Shown here piece after piece: positions 1-64,000 of a stretch of DNA of 64,000 nt (position 1 is its first letter; the number at the start of each line of letters is the position of its first letter). The notes beneath the pieces are model-generated. The model worked only from the letters and a program-made list of their open reading frames with translations. It had not been told where the DNA came from and ran no database searches. The DNA is from Hypanus sabinus (Eukaryota), in the NCBI RefSeq assembly GCF_030144855.1, contig NC_082711.1:148056001-148120000 (forward strand). Direction: 5' to 3'. The translations under genes and the position numbers were made by a program.

Positions 1-784
1 ATTCAATGTGCTTTCTGGTAGACATTAACAATTTGCTGTGCTTGGAATGCTTCTCTTCAATTCACACTTGTTCTATTGCCATTTACCCATGTACTGTCAC
101 GTTAATAACTGATAGACAATTCCTGGATTTTGATTGCATGATGATGGAAGAAACAATGTTGTCAGTAGACCTTTGTTTCTGTTGCCTTTGTCCTCCTAAT
201 TAGTGGAGATTAGTGGCTTGGAAGAAACTTGGTGGATTGCTACAGTATGTTTTTTTTAGATGGGACACACTGCACCTACGTGCTTTGGTGTGGGAGAAGG
301 GGATTATTTAAGATTGTCATTATATTGCCAATTAAATGCCCTTACTCAAGTCATATTATACTGGAGGTTTTGTTGGAGCTGCACTCAGCTAGGAAGTGGA
401 GAGTATTCTTTGTAGGTGGTCAAACAGCTCTGTAACCAAGAGATGTTTTAGTCTCTCATTAGTCCAGTCAAATCCCTGATTAAATATTGATGGTGTGTCA
501 TTAAAGATGGTTTAGACCTCCTCTAAAAGAAGACTGTCATTGCTTGACAGAGATACAGTCTTCCATTTATCATTCTATGCCAGAATGTTGTCTAGGATTT
601 GCTGCAGGAAGCTGTGAAGTGGTTTATGATCTGAGGTGCTGTGGGTAAGGCTACACACTGAAAATGACTCCCATTTGACTGCATGGTATTTTATATCTTT
701 ATTATTTTAATATTTTTCTCAAGGCCTGGAGGGAGGCTATCTTGCACCTTGAGTCTGCTGGCTCTCACAGTAATCCCATTCTTT

Positions 785-970
785 CACAAACAAAGAGAAA
801 ATGTGCAGATGCTGGAAATCCAAGCAACACAACACAAAATGCTGCAGGAAGTCAGCAGGCCAGGCAGCATCTATGGAAAGGAGTAAATTTGATCTTCTGG
901 GCCTTCCTGAAGAAGGGTCTCGGCCTGAAATGTTGACTGTACTCCTTCACATAGATGTTGCCTGTCCTGC
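785..970 (+). mobile_element. Penelope-like pLTR inverted-repeat fragment with minimal hammerhead motif (907-934)
   Basis: CTGAAGA-AGGgtctcggCCT-GAAA-TGTT, flanked by inverted GATGCTGCCTG-type pLTR sequence. Confidence 0.7.
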
Positions 971-1519
971 TCAATCCCATTCTTTCTCTCATTTCCTTAT
1001 AGCTCACTCCATCAACCATCTTGATTTTCCTGTCCTCTGCCTATAGTAATTAACTAAACTACCACCACATCCTTGTGTTCACTCTCTTAACGATTCATTC
1101 TTCTGCCATTTCTGGATTTTTGTTTGGACGAAAGTTGTAATTGGGCCTGAAGTTAAGTAGTTCTCGTAACAAGCAGGTTATTGGTGAATACCACCTGAGG
1201 CATTAAGGTGAGAGGGGAAAGTTTAGGGCAAGTTTTTTGTTTGCACAGAGTGCAGGGTGCCTGGGGTAGCAGTGGAGGCATATGTAGTCAAAGCATTTAA
1301 GAGGCTTTTTAGATGGAACCTGTGTACAGAGAATGGAGGGAAATGGACATTGTGCCGGCAGAAAGAATTTGTTTAGATAGGCTTTTAATTAGTTTGACTC
1401 GGGACCTATTCCTGTGCTCTAATGTTCTATATCACTGTAACTTATTTGAGAGTCATCTCGCATTGTAATAATTGGCCAGATTTGATATTTGGAAGATGGT
1501 GTTAATATTACAATATAAA

Positions 1520-2610
1520 TGGATTCACAGACTATTCAGAAATCTTATGGTGGTGGGGAAGAAGCAGTTTTTTAATCATTGAGTGTGGATCGTCAACCTC
1601 ATGTAACCCCTCCTCAGTGCTAAGAATGAAAAGACGTCATGTCCTGTATAGTGAGGATCCTTACTGATGAAAGCCACCTTTTTGAGGCACTGCCTCTTGA
1701 AGGTGCCCTTGATGTGAGGGAGGCTTCTACCTGTGATGTAGCTTGCTGAATCTACAACCCTCTGCAGCCTCTTCCAATCATGTGCATTAAAGCCTCTATA
1801 CCAGGCTGTGATGCACCTAGTCAGAATGCAGTGCACTGTAAGTCTATAGAAATTTCAAACAAGAAAATTTGCAGATGCTGGAAATCCAAGCTATTCACAC
1901 AAATTGCTGGAGGAACTCAGCAGGCCAGGTGACATATATGGGGGAGAAACGTACAGTCGACGTTTCGAGCTGAACCCCTTCAGCAGGACTGTACATTTTT
2001 TCCATAGTGCTGCCTGGCCTGCTGAGTTCCTCCAGCATTTTGTGTCTATAGAAATTTGCAAGAATCTTTCATGATATAGCAGATCTCATCAAACTCCAAA
2101 GAAGTGGAGCCACTGACATGCCTTCTTCGTGATTGCATCAGTGTATTGTACCTAAGATAAATCCTTAGATATATTGGAAGCTGCTCACCCTTTCCACTGC
2201 TGACTCTTCAATGAGGTATTCTACTGACTTACCCTTCTTGAAGTCTATAATCAATTCCTTCATCTTGCTGATGAGCGTAAGGTTGCTGTTGCAACACCAC
2301 TTAACTAGCTGATCTGTCTCACTCCTGTGTACCACCTTGTAGCCATCTGAGATTTTACCAACAATGATGGTGTCGTTGTGCACTTGTCGATGGCTTTCAA
2401 AGTGGACTTGGCCACAGTCATGAATGTAGAGCAGTGGGCTAAGCATGCATCTCTGAAGTCAGTGATTGTCAGTGAAAAGGAGAGGTTGTGACCAATCTGC
2501 ACTGACTCCCAATAAGGAGGTCAAAGATCCTTTTGCAGAGGGAAGTACGGAGGTCCAAGTTTAAAGGCTTGGTGATTAATACTGAGGAGATGATGGTGTT
2601 GAACACCAAG
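1520..2610 (-). mobile_element. Rex1/Babar-like LINE fragment, interrupted at 1856-2043
   Basis: RT-like peptides LSPLLY, KELIIDF, ILTRCITAWY, LQRVVDSASYITG in ORFs 1576..1836 and 2165..2446. Confidence 0.8.
1856..2043 (-). mobile_element. Hairpin-shaped Penelope pLTR unit with central hammerhead motif (1951-1994)
   Basis: 14-bp TSD GTCTATAGAAATTT (1842-1855, 2044-2057); long inverted arms; minus strand GTACAGTC-CTGCTGA..GAAACGTC-GACTGTAC. Confidence 0.85.
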
Positions 2611-3518
2611 CTGTAGTCCTGAAAGGATCAACACTGGGGTCTCAGTGATATTCTCAAATGAAAACTTGTATAGACGAGGTGATTAGTAAGCTTGCAAATG
2701 GCACAAGAATTGGTGGTTGGTTGTCATAACAACCACCTCACGCTTAACATCACCAAATCCAAAGAACTGAACGTGGACTGAGAAAAGACGTATTGAACTA
2801 TGTTGGGGCAAATGTGCAGAGCTCTTTGGGAGATCAAATGTAAGAGAAAATATGCATTAAATGACAGGACCCATGGGAGTATTGATGTACAGGAGGATCT
2901 TGTAGTGAGAGCCCAGATCTCCCTGAAAGTAGCAACACAGAGATATTATGGTAAAGAATGTGTACAGCATTCATTCCTACATTGATTGGGATGTTGTGTA
3001 GGAAATTTGTTTTGCAGCTGTGTAAAACTTTTGTTAGTTCATCCATTTAAAAAAAAATAAAGGATTTGGAAGCTTTTGAGGGTGCACACCATTATTGATA
3101 GAACATGATGGGTCTAGAGCAGGGGTTCTCAACCTGTGGTAAGGCTCCTTGGCATTTTTTAAAAAAAAGGATTGGGAACCATTCAAGAGAGTGGTGCATT
3201 TTGTTAGTTGTAAAGTTCTTACGGGTGTTTGTATTCAGATACAATATAGGTGCCTTGCTCTGAGAGATCCTTTGCATTTTTTGTTACAAATTGCAGTGAA
3301 CCAAAGTAACGTTCTTAACTTGCTGTTTGAAAAGTAACAAGTTTATACCATGAAGTTACAGAATGTCGGATAATCAGCTCTGCTGGTTTATGGTGGACAC
3401 ATATCCCCAGTGTCCTATTTAAACAGGGTACCATGTTGTGATGTAGTCTACATCATCTTCACTTGTGCATGAGTCCATTTTCTCTAGTTAATGGAGTGAT
3501 TCTTTAAATTCATTACAG

Positions 3519-3653
3519 GACCCACAATGCAATGGGTGGAACTATCCCATTTAAGAAGGCCTTAACAGAGCGTCTAGCGATAATCCAACCGTCACGAGAT
3601 CAAGTGAACAAACTAATAAATGATCATCCACCTTGCTTAACTGACGGCATGAT
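3519..3653 (+). CDS. PSPH: PSPH internal exon (135 nt)
   Basis: ttacag|g acc cac aat gca atg ggt gga...ggc atg at|gtaagt. Confidence 0.95.
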
Positions 3654-6600
3654 GTAAGTTATTGTAGGTGCTCTTAATAGTATAAAAAGTGTGAAATTGC
3701 AGGATTGTTTGTAAGGATGTGGCAGCATTGTGATGAGAAAGAAGAAATTTTTTGTAAGAGGAGTAAGAAAATATAAATTTAATTGCTGTATTTCTATTGT
3801 ATCTTCTTCCCTAGAGGGGATATGCCATGTATAATTCTTGAAGAGTGGGGCTCTCTCTAACATTAATATTCATGTGTGTGTATTTAGAATAATAAACTTC
3901 AGGGTCTATATTTTGTAATGGTGATCAAAAATTAGCTTAATACTATTTTTAAAACTTTTCAAATGGGGTATATGGGATGTAGCAACCCAATATTGGTTGT
4001 GCTTTACACCATTTACCTTTAGAAAGACTGGGCTGAACTTGATAGAATGTTATAGGATGGTTCGGTAATTTTGCACTTGCAAAGATTGAAGAAAATTATC
4101 CAAAGGAGCTGGGTGCAAAAGAGAAGAACAAACCAACTTTTGATAAGAAATTCAATGTTGTAATTGTATCAGTAAATTTTGCAGATTAGCCCTGATCTGA
4201 TGAAGCATAATGGCTTTTTAAACTTGTATTTTTAGGAACCTAGTTGATCGGCTTCAGCAGCGAAATGTGCAAGTCTTCTTGATATCTGGTGGATTCCATG
4301 TCATTGTGGACAGCATAGCAGCAAGGATCAATATTCCCTTAACCAATGTCTATGCAAACAAGCTGAAGTTTCACATGAATGGTTAGATTTATAATTACTG
4401 ATAAATAACTTTGGACCAGAAATGATTACTTAGTAGGATTCAACCAAAGCAAATGAACTACTGATCATATTGGGAATGTCAAAATCAAAGTCTACCTGCT
4501 GTCATCTACATAAGTATATACGCGGAAAGGTGTAATGATAAACTTGCATTAGCATCTCAGGCGCATAGTATTATATAAGCCTTATTTTTGAGGGAAAGAT
4601 AGGAGATACAAAGATACATTTGTAAGAAAAAGCAAATGGGATTGCAGATATTACGAAGGTTGGAAATCCCATTCAGTTCCTGTCCAGATTAATGGGATGA
4701 ATGATTGCTGTTTTTAATAGCGCAATGTAAAATGATTGTAGTGGAGTTCATCACTTCATTGTAAATATGGGCCACTCTTTGGCATGTGATAGACTTACAT
4801 CTAAAGGAAACTGAAATGGCTAAGGTGGGGGAAAATGCTCAAGGTATGGAAGTAGATTCTCCGTGGGTCTGAGTTACTTGGACATCTTAAACCTGACAAG
4901 TCTGATACTGGTTTCTGAAATTTACTAACTGTAGATGGCTTAGAAAGGGACAGTGAGGGAGCGCTAGAAATACTCAGGGGCTTAATCAGCATTTCTGGAG
5001 AGAAAGGTAATGTTTCAGATTGATGACTTTCATCAGAATGGGCCTATAGAAATTGTAGATTAAAAACAAGTTTGAGTGTAAAAAAAAAAGGCTGTTTGAA
5101 CAAAGAATGATTTTGATAAGGTGGAAGGTTCCAAAGGTGGGAGAGTTTTGGGCCGAATAGAAATTATAGTTTTGAGTTACCTAGTCAATTGCTTGCCAAC
5201 AATCCCCGCCCTTATATTTCTCAGTAAACCCTGTATCTTTGCTCAAATTAAGATCTAAATTCCAAGGTCTCTGTGGACAATTGGCCAAAAGATGTTTTGA
5301 CTTTTGACTGTTTTATGTAGAATAAGTGGGATGAAAACATGTTGAGAATAGAATCTGCATCCAAGTGTATTTTGACTTAAATGTTCATGTAACATTTCTC
5401 TTTATTGTGCCTCACTGACGCTTGTTACCTTGTCTCACTTGCAGACCAAAAGTATCTGAGATATAATCTTCAGTCTCTACCCAGTGGGACATTTCACCCT
5501 TGGGTGTGGGAGATGAGAAACTAGCCACTGTTCCAGAATAAGTGTGGATGGAAGACAGAGATGGCATTGAGCATAGTAGTAAGGCATTCCACAAGTGGAT
5601 AATGTGTCAAGGCTCATCATAGTCACTTAGATAATAGTAGTGAGAAGTTGAGGCAGTGCCTTCTAGCAGAAGGAAGATTTACTGATGGTAATATAATGAA
5701 AGGGGTCATAAAGCTACCTAATATTTTATTTAGTAATTTTTACTGGAAGCAATTTAGAACACTAGGATTTAAATCACTTAGATTACTTATTCACTTATCG
5801 AACAGCAATGTAATTTGTATTGAAAATGTACATAGGTTAGATTTCATTATTAAAGTAACACAGGAATCTTATCCTTTGGTTCCTTACTGGATGTTTGCTA
5901 TTTAGTGTCAACTTTCTTCTTTTCCCTTTCACTGCATTACTTGAATGGACAGGAAGACAATTGTGCTGAAACTGACCTGTGGTTATATGTAGATGTGGGA
6001 GGTAGGTAGCTGGCTGGCCCAAGATGATCTTGTTGTCCTTTCACCATTTAGGTTACCTCTGTCTTCCACATACAGCATGTCTTGCTTCACTTTGAAACCT
6101 TGGAATATTAAAGCCTACTTTAATAAATCATACTTCATCATAAGGGCAATGTACTGTAGAGCGCTGATTGTAGTTCAGTGGTATTCATCTGCATTTCAGA
6201 ATTTAGCTATCTTTTGCATCTGGGTTGTCACAAATGAGCAATTTGTTGCCTTTGGCCATAGCATGATGTGCGGGTAGGATCACAAAATTAAATAAAAGAC
6301 CTCAAAACAAATTCCTTTGACAATCAGACACCTTGTACCTGAAAAGAATTTTGTAGATGCTGCGGTGATGTTCAAGTGGTGTGCAGGTAAGCTCAGGGTT
6401 GGTAATGAAACGTATTGTTATTTGGAATTTGTGCCTTTCTTTTTTTTCACTCCTCCAGATTTATTTTGTGGAGGACATCTGTCCATTTTTAGCAAGTTTC
6501 AGAGGTGACCTAACAGTTGTATTTTATTGCAGGTGATTATGCTGGTTTTGACGAAACACAACCAACAGCAGAATCTGGTGGGAAAGGGCGGGTCATAAGT

Positions 6601-6987
6601 CTCCTGAAGAAAGAAAGAGGCTTTAAGAAAGTTGTGATGATTGGGGATGGAATCACAGACTTGGAGGCTTGCCCACCCGCAGTATGTACACACACTGAAA
6701 CTGTCATATCAAAAGAGTAACTTCAAAGTACAAATTCTAATTTAAGCTTTTCATTATATACGTACATCATCTAATAATAGAATTGGCCTTAATTAGCACC
6801 AAGTCTTTAATTTAGATTCTCTTTAATGTTCTGAAAACCTATTTTCAGAAATGCCTAATAGACTTTTGGCTTCCTGTCCTAGGATGCATTTATTGGATTT
6901 GGTGGGAATGTTGTTCGACAACAAGTAAAGGAAAAAGCCAAATGGTTTGTCACAAGCTTTCAAGAAATTACTGCAGAACTGGAATAG
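3519..6987 (+). CDS. PSPH: Phosphoserine phosphatase, 5'-partial: join(3519..3653,4236..4381,6533..6681,6883..6987); first coding exon lies upstream of the window
   Basis: Spliced translation ..THNAMGGTIPFKKALTERLAIIQPSRDQV..LISGGF..GDYAGFDETQPTAESGGKG..MIGDGITDLEACPPADAFIGFGGNVVRQQVKEKAKWFVTSFQEITAELE* matches recalled vertebrate PSPH including HAD motifs; all junctions AG/GT with compatible phases. Confidence 0.97.
4236..4381 (+). CDS. PSPH: PSPH internal exon (146 nt)
   Basis: ttttag|g aac cta gtt...NVQVFLISGGF...cac atg aat g|gttaga. Confidence 0.95.
6533..6681 (+). CDS. PSPH: PSPH internal exon (149 nt)
   Basis: ttgcag|gt gat tat gct...GDGITDLEACPPA|gtatgt; inside ORF 6517..6720. Confidence 0.96.
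6883..6987 (+). CDS. PSPH: PSPH last coding exon
   Basis: tcctag|gat gca ttt att gga...gaa ctg gaa tag. Confidence 0.95.
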   Translation, partial: DAFIGFGGNVVRQQVKEKAKWFVTSFQEITAELE

Positions 6988-7064
6988 CAAATTTAATTTT
7001 AAAAGACAAATTGTACTTATAAAAATGTATTTATAGGAAAACATGAAATTCTTGAGTGCATTAT

Positions 7065-7070
7065 AATAAA
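7065..7070 (+). terminator. Candidate PSPH polyadenylation signal (alternative AATAAA at 8511-8516)
   Basis: AATAAA 78 nt after the stop codon; actual usage unknown. Confidence 0.35.
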
Positions 7071-9469
7071 TTTAACCTTATCCATGTAACTTTGCTATTT
7101 TGTTTCTGACTTGCTCATTAGAAAAGTGATACAGTTGTTGAGTGCTATTTCTGTTGTATCATTCAGAGCCAGGGCTCACCAGCCACTGGCCTCACAATAC
7201 ACTGCTTAGCAGTGGAACTATAGAAGCTAGGGGAACTTTATATAGGTTGCTGTTTAAAACAGCAACCCATGTTTATGCTTTTGGATTCCCCACATTTCCA
7301 TGTTGTATATCCAGGGCAGAGTGGTTTCCACTTTGAGATTGGTGATACCTTCAGGGAAAGCTTGGTTCAGTGGGAGCATAATGCTTTTTTGTAGTGTGCT
7401 TGGAAATCCAATAATCTCTGCATGACTTTTTTTATCCTCCATTTTCCTCTACAAAGCCCTGTTTATTTGTGTGTGTGTGTATTTCATTTCTAATTAATTT
7501 GCAAATCGTAAAGAGTATATTTGGAATTATGGCACTTTTCTAAAGTCAATAATTGAAAAGAGATTCTGTTTGACTTTAGTTCATTAATTGCAAGACTGGC
7601 TCTAGAATGTTACATTTTTACTACATTTTCTGGTCAAGGTAAATTATCTTGTTTTTAATTTTAAATTAATAGATTTTTGTCCATTGGGGAGGAAAAGTTA
7701 AATATAGAATCTTTCTGTTTACAGCATACCCATGGGAGATGTACTGCTTTGACTGTCATGTATAGTTATTTTCTCAGATGGATAAGTAACCCAGGACTGC
7801 ATTACAGTTCATTAAGTTAATAGTGAATGCAGACAGGTATGCTGTGCTAAATTTGCCCATTCAACTCTGTATTTAACCTTTTTGGAAAAACGAGCCTTTT
7901 GTGAGATTTTAGTTCATATTAGTAGCCCTGCAAATGGAAAGTGGAATCCAGTTCTCAAGGAGCCAAGTGAAGTTTCACCTTTGCCTTATTTGGTGTCTTA
8001 GCAACTATTCTTGCACGCCTGCCAGAAAAACATCATGAAAGTGAGAGTTGAAGGAAGCTATTGAGCCTCTTCAATTAATTATTCAACAGGGTTCTTGATA
8101 TAATGGCACTTATTTCTCTCGAATGATTTCAGAGTACTTTGAATCACTTCTCTATCAGAGGATCATTCCAGATACTAATCATATTATTTCCTAAAAGATT
8201 TTAACTCATTCCTTACTTTACTGTTAGCTCTGTTCTTGAGACAACCAATTTTGTCTTCACATTTATTGGCCATTTTGCAAGTATAGAGGCTTGTTCTTTT
8301 CCTAACATGAAATGTCTAGATGGGCTTCAGATGAATATAATTTAAATTTTGTTTTTCCTTTGTGTGAAACCTATTTTGATCAGTGACCTTGTTGGTTGTT
8401 ATCACAGAAACACCAATTCCAGCCAAGAGGGGAATGGATAATAAAATTACTTAATAATTCACACCCCTCATCACTTTGTTCTCCTTTATGCTTGTGTACT
8501 GAAGAATTACAATAAACTATTTTGAATTTCTCTTGCTTCTTCAGATTGTATGCTGAGACTACCCATTAAGATTTTGATATTAAGAAGGTCATGGGGGCAG
8601 TTTCAGCATGAACTAGATGGACTGAATGGCTTGTTTCTGTCCTGTACTTCTATATGGCTCTGTAATTGTAGGTCAGGGTACACATGGAGAAGGTCTGGCA
8701 GCAGCACCAAAAATATTGAACAAAACATAGAATATGTAATGTATTTTTTGCACAAGTAATGTATTTTTTTTTAACTTGACTTCTTGCCTGCTAACCAGAA
8801 ATCTTGCTAAGAATGTTTTTGAACACTGTCATGCACGTTTCTTACTAGACAGAGCTTCATTCTTCAACAAAACCTTAATGTGAAGTATGCCTATGTCACA
8901 GCAACTTGTAGATGAATAGATGGAAATCTGCAATTCTACTGAGCTGCTATATCAAGGAATTTTTATTTAATGAGCAGGATCTTTTTCTGTAATGTGTGTG
9001 AAGCATTTGTGGAAGATAATAAACCCTCAAACAGTCCAACATTATTTTCCACCTTAAATAGACACATTTCTAATGAGAGGTAATTCCAACATCTCAAATT
9101 CTTCCAAAGTTGGCATTTAGTGCTGTCTCTAGAAAGTATACTTAAAATGGGAAACAGAGTGCCAAGGAAATCCCAGGGAACACGCTCTATTGAAAGGCCT
9201 AGGAAACTACTGTTGAACAATACTATAATTCAGTTCATCGGTCAAAGATGTTGATGCTGTTGTGCCAAATTTAAAGGATATGTTAAAGGATATGCGTTTG
9301 CTGGTGCAGAAATATAAACAGGAAACACATAAGCCTGAGTAGTCTGCAGTGACCACAATGTGCACCTGCTGAAAAAGGCCTTGAGAGTAAGCCCTGAATC
9401 CATGTCTGCTGGTGCCTAAAAGCTATTGCTAGCTGCCCAGAAATGGCACCACTTGCATGTTGCTTGAGA

Positions 9470-10990
9470 AGATACTAAGGACCTGTGCTGAACAAATGTT
9501 AGGACTGTTCACTGGGCTCTTTAACATTACCTTTCAGTTTGACAGTCTGAGGGTAACACCTGCTTCAAGCAGGCTTCAATTATATCGGTGCCTAAGAACA
9601 TGGTGATCTGCCTCAATGACTATCGTCCAGTAACACTTACGCCCATAGTGATGAAGTGTTTTGAGAGAGGTTGGTGATGAAACATAACTCCTGTCAGGGA
9701 AGCAACTTGAATCCGCTCCAATTTGCTATCTCATTGGCTCTTCACTCAAGCCTGAACATCTGGACAGCAAAAATAGATACATAAGGAAGCTCTAGCAACT
9801 AGAGCTCAGCATTTAATATTATCATCCCCTCAAAACTAATCAATAAGCTCCACTACATTAGCCATAATAGCTCCTTGTGCAATTGGATCCTTGATTTCCT
9901 CACTTGCAGTCAATTTGGATTGGCAACATCTCCTCCACGATCTCCATCAGCACAAGCACATCACAAACCTGTGTGCTTAGCCCCCTGCTCTATTTGCTTT
10001 ACACTTACTACAGCTCCAATGCCATATTCAGGTTTGTTGTGACACCACTGTCATGGGCCAAATCAAAGGTGATGAATCAGCCTGTAAGAGGGAGATTGAA
10101 AGTCTGGCTGAGTAGTGCCATAACAGCAATCTCTTACTCAATGTCATCAGGATCAGGACACTGATCACTGACTTAAGCATTCCATGAACTAGTCCTCATT
10201 GGAGGATCAGAGGTGGAGAGGGTCAGTAACTTTAAATTTTTTGATGTTATCATTTCAGAGGACCTGTCCTGGGCCCAGCACACGTGCAATTACAAAGGAA
10301 ACATAGCACACCTCCACTTACTTAGAAGTCCCCGAAGATTTGGCATGACATCTAAAACTTTGACAAACTTCTGTAAATATGTAGTAGAGAATATATTGAC
10401 TGGCGACATCACATGCTGGTATGAAAGCACCAATGCTTTTAAATGGAAAATCCTACAAAAAGTAGTGGACATAGTCCAGTCCATCATGGGCCAAGCACTC
10501 CCCACCGTTGAGCACATCTACCTGAAATGCCAAGGTAAAGCAGCATTTATCATCGGGGATCCCCACCATCCAGAGCATGCTCTCTTCTCGCTGCTGCTAT
10601 CAGAAGGTGGTACAGGAGCTTCAGAACTCACACCACCAAGTTCAGGAACAGTTAATACCCCTCAACCATCAGCGTCTTGAACCAAAGGAGATAACATACA
10701 CTCAACTTCAGTTGCCCCATCATTAAAGTGTTCCCACAACCTATGGACTCACTTTCAAAACTCTTCATCTCCTGTTTATTGCTTATTTATTTATTTATTT
10801 ATTACTATTATTTCTTTCTTTTCGTATGTTGACTTTTGCACACTGGCTGAACACCCAAGTTGGTGCAATCTTTCATTGATTCTGTTATGGCTATTATTGT
10901 ATGGATTTATTGAGTATGCCCACAAGAAAATGAATCTCAAGGTTGTATATGTCGATATATATGTACTTTGATAATAGATTTACTTTGAAG
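9470..10990 (+). mobile_element. Rex1/Babar-like LINE, 5'-truncated and degenerate
   Basis: [45 protein letters not shown]; 3' tail GTACTTTGATAATAGATTTACTTTGAA. Confidence 0.85.
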
Positions 10991-11771
10991 ATGCTGGACC
11001 TCCTCACCTAACAGCAGATTGACACTATCCGGAGCACATGGACTGGAGTAGTTCAAGAAGCCAGCTCATTGTACCTTCTCATGGCAATTTAGAAGCAAGC
11101 AAGAAATGCTGGCTTTATGAACCCTTCCTTCCCTTATAGACTGGGAAGAGATGTTATTTTTTATTTCACTTTAGTATTCATTGTGTGAGCAAGAATATAA
11201 CTTGAATTCCAAGCTTACAAAAAGATACCCAGATTGCAAATTCTTGCAAGTGAATGTTGGTATTTGTTCTAAATGGAATGCTTCTGTCCTTGATACCAAA
11301 ACGGTTAAAAGGGCTTGATTCTGCAAAACGTTACAACCTTATCTGACTGTTAATGTGCAGTCAAATCGTGTTTCTGAGTTTAAAATTCTTCCCTGCTCTG
11401 CGCCAAAAAAATCTCACTTGATTTTGAGGCTAATCTTCTAGGCTAACTCAATTTAACAACTCAGTCTTTCTGTGATTGATAGAATAGCACAGCTTAGATA
11501 TCAGTGTGTTAATTCCCATCTGACTTTCTGTGAAAAACCAAAGAAGGGAAGAAATAGATCTGAGTATAAAATATATTTAACTATCTTCCTTGTTTGATCT
11601 GTTGGTCAATGAACAATGTGAAAAGTCTGGTTGATAACTACTTTGGTTGTTAAGGTTATATAACGCAGCAATTCATCTGTGCTGAAATTCACTGAGTAAT
11701 ACAGTTCATTAATACTCCATATAGGCATCCCATATTTCTACCTGTTCACATGCATTTACAAAAGTTACATA

Positions 11772-12969
11772 CCGTATATTCCGGAGTATAAGCCCACCCC
11801 CCCCCCCCCCCCACCCCATTTTCAAGGTTAAAATAGTGACTTTTTTCATGTTACCTTTGTATAAGCCGATGCCTTTTGTAGAGGTTTTGGATTTAACCAG
11901 AAAAGATCACAAGATCTCACGTGCCGGTACTCAGCTTTGCTGGATCGGGACCCTGGAAATTTTGTGAACCAGTACCTGCTAAGAAAACAGGCCTACACAT
12001 TGTAGAGTGTTATAAGCAAATTCTTAATAAATAACTCAGGGAGGGAAATTTTGGATTAGGTTCCCAATGGAAAAGAACCCCTGAAATGTAACCCCCGTGA
12101 AACCACTTAACGCCCATGGTAATCTTGTTAAAACATAACACGGAGTGCCAGGATCAGTACGTGTACTCAGTATTGAGTTTGCGACCGCCATGTACAAAAG
12201 ATTAAAACGAATGCGATATGATGCTGGCGTCAAGCTGAAGGTTGTTGAATTTGCTGAAGGAACGAATAATTCTACAGCTGCTAAGAAGTTTAGTGTAAAC
12301 GAGAAACAAGTGAGAGAGTGGAGAGAAAGGCAGAGGACACGCTGAGGGAAATGCCAAAGATGAAATGTGCAAACCGCGGGAAAACATGCCAGTGGCCAGA
12401 ACTGGAAGAAAAAGTTTGAGAGTGGGTGAATCACCAGCAATCGTCTGAATACTGGAGATTGTTACTAGAGAAATATTTCGAGTTCAAGCGTTGAAATGGG
12501 ACGAAAAACACCGTGAGGTCAGCGAAAATTTCAAAGCCTCGCGAAGTTGGTGCACCCAATATGTTAATAGACGTGATCTTGTGTTGAGACAAAAAACAAA
12601 GATTGCTTAGAAAATTCCCACGGGGTGTTGACTGGATGGACGAAGCGGGTTGCTTGGAGTAGATTAAAGAGGTGTGACGTCGACGTCCCGAAGGTTTCAG
12701 GAAGGAAAAGTCGCTACCTGTGTGGGACGTGTTCAAAGCGCATGTCAGGTGAGACAAAAGCAGCATTGAAAGCTGGAAATACGGTCATTGCAGTCATCCC
12801 CGGTATGTGAGTTTAAACTATTCAATTTATGCGTCGACAGTGGAATCAATTTGACTCAAAAACAGCGTATTCGTTTTTCCGAAGTTGGCACCCTCTGTAT
12901 AAGCAGACCCTCTAATTTTAGGACCAAAATTTAGGGCTATATTCTCGGCGTATACACAGGAATTTACGG
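11772..12969 (+). mobile_element. pogo-family (POGK-like) DNA transposon, internally deleted
   Basis: TIR CCGTATATTCCGGAGTATA / TATACACAGGAATTTACGG with TA TSD; Brinker-type DBD YDAGVKLKVVEFAE..AAKKFSVNEKQVREWR, CENP-B HTH remnant WPELEEK, DDE remnant AVIPG. Confidence 0.85.
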
Positions 12970-13029
12970 TATATGCTCTTCCCTTCTTTAGAAAACACCG
13001 TTTTCTACTTCCCATAGTGGATTATGGAC

Positions 13030-13950
13030 TGACATGTCAGAACATGAATAGGGATAGGAATTGAAATACTGTAGTTGGCCACTGGAAATTCTGCTTTTGG
13101 TGGATGGTTTGACCAAAGTGGTCCCCCAATTTATGTCGAGTCTCACCAATGTAGAAGAGTCAGCATCGGGAGCACTAAATACAATAGACTCACAGGTGAA
13201 ATGTTGCCTCACTTGGAAGGACTGGAGTCCTGAATTTAAGTGACGGAACATATGAATGGGGAGGAGTAGCTTAGAGTTACGTGCTAGAAGATCAGTGGGG
13301 AGGGACGATTGGACAAGGGAATCAAGGAAGGGGCAATCTCTGAAAGTGGACAGTGTTGGGGGAGAGAGGTAAAGATGTGCTTGATGTTAGGAACCCATTG
13401 AAGATGGCAGAAGTTGCAAAGAATGATGTGTTGATGCGGAAGCTCATGGGGTGTTAGGTGAAGACAGGGGAAAGCTCTATACTTATTAAGGCAGCAGAAA
13501 GATTGCGAATGTCCGCAAAGTGGAGGCGATGTGGGTGAGGGCAGCATCAATGTGGAAAAAGGAAACCTAGTTCTTTGAAGGAGGAGGACATCTCTGATAT
13601 CCTGGAAAGGACAGCTTCATCTTGAGAACAGATGCAGAAGAGACAAAGCAATAGAGAAAAGGAATAGCATTTTTACATGATAGGGTGTGAAGAGGTATTG
13701 TCCTGATGGCCATGGAAATTGGTAGGTTTATAAAAGATGTTAGTCAACAGTTTGTCTCCAGAGATGGAAATAGATTCGGAAAGGGAACAAAGATGTCATA
13801 ATTGGACTAAGTGAATTTGAAAGTAGGGTGGAAGTTGTAGGCAAAGTCGATGAAATTGATGAGATCAGAATTGGTGCAAAATGCAGCACCAATGTAGTGG
13901 TCATGTCAGACAGGAAGAGCTGGGGAGTATCAGCAGGGAAGGCTTGGAGC
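13030..13950 (-). mobile_element. Penelope-like element, RT/GIY-YIG remnant
   Basis: Frameshifted peptides SFQVRQHFTCES, HIILCNFCHLQ typical of Penelope C-terminal region. Confidence 0.7.
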
Positions 13951-15330
13951 AAATTGTTTATGTTTAATCATTCACGGTCCAGGGTGGAAAAAGGATGTGA
14001 ACCGTCGTTTTTAATAACTGGTAAAATCTCCTTCAGCAGCAATAACCTCCACCAGCTGTTTCCTGTAGCTGATCAGACCTGCACATTGGCCTGGAGAAAT
14101 TTTAGACCATTCCTCCATACAAAACTGTTTCAGTTCATCAATATCTCTGGGATATCTTGCATGAAAAGCCCTCTTCAGGTCATACTACAGCATCTCAAAT
14201 GGGTTAAGGTCGGGACACTGATTTGGCTATTCCAAAACACAAATTTTTCTTCTCAAACTATTCTGTTGATTTACTTGTGTGTTTCAGATCATTGTCTTGT
14301 TGCATCATCCATCTTCTATTAAGCTTCAGGCAATGGAACACTATCCTGACATTCTTCTGTAAAATGTCGTTACAATTTTGAATTCATTGTTCCCTCAGCA
14401 AAGCAGCCCAAAACCATGATGCTCCTTCCACTATGCTTCACAGTTGGGTTGAGGTTTTACTGTTGGTGTGCAGTGCCCTTTTTCTTCCAAACAGCTGTGT
14501 GCATTTCTGCAAAAAAGTTCCAACTTTTGTCTCATCTGCCTTAAGAACATTGTCCCAGAAGAGCTGTGGAACATCTAGGTGGGTTTTTGAAAACTTGAGA
14601 TGTGCAGCAGTGGTTTTTTGTTTGGGAGAGCAGTCATGCTGTCCTTCCATGGACACCATTCTTGTTCAGTGGTTTTCTTATAGTGGACACAAACAGAGAC
14701 TTTAGCAAATTCTAGAGATTTCTGCAGGTCTTATACTATTACCCCTGGGTTCTTTTTCACTTCTTTCACCAATTGCACATTGTGCTTTTGGAGTGATCTT
14801 TGCAGGACGCCCACTACTAGGGAGAGCAGCAACAGTACTGTACTTCCTCCATTTGTAGACAATTTCTCTTACTGTGGCTGATGAACACTCAGTTCTTTAG
14901 AAATGCTTTTGTAGTTTTTTCCAGCTTCAATCATATCCACAATTCTTCTAAAGTCATTTGAAAATTGTTTTGATCAAAGCATGGCGGGAATAAACATCTT
15001 TCTTGAGACCAGGCTCTGTCAGTAACCTGTTTTTTATATAAGGCAGGGCACCTCTACAACCCACACCTCAAATCTCATCTCATTGATTGGAAGATCTGAC
15101 TCCAAATAGATTTTGTAGAAGGCATTACTCCAGAAGTACACTTACTTTTTTGAACCTGGACTATGATTGTTTAAATGGTGTACTCAGTTTTGACCAGAAG
15201 TAGTACAATTGATTGTGTGTTATTAGTTTCGGCAGATTGTGTATCTATTATTGTGACTTAGATGAAGATCAGACCACATTTTATGAGTAATTGCAGAAAA
15301 CCAGGTAATTGCAAAGGGTTCACAAACTTG
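13950..15330 (-). mobile_element. Tc1-like DNA transposon remnant
   Basis: HLKFSKTHLDVPQLFWDNVLKADETKV (Tc1 W..VL.SDETK motif) and TVKHSGGSIMV-like coding sequence on minus strand. Confidence 0.8.
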
Positions 15331-16153
15331 TGTGTGTGTATATCTAGGGTGTCTAAAACTTTTTCACAATATTGATAGTAAGTTTATGCATTGCATTATA
15401 CTGCTGGCACAAAATAAAAATTTCATGACATGTGAGTGATTATAAACCTGATTCTGATATAGGTCTCTATTGTGGACTAAGAGAGAGAAGGGGGCAGGAA
15501 GAGGGGATTCAAAGCTGGAAAAAGGGGAAGGGAGAGGGGTTGAGCAGGAAGCACCAGAAAGAGATTCTCTAACGATCAATAAACTAACATTGCCTGGTGT
15601 CTAAAGCTGTGTGTGTCAGTACTTGCACCACCCCCTGTCCCAGTACTCCTCCTTTGCCACCTGCCCTACACCCCTCCTGTGGCACTCTACCCTTGCCATT
15701 CCCAATATCCTCTGCTCCCACCCAAATGTACCCACTTCACTCTCCACTTTGTGTTGACATATACAATTCTGTGCAAAAATCTTAGGCAACTTAGTTTTAT
15801 ATATCTAAGAATTTTTTACAGTACTTGTACACTAATCCCATTTTATTCCCACATTTCCTTTAACACTACCTCCCCCACTTCCACATGCCAGTGTACTTTA
15901 GTGCAGTCAATTACCCTATCAAGCTGCCCATCTTTTGGGCATAGAATGAAGCCACTGTGGGAAAACAGTCTGATCAGAGAGAATATGCAAACCTCTCACA
16001 GACGTTTCCAGGAATCAGCTTTGAATTCAGGATGATGAAGCTAAGAGGCAGTGGCTGTATCAGCTGCACCAGTGTACTAATCTGATTTGTCATCATCATT
16101 TGCTTATATTACAAAATGTGCAGCCAATCTAAACAGAAATATCATAAATCAAG

Positions 16154-16159
16154 TTTATT
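16154..16159 (-). terminator. Candidate NIPSNAP2 polyadenylation signal
   Basis: AATAAA on minus strand about 850 nt past the stop, at the end of an AT-rich, repeat-free 3'UTR-like stretch. Confidence 0.4.
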
Positions 16160-17006
16160 ATAGTCTTAAGAGTGTATTGGCTGTTGTAGCCTGACTGTTG
16201 ATCAATGACCTCGAAACTCACTCCTTTCATTAATTAGATTTACCTTAATTATTGTAAATCCCAAAAACTATACATAATAGTGCTATTTAAAAAAATAAGC
16301 ACACGACAAAACCAGTTTAAAAAAATGACATTGTAAGCTTAAATTTTGTACAGTGATTTAACATGCACCACCTACAGCAGTAGAAAGCAACCCAAAAATA
16401 ATCTACTATAACATTTTATGTTGAATTTGTATCAGGTAAACAGCAGGTGTACTATTCTTTCTTCACAAAAACTAATTTTGATTTAAAAAGTAATTCCCTA
16501 ACTAAGAGTTAAAAATTGTGATGTTCTGAGATCTTACTGAATGGGGATCAGTGTTTTGGGCTGGGAACTTTGCTTATTTTTTCCAAGAATCAGGCATAAT
16601 TTGTCCATGTTGCACAATGGAACACAAGATTGAATTAATACCTTAAATTTACACTTTTCAAAAACTATTCCACTAAGTAAAATAAGTGGAACAGATGAGA
16701 TAAAAAAAACCACACCAACATTAATGAAACTGTCCGAAGGTAAAGGAGTGCAGCAAAACTGAAATAAGACAATAAAATATATGGTAAGCATTCAAGATTT
16801 TAAACACCTAACAGTGTAATTTTAGTGCTTTGGAAATAAAATATTACCGTTGGTAACAGAGTTAGCTTCAGAAATATTTCTGTAAATTTGATAAAAGGTC
16901 CAGAAGTTAAAATATGCTTTTGAATCTTGACAAGCTCATTCTTCCCTCATATATTAAGACAAAACACAACTTATTAACTTTCTTGCAAGATGTTCCTAGT
17001 TGAGCT

Positions 17007-17071
17007 CTACTGAAGTGGTGAAATTTTCAGTGGGATCATAATCCTGGAATCCATCCGCTGAATGAGTGGCA
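17007..17071 (-). CDS. NIPSNAP2: NIPSNAP2 exon 10 (coding part)
   Basis: [21 protein letters not shown] (TAG at 17009-17007). Confidence 0.95.
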
Positions 17072-20000
17072 CTGTGGAGAGGAAACAATGTATAATTCAT
17101 GCATACATTTAAAATATACACTTTACTTGATAGCAAAAATTGATGGATCAAAATGCAAATAATGCAAGCTGCCAGCTCTTTATTAACCTTTAATTTTAAA
17201 TCATTTGTATTTATATTTAGTAAGCAAACATTTAACAGAAAATGCAAATATTTTCCTCAAAGAATCAACTGGATAATTCCAAACAAAATCCATACCAGCA
17301 CTGCACATGAAAAATTTAAGCTATTTTATTATTCACACAACTATACTTCATATAGGTTTTGTGAATATATGTATATATTAAAAATATTTACTCATACAAA
17401 TATGCTATAAAGTAGTGTTCTATCAGAAAAGAAAGTCAAAAACAACAATAAGGATCTAGTGCTTTGCCAGCATAAAAGACGAATAAACTCTTCTCTGGCT
17501 TCCAGCCGGGTACAAATATCAATTTTATCTGACGTTTCAATGACAAAACTCTGCCATCTTCATCCAGTTTGATGCCTGGGCTTGTCTAGTCTGGTGGTGT
17601 TTATACCCCCATCGTCTGTCCCTTCTGATCGGTTAATCCTCATCCAATTAGGTTTCTGCTCTGCCATCCTGTTTACAATTGAAATCCAGTTCTTACTTAG
17701 AGCGAGACCTTCATCTTTGTTCTTTTCCTCTAGTTTTATTTCAATGGCTTCCTTCACCAGGCAGTCCCAAAAGCCATTGGCACAGCACAGTAGTTTTGTG
17801 CCGTTGAAGTCAATCATACGGCCATTGCGAATGCAATGTTCTGCTACCACCGATTTCTCCGCATAACCCAAACATTGCTACCTCCTGTCTTCCCTATGTT
17901 TCCACGGTTTCCAGAAGGATCGTCAGGATCCTGAAGAAATACCGGATAATACCACTCACAAGCTCTAAGGAAGCTCAAATCACAGCTTATTTGGGTCAAA
18001 GATGACCTGGGCCTCAGAACCCTGTGAATGTGAAACAGTATACATTGGCCACATGGGTTGCATGGTAGAAACCCACATCAAGGAGCACAGGAGGTGTATC
18101 CTATTCTCCTGCCTTCTCATCGTAGCCTTTGACACCCTGAATAATCAAGAACCCATCAACCTCCATTTTAAATATACTCAGTAACTTTGTCTTCACAGCC
18201 TTCTGTGGCAATGAAATTCCACAGATTCACTACTCTCTGGCTAAAGAAATTCAACCTCATCTCTGTTCTAGATGGATGTCCCTCCAATCTGAGGCTATAC
18301 CCTGTAGTCCTAAACTCTCACACATCCACTCCACCTAGGCCTTTTCAAAGATGGTCAGTTACACTGAAATGGAATTCTGCTGCAAACTGAATGCCAGCCA
18401 CAAAAGATGCCTGACATTGTCACATTTAATTTTGGTGTGCTGAATACTGCAGAAATAATTTTGCTGAATGACACTGATGTGGTTCTACGGGTGAAATACT
18501 GAACAGTGAAAAGGTATTTTCCACATTTGAATGCTAATACAAATGCTTTACAAAGGTAGAGCGTTATGAAACTTTTCTTAAGCCAAAATGGTGTAAAGTG
18601 AAGAACCATTAACTTATATGGGAAACATTTTCGTAAAAGTGAAAATCCTCTTTGTAATGCGAAAACGTTAACTAATGTAGGTCTTTTGTAAAAGCGAAGT
18701 GGCGTAAAGCAAACATTTGTAAAGCAGGGGACACCTGTAAACTATAAAAAATCAATTACATTTTCTTCTTTCTGATACAGGATATAAAAGCTCATTCTAC
18801 CATGCTTGGATATTGAAGACTAAATATTATTGATCTATGTAGCTTTACTTCAACTGTTACAGAACACAAATTTTAGACTAAAAATACCTGTGTAGTATAC
18901 ACATTCATCCCAGCCAGGTTTCTGCCATGCTGAATTTCGTGTTTCATCTCTTGACTGCAAATCTTTATAAGCTTTAAAACGCACAAAGCACAAGAAATAA
19001 AGTTAGGTTTATAATACTTATATTTAATATAACTAAGCCATTAAAACCAAATGTTAAAACTCAACTGAAATATCATCTACTCTAAGTTGTCAATTATAGT
19101 TGGTCATCCCTTTAGATCAGTATTTTTAAAACAGATCTCTTAGTAAATTGACAATTTTACCTGCTACCACAAGTACATGTATATGAAAGGCTGAGAGAGA
19201 TATGGGCCAAACATGACAAATGAGTCTTTCTTAGGTCGGCCACATTGTCAGCATGGACAAAATGAGCTGAAGGGCTATCCACAACTTAAGTGAAATACTT
19301 CCATTACATAACATTTTTGTTTATATTTTTCACTATCTGTCCAGTAACCTGGATAACTTTATAAGCATGAAAATAGAATCCTTTGTCGGATGGATTACTT
19401 CAGAACACAAGTGTGAAGATGAAATTACAAATAAAAGTTGCCATTTTGTCCTCCAGATTTGTAAAACAATTTCCCTCTCCCCAACTCCCCTTATGAACTG
19501 CAATTGTGAAGACTCTGACTTTATGTTTGCTGTCCTTTCACAATTGGGCATTTGCCATAGGTGAAACCACATAATTTGTAGAAAAAGTGCATAGCAGAAT
19601 TCTTGAATATAACTGACATAAGCCCATTAAATGCAGCATGCACTGTGGCATAATTGTTAATTCTGGCTGATTATTTTCCATCTTAACCAAGAAACAATTA
19701 AGCAAACTGTAATTACACACGAACGTCTGACTGAGAACAAAAAGGCCGGCATTGATCGGACTTCCGTGCTCTACATGGCTCAGTTTCTTAATGCATTAAA
19801 AAACTTTTTTTCCCATGTGTACAACTTCTGCATAATCACAGACTCGGTCTTTACTGATGTAGTGTGTAGTTGGCTGGCAATTCTCATTTAAGAATTCAGT
19901 ATTTGAGGTTCTTAATGTCTCATTTGACTGCTTGATGCTCAAAGACAAAACTGTGATTGCATTCTAAAATTTCATTCAACTTAAAAGCAAGCTTGACTGG

Positions 20001-23000
20001 GCCTTTATATTCAAGTGACAGCACAGCTTGCTAATTTAGCATTAGTGAGTTTTAGACAGAATCATGGTGATGAAACACATCAATTCCTGCAATGTGGAGA
20101 TTCTCCAATTTGCCGAGTGTCAACAGAAAATGCCACTTCATTGGCTCTTCGCTCAATCGTGGAACATCTGGACAGTGACGATGCATACATTGGGATTCTC
20201 TTCTTTGACTACAGTTCAGCTTTCAATACTATCATCACCTCACAACTAACCAATAACCCCCAAGACCCAGACCTCAAATGATTTCCTCACTTGAAGACCC
20301 CAGTCAGTTCAGATTGGCAACAACATCTCTTCCACAATCTCCATCAGCACAGGTACATCAGAAAACTGTATGCTTAGCCCCCTGCTCTACTCGTCTTACC
20401 CTTGTCTGTGAGGCTAAGCACACCTTTAATGCCATGTTTGTTTTCTGATGATACCACTGTCATTGGCCGAATCGAAGGTGGTGATGAATCAGCATATAGG
20501 AGGGAGATTGAAAATCTGTCTGAATGGTGTCAGCAAGACCAAGGAGCTGAATATTGACTTCAGGAGGAGGAAACCAGAGCTCCATGAGCCAGTTCTTATC
20601 AGGGGGTCAGAGGTGGAGAGAGACACATTAAGTGACTTGCTATTACTTCAGATGTGCAGTGGATAATATACTGACTGGTTGCATCACAGCCTGTCATGGA
20701 AACACCAATTCCCTTGAATGGAAAAGCCTACAAAAATAGTAGATACAACCCAGTCATCACGGGTGAAACCCTCCCCACCACTGAGCACATCTACGAGGAG
20801 TGCTGTCACAGAAAAGCAGCATCCATCAAGGACCTTCACCATCCAAGCCATATTCTCTTCTCACTGCTGCCAGCAGGGAGGAGGTAAAGAAGCCTTAGGA
20901 CCCAGGATCCACAGCACCATTTTCAAGAACAGTTATTACTCCTGAACCATAAGGTCCTTGAACCAGAGTGGATAACTTCACTCACCCCAACACTGAATTG
21001 TTCCCATAACCTATGGGCTCACTTTCAAGGACTCTTCATCTCAAGTTCTCGATATTGACTGCTTATTTATTTATGATTTTTTTTTTCTGTTTTGTATTTG
21101 CATAGTTGTCTTTTGCACACTGGTTGCTTGTCTCATTGTGTGTAGCTTTTCATTGATTTCTTTGTATTTTCTTTGTATTTACTGGGAATGCCTGCTTGAA
21201 AATCAATCTCAGGATTGTATATGGTGACATAAATTTACTTGAATGTTAACCAGTGCTTGTCCATCCAAATATTTATATATTCAGTCCCTTAGAATAATTT
21301 ACCTACTATTGATGGCAGGCTCACCAGCCTATTATTTCCTGGCTTATTCTGGGAGTCTTTCTAAAACAATGGAGCAACATTAGCTATCCTCCAATCCTCA
21401 AGCACCTCAACCATGGCTAAGGGCATTTTAAATATTTCTGCTAGGGGTCCTGCAATTTCTGCACTAGCCTCCCACAGGGTCCAAGGGAACAAATTATCAG
21501 GCCTTGGGGACTTATCCACCGTAATTTTCCTCAAGACAGTACACACCTATTGGGGTAAATACATATTGATACAAACGACATAGGCAGGAAAAGGGAGGAG
21601 GTCCTGAAAGCAGACTACAGAGAGTTAGGAAGGAAGTTGAAAAGCAGGTCCACGAAGATAGTCACCTTGGGATTACTGCCTATGCCACGTGACAGTGAGT
21701 ATAGGAATAGAGTGAGATGGGGGCAATGCATGGCTGAGGGATTGAAGCAGGGGGCAGGGATTCAGATTTCTGGATCATTGGGACCTCTTTTGGGGCAGGA
21801 GTGACCTGTACAAAAAGGATGGGTTGCATTGAATCCTAGAGTGACCAATATCCTGGCGGGGAGGTTTGCTAAGGATACTGGGGAGAGTTTAAACTAGAAT
21901 TGCTAGGGGGTGGGAACTGAACTGAAGAGATGGAGGAAGAGACACAAATAGTCCACAAATAGAGGAAGCTTGGAGACAGTGCGAGAGGGAGGATAGGCAG
22001 GTGATAGAGAAGGAATGCACTCAGACAGATGGTTTGAGATGCGTCTATTTTAATTCAAGGAGTACTATGAACAAAACGGATGAGATTAGAGGGCGGATCA
22101 GTACTTGGAGCTATGATGTTGTGGCCATTACAGTGACTTGGATAGCTCAGGGCAGAAATGGTTACTTTGAGTGCCAAGCTTTAGATGTTTCAGAAAGGGC
22201 AGTGAGGGAGGCAAAAGAGGTGGGGGTGTGGCACTGTTGATCATTGATAGTGTCACGGCTACAGAAACGGGGGAAGACATGGAGGGATAATCTACGGAGT
22301 CTCTGTGGGTGGAAGTTAGGAAGAGGAAGGGCTCAATAACACTACTGAGTGTTTTTTTTAAATACACCACCTGATAGTAACAGGAACATCGAGGAGCAGA
22401 TAGGGAGACAGATTCTAGAAAGGTGTAATAATAACAGAGTTGTCGTGGTGGGAGATTTTAATTTCCCAAATGTCGATAGGCATGTCCCTAGAGTGAGGGG
22501 TTTCAATGGAGTGGACTTTGTTAGCTGTGTTCAGGAAAGTTTCATGACACAATATGGAGATAAGCCTACTAGAGGAGAGGCTGTACTTGATCTGGTATTG
22601 GGAAATGAACCTGGTCAGGTGTCCGATCTTTCAGTGGGAGAGCATTTTGGAGATAATGATCACAATTCTATCTCTTTTACCCTAGCATTGGAGAGGGATA
22701 GGAATAGACAAGTTAGGAAAGCGTTTAATTGGAGTAAGGGGAAATATGAGGCTATCAGGCAGGAACTTGGAAGCATAAATTGAGAACAGATGTTCTCAGG
22801 GAAATGTACAGAAGAAATGTGGCAAATGTTCAGGGGATATTTACGTGGAGTTCTGCATAGGTACGTTACAATAAGACAGGGAAAGGATGGTAGGGTATAG
22901 GAACCTTGGTTTACAAAGGCTGTTGTAAGTCTAGTCAAGAAGAAATGAGCTTACAAAAGGTTCAAAAATCTAGGTAATGATGGAGATCAAGAAGATTACA

Positions 23001-26000
23001 AGGCTAGCAGGAAGGAGCTTAAGAAAGAAATCAGAAAAGCCAGAAGGGGCCATGAGAAGGCCTTGGAGGACAGGATTAAGGAAAACCCCAAGGCATTTTA
23101 CAGGTATGTGAAGAGCAAGATGATGAGATGTGAGAGATTAAGACCAATCAAATGTGACAGTGGAAAAGTGTGTATGGAACCGGAAGAGATAGCAGAGGTA
23201 CTTAATGAGTACTTTGCTTCTGTATTCGCTATGGAAAAGGATCTTGGCAATTGTAGGGATGACTTACAGCGGGTTGAAAAGCTTGAGCATGTAGATATTA
23301 AGAAAGAGGGTGTGTTGGAGATTTTGGAAAGCTCAAGTTGGATAAGTCACCAGGATGGGACAAGATGTACCCCAGGCTACTGTGGGAGGCGAGGGAGGAG
23401 ATTGCTGAGCCTTTGGCAATGATCTTTGCATCATCAGTGGGGACGGGAGAGGTTCCGGAGGATTGGAGGGTTGAGGATGTTGTTTCATTATTCAAGAGAT
23501 GGAGTAGAGATAGTCCAGGAACTTAATAGACCAGTGAGTCTTACTTCAGTGGTTGGGGTGTTGATGGAGAAGATCCTGAGAGGCAGGATTTATGAACATT
23601 TGGAGAGGCATAATATGATTAGAAATAGTCAGCATAGCTTTGTCAAAGACAGCACATGCATTACAAGCCTGATTGAATTTTTTGAGGATGTGACTATACA
23701 CATTGATGAAGGTAGAGCAGTCGACATAGTGTATATGGATTTCAGCAAGGCTTTTGACAAGGTACACCATGCAAGGCTTATTGAGAAAGTAAGGAGGCAT
23801 GGGATCCAAGGGGACATTATTTTCTAGATCCAGAACTGCCTTGCCCACAGAAGGCAAAAAGTGGTTGTAGACGGGTCATATTCTGTCTGCATAGAGGTCA
23901 ATGACCAGTGGTGTGTCTCAGGGATCTGTTCTGGGACCCCTACTCTTTGTGATTTTTATAAATGACCTGGATGAGAAAATGGAGGGATGGGTTAGTAAAT
24001 TTGCTAATAACACAAAGGTTGGGGGTGTTGTGGATAGTGTGGAGGGCTGTCAGAGGTTACAGTGGGACAGTGATAGGATGCAAAACTGGGCTGAGAAGTG
24101 GCAGATGGATTTCAACCCAGATAAGTTTGGTAGGTCAAATATGATGGCAGAATATAGTATTAATGGTAAGACTCTTGGCAGCGTGGAGGATCAAAGGGAT
24201 CTTAGGGTCTGAGTCCATAGGACACTAAAAGCTGCTGCGCAGGTTGACTCTGTGGTTAAGAAAGCATACGGTGCATTGGCCTTCATCAACCATGGGACTG
24301 AGTTTAGGAGCCATGAGGTAATGTTGCAGCTATGTAGGACCCTGGTCACACCCCACTTGGAGTACTGTGCTCAGTTCTGGTCGCCTCACTATAGGAAGGA
24401 TGTGGACACCATAGAAAGGATGCAAAGGAGTTTACAAAGATGTTGCCTGGATTGGGGAGCATGCCTTATGAGAATAGACTGTGTGAACTCGGTGTTCTTC
24501 TTTGGAGCGACGGAGGATGAGAGGTGACCTGATAGAGGTGTACAAGATGATGAGAGGCACTGATCATGTCGATAGTCATTCCCAGGGCTGAAATAGCTAC
24601 GCAGAGAGTGGTGAGTGCATGGAATGGGCTGCTGGCAATGGTAGTGGAGGCGGATATGATAGGGTCTTTTAACAGACTCCCAGACAGGTATATGGAGCTC
24701 AGAAAAATAGAGGGCTATGGGTGACCCTAGGTAAGTTCTAAGGAAAGACATGTTTGGCACAACTTTGTGGGGCAAATGGTCTGTATTGTGTTATAGGTTT
24801 TCTGTGTTTCTACCTCCTCCGATGTAATCTATACATGGTCCAAGGCCTCACTGCTGCTTTGCCTCTCTTCTATAGAGTATGTGTCCGTCTCCTGAGTAAA
24901 TACAGATGCAAAAAAAAAAATCACATTTTAGATCTTCCCCACTTCTTTCGGCTCCATGCATCGAAGACAACGCTGCGGAGCACTAGTTTTTCCCATGCTA
25001 TCTTTTTGTTCTTAATATCCATAAAAGCCCTTGAGATTCTCCTTCACCTCGTCTGCTAGAGCAACTTCATGCCTTCTTTTGTTCTCCTGATTTCCTTAAG
25101 TGTTCTCTTGCATTTCTTATACTCCTCAGTTATCTCATTTTCTCCTTCCTGCCTTACCTGCCATGGACCACCTTTTACTCAATTTCAGCTTTCACTTTTC
25201 TTTAGGTTTTTTCCCCCAAGTTGTTAATTTAAAGTTGATTATACAATCTAAAATATTGCAGGACAACTACTTAATTTCTTTCCTATTTGAATAATGCAAA
25301 CTCATTTTTTTGGCAATTCTCTATTTCCTTGCCATTTAGCTGTATTTCTGTAATTTCTATCATTGTTACTGGAGTTTTATTTCATATTATGTAGAGATTA
25401 ATAGAGTTCACTTTTTATTTTGCAACAAAATCTGATATCTGTAATATGATTTTCCCTATTTCTCCACAATTTTTGCCAGGAGCTCATAATTCAAGAAGTC
25501 AAGTTGTGTCAGATTAAATCCTCAGCAGATAAGGCTCATCCATTCATGAGAAAGTGACTTATTAAACTATGCAGCAGCTCGTAATTTCCACCAATTAACT
25601 GTACTGATATTAAAAAATACGATTTTTAAACTCAAGGCTTCCTATGAATTATATGCTAGAAACTTTGAACACCCATTCTCTTTGAATAACAACCTCCATA
25701 ATAAAATTGTACAAGTGATTCTAAATGAAGTGCACTTTCTTTGAGAAATGTAAGGCAAAGTATTAACACATTAATGAAAAATCCCACTAATTCAGCACTC
25801 TCAGGACTATGATGGTGACAAACAGATTTTCCAGATTATTGAATGTTACTGCATTAATATTCTAACATACTTGTAAAAAAGTTTAAGAAGATTTTACAGA
25901 AGAGTAGCATAAATTTTCCAGTAAACCTGGTAAGTTTCAAAGGAGGACAGAAAACAGAACCAAGTGAGCTTGAAGAAAGCTTGGAACCCCGGCACACCAT

Positions 26001-29000
26001 GTACTGATGCCCAAACTCTTAAGATAAAGGGCCACAGCAAATGAAAGGGAATGCAGTAATCAGCACCCAGCTTGTCAGAATTAGAATCCTATTACTGCGA
26101 GTATGTAAAACATACCAGAATTGATCGTGCTTCAGCGCCAAACATAAAACACAGGACAATACCATAACAGACAATACAAAAGGAACCAACAACTTACAAG
26201 ACAATAGTGCAAATAGCCAAGAGCAATCATCAATTAGCAGAACGGTTACATGCACAATATCAATAATCAAATAAATGTGAACATATGAACAGACTCAATA
26301 ATTATCAACAGAACAAGGAGAGCAGGAAAGTCCATTTAACAGATGTTGTGCGGGGATAGTTAGGGTATTAAACCTAAGTGAGTTTTGTTGAGAAGCTGGT
26401 TAGATACAGGAAAGATGACGTGTGATCTTGGTGGTGATGCACTTGTCGCATCTCCCTGATGGCAATTTGGTGAATAGGTGACTGCTAGGGTGGATGGTGT
26501 CAGTAGTAATTTCTTCAGCTCTTTTGTTAGCTCTGGCAAATAACAGGTACCAAACACATCTTGATTTCTAAATAGTCAGGGGATTATCACTTGCATATTC
26601 TACATTATCTTTGCTGCTTAGCACCTCTATCCTTTTTCTACTAATGCTCTATTTGAAAACTTCATTAACAATACAGTAAATAAAATTAATGCATTGCTTT
26701 CTAGTTACCTTGCACAATTATTTATTTCATTCAACTGCAACCAAGCTGAAAACCACCTATATTTTTAATTCATCACATGTATCTAAAGCCTAATGTAAAT
26801 AAATGACAGCATTTATTTTGTTTGCTGTGCTCTTGATCCAAATAAAAAAATAAGAACGATAGGAAAATTCACAATTTCAGGGATATGTTTGTTATCCCAG
26901 CCAATAATCTCAGTAAATTTTAGTAGGTAACTCTCAAGCTGTAATCACTCATCAGTAATAAGCAAAACCCTTACTTATTAAAATTAATATTCTTTTTATT
27001 TATCTTTCACATGTACATTGAAACACACATTCAAATGCATCATTCACGTTAACAATCAACACAACCTAAGGACGTGTTGGGAGCAGCCCTGAAGTGTTGC
27101 CACACAGTCCAGCACCAACAACTTCACAGAATAGCAACAAAACAATAGCAAACTAAACCCTGTTTCTCTCTCTCTCCCACCCACGCATACAGTCCTCTAA
27201 TCCCAGGACAGGCTGTCTCCAGGACTCAAGCAGACTCGCAGACGCTGAGCCTTCAACTTCCCTAACAGAGTCAGCCTCACAGACCCAGGGCTTTGGCCAC
27301 TGGGTCTCGATTTCTGATCTTCCAAACTTACAATCAACCTTCAAGCTTCAATCTTTGGTAACAATCCCAGGACTCGCTGATGACAATCAATGAGGAACTT
27401 AAGATCCAGACTCTCTGATAACTGGGACCCTAAACACTAGGGCTTGAATTCCATTCTCACTGGCTTGCATACATAGGGGTCAACAGCCATTCTGCCTACT
27501 GTCCGTATGAAATTCTGATCCTAGAAGCTGATGACAATTTACTGATTGGGGGAGCGGGTCACCAGCCATCTCTGGTCTTCCAGCCTGGCACCCATCCACA
27601 GATGTCCTTCATCACTTATAACTGGCCTTCAAATGCAGAGCGATGGCCTAGACCGGGGGTCGGCAACCCGCGGCTCCGGAGCCACATGTGGCTCTTTTAC
27701 GTCTGTGCTGCGGCTCCCTGTTGCTTTGGGAAATAATTGGTTGTGGCGACCCTTTTCCTGGCACATCCGAACTGACTCACAATAAGATAGCCTACGGGGG
27801 TTTGCGAGCACAGAGCTTTGGAGCCTCTGCGCCATGGGGGGGGGGGGGGGCAGGTTGAGCGAAGCTTAAAAGTGAGGCTGAAGATTTCGAATAAAGTTTT
27901 TTCCTTCGACTGCAGTTACCGACTCCGTGTCGTAATTTTAGCGCTGCGTGTAGCACACCGCTACATGGTCAGTATTTAATTAAAATGTATTTTATGTTAG
28001 TTTGTTAGTTTTTGAAATGTAAATCTAAATTTGAAGATTATGGTGATCTTGTACAATCTAAATAAGACATTGTGGCGGGCGACCCATTTCCTGACACATC
28101 CGAACCGGCTCACAATTAGCCAGCGTTCAGGCTAAGGGAGATAGCCTACGGGGGTTTGTGAGTATGTGTCTTTTGCAGCATCCGCGCCCATGGGGGGCGG
28201 GTTGAGGGAGGCTTAAAAGCAAGGCTGTTTAGTTCGAATAAAGCTATCTTTGACTGCAGTTTACTGACTGCATGTAGCAACCGCTACAACGTGTTTTTAT
28301 CGCTGGCTGTCCAGAGGGAAGGTGCTGAAACGCTTTGTCGCGCGTCTGGAAGAAGTGAAAACTTCCCTGGGCAGCAAAGGGCTCAGCTTTCCTGAGCTGG
28401 AACAGCCAGAGTGGCTGGAAAAGCTACACTTCATGGTTGACATGACAGCGCACCTGAACACGCTGAACACAGCTCTTCAACGGGGTAAGGACGTACAGCC
28501 CTGCACATGTTGGAGGATGTTTTGGCATTCGAGCACAAGTTGACGTTGCTTGCCAGAGATTTACAGAAAGGCACATTGTCTCACTTCCCCAATTTGAGAG
28601 AGTTCAAACAAGGTCATGACATGATAAATTCGGAGTATTTACGTTCTGCAAACATCGTTTGGGAAACGCTTCTGTGAGTTCAGAGAGGAAAAAAAACACA
28701 TTATCCTTCCTGGTCACTCCCCTAAGCATCGATCCATCCCTACTGAATACGACTGCATTGTCAGGTGTGAGTCAACCTGAACAAGTATGATAAATATTTT
28801 AATTGCGTATTATTTTACGTATATTCATATGTTTTCATTGTTCAGTGAAATAGTCCTTTTATTTTTCAGGTTGACAGCTGGCTGACGTTATTTTTGGTTT
28901 GCTGCTGGCAGCAAATTTAAGTTTGGCGTTTTTCATAAATACAAGAAGGACTCATATAGACGTTGAGTATTTTACTTAAAAGTAACCTTCAACCCAACGT

Positions 29001-32000
29001 CTTTTTTTCGGAGTTCAAAATGTTTTTGTTGCATGCAGAAATGCAATTTCGTTTTCTCTGCAGGAGTTCATCAATTTCATAAATGCAACACATTATAGTT
29101 TGTTTATACATAGCATAAAGGCAAAACAAAACGTTGTATGCAGTGTTATTTCATTTTAAATGTCAAACGGGTTTTGCGGCTCCCAGTGTTTTCTTTTCTG
29201 TGGGAAACGGGTCCAAGTGGCTCTTTCAGTGGTAATGGTTGCTGACCCCTGGCCTAGACCCTGGCCCGACCTTTAACTCTCCCACATCCCTTTCCCTAAA
29301 ACCTAGTCTGACCACTAACTCTCCTCTCCGTCCCTAAAACCATCCCAACAAACCTAAAAAGCCACAAAACCTGAGCCACAACCTTGATGGTGACTGCAAC
29401 TCGGTGCTATCTTGACCAGAAATTCTCACAGTTCAAACATATTCAATAATCATAAGAAGCCATAACTAGTCAGAAAAATTGTAAAGAAACGTGAATGCAG
29501 TAACTAACTGATCTTACTTACCCCATAGGTGATGCACTGTATACAGTTCACCAATCTGCGAGAAGAAGCCACCAACTGCTTCATTGTTCTCTTGTCGAAA
29601 TCGAATGGCACGAGCCCTATGAAATATTAAATGATGCATTAATTTATTATTCATCATTATAGATAATTCAGATTTGAAGCAGTTATATTATAAATGTGAA
29701 TAATTGTTTCAATTTTGTTGAAAAAGACCTCTGAAAGTTGAAGATTGAATCACAAAATAATGATTAATAAATCCTAAAATTTTAATGATGGAAACTGATT
29801 ACACAAAGTTTCAGCTTATTCAACATGCAGTCATAATTATTTAGTTTTGCACAAATTAAAGTTTGATTCCTTTACACTAGTAACACTTTACCCAAACACT
29901 TACAGTATTTTAAATTCTGAATGAAGAGTAGTTGAAAAACCCAATGATTTTTCATTCAACCAAAATCCTCAAACATTAAAGCAGCTGCAACATTAAATTT
30001 TTAAACAGTTAAAACAGGACTTTCAACTTTGTGGCATACTTCAGTATAGATCCATATATTAACAGTTTGGTCATGTAAAATAGCAACTACATGTACGCTA
30101 AAATGTAAAATCACCAAGCTTTGAATAGAGCTAATCTAATGGTGGACTGTATTGTCAGCCATTAGATCACAGCTCTATAGACTTGCCAATTCCAGACAGA
30201 ATCAAAAAGTTTCCATAAACAACTCCATCCATAAATATGGCAGAGCTTTGCATGCATAAACAAATTCAGAGAATGCAATTAAAGAGATTGGTCCTCAGAC
30301 AATTTGATTCACTCCACTTAAAGAAACTGCTGAGTGCACTGCATTCATTAAAAAGCTTCAACCTAAATGAACACTGAATACTGAAGACTAATCTAGAATT
30401 AGTCATACCTCTACCCAAATAGTTCTAGTGACAGCTGAGTCATCTATTTGGAAAAATAGATTTATTTCCCAAGTATACCAAATTCATAACAAACAGGAGA
30501 AATTTAATCTGCCAATTGTCATTCCATTAGCCTACATTCATTTGTCAAAATGATGAAAGGAATGGTTGCTCATTCTATCAAGTAGCATTCACCAAACAAT
30601 AACATGCTAAACTCCAGAACCATTCAGATTTTGACCACTTTACAGCCTTAGTTCAAATATGGACAAAAGGACAGATATGAAAAAGTTAAGTGAAAGTGGC
30701 TAGCTTTGATATCATAAAATTATTAAACAGTATAATACAAGAAAGATTTGGTAAAATTAAAGTAATTGGGATTGAGGATAAACCATTCATTTGTTTGCCA
30801 TTAATATCATAAAGAAAGATGGCTTCTGTAATAATGGAAGCCAATAAATTAACCTTCAGGATTATACAGTATCAGGATTCCTCAGGGTTGTGCCATAGCC
30901 CCATACAACATTAGTAGCCATTTTAATAAACCATTCTTCCTAGTGTTACATGGGCTTGATTTCTATCATTAGCCTTATTTGCATTTCCTTTAAAGAATGA
31001 AGTAAAACAGAGTCAACATCCAGGCATAGGTTGGTAAGTGACAAATGATATTGAATTACACAAGCTTCAATCTAAAAGGAATGCTCAAGTACCTTCTGCA
31101 CATGAACAATAGGCAGGAAACTATTTGAGATAATTGGAAATACACAAAGAAATCCACATCCCATAAGTGATGCAAGCATTAAATAGACTAATAATTAGGA
31201 TTTATTTTTATTAGAATATGTACATGTTGGTCCTTTTTAATAACAGTGAAGGAATTTACTCTTAACCTTCTGCCTTTTGTTTAAAGAGTTTAGAGCAATT
31301 ATGCTTCTACTTACTTAAACCACATCTTGTTCTTCCTACCAAACAAAGTACTTTATTTCAGTTCTCTGCTTTAAATTTCATTTATGTTTACCCAACTCAC
31401 TAGTTTACTTATGTCTTCTTGCATTCTGTTATTAATTTCATTGTAACAGAATCGGACTTTTGTTTATTAAACAATATTTCTCCACTGCTGGTCAATAATC
31501 AAAAGAAAATTAAATTGCTTAGAATTTTATTCAAGGATAACGGTTGCTGGAATAACAGTCAGGTCATGTGATGAAGGTGACAGTCACACTATTTTACATA
31601 AAGATTGCCAGTACAGTAGATTTCAGTTAATTGGGTCATCGTTTAATCAGGACAACCACATATTTGGTAAAACTCTTGAAGAACATAAAGAAATTGAGTA
31701 AATCGCCAGGATTCCCTTAATGTATTTGGGACATTATGCCACCTAGTTGGGGCAGGAGTCCGTTGCCAAACAATTTCTAATTAGCATCAGTCGAGTGGCT
31801 ATTAGAGACTACACTGTGCTTACAGCAGTTTTTAAATAATGTCACTTGTGTGTTTGTGTTCAAAAAGCAATTATTTTTGTCACTAATAGTTGAATAAAGA
31901 GCAAGACAATTCAGAACTGTTTTATTCATTAAAGTTTCAAGCTTGAAGCTGCCAGTAACAGCCAGGAGTGAAAATGAAACAAGTTCACAATTTCTACAAG

Positions 32001-35000
32001 TTAAGAACCATGAAGAATTTGAAGGTATCAAGAACCATCTTGAATGTTACAACGAAAAAGATTTGGAGGATGCAGTCTTTGAAAACACTGCTTGAAGGCA
32101 ATCCACTATCTGCACTAGGTGTCTGCACTGGTTTTGTTCACTTACAGCCAATTAAAAGAACATGTTAGAATACACTGAATGAATTCCTCCATCAATAACT
32201 ACTAGGAACTAATAACAGTTTTATAGTACTGTAGTAGTTTTGGTTGTGTTCTAATTTATTCTGTATTTCAATTAAATGCATATATAAATAAATGGCAGTT
32301 TATCTTTTTTTTAAACACCTTTTCAACTATTTCCATGAAGCTGGCTAACTGGGCCAGCCACTTAATTGGGCCAAAATGTTCTGGTCCCAATGTGTCCCAA
32401 TTAACCTGACTCCACTGTATTTGGCACAATAAAGATTGGCAATATATTTCCATCAGGATGGAGTGGGGCTTGAAGGGGAACTGGCAGGTGGTATTTCTGG
32501 TGCTCTTGCTGCCCTTGTCCTCTAGATAGATAGTGGTTTTAGAAGGAGCTGACATAGAAACAGTTTTACATCACTGATTATACTCCCTCTTCCACTTGGT
32601 ATTTTTGAAAAGTGTGCAACATTTCAAACGATCAAATCCTACAGAACAATCACCAAAGCAAAATAGAATATTGCTGAAGATGATTGATCAAGTGGATAGA
32701 TACTTTATTGACCCCGGTGTCACAGTAGCATTACAAGTGCACAGATATACAAATATTAGAGAAGAAAGAAAGAATTTTAAGAAGTTCCCTCAAAAAGGGG
32801 GGGGGGGGGGTCATCACTTTCCTGGCTATAGGTTTATTCATTATAGAGCCTAATGGCCACGGGTAAAAATGACATCATATAGCACTCTTTGGAGCAGTGC
32901 AGTTGTCTTAGTCTATTCCTAAAAGTGCTCCTCTGTTCAGCCAAGTTGGCATGCAGAGGGTGTGAAACACTGTCCAGAATTGCCAGGATTTTCCGTAGGG
33001 TCCTTTGTTCTACCACAGCCTCTGGTGCGTCCAGTTTGACTCCCATAACAGAGCCAGCCTTTCTAATTAGTTTATTGAGCTTGTTGGCATCACCCATGTT
33101 GATACCATTGCCCCAGCACACCACCGCATAGAAGATTGTACAGGCAACAACAGACTGGTAGAACATGTGAAAGAGAGGCCTGCATACTCCGAAGGACCTC
33201 AGTACCCGCAGGAAGTAGAGGCCACTCTGGCCCTTCTTCTACTCAGCCTCTGTGTTGGTGCTTCACTTAAGTCCAGGTGCATCCCCAGGTACTTGTAGGT
33301 CCTCACCACATCCATGTCTTCATCATCAATAGTAACAGGGAGCAGTGCAGGCTGAGTCTTCCTAAAGTTCATCACCATCTCCTTTGCCTTACTGATGTTG
33401 GGGTGCAGATGATTCAGCTTGCACCATTTGACAAAGTCCTCCACCAGGGTCCTGCATTCTTCCTCCTGTCCTCCCTTTATACACCAAACTATTGCTGAGT
33501 CATCAGAGACTTACTGCAGAAGGAAGCAATGCTGCAAAGCCCATTTGGCCCATTGCATCCATCTTGGTGAAACAGAAGTAAAGATACTGTAACAGATTTC
33601 TGAAGGAGAGCAGGTCTCTTTTCAACAGAAAAAATATACTAACTTTCTTTACTGGGGTTATGCACTAAAAGGTGTGCTAAAAAATTCCTGCTGTATTACT
33701 AATACTTTTCCATGAACACATAATTCCATTATTATTCTGTAAAAAAGATCAAACTATAATTTACATTGTGATTTTGCAGCATTAGGATACAGCATTTAAG
33801 ATTCTGTTTTATGCTGCATCCTCAAACACATTTTGCCATACATTAGTTCTAACAGTGACACATTAATTATTCTAAATGATTAGAGAAACACAAAGTTTTT
33901 TTGCAGTAGAGATTACATCTATTAGCATAGTTATTCATTGTGTAATTCAACTAAAATTGAAACAACGAATATAAAACTATTATAGATTCCTTGCAGCCCA
34001 GCTAAACACATAATGGGGGTGGGGGAGAATAGACAATGAAGGTAATGGAGAAGACTGGAGAGTAATTCTGATGGTGGAAGAAAGGCAAACTCAAACATTA
34101 GGATTAAACACTATTGTGAACCAGTCTTTATTTATTGGGGTACAGTGCGGAGTAGGCCTTTCTGGCCCTTTGAGCCACATGCGCCCAGCAATCCCCCAAT
34201 TTTTTAATGCTAGCTTAATCACAGGGCAATTCACAATGACCAATTAACCTCCCAACTGGTTTATCTTTGGACTGTGAGAGGAAACTGGAGCACCCAGAGG
34301 AAACCCACATGGTCACAGGGAGAACATATGAACTCCTTACAGGTAGCAGCAACATGAATTGAACTCAGCTGGCCTGTACTGTTAAGCATTGTGCTATCAA
34401 CTATGCTATCGTGCCAACCCAATGTAAAATTACCTGTTATATTACCTGTAAGGGGTGGTTCTATCAGTTTATTTTTCAACATTAAACATTCTGAAAAATT
34501 TTGCAATGCAAGTTTCTGAAAGTGCAGGCAAATATATCAACTGGTTAAAGAAAACTAAGTAACGGAATAAACAGTTTAACTAATATTGAACGTTTTGAAC
34601 TAATGAGCCTTTGAATAAGTAATGGAGGCAATAAGCAAAATCTAAAGTTAACAATGATATAGAAAGAAATTATGTTGGATGTGAGAAGGAATTTGAGACA
34701 AAGTGGGAGTACAGAAAAGAATTAACTGTAAGCAATGTGGAAAATGACAGAAGGAACAAAGTTTTTTAAGTGAAACTAGAACCCAACTTGTCACAAGTGA
34801 CAAGTTGTTTTATTGGTCACTTAATAGCTGTTTGGCAAACTATTTCATTGTTAACTTAGTAAAAGCCTGAAAGACTAATACATCATACTGTGGATATATC
34901 CATTATTACACCTCAAAGTATTTTAACTTTTCTACTTACTCATTCCGAACCAATTCATTTAGGGCAGCTTTTTATCAAGAACAAACTTATTTATCTGCTG

Positions 35001-38000
35001 GAATGAAACTATGTTCAATTATGTCCATTTTGAGCTAGAAAGATTGAAGTGGCATTGTACAAGTATATACACATGTTCTTTAATAGGATGCTTATATATC
35101 ACCCTAACTTTCCTCACTGAGTTTAATTGCACAATAAATAGAAACATAATTGCCTGAAATTTGTAGCTTATTTGAGCTTCGGTACTAGTATTCCAATGGC
35201 AAAGCATTGTAATTAATGATTTCTTCTTCTTCACGTGCTCCTGATGACTTAAAAATTATTTACATAAACCTGCCATCAGTTATCCAGCTATTATCGCTCT
35301 ACTCTCACAAACTTGTAAATTGAGAAAACTAGAAAATAGATTCCTGATAATTGCTGTTAAATTATTACCTTTTTTAATTGTTAAGAACTCAAGAGTCTTT
35401 AATTGCACTTGTATACCTCTATAGCGTTCAATAATTCCTTTGGTCACTTCAAAATAAGCTTCGAATTTCAGTGAATGAGACAGCTAATAAATGTTTTGCC
35501 CAACAGTTGCTGACTCAAACTCACAACTACCACTTAAATAATGCCTTCAACTAACTAAAACCTCCAAGATTTGTACAAAGAAATAGGAGGCAGAATGCAA
35601 GAATAGAAAATCAGAACATCACTAGATATAGTTCAGAAAATTTGCAGCAGAGAAGGAAACCAAGCAGCCTGTGAAACCTGTATGGTGCTATAAATGTTTT
35701 CTATTTATGTATGCATATATAGTATTTCTCTACCAGAAGTTATTAATTCAACCAAGGCAACCAGTAGATAAGATAGGATCAATTAATACAAAAGGAGATG
35801 GAAGTCAGCAGTTTCCAAAGTGGGATTCTTAAAACATTTCCACATTTACGTTGCAATAAAGACTACTATTTGCAAAGTGGTGGTTAATAAGATTGAATTA
35901 AATATGTAATTAGAAAGGGCAACCCTTTGGCAATAAACAATTGAGGTTTTGAGGAGTAAATTTATTGTAATAGATTGATACTATTTCAGTTAATCAAATA
36001 ATCTCATTTGTTGCTTTTACCACTTAGTCTCAATGGGGTGGACAGGATGGAAACCGGAATGAAAGCTTTCATTCAGATGGTGGTAGTGAGCAGACAATTG
36101 GAGAAGTGTGATAAATCATAGAAGAAAATGCAAGATAAATAGTTTGCAGAAATAAAGTTGCAAGAATTGAGGATAAAGTTTTGAAGACTGGGGTAACAAT
36201 GGACATGAAGAAACTAACTAACAAGATTACCTTTTCTGAAAAGTAAAATAGATAATATCCAACAGTGACTCCAAATTAAAGAATTAAAGTGTGATATCAG
36301 TCTACTATTGCCAAATACTTTTACAATGCAAATTTCACATGATACCTAATTATAAGGGTAAATTGTACATGAGCTGTAGTTTGCCACTCACCAGTTATTA
36401 CCCCATTCAATCATTGTTCCTGGCTGAAAAAATCACACCAATATTAAAACAATATTAAAATTCCATTTACAAATATGCATCAGGATCTCAGTATTTTAGT
36501 GATTTAAGACAGTAAATGCATCACAAATTTAAGGTGAAGACTTATGTAAACTAATGAATCATACACGGTATATAATCTAAATAAATCTAAAGAACTACAC
36601 AAAGCATGAATTACAATTAAGATATTTTCCTCATACAGTTAATTCATTTAGTCACATCATCACCATCATCATGACCTAAAATGCTTCTTGACACAGTAAC
36701 ACTTAACTGGATCATCTGTCAGACTGTACAGCTATGTACATGTCACATCAAGCATGGTTAATATAGAGGCCAAGTACACTTGAGTTTAGGACTGGGGAAT
36801 ATCATTAGGGAATTCTAGACAGACTAGTTTCTTTATATGTAATTTCAGATATATTAAAACAGCACAAACACACATTTCAACCTTGAGATTCCAAAATTTG
36901 GATGCTCCTAAAGGATGCAGCAGAACAAATGGCTTGTTGTGCCTATGCTGGATCTTTCAACAAGCTAATTAATGTCACTACTGTGCTTTCCCCATGGGCT
37001 TGTACTTCCTTCAAGAAGATGCAGAAAAATGAAATTTCATAGTTAGAACTGAGTATGTGTTAACACTAGCTCCAAGAAACTAAGCAGAAGTAGGCTTGAG
37101 CCCAATAATGGAAAAAATAACAGAAGTAGGTGTAAGCTTGAAGCAGCGTGCAGGATGATCCAAGAAATAAAGTGTTAAATGTTGCATTTAAAGTCAATTT
37201 AGACTGCTACATGTGGTAGGTTTTGATTTGCTGGCCGTTCAACAGCAGTTATTGGGAAAGTCATTTTATGCTCAAATTAACGTAATCTGAAAAACTATTT
37301 CAAGTATAGATTTATCCATCACCATACATTACATTAATTTTGGATTCTATATATGTTCCCTAATAACCAATTAGTACATTAGTTTTTGCAGTTTTCAGTT
37401 ATAATATCCTACAATGGTAATAATAAATGCAGAAATCACAAGTTCCTTACCCTGAGCTGGTATGATCTGAGTTCATAAATATTGGGTCCTGTCCTGGGCA
37501 AAGGTTCATTCCAGAAACTGAACTCTAAAAGCAATTGGTTTTTTCGGGAATGTAGCATTTGTCCCCTTTCCTTCCTAAATTCCATGAACTCCTGCAAAAA
37601 AAAATCTTAAATTTCACGAGTAGCAAAGGCAAAAATTCATACTAATTGGTCATCAGATCAAGAAACAAAAGGTTTTCAATAGGATACAGAATACAGATCC
37701 ACTGCACTTTCCTTTACTATTTTAAAACCAACTGCTTCATTGCACATCAATTTATTCCTTCCTCAAGGCCAGCCTTACATCACAACAGCAAGAAAAAAAA
37801 GAATCTGTCAAGTAGTTGGGGGGAGAATGCAAAAAGGAACCCATTTTTAAACCCTATGCCTAATTTTATTCTTATAATTAACAATTTTTAAGAACATGAA
37901 TTGGCTAAATGTCATCAGGGCAAAATAATTCTAGTAAATAACAAACTACAAAACTTGAAATTATAAAACACTTTTGCTCTGTATTTCTGCAATATATCAA

Positions 38001-41000
38001 CTCCCAGACAAACAGCCCGACTGTTCAGGATGTAAGTCAATCTACACTTGGATAATACTTGAAGATCCTCTCAATTTCAGCCTCCCATGTAACCCCGATT
38101 TTCTTTTCATTTTAAAATCACTCTGCCACTGGGAGTTGCGCCATCAGCTCTAGGGTGTGGAATTTTTTTCTAAATCTCATTGCCTCTCTACCTTGAAATG
38201 CTCCTTAAAATCTACCCATCTCTAATACAAATTCGCTGTCAGATTTTAATCTGACAATGCCTCCAAGAAAAGAATGCAAGGAAATCGGAGCAAAAAAAGG
38301 CTGAGTAGGCTCTAAGATCACCAATCAATCTGATCATGTCTAATGAGCCCAGGTCTCATCTCCTCAGCTGTGGTAATTCCCAAAACCCCTCAATCCCCTG
38401 ATCTTTCAAAATTTAAATCCAGGAGAAATTGTAAAAAACTGTTCACTACGTCACTTGCATTATCATTTATGCAGTAAAGCATATTACTACATTGTGAATG
38501 CTATCAATACAAATCGTTGGTGTGTATTGTGCATGTCTGCCACATCATAATTTTTTTAATGAGAAGGAAACAGTTTTAAGTCATCAATGTCATCAACCTA
38601 AAATGTTAACACGTACACTGAAGCTGAATGAACTGCTGAGAAATTTTAACATTTTATTTTTTTTTAAAAAGGGGGGATAATTTGTTTTGACATAGGTACA
38701 TACTGCAAATGGAAGAAATTCAACAAGAAAGAAAAAAAGCACGTTTCCTTTTCTGAGATTCCTTCCTAGCACAAAACACACTGGCTTATATATGCAAGTT
38801 TCAAGTTTTCTACTGTTAAATATAAGAAACACCATTGTACAAAAGAAAAGGTGTCCAACTCAGATGTGTCTTCTCTAGTAAGTTTTATATGTAATCAAAG
38901 AAACTGCTGTAATACTTCAGAGGATAAACTGTTTCTCTTTCCACTGATGCAGTTTATGCTACAGATGAAATCCATTTTGTCAAAAACTTTCCTCTTCCAC
39001 AAGTGCTACATGGCATATAGGGTCTTCCAACAATTTCAGTTTTATGCAGCTTTTTGATTTTCATCTGGTAAAGGTAACAGCAGTTTAAACACAATGGTTA
39101 AAGCATTACAGTCAATGGATGGACTTTCTTAACTGTATTATAGCTCAACTGCTTTACCTTGTTTTGCCTCAGTTTATTCATCACCTCTGTAAGTGCAGGG
39201 TAACCTCCACTGTATTTCCACAGATGGACTGAAAAAGACCAAGATAAAGGAATAGCAGGTTTTCTCCATTTCATACTTCAAGATTAGACCATAAAACCAT
39301 AAGTTATAGGACCAGAATTGGCCACTTAGCCCACTGAGTCTGCTCCACTATCTTGGAGCCCCAATCTCCTGCTGTCTCCCCGTATCCCTTCGAGCCCTGA
39401 CCAATAAAAAAATCTATCAACCTCCGTTATAAATATACATAAAGACTTGGCCTCCACAGCTGCCTGTGGCAAAGAATTCCACAGATTCACCACTCTCTGG
39501 CTAAAGAAATTCCTCACCTCTGTTCTAAAAGGAAGCCCCTCTATTCTGAGGCTGTGTCCTCTGGCCTTAGACTCTCCCACCATAGGAAACATCCTCTCCA
39601 CATCCACTCTATCAAGGCCTTTCACCATTCAATAGGTTTCAAGAAGGTCACCCCTCATTCTTCTGAACTCCAGTGAATACAGGCCTAGAGCTATCAAGTG
39701 CTCTTCATATGACAAGCTATTCAATCCTGGACTAACTTCTGTGAACCTTATTTGAAACCTCACCAGTTTCAGCACATCCTTTCTTTGAATCACAACCAAA
39801 GCTAATGAAAATTCTGGATGGACACACATTTTATAAATATTGCTAAAAGGCAAAATACTGTGGATTCTGATTAATTAGGACACATCAAGACCAGTATGTT
39901 TTGGCCCAATTAAGCAACTGCCCAATTAGCTGAAATTTCATGAGAGCAGTTAAAAGGTATAAAAAAGACAAACTGAGTAACAATTCATTTTCCTAACAGT
40001 TATTAATAGTGGAATTCATTTGCTGTGTTCTTTTGATTGATTGTAAATGAACAAAATGAGCAGACACCTAGTGTAGATAATGGACTGTCTTAATGTAATG
40101 CTTTAAACAATTACATCCTTTAAATCTTCATTTTCATCATAACATTCAAGGTGATTGTTGATACCTTCATAATTCCTAACTTGCTGAAGTAGCGGAATTG
40201 TTTCATTTTTACTCCTGGCTATTTCTGGTATCGTCAAGCCTGAATGCTTGAAATAACAGTAGGCAAAAGAGTTCCAAACTGTCTTACTGCTAATCGCTCA
40301 TCAACTATCAGTGGAACACAAGCACATGCAACTGATGCTACTTAAAAACTGATCACTCTCAGAATGGTATAGTGGTTAATAGCCACAGAGTGCACATGAC
40401 TGATGCTAGCTAGAAACTGTTCAGCAATAGTCTCCTGTCCTAATTAAGTGGCAGTGTCCCAAATCAATAAATGGAATCTGGGCTATTGTCTCTATTTAGT
40501 TTTTGCTCTTTAAGAGTTGTCCCAAATAAACAGCTACACTGATTAGCCAATCACCCTGTTAACAAAAATTCACTGTATTCATTTCTGGGTAGTTGTAAAA
40601 TGAAGTTAAAATTAATTTTCACATGGCTTCATACCACCAATAGAAGTCTGAAATTAAGTTAGTTAAATTAAAATTATTGACCATGTCCATACATACATTT
40701 AGAGATAGGATTAGATAGGTTGGTTCTATAATCATTTTTAATGGGTATCAAAAGGATTTGTTAAGCCTCACAATAGGCAAGATGTCACAAAAATTAAGAT
40801 TAGTACTATGCTTCAGTAACAAAAAACACTTCAGGATGGAATACATCATAAAGAAGATAAAGTGTTCCAAAATTAAAACTACAATCATGTTTATGTAAAT
40901 AAAAGAAATCTAACTTTAATTAATTACCACATTTGGTAAGCAAATGCTGGATGCACCCAAAACCTGCCGGTTGCTTGTCCACCTTTTTCATACATTGTTC

Positions 41001-44000
41001 TCATACCAGCTGTCTCTTGTCAATCTGTCTGGTCCAGATGAAGCACCTTGACCCAAAATGTCTGATTGCTGAGTTCCTCCAGTGCTTTTGTGTGCTGCTC
41101 TTGATTGCCAGCACCTACACTCTTGTATCTCAAGTTTTAATTAACATGCTTTGCCATAATGCTAAAAAAAAGTCCTAACACATACAAATAAAATATTTAT
41201 ATAACTCGTACCAGCTTGATCCTGCTCTCCGTACCATGTATTCCATGTCCCTACGAGCTCACAAGGGTATTTGTCATCTTTGTGAATCTTCGGTAATACA
41301 TCTATGCTGCAAAAAAAAACAAGGAATGTTAATTGTAGACATTTTGTAACCTTTGCAATTTCTTAATATTCTAGTCCAATGGGCTAAAACCTTTGTCACC
41401 CAAAACTATATAGATCAGCGGCCTGCTTTTAGGAGAATATTTGGGAATATAAACTGCATCGGGATATCCACTTTGATTACACCAGCATGCTGCAGTACTA
41501 GTTTGTGTATTCAGTCTCCCTGCTTACTCTTTCTTCAAGCAATTCGCTCTAACAACTTGTGAGATTATTAAACTTTGACATGTTGATACTGCACTCCTAT
41601 GCCTGGATTCTTGAGTTTGGGATTAATGTGTTGACACAAGAAACAGAATTTTATTTAACTGGTGCATTTTCTGCAATATCAGAATTTTTTGAAGGATTCT
41701 TGTTTTAAGCAGACAACTTATTACTTTTGTTTTCAATATTTAATCTGCTTAAGTATACATAACAAATAATAACATACAAAGTCGAATTTTGGTATTGTAG
41801 ATTTTAGCTCATCTGTTTAATTACTGTACACACAATTACCCACAATCTTTAATATAGCTCATGAAGCAACTGTCTTAACTTAATTCTCAAACCCAGTATC
41901 AACTCTATTTTCTATATCTCTATTTAAACTGCCAATGTTTAACTGTCAATGAATCAGATTGCAAACAAGTTTATTCTTCTTAGCAAAGTAACTTTTAATG
42001 TGAACCATGACTAAAGTTGGGGGATATATTTTAGTCATTAATCATAGTAACTTTCAATTTTGTATTTCATTTGTAATTGGACAAGGGGATTAAATGTGGA
42101 ATTTGATACTTCGGTATTCTATTAGAAATATTTAATTAGGGATCCAGTATTTACTGAATACTTCTGGACTCTTGATGACTTTTGTGGGTTGGTGTTTTAT
42201 ATTTTGTGTTTTTTGCTCTTTTTCTTGCATGTTAGGGAGTGGGATTTGATGGTTTCTTTGAATGGGTCCCATGGTTTTCTGATTCGTGGCTCCCTGTGGG
42301 AAGACAAATCTCAGGGTTGTATACTGTGTATAAACTTTGAAAATAAATTTATTTTGAATCTTTCATGAAATGTTGATCAACTAGCTGACAGTGTTGGAAC
42401 CCATGTGGCATGGTAATACAAATTCTCTTCTACTTTCTGCAATTGCCTCCAGATATTGTCATTCTTAGGAGCAGGAAGTGGATGAAGGGCAAAATGGTAT
42501 TTTTTAAAAACTGGGTTTAGCAGGCACTGATATGCCTCGACACCTCATGCATTTCCTTAAACATCTATTTGATGCCATTTTTATTTTTACATCTAAAGGG
42601 TGAAATTTTTTTTGGAAATCAGATTTAAAGTTGAAATTATAGTGCAATATGTTGACCTTTTTGAAGTTCACCAATTCAAGGGGATGGGCCGAAAATTTTT
42701 AAAACAACTTCAGAGAAGACATAGTACAATAAAATGAGAACTGTATTAAGAAGTCTACACAATAAAACTATATATAAACACATTTAACATTTTCACACTC
42801 ATGATTCAACAAATGACTGGCTACTAATTTTATGCGGCAAAATAGCATTAAATCACCAAAATGTATTTTGGGAATTTACCAATCCAATGATGCTAACAAT
42901 ACTACAAAGGACATTTCCAAATGGTAAATAATGACCTAATACAAAGTTACCTCAGTTACCCTTATTAGAGGCTACAACCTATTCAAAATACAGTAAAAGC
43001 TGTATACAAGTTGTAAAAGCAAAATACACCAACCACAAATAAATTAGCTGCTCAGCAAGAGAACAGCAGTGTCAGATTCTGAGATAATATTGTTCCTGCA
43101 ATGTCAACAGATCTCATAATTGAGGGCGGCACAGTGGTGTGTCCATTAGAGCTGCTGCCTCACAGCATTAGAGACCCAGATTTAATCCTGACTGCACATG
43201 CTGTCTGCTTGGAGTTCGTGCGTCCTCCCTGTAATTGCCTGCATTTCTGCCAGGTACTCCAGTTTACTCCCATACTACAAAGTAGGTCAATTGACCATTG
43301 TGAATTATTCCTATCGTGAAGATCAGTGATAGATTCAGGAGAGAACTGAGGGGAATTTAGCGAGAATAAAATGGGATTCATGTAGGATTATTGTAAATGG
43401 GTGTTTGATGGCTGTTATAGACTGAGTGGCCAAAGGCCACACTGTCTATGAGACCCACTTTCTCATTAGAGGCAATCTAAGTATTGATTTGATTTGCTAA
43501 GCATTATTTTATAATGCTTCATTTTTGAAACTACTGGGGAGATTGCAATAAAACAAGGGTTAAAGACAATGGCCAGGCAAGCATAGCTGGGGGCAGTTGT
43601 GGTCAAGAGAGACCACTGAAAGCACCTCTGCCTACTACAGACAAGATAGCTGGGGATGACTGTGGCAATATATACTCAAGTCAGACGAGTGAGGTCTCTG
43701 TGAAACTTTTCTAGAAAGGCCTTTAAAAACAGAGCGCATCTTTACACAATATGGCATATACACCCAACATTAAGGGACAATTGCTTTAGTAACTACAAAA
43801 TATTATTGGCTGTCAGCTTGTAATTTTGATTAATTTTTCACACCTCTACTGTAAAAGGCTATTGACAAGCAAGGAGTTCAAACATACAATATACAAATGG
43901 CTTATATTCATAAATGATAAGCCTATTCTGTATAAAAATACAGAAAATGCTGGAGGAACTCAGAAGGCCAGGCAAAATCCATGAAAATGAACAAGCAGTA

Positions 44001-47000
44001 TCGTTTCGGCCCAAAAGCATGGATGCGACCTGACCATCTGAGTTCCTCCAGCATTTTGAGTATGCTGCTTTGGATTTCCAGCATGGGCAGAATCTCTTGT
44101 GTGCTGTATAAAAATAGCAGTTTTTTGTTCACACTTCAGAACAGTGTGGATGACAGGGGCCATGCTGTTCTCCTTATGCACAACTAAAATAAAAAAGATT
44201 GTGTGAGTCGTAAGAATGCATGTGTTTGGGCCCTGATACTTTATTATCAGTGAAGACAATCCTGTATAAAAAAAAAGTTCAGTAGGTGAGCAAAAGTTAA
44301 AAAAGGAAAGGACACAGGAAGAACAGGCAAAGTATAAAACTACCTCAGTTTTTGAAAAGAAACAACTAGCATCAGTCTGAGGATGAACTAGAAGCTGTAC
44401 CCCTGCTTTCCCACGCACAGTTTCAACAAGGCCCATGACAAGTGGCGCCTCCAACACTCGGTGAGGCTGGCATCAGTTGGCACCCAGCCACAGGCAGCAA
44501 TTACCAATAGCACTATGGGAGATGGAAGGTAGAGGCAATGAGCAAAATACTGATTTAAATGTATCTTGAACTGATCTAGTAGGAACTCTAACAAAATGTG
44601 TCTCTCACACTGTAGATTGGCATTAAAAAAAAGTATCGGACAGAAGACAATAATGTTAATGAATATGTAGAACTTGTGCGTAAGTGTTTTATAGTGTTCC
44701 AGGTTCATTTTAGAAGCAGTGATGTCCATCCTAATAAACTATTGTAAATAAATTGCAACATGCAAGTGTTTTACAATATTGCCAAAAACAATTGCAACAT
44801 CAAGGGATTAAAGCTGTTAAGGGGAATGGGGACAATACTTGTGACTGCCCCATTATAGCCTCTGGACAATATTGTATGTTGCTATTAAAGTATTGCGATA
44901 GCTGTCCTATATAATTTAACTGCTATTTTAACTTACAGTTCTGTTTTATATATAACTAAATTGACAGTAACCAAATTCAGGTTAAACATTACCTGTTTTA
45001 TACACATACAGCTCATGTGTTCCACTTATGACTGGTAATTTTTATTTTGAACAGTGTAGTTGTTTAGATAATATTATTCTAAATGTGAAGTAAATTCTAA
45101 ATGGGCTTTACAGTTCTTTGATCCAACAAATATAGAAATAGGACAGTGGACACAATAGGGGTAAAACATGTAAGTGTCTTCTAAGGGTATGCTTAGTTTG
45201 CAGACTGTCTGACCACTGGGGTTGAAGATGCCCTCAAGCCAAGGCAACTTTGATATCAGTTTCCACCCCCACTACCACCATTACCCATAGACTATGCAGT
45301 TAAAATAAGCTGTACACAGACTGTACTCAAGAAGTTGTGCGAGTCTAATTCTGACCACTGTAAAATGCCACCTGATGTACGCTCATATGCAACTTTTCTT
45401 TGATGGCTTTTCCTTCTGAGCTACTACTGGGGAAAAAAATCAGTAGAAAATTTTACTGGATATGTGGTGTGTGTACATCATATAACAGCTGAGGTGCCAC
45501 AGCCACCTTCAAGAATGGGAGATTCTCGCCCATAAGCAGCAACTGTATGATTTGTCAGAGACATAACCCCAAAAGTCACTGCCACCTATCCGCCACTGCT
45601 GGGCCCTGCTTGAGGAGGTTATTTTTACATTTCCCTATGGACTTTATGCAGTTGCCTAAATGTTTGGGTTGTAATTATGCACTTGTTATTTTGTTTGTTA
45701 TCTTCATAGGCAAAAGCTTATCCAACTCAGAGAAATGATATAGTAACTTTTGATTATTTTATTATGAGAATTTATTTCTTAGTTTGCAATCCCTGAGAAA
45801 AGTCTTGTGATAACTGCCCTCACTTTAGGAATAAAGTTATATTGGAATTAATATAAGCCTTATAGCATAAGCATAATTTCTCCTGCCCTTACTACCATTA
45901 ATCTTACAGGGCAGCTGAAAGACAGAACAGGGTGCTGAAAAACAGGTTAGCTAAATTGTGAAATGAGCTCAAGCTAAAATAGCCAGAAGCATGTCCACTG
46001 GCCCCTATGACAATGAGCTGCACTCCAAACTGCGTAACGCTCCTATCTCTGCATGAGATAGTTTTGGGACATCCCTTGTGCTTGACACTCATCTCTTTTT
46101 TAATGAAAAACAGACATCCATACTATGTGAAAGCATATTGCAGTATTGTACAGCACTAACACAAGCTCTTAGAGGTTCCTATCAACAGGTACTTGACACC
46201 CAGAAGAAATTGCTGGCTGCAGTATCAGCCCTACCATCCCAGAGACTGGGTACTGGAGAGAGCCTACAGATGAAAGAACTGTCTGGAACCCCACTATGAA
46301 GGTCCATCTCAAGTGTTGCTGACCACATTTACTGCTTTTAAGATCCAAGGAAAGCTGACTTGGATGCACATTAAGCCAGGAGTGCCACTGGACCGGGACT
46401 GATGGACTGAACTCTTCTTGATCTTTGCTATTTGCCACCTTAAATAGTATTATTTGTTTTGAGTGACCTGGACATCTAACTTCCACCTAAAGGCATAAGT
46501 AGCTCATCACAGTAACACTCCTAACATTTTCCCTCGCCTTAGCTTTGAATATGCATAGTATACACACTGGTCAGGTTGTTGGGTGCTCTCCAGAACGGGC
46601 CTATACATTCAGAAGGTGGTTTGTCAATGCCTGTATACCCCTGGATAGTAATGAGTTTGGTTCTGTGTTTTACTTTGATAACAGAATGAGAATTGTATGG
46701 GACAACATTGCCCATAGAAATGAATCTTACCAATACAACTGTTTTGAAGGAGAGAACAAACCTATTTATAATGGTTGCATAAACCCCCTGCTCTGGTGCT
46801 GCTTCTTGGGTGAAGTATATTGGTACGACCATCAAGGGATGGGACTAGACTTGGGTAACAGTACATGCAATATCTATATTACTAATGACTCTCCAAATGC
46901 CATTAATGGTGTTTACTAGTTAAGTCGTCGACAGGCCTATCACTGGCTGCCAGGGGTACCTCTTCAAAATGTGATCTTTGGCCTGAACCAAACCCATGGA

Positions 47001-50000
47001 GAGGTCATTGTTATCTGGCCTATGTAGTACCATAGATGTTCCATCTGCCCACTCTCTCTCTCTACATCCTATTGTGTGGAGCTGCCATCGAAGGACTATG
47101 GAAACTGAGTGTGTCTGGATTGTAATGTGCCTGTTCTGGAAACCTGCCAGAGTAGCTTGTGAAAGCATTAACTTGGTCATAGCATTGCTGGAGAAATTGG
47201 CCACCACCATAGTCTTAACACTACACAACAAGAACCAGGCCATCAATGACATTACTGCCGAAATGCTGGCAAACCACATTGTGGCCCCAAAATCAAACTT
47301 TGATAATAAATTTCGTTGAACTTGAAAGTACATATATGTCACCATATACAACCCTGAGATTCATTTTCTTGCAGGCATACACAATAAATCCATAATTGAA
47401 TAACTAAAATAGAATCAAAGAAAGACCGCATCAACTTGGGCATTCAACCAGTGTGCAAAAGAAAACAAACTGTACAAAAACAAAAAGAAAGAAATAATAA
47501 TAAATAAATAAGCAATGAATATTGAGAACATGAAATGAAGAGCCCTTGAAAGAGAGTCCATAGGTTGTGGGAACACAGGATGGGGCAAGTGAAGTTGAGT
47601 GAAGTCATCTCCTTTGGTTCAAGAGCCTGATGAATGAGAGATAATAATTGATCATGAACCTGGTGGTATGAGTCCTGACGATCCTGTACCTTCTTCCTGA
47701 TGGTAGCAGCGAGAAGAGAGCATGTCCTGAGTGGTGGATGCTGCTTTCCTGCGACAATGCTTCATGTAGATGTGCTCAATGGTGGGGAATGCTTTACCTG
47801 TGATGGACTGTGCCGTATCCACTACTTTTTGTAGGATTTTCCATTCAAAAGCATTAGTGTCCATACCATCCTGTGGTGCAGCCAGACAATACTCTTCACT
47901 ACACACCTATAGAAGTTAGTCAAGCTTTAGATGTCATACCAAACTCTTCACAACTTCCCAAAGAAGCAGAGGTGCTGTTGTGCTTTCTTCATAATTGCAC
48001 TCATGAACTAGACCCAAGACAAGTCCTCCGAAATAATAATACTGAGGAATTTAGAGTTACTGACCCTCTCCACCTCTAACTCTCCAATGAGGATTGGCTC
48101 ATGGACCTCTAGTTTCCTCCTCCTAAAGTCAATAATCAGCTCCTTGGTATTGCTGACATTGAGAAAGAGGATGTTGTTATTTGCATCGCTCAGCTAGACT
48201 TTCAATCTTCCTCCTTCTAGCACTAGACTTGCTATTATTAAAGAGAGGTGGTGCTTGTGCCATTATTAGCTAGGCATGTTGCTTGTGTGTTTCTGATATC
48301 AACAGCCAAGTATCCCTGATGAAACTATCACAGGGTTTCAGAGATTCTGCATTCTTGAAATTTACTAAGATCTACATTGTCCTCCACTGGACAAAGAGGA
48401 GGAAGTGTAGAAGTTGTCGTAAGGCAACGGTTAAAGATAACATCTAGGCAATAGTACTAATGGGGCAGTAGTGGTCAAGTGAGACCACCGTAAACACCTC
48501 TGCTTATGACAGACAGGCAGGGGTGACTGCAGCAGTGTGTACTCAAGCCAGACAAGTGGTGCCTCTGTAGTCAGACATTTCTAGAAAGGTCTTACTGAAA
48601 CAGTCTCCCTTTACACAAGAAGGGATGCCAGAGACAGACGAGACAAGAATAACAGAAGTACGTGAAATACACCCAACCAATAAGGAACAATTTCTTTACT
48701 AATTTCAAAATGTCATTGGTTTTCAGCTCAAAGTCAGATTAATGAATATTGTGATCAATATCCACAACTGATAAGCTAATTCTGTATTAAAGACAGCAGT
48801 TTTCTGTTTAGTCTTCAGAACAGTGTGGGTGACAGGAGTTATACTGTTCTCCTTGTGCAGAGCTAAAATAAAAAGAATGTTTAAGTTATAAGTGTGTGCA
48901 TTCTGGGTACAGTTACTTTAGTTATTTTGTTTTATTATTGGTGACGAACAAGCAAGTGCTCTTGTACCTGATAAATGATGTAGCCATCAGAAAATAAATC
49001 TTCAGTTTACAATATAACAAAGAATTCAATGCCATTTTAAATTATAAATCATGGACAAATGTACAGTGGTTCATATCTACCTCAGTTTTGTTGGCACACC
49101 TAATTAGCATACCAACACTCAGCTATATGAATAGATACAAATCCCAATCTTTGTGCATGCAATTTTAAACACAGAAATCTTGAACTCAGAGAATGAAAGA
49201 TAAGCCAAATCAATGCTTCACGTTGATCACCACTGAGGATATTGGACATTAGTTAGGAAGCAGATAGGAAAGGGTTTTTCTAATGTTCTTAAGCAAGGGT
49301 CTCAGTCCAAAACGTCGACTGTACTTCTTCCTATAGATGCTGCCTGGCCTACTGTTCTCCACCAGCATTGTGTGCGTGGTGCTTGAATTTCCAGCATCTG
49401 CAGATTTCCTTGTTTCATATTTGTTGCATATTCTTGTTTCATTTTTCTAATTTTTAAAAAAATAGGAATTTTAATTTTTCAATTATTTATTTCAGTTTTG
49501 TTTCTCAACATCCTTGTAATTCAGCATTCAGAGTTGCCCTGCTTCACCAGCTATGTAAATCTATCATATTATTTTAGGGGTAAGTCTCTGATCTATACCA
49601 TCTGTGGTCTCCCTGCCACCTGGATCTCACCACTCTAAGAGAGCAGAATGCCAACAATACATGCCTTTAATATCAAGCTTAGAAGAGTACAGGCTTTTTG
49701 AAACCAAAGGCTACAAGTTCAGGCAGCAGACAGCAAACAACATGATCAAGCCAGAAGTATCTCAGGTTAGTATGATCACATTATTTTTATCAAAATAAAC
49801 TTGAAATTACCTGAATGCTAGCTACAGATTGTTAAGCAGATTATGCACATCAGGTCAAGCCTTTCTTCATTCAAAAATAAGAATATTTATTCCTGGACAC
49901 TTTTTCTAATACAACTACTGGTACTTCATAAATAGTTCCAATCCCTTTAGCTAAAGTAATAAATAACTAACATAAGAGATTTTTTTTTAAAGTGCTACTG

Positions 50001-52865
50001 GCTGTTAATCATTTAGAAGATTAAAAATACGGTATTTTGGAGTAGTATTATGCACATTCTGCCACAGCTTAAATGAAGACAAATTTCTAAGATGAAAGAT
50101 CAGTAAACTGAGAAATAGGTGAACTTCAGGTAATCATACATTTCTTTAGCCAAAATAACTTAAGAGATTGAACTTTATCTTACCAAAGCTTGTTGTAAGC
50201 CTCTAGGGATTCTGGTTTTACACTGTGAACTGGAAAGAAAATGTTTACAGTTAAACTGGGAAATTCTTTGAAAATAAGGCATCCCTTAACAGACCAGAAG
50301 ACACTGTGAATACTTACATTGAATTTTGTATAGGCTGCTTGTTTCTTTTTTAGCTAGCAAATTTGAATGAGCATCTTTGCGTGGATCCACCTTTCTGACA
50401 AACAGCGATTTAAACCAGCTATCCTCCCTGTTGTTGAATGAAGTTGCAGACAATGCCCTGTATAGAAATGTGAACAATTACCTCAGAAAGAAATTGGGAG
50501 CATGGCTACTTATTTTTTGGACATTGTTTATTAGGTTAATCTTTATTTCCAAGCCCAAATTTACCCGGATAGTACGTATCAGCAGCTAATTATGATAATT
50601 CCTAGAGAGGGTGCAAATAATATTCTCGAGAATATTTCCAGGGATGAGGAAGTGAGTGAAGAATAAATTGGAAACTAAAGATCTACATCACTGCAAAACA
50701 ATTATCCCTCCTTTTCCCCATTCATGATGTCTTCAAGCTTAGATAGGTTGACCACGTCATCCTTCTCCAAAGCCTCTACACCTTCAACCATCCAGATAGG
50801 AGCACATCAACTGGCTCCATTCTTATTTAGCCAGAGGCAGAGAATTACAAGCAAAGTCTTTCTTCTTCCGTAACTACATCATTACCTTTAGTATCATAGA
50901 ACAGAACCAAACACAGATCTTCGCATTTTTCATCCACATCCCATAACATAGCAACATAGCTGAAAAACATATGCATGCTGACACTCAGTTTTATCTAAAC
51001 ACCGCCTCTTTTAACTATTATCTCCAATGATGATTTAAACCTTTTTTTACGTTTCCTGCAATGCTGTGAAGACCAAAACCGTAGCCTATTATTTGTCACA
51101 AACTCAAAACCCTAATCACTGACTCCTTTCCTGTTATTTTTTTTAAATTGAGTGACAATGCCCAAAATCATGGTGTAACATCTGATTGGGCTGTGCTTCA
51201 GTCAATGTATCTAGGCCTCCATTAGTCTCGATAGACCATGGATTTGCATCGCAGAGCAATGTGTGGTTAAGTGCCTTGCTCAAGGAAACGCACGCAGCCT
51301 CAGCCAAGGTTCGAACTAGCAACCTTCAGATCACTAAACAAACACCTTAACCAACTGGCCATGCGCCAACACAGTCCATGTACACATGTAATCAAACTAT
51401 TTCTTCTTCTGGAACACTTCTCATGCACTTCTCAATACTATTGCAACCTCAACTCATCTTGTAATGCATTTGTTATTATTACCTATTGACTTAACTATTC
51501 CAATGTATTCCACATCAATTACTTCCATTCTACTCTTGTTAAGTCTCTGCTCTAGTGGAGCCAACGTACTCTTTTCTATTGACCATCACCCTCATACTTG
51601 GTGACTTACATTAATTCTCAATGAATCAGTTTTAAAATTCTTATCCTCAATTTCAAATTTCTCCATTGGCTTCCTCCCTATATTCTTCCTGTCCCAAAAT
51701 TTTTAGGTATCTGTAATTCTTTCATATGTATAAGACTATAAGGTACTGGAGCAGAAGCAGGCCATTCAGCCCATTGGGTCTGCTCTGCCATTCAGTCATG
51801 GGCTGATCTAACTCTTCCAGTCATCCCCACACCATTTAATGCCCTGGCTAATCAAGAACCCATCTATCTCTGCCTTAAATGCACCCAATGACTTGAGCTC
51901 CATAGTCACCCATGGCAACAAATTCCACAGATTTACCACCCTCTGACTAAAGTAATTTCACCACATCTCTGTTCTAAATGGATGTCCTTCAATCCTGAAG
52001 TCATGCCCTCCTGTCCTAGACTCCCCTACCATAGGAAAAAGCTTTGCCATATCTAATCTGCTCAGGCCTTTTAACATTCAGAATGTTTCTCTGAGATCCC
52101 CACTCATTCTCCTGAATTCCAGGGAATACAGCCCAAGAATGCCAGACATTCCCGGTAACCCTTTCATTCCTAGAATCATTCTCGTGAATCTGCTCTGAAC
52201 CCTCTCCAATGTCAGTACATCCTTTCTAAAATAAGGAACCCAAAATTGCACACAATACTCCAAGTGTAATCTCACGAGTGCCTTATAGAGCCTCAACATC
52301 ACATCCCTGATCTTATAATCTATACCTCTAAAAATGAATGCCAACATTGTATTTGCTTTCTTCACCATCAATCTCAATCTGGAGGTTAACCTTTAGTGTA
52401 TCCTGCACATCCCAGCATGCGAAGACTGCTTCGGTGGATCAGGTGGAGGAGACCCGGGGGTTCAATGGCTGAGAAGGTATTGCAGCAGTGCACTGTGGTG
52501 TGGCAGAGCACTTAAGAAGAAGAGGCCATCCATTACAGCCAAGGAAGTTGCCAGGCGTAACGATTCTTCGTGTCACTGGATCCTGACTTCTGAGTTCAAG
52601 AGAGGAGGATCGTCTCTGTGCATGGCTTTTCCACTTTAGTAGCTTTCACCACCGGTTACATTGGGCAAAAAAAAAAGGTTGGCTGGTAGCACAGTGAAAT
52701 CAGTGCTGGGCTCGAGAACAGAGGTTCCTGAGTTCAATCCAGTGACAGGCCGCTCCTGAGTACGCTCTCTATCCGTGCTGCGTTGACGTCGAGCTCGCAA
52801 CTTGGCCTCGTAAAAAACACTGCCAACCTGCACAATGTATTCTTCCTCGTACCCCGAGAGACAAC

Positions 52866-52928
<63 letters not shown>

Positions 52929-55592
52929 CCATATCCTGCACAAGGACTCCCAAGTCCCTTTGCATCTCTCCCCATCTAAATAATAGTTTGCCCATTTATT
53001 TCTTCCACCAAAGTGCATGAGCATACACTTTCTATTTTCTATTTTATTTCTAATTTATACACATTATATTTCATTTGCCACTTTGCCTATTCTTCTAAAC
53101 TACCCAAGTCTCTCTACAGGCTTTCATTCTCCCCAGCACTACCTGCTCCTCTGCCTATCTTTGTATCATCAGCAAATTCAGCCACAAATCCATTAATACT
53201 GTAGTCCATATCATTGACATACATTGTTAAAAGCAGCGGTCCCAATACCGAACCCTGTGGAACTCCACCAGTAACCAGCAGCCAGCCTGAATAGGATCCC
53301 TTTATTCCCACACACTGTTATCCACCGATCAGCCAGTGCTCCACCCATGCTAGTAAATTCCCCATAATTCCATGGGCTCTTATCATGCTAAGCAGCCTCA
53401 TGTGCGGCACCTTGTCGATGGCCTTCTGAATATCCAAACCCACATCTACTGAATCTCCTTTGTCTACCCTGCTTGTAATGTCCTCAAAAAACTGGAGTAG
53501 GTTAGTCAGGTAGGATTTTCCTTTCAGGAAACCATGCTGGCTTTTGACTATCTTGAAATGTGCCTCCAAGTACTTCATAATCTCATCACTAACAATCAAT
53601 TCCTACAACTTCTCAACCACTGATGTCATGCTAACAGGTCTATAGTTTCCCTTCTATTAAGCTTATTTGATTTTCTAAGAGCTTAAACAATAAATCTGCT
53701 CCCTAAACCTACCTGGCTATTTCTCTCTCTTCCATCCTTTACAAACTATTCCACCAGGCTTCTGATCATCTAGCATGATGCATGGTTCTGTGTAAATTTA
53801 GTTTAATAACACAACATGGAACCTGTCAAAGACACAACTTATGTGGCAATATCCATAAAAAGTGCGGTAGGGTGACATGGAGTAAAATAAGTGGGAATCT
53901 GCAAACACTGGTTAAAATTCAGAAATATAGGCTTGGGAACTAAGGTTAAATATGGTTAAATGTAAACCCATATATGATAAAATTATAAGTATAATGAATG
54001 ATGATAATGTAAGTGTACTGCACAGAACAGCAGAATCAGAGAGGTGCTAGCAAACAGACAACTGAATCCATAAGAACATTAGAAAAGAGAATTTGTAGGA
54101 AGTACTAGTCTGACATCACAGAATATGTTACATACTTTACAAAGTCAGCACCCAGAGATCCATAAAGGTCCTTCCCTGTCATATGCTTTTCTATATTCCT
54201 ATTCTTACATGGACCCCCTGCAGTCTCTTTTCACTTATTGCTTAAATTATACAAAAGCAAGTTTTTCCTTTCCATTCAAAACATGTTCTGTTCAGAAGCA
54301 ATGTAGGTGGAAGCAGCCATGAACACAATACAAGTAAAACCTCCCCATTCTTCGAGAGTAATATCTTAATTCAGAATGCCAAGGTAGTATCAAACAAATC
54401 ATTTAGACAAATAGTCCAGAGTTACAAATTTTGATTGCAACTGAAAACCAAACTCAACACTGTGTGCAATGAGCATAAAATTAGGGGTGATGCTTAGCTT
54501 CAGTGCTTGGGGAACATAGCACACTTAATGTTGACCCTTACAGCAAGTTAAACTAGGGCAACATCAGGTCTCATAAAAGTTTCATGGCACTAATTTGAAG
54601 AACAGAAGGGACGTGAGTCCATGTCCCAATCAATATACCTATATCCCTTAATCAACTCTAGTTAAAAGTGCCATCTGGTCATTACCATAATTGTATTATA
54701 TTGCACACTTTCTAAATAATAGTGACTTGCCTACAAAAGTATCTTATTACTGTAAATATCACAAATAAGAGTCTTATAAATGAGAGCCTTTGTTTCAATT
54801 TTGTAAATATTCAATATGATTTATTGAAAGGTTTGAATTTAAGATTTAATATTTCTTACTATCTAATCCTACAAACACAGTATCATTTTGTGAGTCCTGA
54901 AGAAAGGTCTTGGCCCAAAACGTCGACAGTTTGCTCACTACCATAGATGCTGCCTGACCTGCTGAGTTCCTCCATCATTTTATGTGTGTTTCTCTGGATT
55001 TCCAATATCTGCAGAATCTCGCGTGTTTATTATTTTGTTTACTGCAGCTTAGCTGCAAATAGATCATTTTCTCGCTTAGAATGAACGTACTCCAAAACAA
55101 ATGTTGAAACGTTTCAGCTAGGGGACTGGCATAATTATCTGTGTAATTATAGAAGATGCAACTGTTACAGATAATGACCTTGACTAAATAAAATCTCCAA
55201 ACCAAATCTCTCAAAAGAAACTTTAGAAATAAGGCTTAAAGCCCACCAGCTGTCGGCGATTCTGATGGTTGTAATAAAGTATATGATAAATTGATGTTGT
55301 TTTAACCGACAACTTTGCTGATTAGCGGCATTTTGTTAAAGATAGCGGCGCACCTGTCATTTGACAGAAAGAAAGCGGCCTGCTGACAAACTTTACCTCA
55401 GTTCACGCACTCCAACAACGCTCAGCCACAGGCGGCAAAACAATAGTGGGTGCGGATCTGTCCGTGCACTGACCTGGTTAGAGTTAACGTGGCGGTGCCG
55501 GCATCTAAAGATAAAACGCGGTGCTCGCTTCGAGGCCGGGCTGCAGCCCTCCTGGCACCGGTTACAACGCTCAGGAGAACTCTAGCCGCCAT
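17007..55592 (-). CDS. NIPSNAP2: Protein NipSnap homolog 2 (GBAS), complete: complement(join(17007..17071,18888..18971,29522..29616,36392..36423,37451..37591,39158..39228,41212..41306,50184..50229,50318..50457,55474..55592)); 295 aa
   Basis: Ten GT-AG exons splice in frame to [103 protein letters not shown]; adjacency to PSPH favours NIPSNAP2 over NIPSNAP1. Confidence 0.96.
17480..18101 (-). mobile_element. Penelope-like element 3' part (GIY-YIG endonuclease plus hammerhead-like motif) with inverted 5' segment
   Basis: Minus 17873-17560: [36 protein letters not shown]; plus 17880-18101: [31 protein letters not shown]. Confidence 0.85.
18102..18350 (-). mobile_element. CR1 LINE 3' fragment
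   Basis: ATTCCACAGATTCACTACTCTCTGGCTAAAGAAATT block shared with CR1 copies at 39.5 kb and 51.9 kb. Confidence 0.75.
18888..18971 (-). CDS. NIPSNAP2: NIPSNAP2 exon 9 (84 nt)
   Basis: [28 protein letters not shown]; aag acceptor, gt donor. Confidence 0.94.
20110..21245 (+). mobile_element. Rex1/Babar-like LINE fragment
   Basis: [29 protein letters not shown]; same 3' tail as 9470-10990. Confidence 0.85.
21260..25170 (-). mobile_element. Older CR1 fragment (21260-21547 and about 24812-25170) split by a younger CR1
   Basis: [37 protein letters not shown] on minus strand; antisense CR1 sequence resumes after 24811. Confidence 0.6.
21548..24811 (+). mobile_element. CR1 LINE, near-complete ORF2 (APE + RT) with ORF1 esterase remnant; disrupted
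   Basis: ORF1: [21 protein letters not shown]; ORF2: [62 protein letters not shown]; TTCTGTGTTTCTA tail. Confidence 0.92.
26090..26560 (-). mobile_element. Degenerate Rex1-like LINE 3' end
   Basis: Frameshifted C-terminal LPSGR/FP..LLN-like remnant in ORF 26360..26557 followed by T-rich 3'UTR. Confidence 0.5.
27742..27965 (+). mobile_element. Solo LTR 1 inside the hAT element
   Basis: TGTGGCG...CGCTACA termini, 4-bp TSD TGGT, AATAAA at 27890. Confidence 0.8.
28071..28288 (+). mobile_element. Solo LTR 2 (related to solo LTR 1) inside the hAT element
   Basis: TGTGGCG...CGCTACA termini, flanks ACAT/ACGT (one CpG-type mismatch), AATAAA at 28237. Confidence 0.75.
29522..29616 (-). CDS. NIPSNAP2: NIPSNAP2 exon 8 (95 nt)
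   Basis: [31 protein letters not shown]. Confidence 0.96.
31614..32417. mobile_element. Tigger/pogo-type MITE, copy A
   Basis: TIR CAGTAGATTTCAGTTAATTGGG / CCCAATTAACCTGACTCCACTG with TA TSD. Confidence 0.8.
32690..33520 (-). mobile_element. Rex1/Babar-like LINE 3' fragment (different subfamily)
   Basis: [50 protein letters not shown]. Confidence 0.85.
34130..34420 (-). mobile_element. tRNA-derived V-SINE
   Basis: V-domain-like CTGGAGCACCCAGAGGAAACCCACATGGTCACAGGGAGAAC; same family as 59950-60215. Confidence 0.75.
36392..36423 (-). CDS. NIPSNAP2: NIPSNAP2 exon 7 (32 nt)
   Basis: [11 protein letters not shown]; ttcag| and |gtgagt. Confidence 0.94.
37451..37591 (-). CDS. NIPSNAP2: NIPSNAP2 exon 6 (141 nt)
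   Basis: [47 protein letters not shown]. Confidence 0.96.
39158..39228 (-). CDS. NIPSNAP2: NIPSNAP2 exon 5 (71 nt)
   Basis: [24 protein letters not shown]. Confidence 0.95.
39285..39790 (-). mobile_element. CR1 LINE 3' fragment
   Basis: [41 protein letters not shown]. Confidence 0.9.
39858..40575. mobile_element. Tigger/pogo-type MITE, copy B (opposite orientation to copy A)
   Basis: TA|CTGTGGATTCTGATTAATTAGG...AATTCACTG|TA; internal blocks are the reverse complement of 31614-32417. Confidence 0.8.
41212..41306 (-). CDS. NIPSNAP2: NIPSNAP2 exon 4 (95 nt)
   Basis: [31 protein letters not shown]. Confidence 0.95.
43124..43452 (+). mobile_element. tRNA-derived V-SINE (HE1-like)
   Basis: Head GGGCGGCACAGTGG..GCTGCCTCACAGC..GACCCAGATTTAATCC, V-domain CAGGTACTCCAGTTTACTCCCA, CR1-like tail. 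Confidence 0.75.
43535..44258 (+). repeat. ERV 5' LTR (interrupted at 43941-44103)
   Basis: Colinear with 48406-48950 (e.g. GGGGCAGTTGTGGTCAAGAGAGACCAC vs GGGGCAGTAGTGGTCAAGTGAGACCAC; CTTCAGAACAGTGTGG in both); 3' boundary approximate. Confidence 0.8.
43941..44103. mobile_element. Hairpin-shaped Penelope pLTR unit inserted in ERV 5' LTR
   Basis: 13-bp TSD CTGTATAAAAATA (43928-43940, 44104-44116); arms AAAATGCTGGAGGAACTCAG / CTGAGTTCCTCCAGCATTTT. Confidence 0.85.
45387..46385 (+). pseudogene. pol: ERV pol remnant: RNase H start and integrase
   Basis: LFFDGFS and FTGYVVC (RNase H); [10 protein letters not shown] (Zn finger), [41 protein letters not shown] (D,D,E), [35 protein letters not shown]. 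Confidence 0.88.
46390..48330 (+). pseudogene. env: ERV env remnant (46390-47294 and 48217-48330), split by a LINE
   Basis: SU ORF 46545..46919 then [27 protein letters not shown], basic site CHRR, heptad region, ISD VA(L)QN|[12 protein letters not shown] and CX6CC (CAIIS*ACC). Confidence 0.85.
47295..48216 (-). mobile_element. Rex1/Babar-like LINE 3' fragment inserted in env
   Basis: [25 protein letters not shown]; same family as 9470-10990. Confidence 0.88.
48393..48405 (+). other. ERV polypurine tract
   Basis: AAAGAGGAGGAAG directly before TG of the 3' LTR. Confidence 0.8.
48406..48950 (+). repeat. ERV 3' LTR
   Basis: Starts TGTAG after PPT; TATA-like TATTAAA and AATAAA present; ends near ..GACGAACA. 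Confidence 0.82.
49293..49415 (+). mobile_element. Penelope pLTR fragment, truncated hammerhead motif
   Basis: AAGGGTCTCAGTCCAAAACGTCGACTGTAC..GATGCTGCCTGGCC..CCAGCATCTGCAG. Confidence 0.75.
50184..50229 (-). CDS. NIPSNAP2: NIPSNAP2 exon 3 (46 nt)
   Basis: [16 protein letters not shown]; ttccag| and |gtaaga; preceding intron only 88 nt. Confidence 0.94.
50318..50457 (-). CDS. NIPSNAP2: NIPSNAP2 exon 2 (140 nt)
   Basis: [46 protein letters not shown]; tacag| acceptor, |gtaagt donor. Confidence 0.96.
51200..51372 (-). mobile_element. tRNA-derived SINE
   Basis: Minus strand TGGCCAGTTGGTTAAGG (A box-like) and GTTCGAACC (B box-like), followed by TTGAGCAAGGCACTTAACC. Confidence 0.6.
52410..52931 (+). 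mobile_element. Composite insertion (unclassified segment + tRNA-SINE-like segment + microsatellite)
   Basis: 11-bp TSD TATCCTGCACA (52399-52409, 52932-52942); SINE-like head at about 52680 with GAGTTCAATCC B box. Confidence 0.6.
52866..52928. repeat. Compound microsatellite (TA)n(GT)20(AT)4
   Basis: Directly visible. Confidence 0.98.
54485..54800 (+). mobile_element. Deu-domain SINE (SacSINE1/AmnSINE1-like), old
   Basis: CATGGCACTAATTTGAAGAACAGAAGGGA..TATCCCTTAATCAAC..ATCTGGTCATTA..AGTGACT..CAAAAGTA..TATAAATG follows the recalled DeuSINE core and tail in order. Confidence 0.6.
54893..55025 (+). mobile_element. Penelope pLTR with hammerhead motif (GAAA>AAAA)
   Basis: GTC-CTGAAGA-AAGGTCTTGGCCC-AAAACGTC-GAC. 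Confidence 0.8.
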
Positions 55593-55700
55593 CTTGCCGT
55601 GGAGGTGACATTCACCCCGCAACGATTGCATATGCGCATGCGCCGTGAGGCGTCGAGGCGGAGACAAGTGGTCCGGAGCCGCTGTAATTCACGAACATGC
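55250..55700 (-). promoter_or_regulatory. CpG-rich NIPSNAP2 promoter/exon 1 with NRF1 motif (TGCGCATGCGC 55633-55643) and YY1 motif (GCCGCCATCTT 55585-55595) overlapping the ATG
   Basis: Clearest CpG-dense non-repeat segment of the window; motifs match known NRF1 and YY1 consensus. Confidence 0.75.
55474..55592 (-). CDS. NIPSNAP2: NIPSNAP2 exon 1 (coding part; Arg-rich mitochondrial presequence-like)
   Basis: AAG ATG GCG GCT start context; [39 protein letters not shown]; donor ag|gtcagt, phase 2 matches exon 2. Confidence 0.88.
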
Positions 55701-56444
55701 AATGAGCACAATATATTTTTATTCACAGTTTTGTTTTTGTATTTGTGCTCATATGAGACTGCTTTAAAGGAGTGTTATGATTAACTGGCATAAATTTTGC
55801 GTTGCTGACTTTTGGTCCTATTGCTATGAGTTAGGATCTATGTTTAAGTGAAGCAATGGTGGTGGAAAGACTCTAGCAAAAATTTGAAGGTTCCCGAAGT
55901 TTACAAAAACGTTTAATTTAGACGTTTTTCATTGTTAAACTGCACTATCATTACATTTTGTTCCAGTTCACGTTGGCAGCTTTTTGGTCACAGAACTCGA
56001 ATCCCACACTTTATTGCCAAATTTCTACACAAGTACAAATGTATGGAAAGAGTCTGTGGGAAAGCTTTCAGTGAATGATGTTTGGCCCCTTCACAAAGAG
56101 AATGTGATGTGTCATTACAGTGAAGCGAGTTGATGAACTATTGGATGGGGAATTGTGGAAGTATAAAGGAACTTAATAACTTCGAAAGTTGATAAATTGG
56201 TAGTCCAGAAGGAAATATAACTCAGACTGTTAAAAGATGTAAAGACATACATGCCCGTGAGTTTTCTATCCTGTCTAGACACTGTAGTGATGCCAGAGCA
56301 TTGAGAACTACCAGCCTCTTCAGAAAGTAGAAAGGTATAAGCTGAGTAACTATAAGTTTGTTCGAGGGTAAGTTATTGGAATAATTCCTCAGGTACGTGG
56401 GGAGGGGCCTTAATTTGGAAAGACAAGACTATTTAGAAGACACA

Positions 56445-57070
56445 TGAGATGGCAGATGCTGGAATCTGAACAACAATCTGCCAGAAGAACAATGAGTCAA
56501 GCAGTATCTGTGAGAGGACAGAAATTGTCGATTTTTCAGACTGAAGCCCCCCCCCCCTCCCATCAGGATTGAGAGTGGAGAGGTAAGATGGATTCCGAAT
56601 TATTAAGATGACAGGCAGTTAGAGGATGTGATTAGACGTGGAGCTTGGAAGACAATGGCAAGTGAATGAAGTAAAGGGAGGGAGGGAGAGAGAGAGAGAG
56701 AGAATGAGAAAAAGATAGAACGTTTGGTGGAAAAGGGAGTGTGACGATGGGAGGCAGCTAGCTGTTAGAGCGAGATAAACAGGCGTACAGAGTTCTATCA
56801 GTGCGAGATTCTGACATGTAAGGGAGGTGAGAATAGGAGCAATGAGACAGAGGGGAACAGCCATTGGAACCAAATGCTGGTGATGGTAGGGTGTGGAAGC
56901 TATGTGTGAAGCCAGCTTGTAATCCTTCACCTCCCTCCGCCTATATATTCTAGCTTCTTCCCTCTTCCTTTCCAGTCCTGATGAAGAGTCTTGGTCTGAA
57001 ATATTAACTGTTTATTCCCCTCCATAGATACTGCCTGACTGGTGATTTCCTCCGACAATTTGTGTGTGAA
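56445..57070. mobile_element. Two opposed Penelope pLTR remnants; plus-strand copy has hammerhead core at 56978-57005
   Basis: CAGTC-CTGATGA-AGAgtcttggTCT-GAAA-TATT-AACTG; degenerate antisense copy about 56445-56590. Confidence 0.65.
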
Positions 57071-57169
57071 ACCAAGTATTAAATTTTCTATGATTCTAAT
57101 TATTAATAATTTTAAATATACCTGGACTCGCAGCAATTTGCCTATGGCCACAATAAGTCTATGGTGGAC

Positions 57170-58345
57170 GTGAGTGGCTCTTCGAGTGGCCTTTGATCAC
57201 TTGGACCATACTAGTACCTATGTCAGGTATTACAATTACAGCTCAGTATTTTAACACGATCATTCCTGTAGCTCTGATCGAAAAGCTCTAAAACCTGGGC
57301 CTCTGTACCTACCTCTGCAACTGTATTCTCGACTTCCTAACCAAAAGATCACAATCTGTGCAGATCAGAAATAACATCTCCACCTCACTGACAATCAACA
57401 CTGGCATACCTTAGGGATGTGTGCTTAGCCCACTGTTCTACTCTCTCTACACCCATGTCTGTGTGGCTTGGCACAGTTCACATGCCATCTATATATTTGC
57501 TGATGGCACAACTATTGGCAGAATTTCAGATTGTAATGTGAGGGCATACATGAGTAAGATGTATCAGCTGGTTGAGTGGTGTTGCAGCAACAACCTTGCA
57601 TTCAATGTCAGTAAGACCAAAGAACTGGTGGTGGACTTCAGTAAGGTAAGATAAGGGAACACACACCAGTCCTCGCAGAGGGATCAGAAATGGGAAGAGT
57701 GATCAGTTCTAAGTTTCTAGGTGTCAACATCTCTGAGAATCTATCCTGGGTCCAACATATCAATGAAGCTACAACGGCGGCTATATTTCGTTAGGGGTCC
57801 GAGGAGATTTGGTATGTCACCAAAGACACTCACAGGTTTCTGCAAATGTACCGTGGAGAGTATTCTAACTGGCAGCATCATCATCTGGTCTGGGTGGTGG
57901 GGGGGGGGGGGGGAGCTACTGCACAGGATCGAAAGAAGTCGCAGAGAGTTGTAAACTTTGTCAGCTTTATTATGGGCACAAGTCTCCATAGTATCCAGAA
58001 CATCTTCAAAGAGCCTCAAAAAGATAGCATCCACCATCAAGGACCCCATCACCACAGACATGTCCTCTTCTCATCAGGAAGGAGGTACAGGAGCCTGAAG
58101 GCACACACTCAATAATTCAGGCACAGCTTCTTCCTCTCTGCCATCCAGTTTCTGAATGGACATTGAACCCATGAATACTACCTCACTACAGATTTAATGT
58201 TTATATTTGCACAACTTATTTAATGTAACTATATTTATTTATTTCACACATTTTTCTTTATTGTTATATATTACGTTGTACTGCTGCCGTAAAGCCAACA
58301 AATTTTATGATATATGCCGGTGATATTAAACCTGATTCTGATTCT
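57170..58345 (+). mobile_element. Rex1/Babar-like LINE fragment
   Basis: CVLSPLFYSLYT, FADGTT, NVSKTKELVVDF, VESILTG; ATTAAACCTGATTCTGATTCTGA tail. Confidence 0.85.
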
Positions 58346-58829
58346 GATATACTTTAACACTCTGTCATTGGATTCATTTATCTAATTAATGGTGGGTTAG
58401 GTCTAAAATGTAGGCAAATGTAGCAAAACTCAGTTTTTACTGTTAATAATTTTGAGTGATACAATATACAGTAATATTAAATGTGAAATTCTAATAAAGA
58501 AAACCAATAATTTGATAGCATTAATGGACCCTTTCGTCAGCCTTTAATCTTAAAGTAAATATTCATAACAATGATTTATTATGAGTTTGTCCCATGTGTC
58601 CTTCAATTAAACATTTTTAGTTGGCTTGATGATCAGCAGATGTTACTCCATTAAAAAGTAGGGGTTCCATCTTTGGCAAAAAGGTCTTTAAAAATGAAAT
58701 TGTAATTCATGGTCTCAGAACTGAATTGTAGGACATTGGTTACCAAATCATTAAAACCATCTGAATATGTGCAGAAATGCTGATCAACATTGGAAGGAAC
58801 CTGAATTTAACTATCCAGGGAACATACAC

Positions 58830-59360
58830 ACAGTGGCCACTTTGACCTTTACATCTGCTTGTTGATCCAAATATCCAATCAGCTAATCACGTGGCAGCAA
58901 CTCATTGCATAAAAGCATTCAGTCATGGTCAGGAGGTTCAGTTGGTGGTCAGACATCAGAATGGGGAAGAAATGAGACCTAAGAGATTTAGACCATGGAA
59001 TGATTGTTGGTGCCTGATGTGGTGGTTTGACTATTTCAGAAATAGTTGATCTCCTGGGATTTTCACACACAAGTCTCTAGAATTTGCTGAAAATGGTACA
59101 AAGAAAAATACAAAACATCCAGTGAGCACCAGGTCTGTGGGCAAAAACGCCTTGTTCATGAGAGTGGTCCGAGGATAATGTCCAGACTGGTTAAAGCTGA
59201 CAGGAAGGTGACAGTAATTCAAATAACCACACATTACAACAGTGGTATGCAGAAGAGCATCTCTGAATGCACAACATGTTGAACTATGAAGTGGATGGGA
59301 ACAACAGCAGAAGGCCACAAACACACACTCAGTGGTTACAGGAGGTACCTAATAAAGATT
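58830..59360 (+). mobile_element. Non-autonomous Tc1-like element, copy 1
   Basis: CAGTGGCCACTTT start, GTACCTAATAAAG end, MGKK-type transposase N-terminus remnant; homologous to 63517-63975. Confidence 0.75.
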
Positions 59361-59587
59361 CTACCTAGTTTATTTAGAATATACAGGACAATTGGCTCAT
59401 GTATATCTGTCAAAGTTCTGGCCACATATTACAAGGGGAACATCATGCTAATAGAAATACAATAGCAGACTGTTAGATAGCTTGCATCAGAAAGCTGATC
59501 CATGCTTCGATGATTTTTCAGTATTTTCTTCATTCACTGAGGAAGCAAGCTAAAAAATTAGCAGTAAGCTCTCTTTTCTTTCAGATA

Positions 59588-59680
59588 ATCCTGACGAAGG
59601 GTCTCAGCCCAAAATGTCAACAGTGCTTCTTCCTAAAGATGCTGCCCGGCCTGCTGCGTTCCACCAGCATTTTGTGTGTG
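59588..59680 (+). mobile_element. Penelope pLTR fragment with hammerhead motif (GAAA>AAAA)
   Basis: CTGACGA-AGGGTCTCAGCCC-AAAATGTC. Confidence 0.75.
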
Positions 59681-59949
59681 AAACTAAAAAATTGTTTGCA
59701 GAAGAACACATAAGTGTGCATGGTCTTAGCTAAATAGCCTGAATAGAACAGTGAAAGGTAGTTTTCTTCCCTGTCCTCTGTGATTGAGACACAAGCATGC
59801 AGAATAAATAGAAAAGTCAAACAAATGAGCAAATAGTATTATGGATATCAAATAAAGTTGCTAATGTTAGAATCTGAAACAGAAACAGAAATACTGACAG
59901 ATTTCAAGCAGTCAAGCAGAAACTTTGGAAAGATAAAGTAATTAAAGTT

Positions 59950-60215
59950 TATTTATTTATTACGATATAGTGCAGAATAGGCCCTTCTGGCCCTTCACGC
60001 TGCCCAGCAATCCCCTGATTTAATCCCAGACCCATCACTAGACAATTTACAATGACCTATTAACCTACCAATCAAGTCATCTTTGAACTGTGGGAGGAAA
60101 CTGGAGCACCTGGAGGAAACTCACACAGTCACGGGGGAGAACATACAAACTTCTTACAGGCAGCGCTGGGATTTGAACCTGTGTCGCTGGTACCGTAAAG
60201 CGTTGTGCTAACCAC
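59950..60215 (-). mobile_element. tRNA-derived V-SINE; its head continues at 62755-62777 beyond the Gypsy insertion
   Basis: Colinear with 34130-34420 once 60216-62758 is removed. Confidence 0.75.
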
Positions 60216-62754
60216 TGTAAGGGGGTTTCTTCTTGGTGTAAGGGGGCTTCTTCTTTTTCTTTGTTACTGCGTATGTTAATCAAAATGGCTTCTTTGTTTT
60301 GTTAAAAGTAGGAATGCTTCTTTGTTATGATAAGTGCTTTCTCTCGCAGCTTGTTTGGGTTAAAATTTACTGATAACGAGAATTGTGTTCGTTTGTTAAC
60401 CAATTGGGATGGAGGTTATTCCTTCTTGTGGGTCTGTAAGCTATTGTTGGTGGGCTTTTGGGGAGTCGGCATGAGGGGGTGAGAGAGGGAGGACGTGATG
60501 CTGTAAGCTGGGCAACGGAACAGACCCCGAGCGAGGGTCCAAGGCCAGGGTTTTCGGCGAGGCTAGGGGACAAAGACAGATGTGCTGGGGGTGCTGGTTG
60601 ATCACTTTGGGTGGTCCTGAGCTATGAGTCGAGGAGGTCTGAGGGGATTGAATGGTGGCCAGAAGACTTTGTTAATTGAGCTCCAACGGTTGTGCATGAA
60701 GTGGTTTGGACTTTGATATGTTTGGCGCCTTTTCTTTATTTTCATTTCCTTCATAAATACTGCATCGTTTTTAATCACTTAGTTCCAGTAACATCTATAA
60801 AGTGTAATCATTTAATCGCATATGGTGTACAGTCTGTTATTTGGTGGGTTGGGGACATCACACAGCATCCACACAAGCTGGCTACCCAGTCTGGCAGGGC
60901 TGAAGGCTGCTCCCTCTAGACGGAAGCAAGCTGAGTGAGCCTGAGGCGAGCCAGGGGGCTACATTGTGCGTGCTCATCTGGGATTGAAATTCTGTGGAAT
61001 TCTGTGTGATCGCCCTCTTTAAATTATGTAGGCTGCGGGGATGGAAAGCTGGTGTGCGATTGTTGGTTATCACTGCATGCATGTTGGGTGGGGTGGCGGG
61101 TGGTACCCCGGAGGTCGTTGTTCGAGTTCAGATTAGTGCTGACGAAATGGTGGTGGGACCATGGGCTGTCCATACTGTTAAGAGAGAGGGGAAGGACTGG
61201 TGTTCCAGCTATGGCGGGCTCCGCCTGGTTGTTGGAAAAGTGTCCAGCCCTAAAAGGGTGGAGGCGTGGGCGGAGCGGACCTCTCAGTTGTTAGGTGAGT
61301 GGCAGTGCTTGGCTGAGGGAAAGTGACAGGGATTGGTTGGAAGTTTGAGTAGGCCGGCTGGTGACGTTGTCAGAACTGTCTGGTACGATTACCTCGGAGT
61401 GACAGCTGCCAGTAATGGGAAAGTGTGGGAAAATGCATTTGGTTCGACTGGAAGTCAAATGCCGCAGCTGGAGAGCTTACCATATCTGTGGCAGGAGATT
61501 GGTGGAAAGTTTTCAGGGTATCTTCTTTGGCTAGGGGGACAGATAAATTGGTTGTGGTGCCATGGGGATCTGTCAAGGAAATCAGCTACTCTCTCAGTTG
61601 TTCAGTTGATCTGAGAGGTGTCGGGAAACTTAGAGGAGGCCCAGTGGGGAAACGGCTTGGAGTCATATTCCCGGCAATGTACCAAGGAACTCCCGAAAGG
61701 AACAGACCCTTTTCCTGAAGGCGTAGAGGGACCACGCACTTGGGTATTATTACGGATGGATGGAAGCCACGCTAAAGCAATCCTCAACACCTGGGCGCAG
61801 GTCAAGTTGCTGTACAGTTCGTTTTACAACCGGTATTGGAAGCATTTACCCTTGACGACATTGAGGGCACTGGAGATTTGGGTTACCAGTGCCAGTGATT
61901 ATCCAGATGACAGTTATTGGTCAGAGAAAGTGGAGTTCTTAGAGGCCAATGTGAGGGTACCTGAGGTTCGTGAATCATTAATGCTGATGTGTCCGGATAC
62001 TGTTGAGACGGGCAGCGTTTCGATTCTGGAGGATTGGTGTGGAGGAGCATGGGGGCCTGCCAGGAGGAGGCGGGTGAAAGCTGTTTGGAGACATTGACTG
62101 TACACCCCGTGAAAGCTACTTGTGAGGATTTGTGTAGCAGCCGAGGGCTGGTACTGAATTCAAATGAGAGTCGGTGCTGGTACGGCCTGGGGGAAGTATC
62201 TGAGGTGAGACCCTCTTAGTGGACGCTCTGAAATACCACGAGGGAGGGGATCTGACCACTGAAGACACCTACCGAGAGGTTGTGGCGACTGGCCCTGGCA
62301 GCCGTGGAAGACGTAGGCAGCGTGTGTGTGGAGTATAATGCGCTGAAGAGGCGCACCTGTCACTGACCAGAATACGGCCCTGAGGGCCGAAGAGGCAATG
62401 ACCTGTCTGAGTGGTGCAAAGTGGCTTAAGGCGCTGGATCTGAGGAGTGGATGTTGCCAGATGCCGATGAGTGAGGCCGACAAGGAGAAGATAGCCGTTA
62501 TAGGTCCCCTAGGATTCTTCCGGTCCGAAAAGATGCCACAGGGCATATCTGGAGCCCTTGCAACCTTCCTGTGGGGCGTGGGGAAGACCTTGGGGGATGT
62601 GGGGATGTTTGGAGTTTTGGCGTATGTGGATGATCTCATGGTATTTGGATCTGCCTCAGAAGAATCTGAAGTGAGACTGTTGCAGGAGCGGCTGAGAACT
62701 AAAGAGCGAAAGCTTTCTCTGGACATGTGGATTGAGGCTTACCAGGGGGCTACA
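60216..62754 (+). mobile_element. Gypsy/Ty3 LTR retrotransposon with PNMA-like gag; internally deleted, 3' LTR reduced to about 22 bp
   Basis: 4-bp TSD CCAC; 5' LTR 60216-60963 (TGTAA..CTACA); gag [27 protein letters not shown]; protease ILNTWAQV; RT LDLRSG..MPQG..YVDD. Confidence 0.9.
60967..60984 (+). other. Degenerate tRNA-Pro primer-binding site of the Gypsy element
   Basis: TGCGTGCTCATCTGGGAT vs TGGGGGCTCGTCCGGGAT, 14/18 identical, 3 nt after the LTR end. Confidence 0.65.
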
Positions 62755-63516
62755 CCACCATGCTACTGAGCTGCCCAGTTTCAATCACCCTTCCTCAGAG
62801 CTGAAGGATCATTGATTTAAAATGTTAATGGGTTTTACTTCCACAAATGCTGAATTTTTCCAGCATTTCTATTTTTACTTCATATACTATTATGGACCTT
62901 GTTGCCAGCATGCATCTCCAAATAGTCACTTATTTTCAGCCAGTCTCCAGTTAATTGATGACATTTTTTGGAATATGGTGGCAGGTGCTAGATTTCCTTG
63001 ACTTCATGTCTCAATATTGTTAGATTGTTCAACTGTGAGAAACCTCTTTGATTTACCACGATTTACTTATAAGAAAGAAGTTTTATAAAACTGCTACCTG
63101 ATGGAGTTGTACAATGGAGTTGTACATAGTAATTTTTCTGTAAATTTCAAACTTATTCTGGTTCTAAAGGGTTATATTAAACAGCATGATGATATAGAAC
63201 TTCAGAAGTCCAAAGATTGAACAAGGCTTATTTTTAAAACAAAAATACCTTCCCAGTTTGGCAGCTTTGTGATTGAAGACAATATTCAACTAAGCCATTT
63301 CAACTGATTTCTTAATGAAAAACTTATAAATGCCCAGGAAAAACACAAAAAGGAACCATAGCTTTCAACACTTATATATATTGCCTATACAACATAGCTC
63401 TTCCTTTGTTCCATTTAATATGTAGTTAGCAAAGCCTTTTCCAACAGTATGATTAAAATACTAGATCTCTAGACTTAGGTTCACATTACCTTTGGAAGTT
63501 ACCTCACATAGATGAC

Positions 63517-63975
63517 ACTCAGTAGCCACTTATTAGATACACCTGTTTATTAATGCAAATATCAAATCAGCCAATCATGTGACAGTAACTCAATGCATAA
63601 AAGCATGCATGCATGGTCAAGAGGCTCAATTCTTGTTCAGACCAAACATTAGAATGGGGGAAGAAATGTGATCTAAGTGGCTTCGACTGTGGAACAATTG
63701 TTGGTGTCAGATGGAGCCATCTGAATATCTCAGAAATTGCTGATCTGAAATTTTCACGCACACCAGTCTCCAGAGATTACAGACAGTGGTGTGAGAAAAC
63801 ATCCTGTGAGCTGCAGTTTTGTGGGCAAAAATGCCTTGTTAATGAGAGTGGTCAGAAGAGAATGGCCACACTGGTTCTAGCTGACAGAAAGGTGACAGTA
63901 ACTCAAGTAACAACATGTAATAACAGTGGTGTGCAGAAGAGTGGCTTTTCCCCTTAATAATAAATGTCCCACTTT
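63517..63975 (+). mobile_element. Non-autonomous Tc1-like element, copy 2
   Basis: CTCAGTAGCCACTTATTAGATACACC start; GKKCDLSGFDCGTIVGVR..NISEIADLKFSRT HTH remnant. Confidence 0.75.
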
Positions 63976-64000
63976 GGATACTGTTGTGGGGGGGAAATGA

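Follow-up and report, generated by a model that had tools for sequence, protein, structure and literature searches.

A dead class I endogenous retrovirus in a NIPSNAP intron of Hypanus sabinus and its dispersed relatives without protease and reverse transcriptase

The element at positions 43535-48950 of the window, the 64,000-nucleotide stretch of Hypanus sabinus DNA analysed here, is a dead class I (gamma/epsilon-like) endogenous retrovirus (ERV) lying in a NIPSNAP intron, antisense to the host gene. Its family shares one type of LTR and comprises three structural tiers: copies bearing RT, copies without protease and RT (PR-RT) that keep the membrane anchor of TM, and copies without both, the window copy among them. 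The window copy is a member of a sub-lineage that shares a single PR-RT deletion and was probably multiplied by packaging and copying through complete sisters with the same LTR.

Anatomy of the window element

The two colinear LTRs claimed in the initial annotation were borne out. Both begin with TG and end with CA on the plus strand, the 5' LTR at 43535-44258, broken by a later insertion, and the 3' LTR at 48406-48950. Their local alignment scored 111, and the best of 200 shuffles reached 31. At an identity of 0.781, the 425 aligned sites carried 54 transitions and 39 transversions, corresponding to a K2P distance of 0.263±0.029, or 0.227 with CpG sites masked. The LTRs were thus very diverged, as had been proposed from 24 identities over the first 36 nt, a count that we reproduced by eye from 43535 and 48406. 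The proposed polypurine tract (PPT) was found as a purine run at 48393-48405 (plus strand). The primer binding site (PBS) was lost from the window copy and kept in sister copies, where it matched tRNA-Gln. The flanks of the window copy carried no target-site duplication (TSD; CTAC versus AGCA). Among 10 loci surveyed, clean TSDs were present in L003 and L016, while four loci were mismatched, three had no ends and one had one end; a further TSD was seen by eye in L065, and 4-bp TSDs occur in some family copies.

The internal region, also on the plus strand, began with the site at 44259-44287 where the PBS and leader, about 0.5-0.7 kb in sister copies, had been lost. This junction was also present in organisms C and F, and the contigs of organisms I, J and K started at 44288. 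The decayed 5' internal region at 44288-45300 contained a gag remnant (tblastn E 1.4e-6 to the gag of L053), with a capsid-like stretch at about 44480-44700 and a CCHC knuckle at 45190-45231; the zf-CCHC profile matched sister L137 at E 0.0012. This remnant had been overlooked previously; it adjoins RNase H directly, with PR-RT missing. At the junction between the gag end and the RNase H start (45290-45375), about 2.3 kb encoding protease, RT and the connection domain was gone. The RNase H start at 45350-45510 was assigned from colinear sisters, one of which, L046, matched the RNase_H profile at E 3.5e-5, under the cut-off; profile and tblastn searches with the window alone gave no significant RNase H match.

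Relative to sister copies, about 490 nt were missing at 45510/45535, and because of this loss all that remained of RNase H was its start, and of the zinc finger its CxxC half. The integrase remnant at 45535-46390 was interrupted by stops and frameshifts. It retained CxxC at 45544, the D,D(35)E residues at 45640, 45809 and 45917 (tblastn to an open-frame ERV integrase, E 3e-22) and an MLV-type C-terminal domain, MLVIN_C, at 46229-46372 (E 9.4e-9, over the cut-off). The earlier reading of the integrase was therefore upheld for its catalytic residues and C-terminus, and its zinc finger was reduced to the CxxC half. When longer proteins were searched with the window integrase as the query, no homologue was recovered.

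The env remnant at 46400-47298, covering SU and early TM up to the ISD, aligned colinearly with the env of sister copies, at about 62-78%. No Pfam match to the SU protein was obtained; TLV_coat stayed under the cut-off in the window (E 0.03) and in L053 and L065 (E 0.002). The proviral order claimed for RNase H and env was correct, and, neither being significant in the window alone, their assignment rests on the colinear sister copies. The remainder of TM at 48209-48392 contained the end of the ISD and CX6CC at 48256-48282, lacked the membrane anchor and was about 240 nt shorter than the TM of RT-bearing sisters. A sister TM matched syncytin-1 at E 5e-5. The ISD and CX6CC motifs of gamma-type Env that had been reported were present, with the ISD interrupted by a high-copy insertion of about 0.9 kb (47299-48208, minus strand), presumably a LINE 3' fragment, whose junction was also found in organisms I and J. 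The second high-copy insertion, a short one with internal inverted arms and no assigned strand, lay in the 5' LTR at 43941-44103 between 13-nt target duplicates at 43928-43940 and 44104-44116. Within the element, a Pfam search of whole window frames matched nothing beyond MLVIN_C and, weakly, ALKBH8_N inside an insert.

The placement in intron 3 of NIPSNAP2 held as far as the gene family and an intron are concerned. Pfam NIPSNAP matches were found on the minus strand at 29520-29630 and 18889-18975 of the window, and minus-strand NIPSNAP exons flanked the element upstream (50184-50229) and downstream (about 41212-41306). The paralogue and the numbering (exons 3 and 4 around intron 3) are putative and follow the human gene. 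No role for the element in NIPSNAP was indicated.

A shared deletion and its spread

One alignment spanned the gag/RNase H junction at 36 of the 40 loci scored, on many contigs and from at least 154 candidates, which implied that the PR-RT loss was older than the amplification. Of 25 fetched loci, 24, with the window among them, aligned to the gag end of RT-bearing sisters and again to their RNase H within about 100 nt, a distance of 2.3 kb or more in the RT-bearing sisters; L128 matched the gag side only. At most about 100 nt remained unassigned at the junction, and PR and RT of L062 matched none of 13 short copies. The short copies kept two full LTRs with the PBS and lay in unrelated flanks. 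Shared deletion and kept cis signals in many dispersed copies, both seen here, are features expected of a trans-complemented non-autonomous ERV, as is a helper of equal age with the same LTR, for which the RT-bearing sisters are the candidates.

The hunt for fuller copies proposed in the initial annotation yielded 11 RT-bearing sister loci from 11 candidates, all scored, and L062, L133/134, L135, L137, L142, L143, L147 and L148 carried the same LTR as the window element. Ten of 13 short copies had 132-157 nt between ISD and PPT, the other three not reaching the PPT, versus 381-420 nt in four RT-bearing copies and 293 nt in a fifth whose ISD match was weak. The TM anchor was found downstream of 7/40 junction loci and 7/11 RT loci, and the anchorless form at 9/40 and 0/11, with 24 of the 40 junction loci on neither list and all copy counts being lower bounds. 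As search candidates, the anchorless form numbered at least 90 and the anchored form at least 39.

The PBS corresponded to the 3' end of the tRNA-Gln of this genome (18/18 in L092 and L094), and 15 distinct tRNA-Gln sites with up to 4 mismatches were found. The gap of 6 nt between LTR end and primer site would be unusual; PMC2664473 does not treat PBS spacing.

Because the short copies have no RT, they likely spread by borrowing it from complete sister viruses, a strategy already known from other elements. A defective master would have kept the cis signals (LTRs, tRNA-Gln PBS and PPT), while Gag, RT and IN would have come in trans from helper particles. The tiers may have arisen stepwise, by PR-RT loss and then TM anchor loss, with amplification in one old burst. 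Trans-complementation cannot be seen in dead copies, and we infer the past competence of the RT-bearing sisters. In the integrase DNA tree, 14 PR-RT-less copies formed a star, split from the RT-bearing side with 100/100 support. L157 (integrase) and L156 (env) fell on the RT-bearing side, which suggested recombination and hence co-packaging; in the env tree the short copies were not resolved as a clade. The short-lineage integrase differed from its sisters at 72 of 592 columns and its gag aligned to theirs only partly (58-69%), so the true helper may be an unsampled relative. In L053, the absence of PR-RT was combined with gag and integrase of the sister type, which implied that the region was lost more than once.

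In a two-component system, the RT-less lineage might still have made functional Gag, integrase or Env during its spread and so have aided the RT-bearing lineage instead of merely living off it. Such an arrangement would agree with the conserved order of gag, RNase H, integrase and env, with the anchor kept at those 7/40 junction loci and with lineage-specific integrase differences of 32/24/15 over the three codon phases, but the codon-phase test was not significant (p=0.12 for integrase and p=0.80 for env), and without the 5' part of pol there is no evident route to integrase. Two small gaps of 2 and 1 nt, in an ambiguous part of the alignment, are also common to the short copies in integrase, and the anchorless form is the one with more search candidates. 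We consider this arrangement unlikely.

The distance between the two window LTRs (K 0.23-0.26) was no smaller than that separating them from LTRs of other loci (0.16-0.36), and with the missing TSD this would fit a chimera built from two insertions, or a recombinant formed later, whose LTR divergence dates no single event. Such an origin appears improbable, since the internal order was fully colinear with other two-LTR copies, a single burst gives the same LTR distances and both junctions were present in organism C. Across the family, the median K was 0.238 within 10 elements and 0.259 across 168 between-element pairs.

Independent post-insertion deletions, segmental duplication or LINE-driven copying are a very unlikely source of the short form. 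Deletions after insertion were indeed common in the family, with two in the window copy and a similar region lost in L053, but the one junction shared at 36/40 loci on many contigs with distinct flanks largely refuted this origin, and the two full LTRs with PBS and the star-shaped integrase tree also speak against it.

Class affinity

The RT affinity was measured on sister L133 because the window has no RT. It matched MLV/XMRV-type RT at E 4e-22, foamy-type at 1e-10 and Ty3 at 0.07-0.37, and stood nearer to MLV than to the foamy, lentiviral and Ty3 enzymes. The nearest database RTs were those of ERV pol proteins from turtle and teleosts (P0019, P0020, P0021 and P0023; 51-57% identity), and identity to younger ERVs of the same genome was 41-42%. 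The RT tree, which contained no named epsilon (WDSV/WEHV) or gamma (MLV) reference, did not resolve a sister relationship to the turtle and teleost ERVs. The integrase protein tree, from which P0006 and P0008 were left out as too short, placed the family among MLVIN_C-bearing integrases and apart from nine relatives of 26-29% without MLVIN_C. MLVIN_C, the sister RT and this tree agree with the class I retrovirus proposed in the initial annotation. An env-bearing Gypsy (Metaviridae) element, in which RNase H likewise precedes integrase, was ruled out by an RT outside the Ty3/Gypsy group and a gamma-type TM, together with MLVIN_C, and retains a negligible probability.

Age, orthologous copies and known systems

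All inspected family copies were about equally decayed, and the RT-bearing ones shared the LTR divergence; younger ERVs of this genome had LTR pairs 91-95% identical. The family is likely unusually old; with K/2 at 0.12-0.13, the element may be about 50-260 My old, depending on the rate chosen. The age came to 227-598 My with published chondrichthyan rates and to 52-60 My with a mammal-like one; the epaulette shark rate, given per generation, was left out of the range, and a rate of 2.2e-10 per year (516-598 My) was rejected as giving an age older than jawed vertebrates. With such a span, and a window copy without TSD, the proposal that the element is datable was not substantiated. Since it inserted, the window copy has likely evolved neutrally, with two insertions gained and two stretches lost.

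Class I ERVs with gamma-type Env have been described in six cartilaginous fishes, three with over 500 copies (Chen et al., 10.1101/2021.11.23.469661; Han, PMC4422223). The family resembled these fish class I ERVs in its ISD and CX6CC TM, its MLV-like RT and integrase C-terminus and its LTR-gag-pol-env-LTR order. Unlike them, most copies found here had no PR-RT, and LTR divergence was 0.24-0.26, versus 0.024-0.033 in two complete elephant-shark ERVs (CmiERV II/III; PMC4422223), the window LTRs being 8-11 times as diverged. The representative Envs of Chen et al. are all anchored, whereas one tier here is anchorless; the family may itself be among their lineages. The literature search, confined to papers as distinct from Repbase, Dfam and the supplementary files of the anamniote env survey, found no description of this family; the suggestion that it is undescribed is unproven.

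The PR-RT-less architecture itself is known from mouse IAP I-delta-1 and cattle D-type ERVK. The mouse form, with a 1.9-kb gag-pol deletion, depends on complementation in trans and accounts for most new insertions (PMC1331978), much like the short form proposed here, but it is class II, young and active, whereas the present element is class I, lost about 2.3 kb, kept env and is dead. In cattle ERVK[2-1-LTR] C/D types, MusD/ETn and KoRV/recKoRV (PMC10924933), defective copies outnumber competent ones (85% versus 15% in cattle); they retain their LTRs together with gag/env flanks and undergo recombination with the helper. Those forms exchanged the centre for foreign DNA, whereas here the centre was deleted and the TM anchor lost second. 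The value of the family is that of a fossil, as its full, PR-RT-less and anchorless tiers let the cattle model, in which defective copies displace helpers, be examined in deep time. It is conceivable, though rather doubtful, that in a cartilaginous fish a Mesozoic-or-older RT-less lineage persisted beside its helper long enough for about 12% integrase divergence, exchanged sequence with it by recombination, came to exceed it in number and lost the Env anchor as a second step, perhaps after an early phase in which it still provided Env or Gag. If true, the pair would document, as a very old fossil, how a defective virus came to displace its helper.

The expectation of an orthologous marker was supported by copies of the window element at the same locus in six other organisms. 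With their nested insertions and deletions, these copies serve as presence/absence markers and could calibrate the host neutral rate, which is useful because the age obtained here with one published shark rate is impossible. The contigs of organisms I and J differed by 6.1-8.5% over the element and by 4.5-7.2% over the flanking intron.

Structure and class of the provirus in the NIPSNAP intron

The window element is a real, old class I provirus, bounded by a 5′ LTR at 43535-44258 and a 3′ LTR at 48406-48950, which were placed by alignment and by the ends of sister copies (TG at the start, CA at the end). The two LTRs, described in the initial annotation as colinear and very diverged, were 78.1% identical over 425 sites (K2P 0.263±0.029), and their local alignment score was 111 versus at most 31 among 200 shuffles. 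The annotated purine tract, integrase motifs and TM were also recovered: a purine run directly 5′ of the 3′ LTR; CxxC at 45544, D at 45640 and 45809, and E at 45917, with an integrase C-terminus matching Pfam MLVIN_C above the cut-off; and both ISD and CX6CC, though this region is split by a 0.9-kb high-copy insertion. The annotation had overlooked a gag remnant at 44288-45300 (E 1.4e-6 to the gag of L053, a family locus in the same genome), with a CCHC knuckle at 45190-45231, and its direct join to RNase H. The PBS and leader, as well as ~490 nt at 45510/45535, were gone from the window copy and kept in sisters. The NIPSNAP location stood, the element lying antisense between two NIPSNAP exons, which we take to be those around intron 3 of NIPSNAP2. 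No target-site duplication was found in the flanks of the element. The short repeat that interrupts the 5′ LTR occurs again at 49290-49415.

The RT of sister copies matched the MLV/XMRV type best (E 4e-22), followed by foamy-type RT (1e-10), HIV-2 (6e-4) and, weakly, Ty3 (0.07-0.37). In the tree proposed in the annotation, the family integrases formed a single clade (100/100) among those with MLVIN_C. The sister TM matched gamma-type ectodomains, including syncytin-1 and filovirus GP2. The family is a class I (gamma/epsilon-like) ERV, as had been claimed. The nearest named RTs were from turtles and one teleost (51-57% identity), in an RT tree without resolved branching. Another LTR element, with protease-like and RT-like frames (YVDD) at 61615-62769 and distant from the family RT in the tree, is in our reading Gypsy.

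Deletions shared by the short copies

The proposed search for further copies was run in the 4.04-Gb genome containing the window and found LTR, integrase and RT-bearing relatives. The LTR gave at least 67 matches at 68-82%, its own excluded (40 of 1024 candidates scored), and 20 loci with an integrase match, plus L021, were retrieved; those with both LTRs had the same internal order as the window element. The gag remnant reached the RNase H start within ~100 nt, whereas RT-bearing sisters had at least 2.3 kb there. This junction was spanned by one alignment at 36 of 40 scored loci, and a sister match lay on both of its sides at 24 of 25 retrieved loci. The protease and RT of L062 matched none of the 13 short copies searched. 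RT-bearing relatives numbered 11 loci with every candidate scored, and the window LTR was seen with 8 RT-bearing loci. A second shared deletion removes the TM anchor: ISD and PPT lay 132-157 nt apart in 10 of the 13 short copies, versus ~400 nt in RT-bearing copies. The anchor was kept at 7 and absent at 9 of the 40 junction loci, with 24 outside both sets of matches listed, and the anchorless form occurred at none of the 11 RT loci among the matches listed.

In the integrase DNA tree, 14 copies without RT were separated from the RT-bearing ones with a support of 100/100, while L157, likewise RT-less, and L053 fell among the latter. L156, a further RT-less copy, clustered in env with RT-bearing copies; L156 and L157 are likely recombinants of the two lineages. 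L053 (G000:C18:103918000-103927999), which lacks PR-RT yet carries the gag, integrase and TM anchor of the RT-bearing lineage, is a second, independent loss of that region. L156 also has a gag stretch repeated 3′ of its env.

The PBS of sister copies is complementary to the 3′ terminus of the genome's tRNA-Gln, without a mismatch in L092 and L094. The textbook LTR-to-PBS gap is 2 nt; from the terminal CA it was 6 nt in L092, L094, L147 and 12 more sites, in RT-less and RT-bearing copies alike, and 3-4 nt in three younger ERVs (L072, L074, L078). The 6-nt gap may reflect a longer overhang trimmed by integrase. Paired or tandem near-identical matches to the family (G000:C18:140302865-140310110; C16 at 88.26 and 88.46 Mb; C87 at 41.91 and 42.28 Mb) probably arose by local duplication, which means that a few of the loci counted here would not be independent insertions.

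Orthologues and age

The orthologous intron, suggested earlier as a check, was sought in other organisms. Contigs of six of them (coded C, E, F, I, J and K) matched the element at 1-12% difference; both flank-LTR junctions were bridged in C and the 3′ one in J, and the env-insertion junction was bridged in I and J. The low divergence of internal pieces suggests that the E, F and K copies are orthologous too. The leader deletion was bridged in C and F, and the contigs of I, J and K start at 44288, faintly hinting that it is recent. The I and J orthologues differed by 6.1-8.5% in the element versus 4.5-7.2% in the flanking intron; since the element was not below the intron, no constraint was evident.

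The LTR-pair divergence was ~3 times that of the I and J orthologues. LTR divergence within elements (median 0.238, n=10) was close to that between elements (0.259, n=168 pairs), as expected for one old burst. The genome also contains other, younger class I ERV families (L071-L080), whose open frames are long and whose LTR-sized repeats are 91-95% identical. At 0.5e-9, which PMC10699275 assumes for catshark, the age would be 227-263 My; it would be 114-132 My at our illustrative 1e-9, and 52-60 My at 2.2e-9, given as a mammal rate in PMC4422223. A rate of 2.2e-10, also from PMC4422223, gave an impossible 516-598 My.

A defective lineage and its possible helpers

The short copies have shared deletions, retained cis signals, and RT-bearing sisters with the same LTR and equal age, and they occupy dispersed loci whose flanks are unrelated to one another. 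A defective master was probably packaged in helper particles and reverse-transcribed there, helper integrase would have inserted the copies, and the TM anchor would have been lost afterwards in one branch. The recombinants would point to co-packaging. A codon-phase test for protein coding by the defective lineage was not significant. From these sequence comparisons, the window element probably belongs to a trans-complemented defective sub-lineage resembling IAP I-delta-1 (PMC1331978) and cattle D-type ERVK (PMC10924933). The mechanism is already known and the window copy is one among many; of note are the LTR divergence and the surviving three-tier series (RT-bearing; RT-less with TM anchor; RT-less and anchorless). 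No description of the family was found in searches of published papers; the supplements of 10.1101/2021.11.23.469661 may list it.

Elsewhere in the genome, an intronless NIPSNAP match with stops, spanning the domain at G000:C36:43742220-43742660, is likely a processed pseudogene. The window also contains open frames at 22349-23827, 10177-10680 and 32834-33238, which we take to resemble LINE endonuclease/RT fragments.
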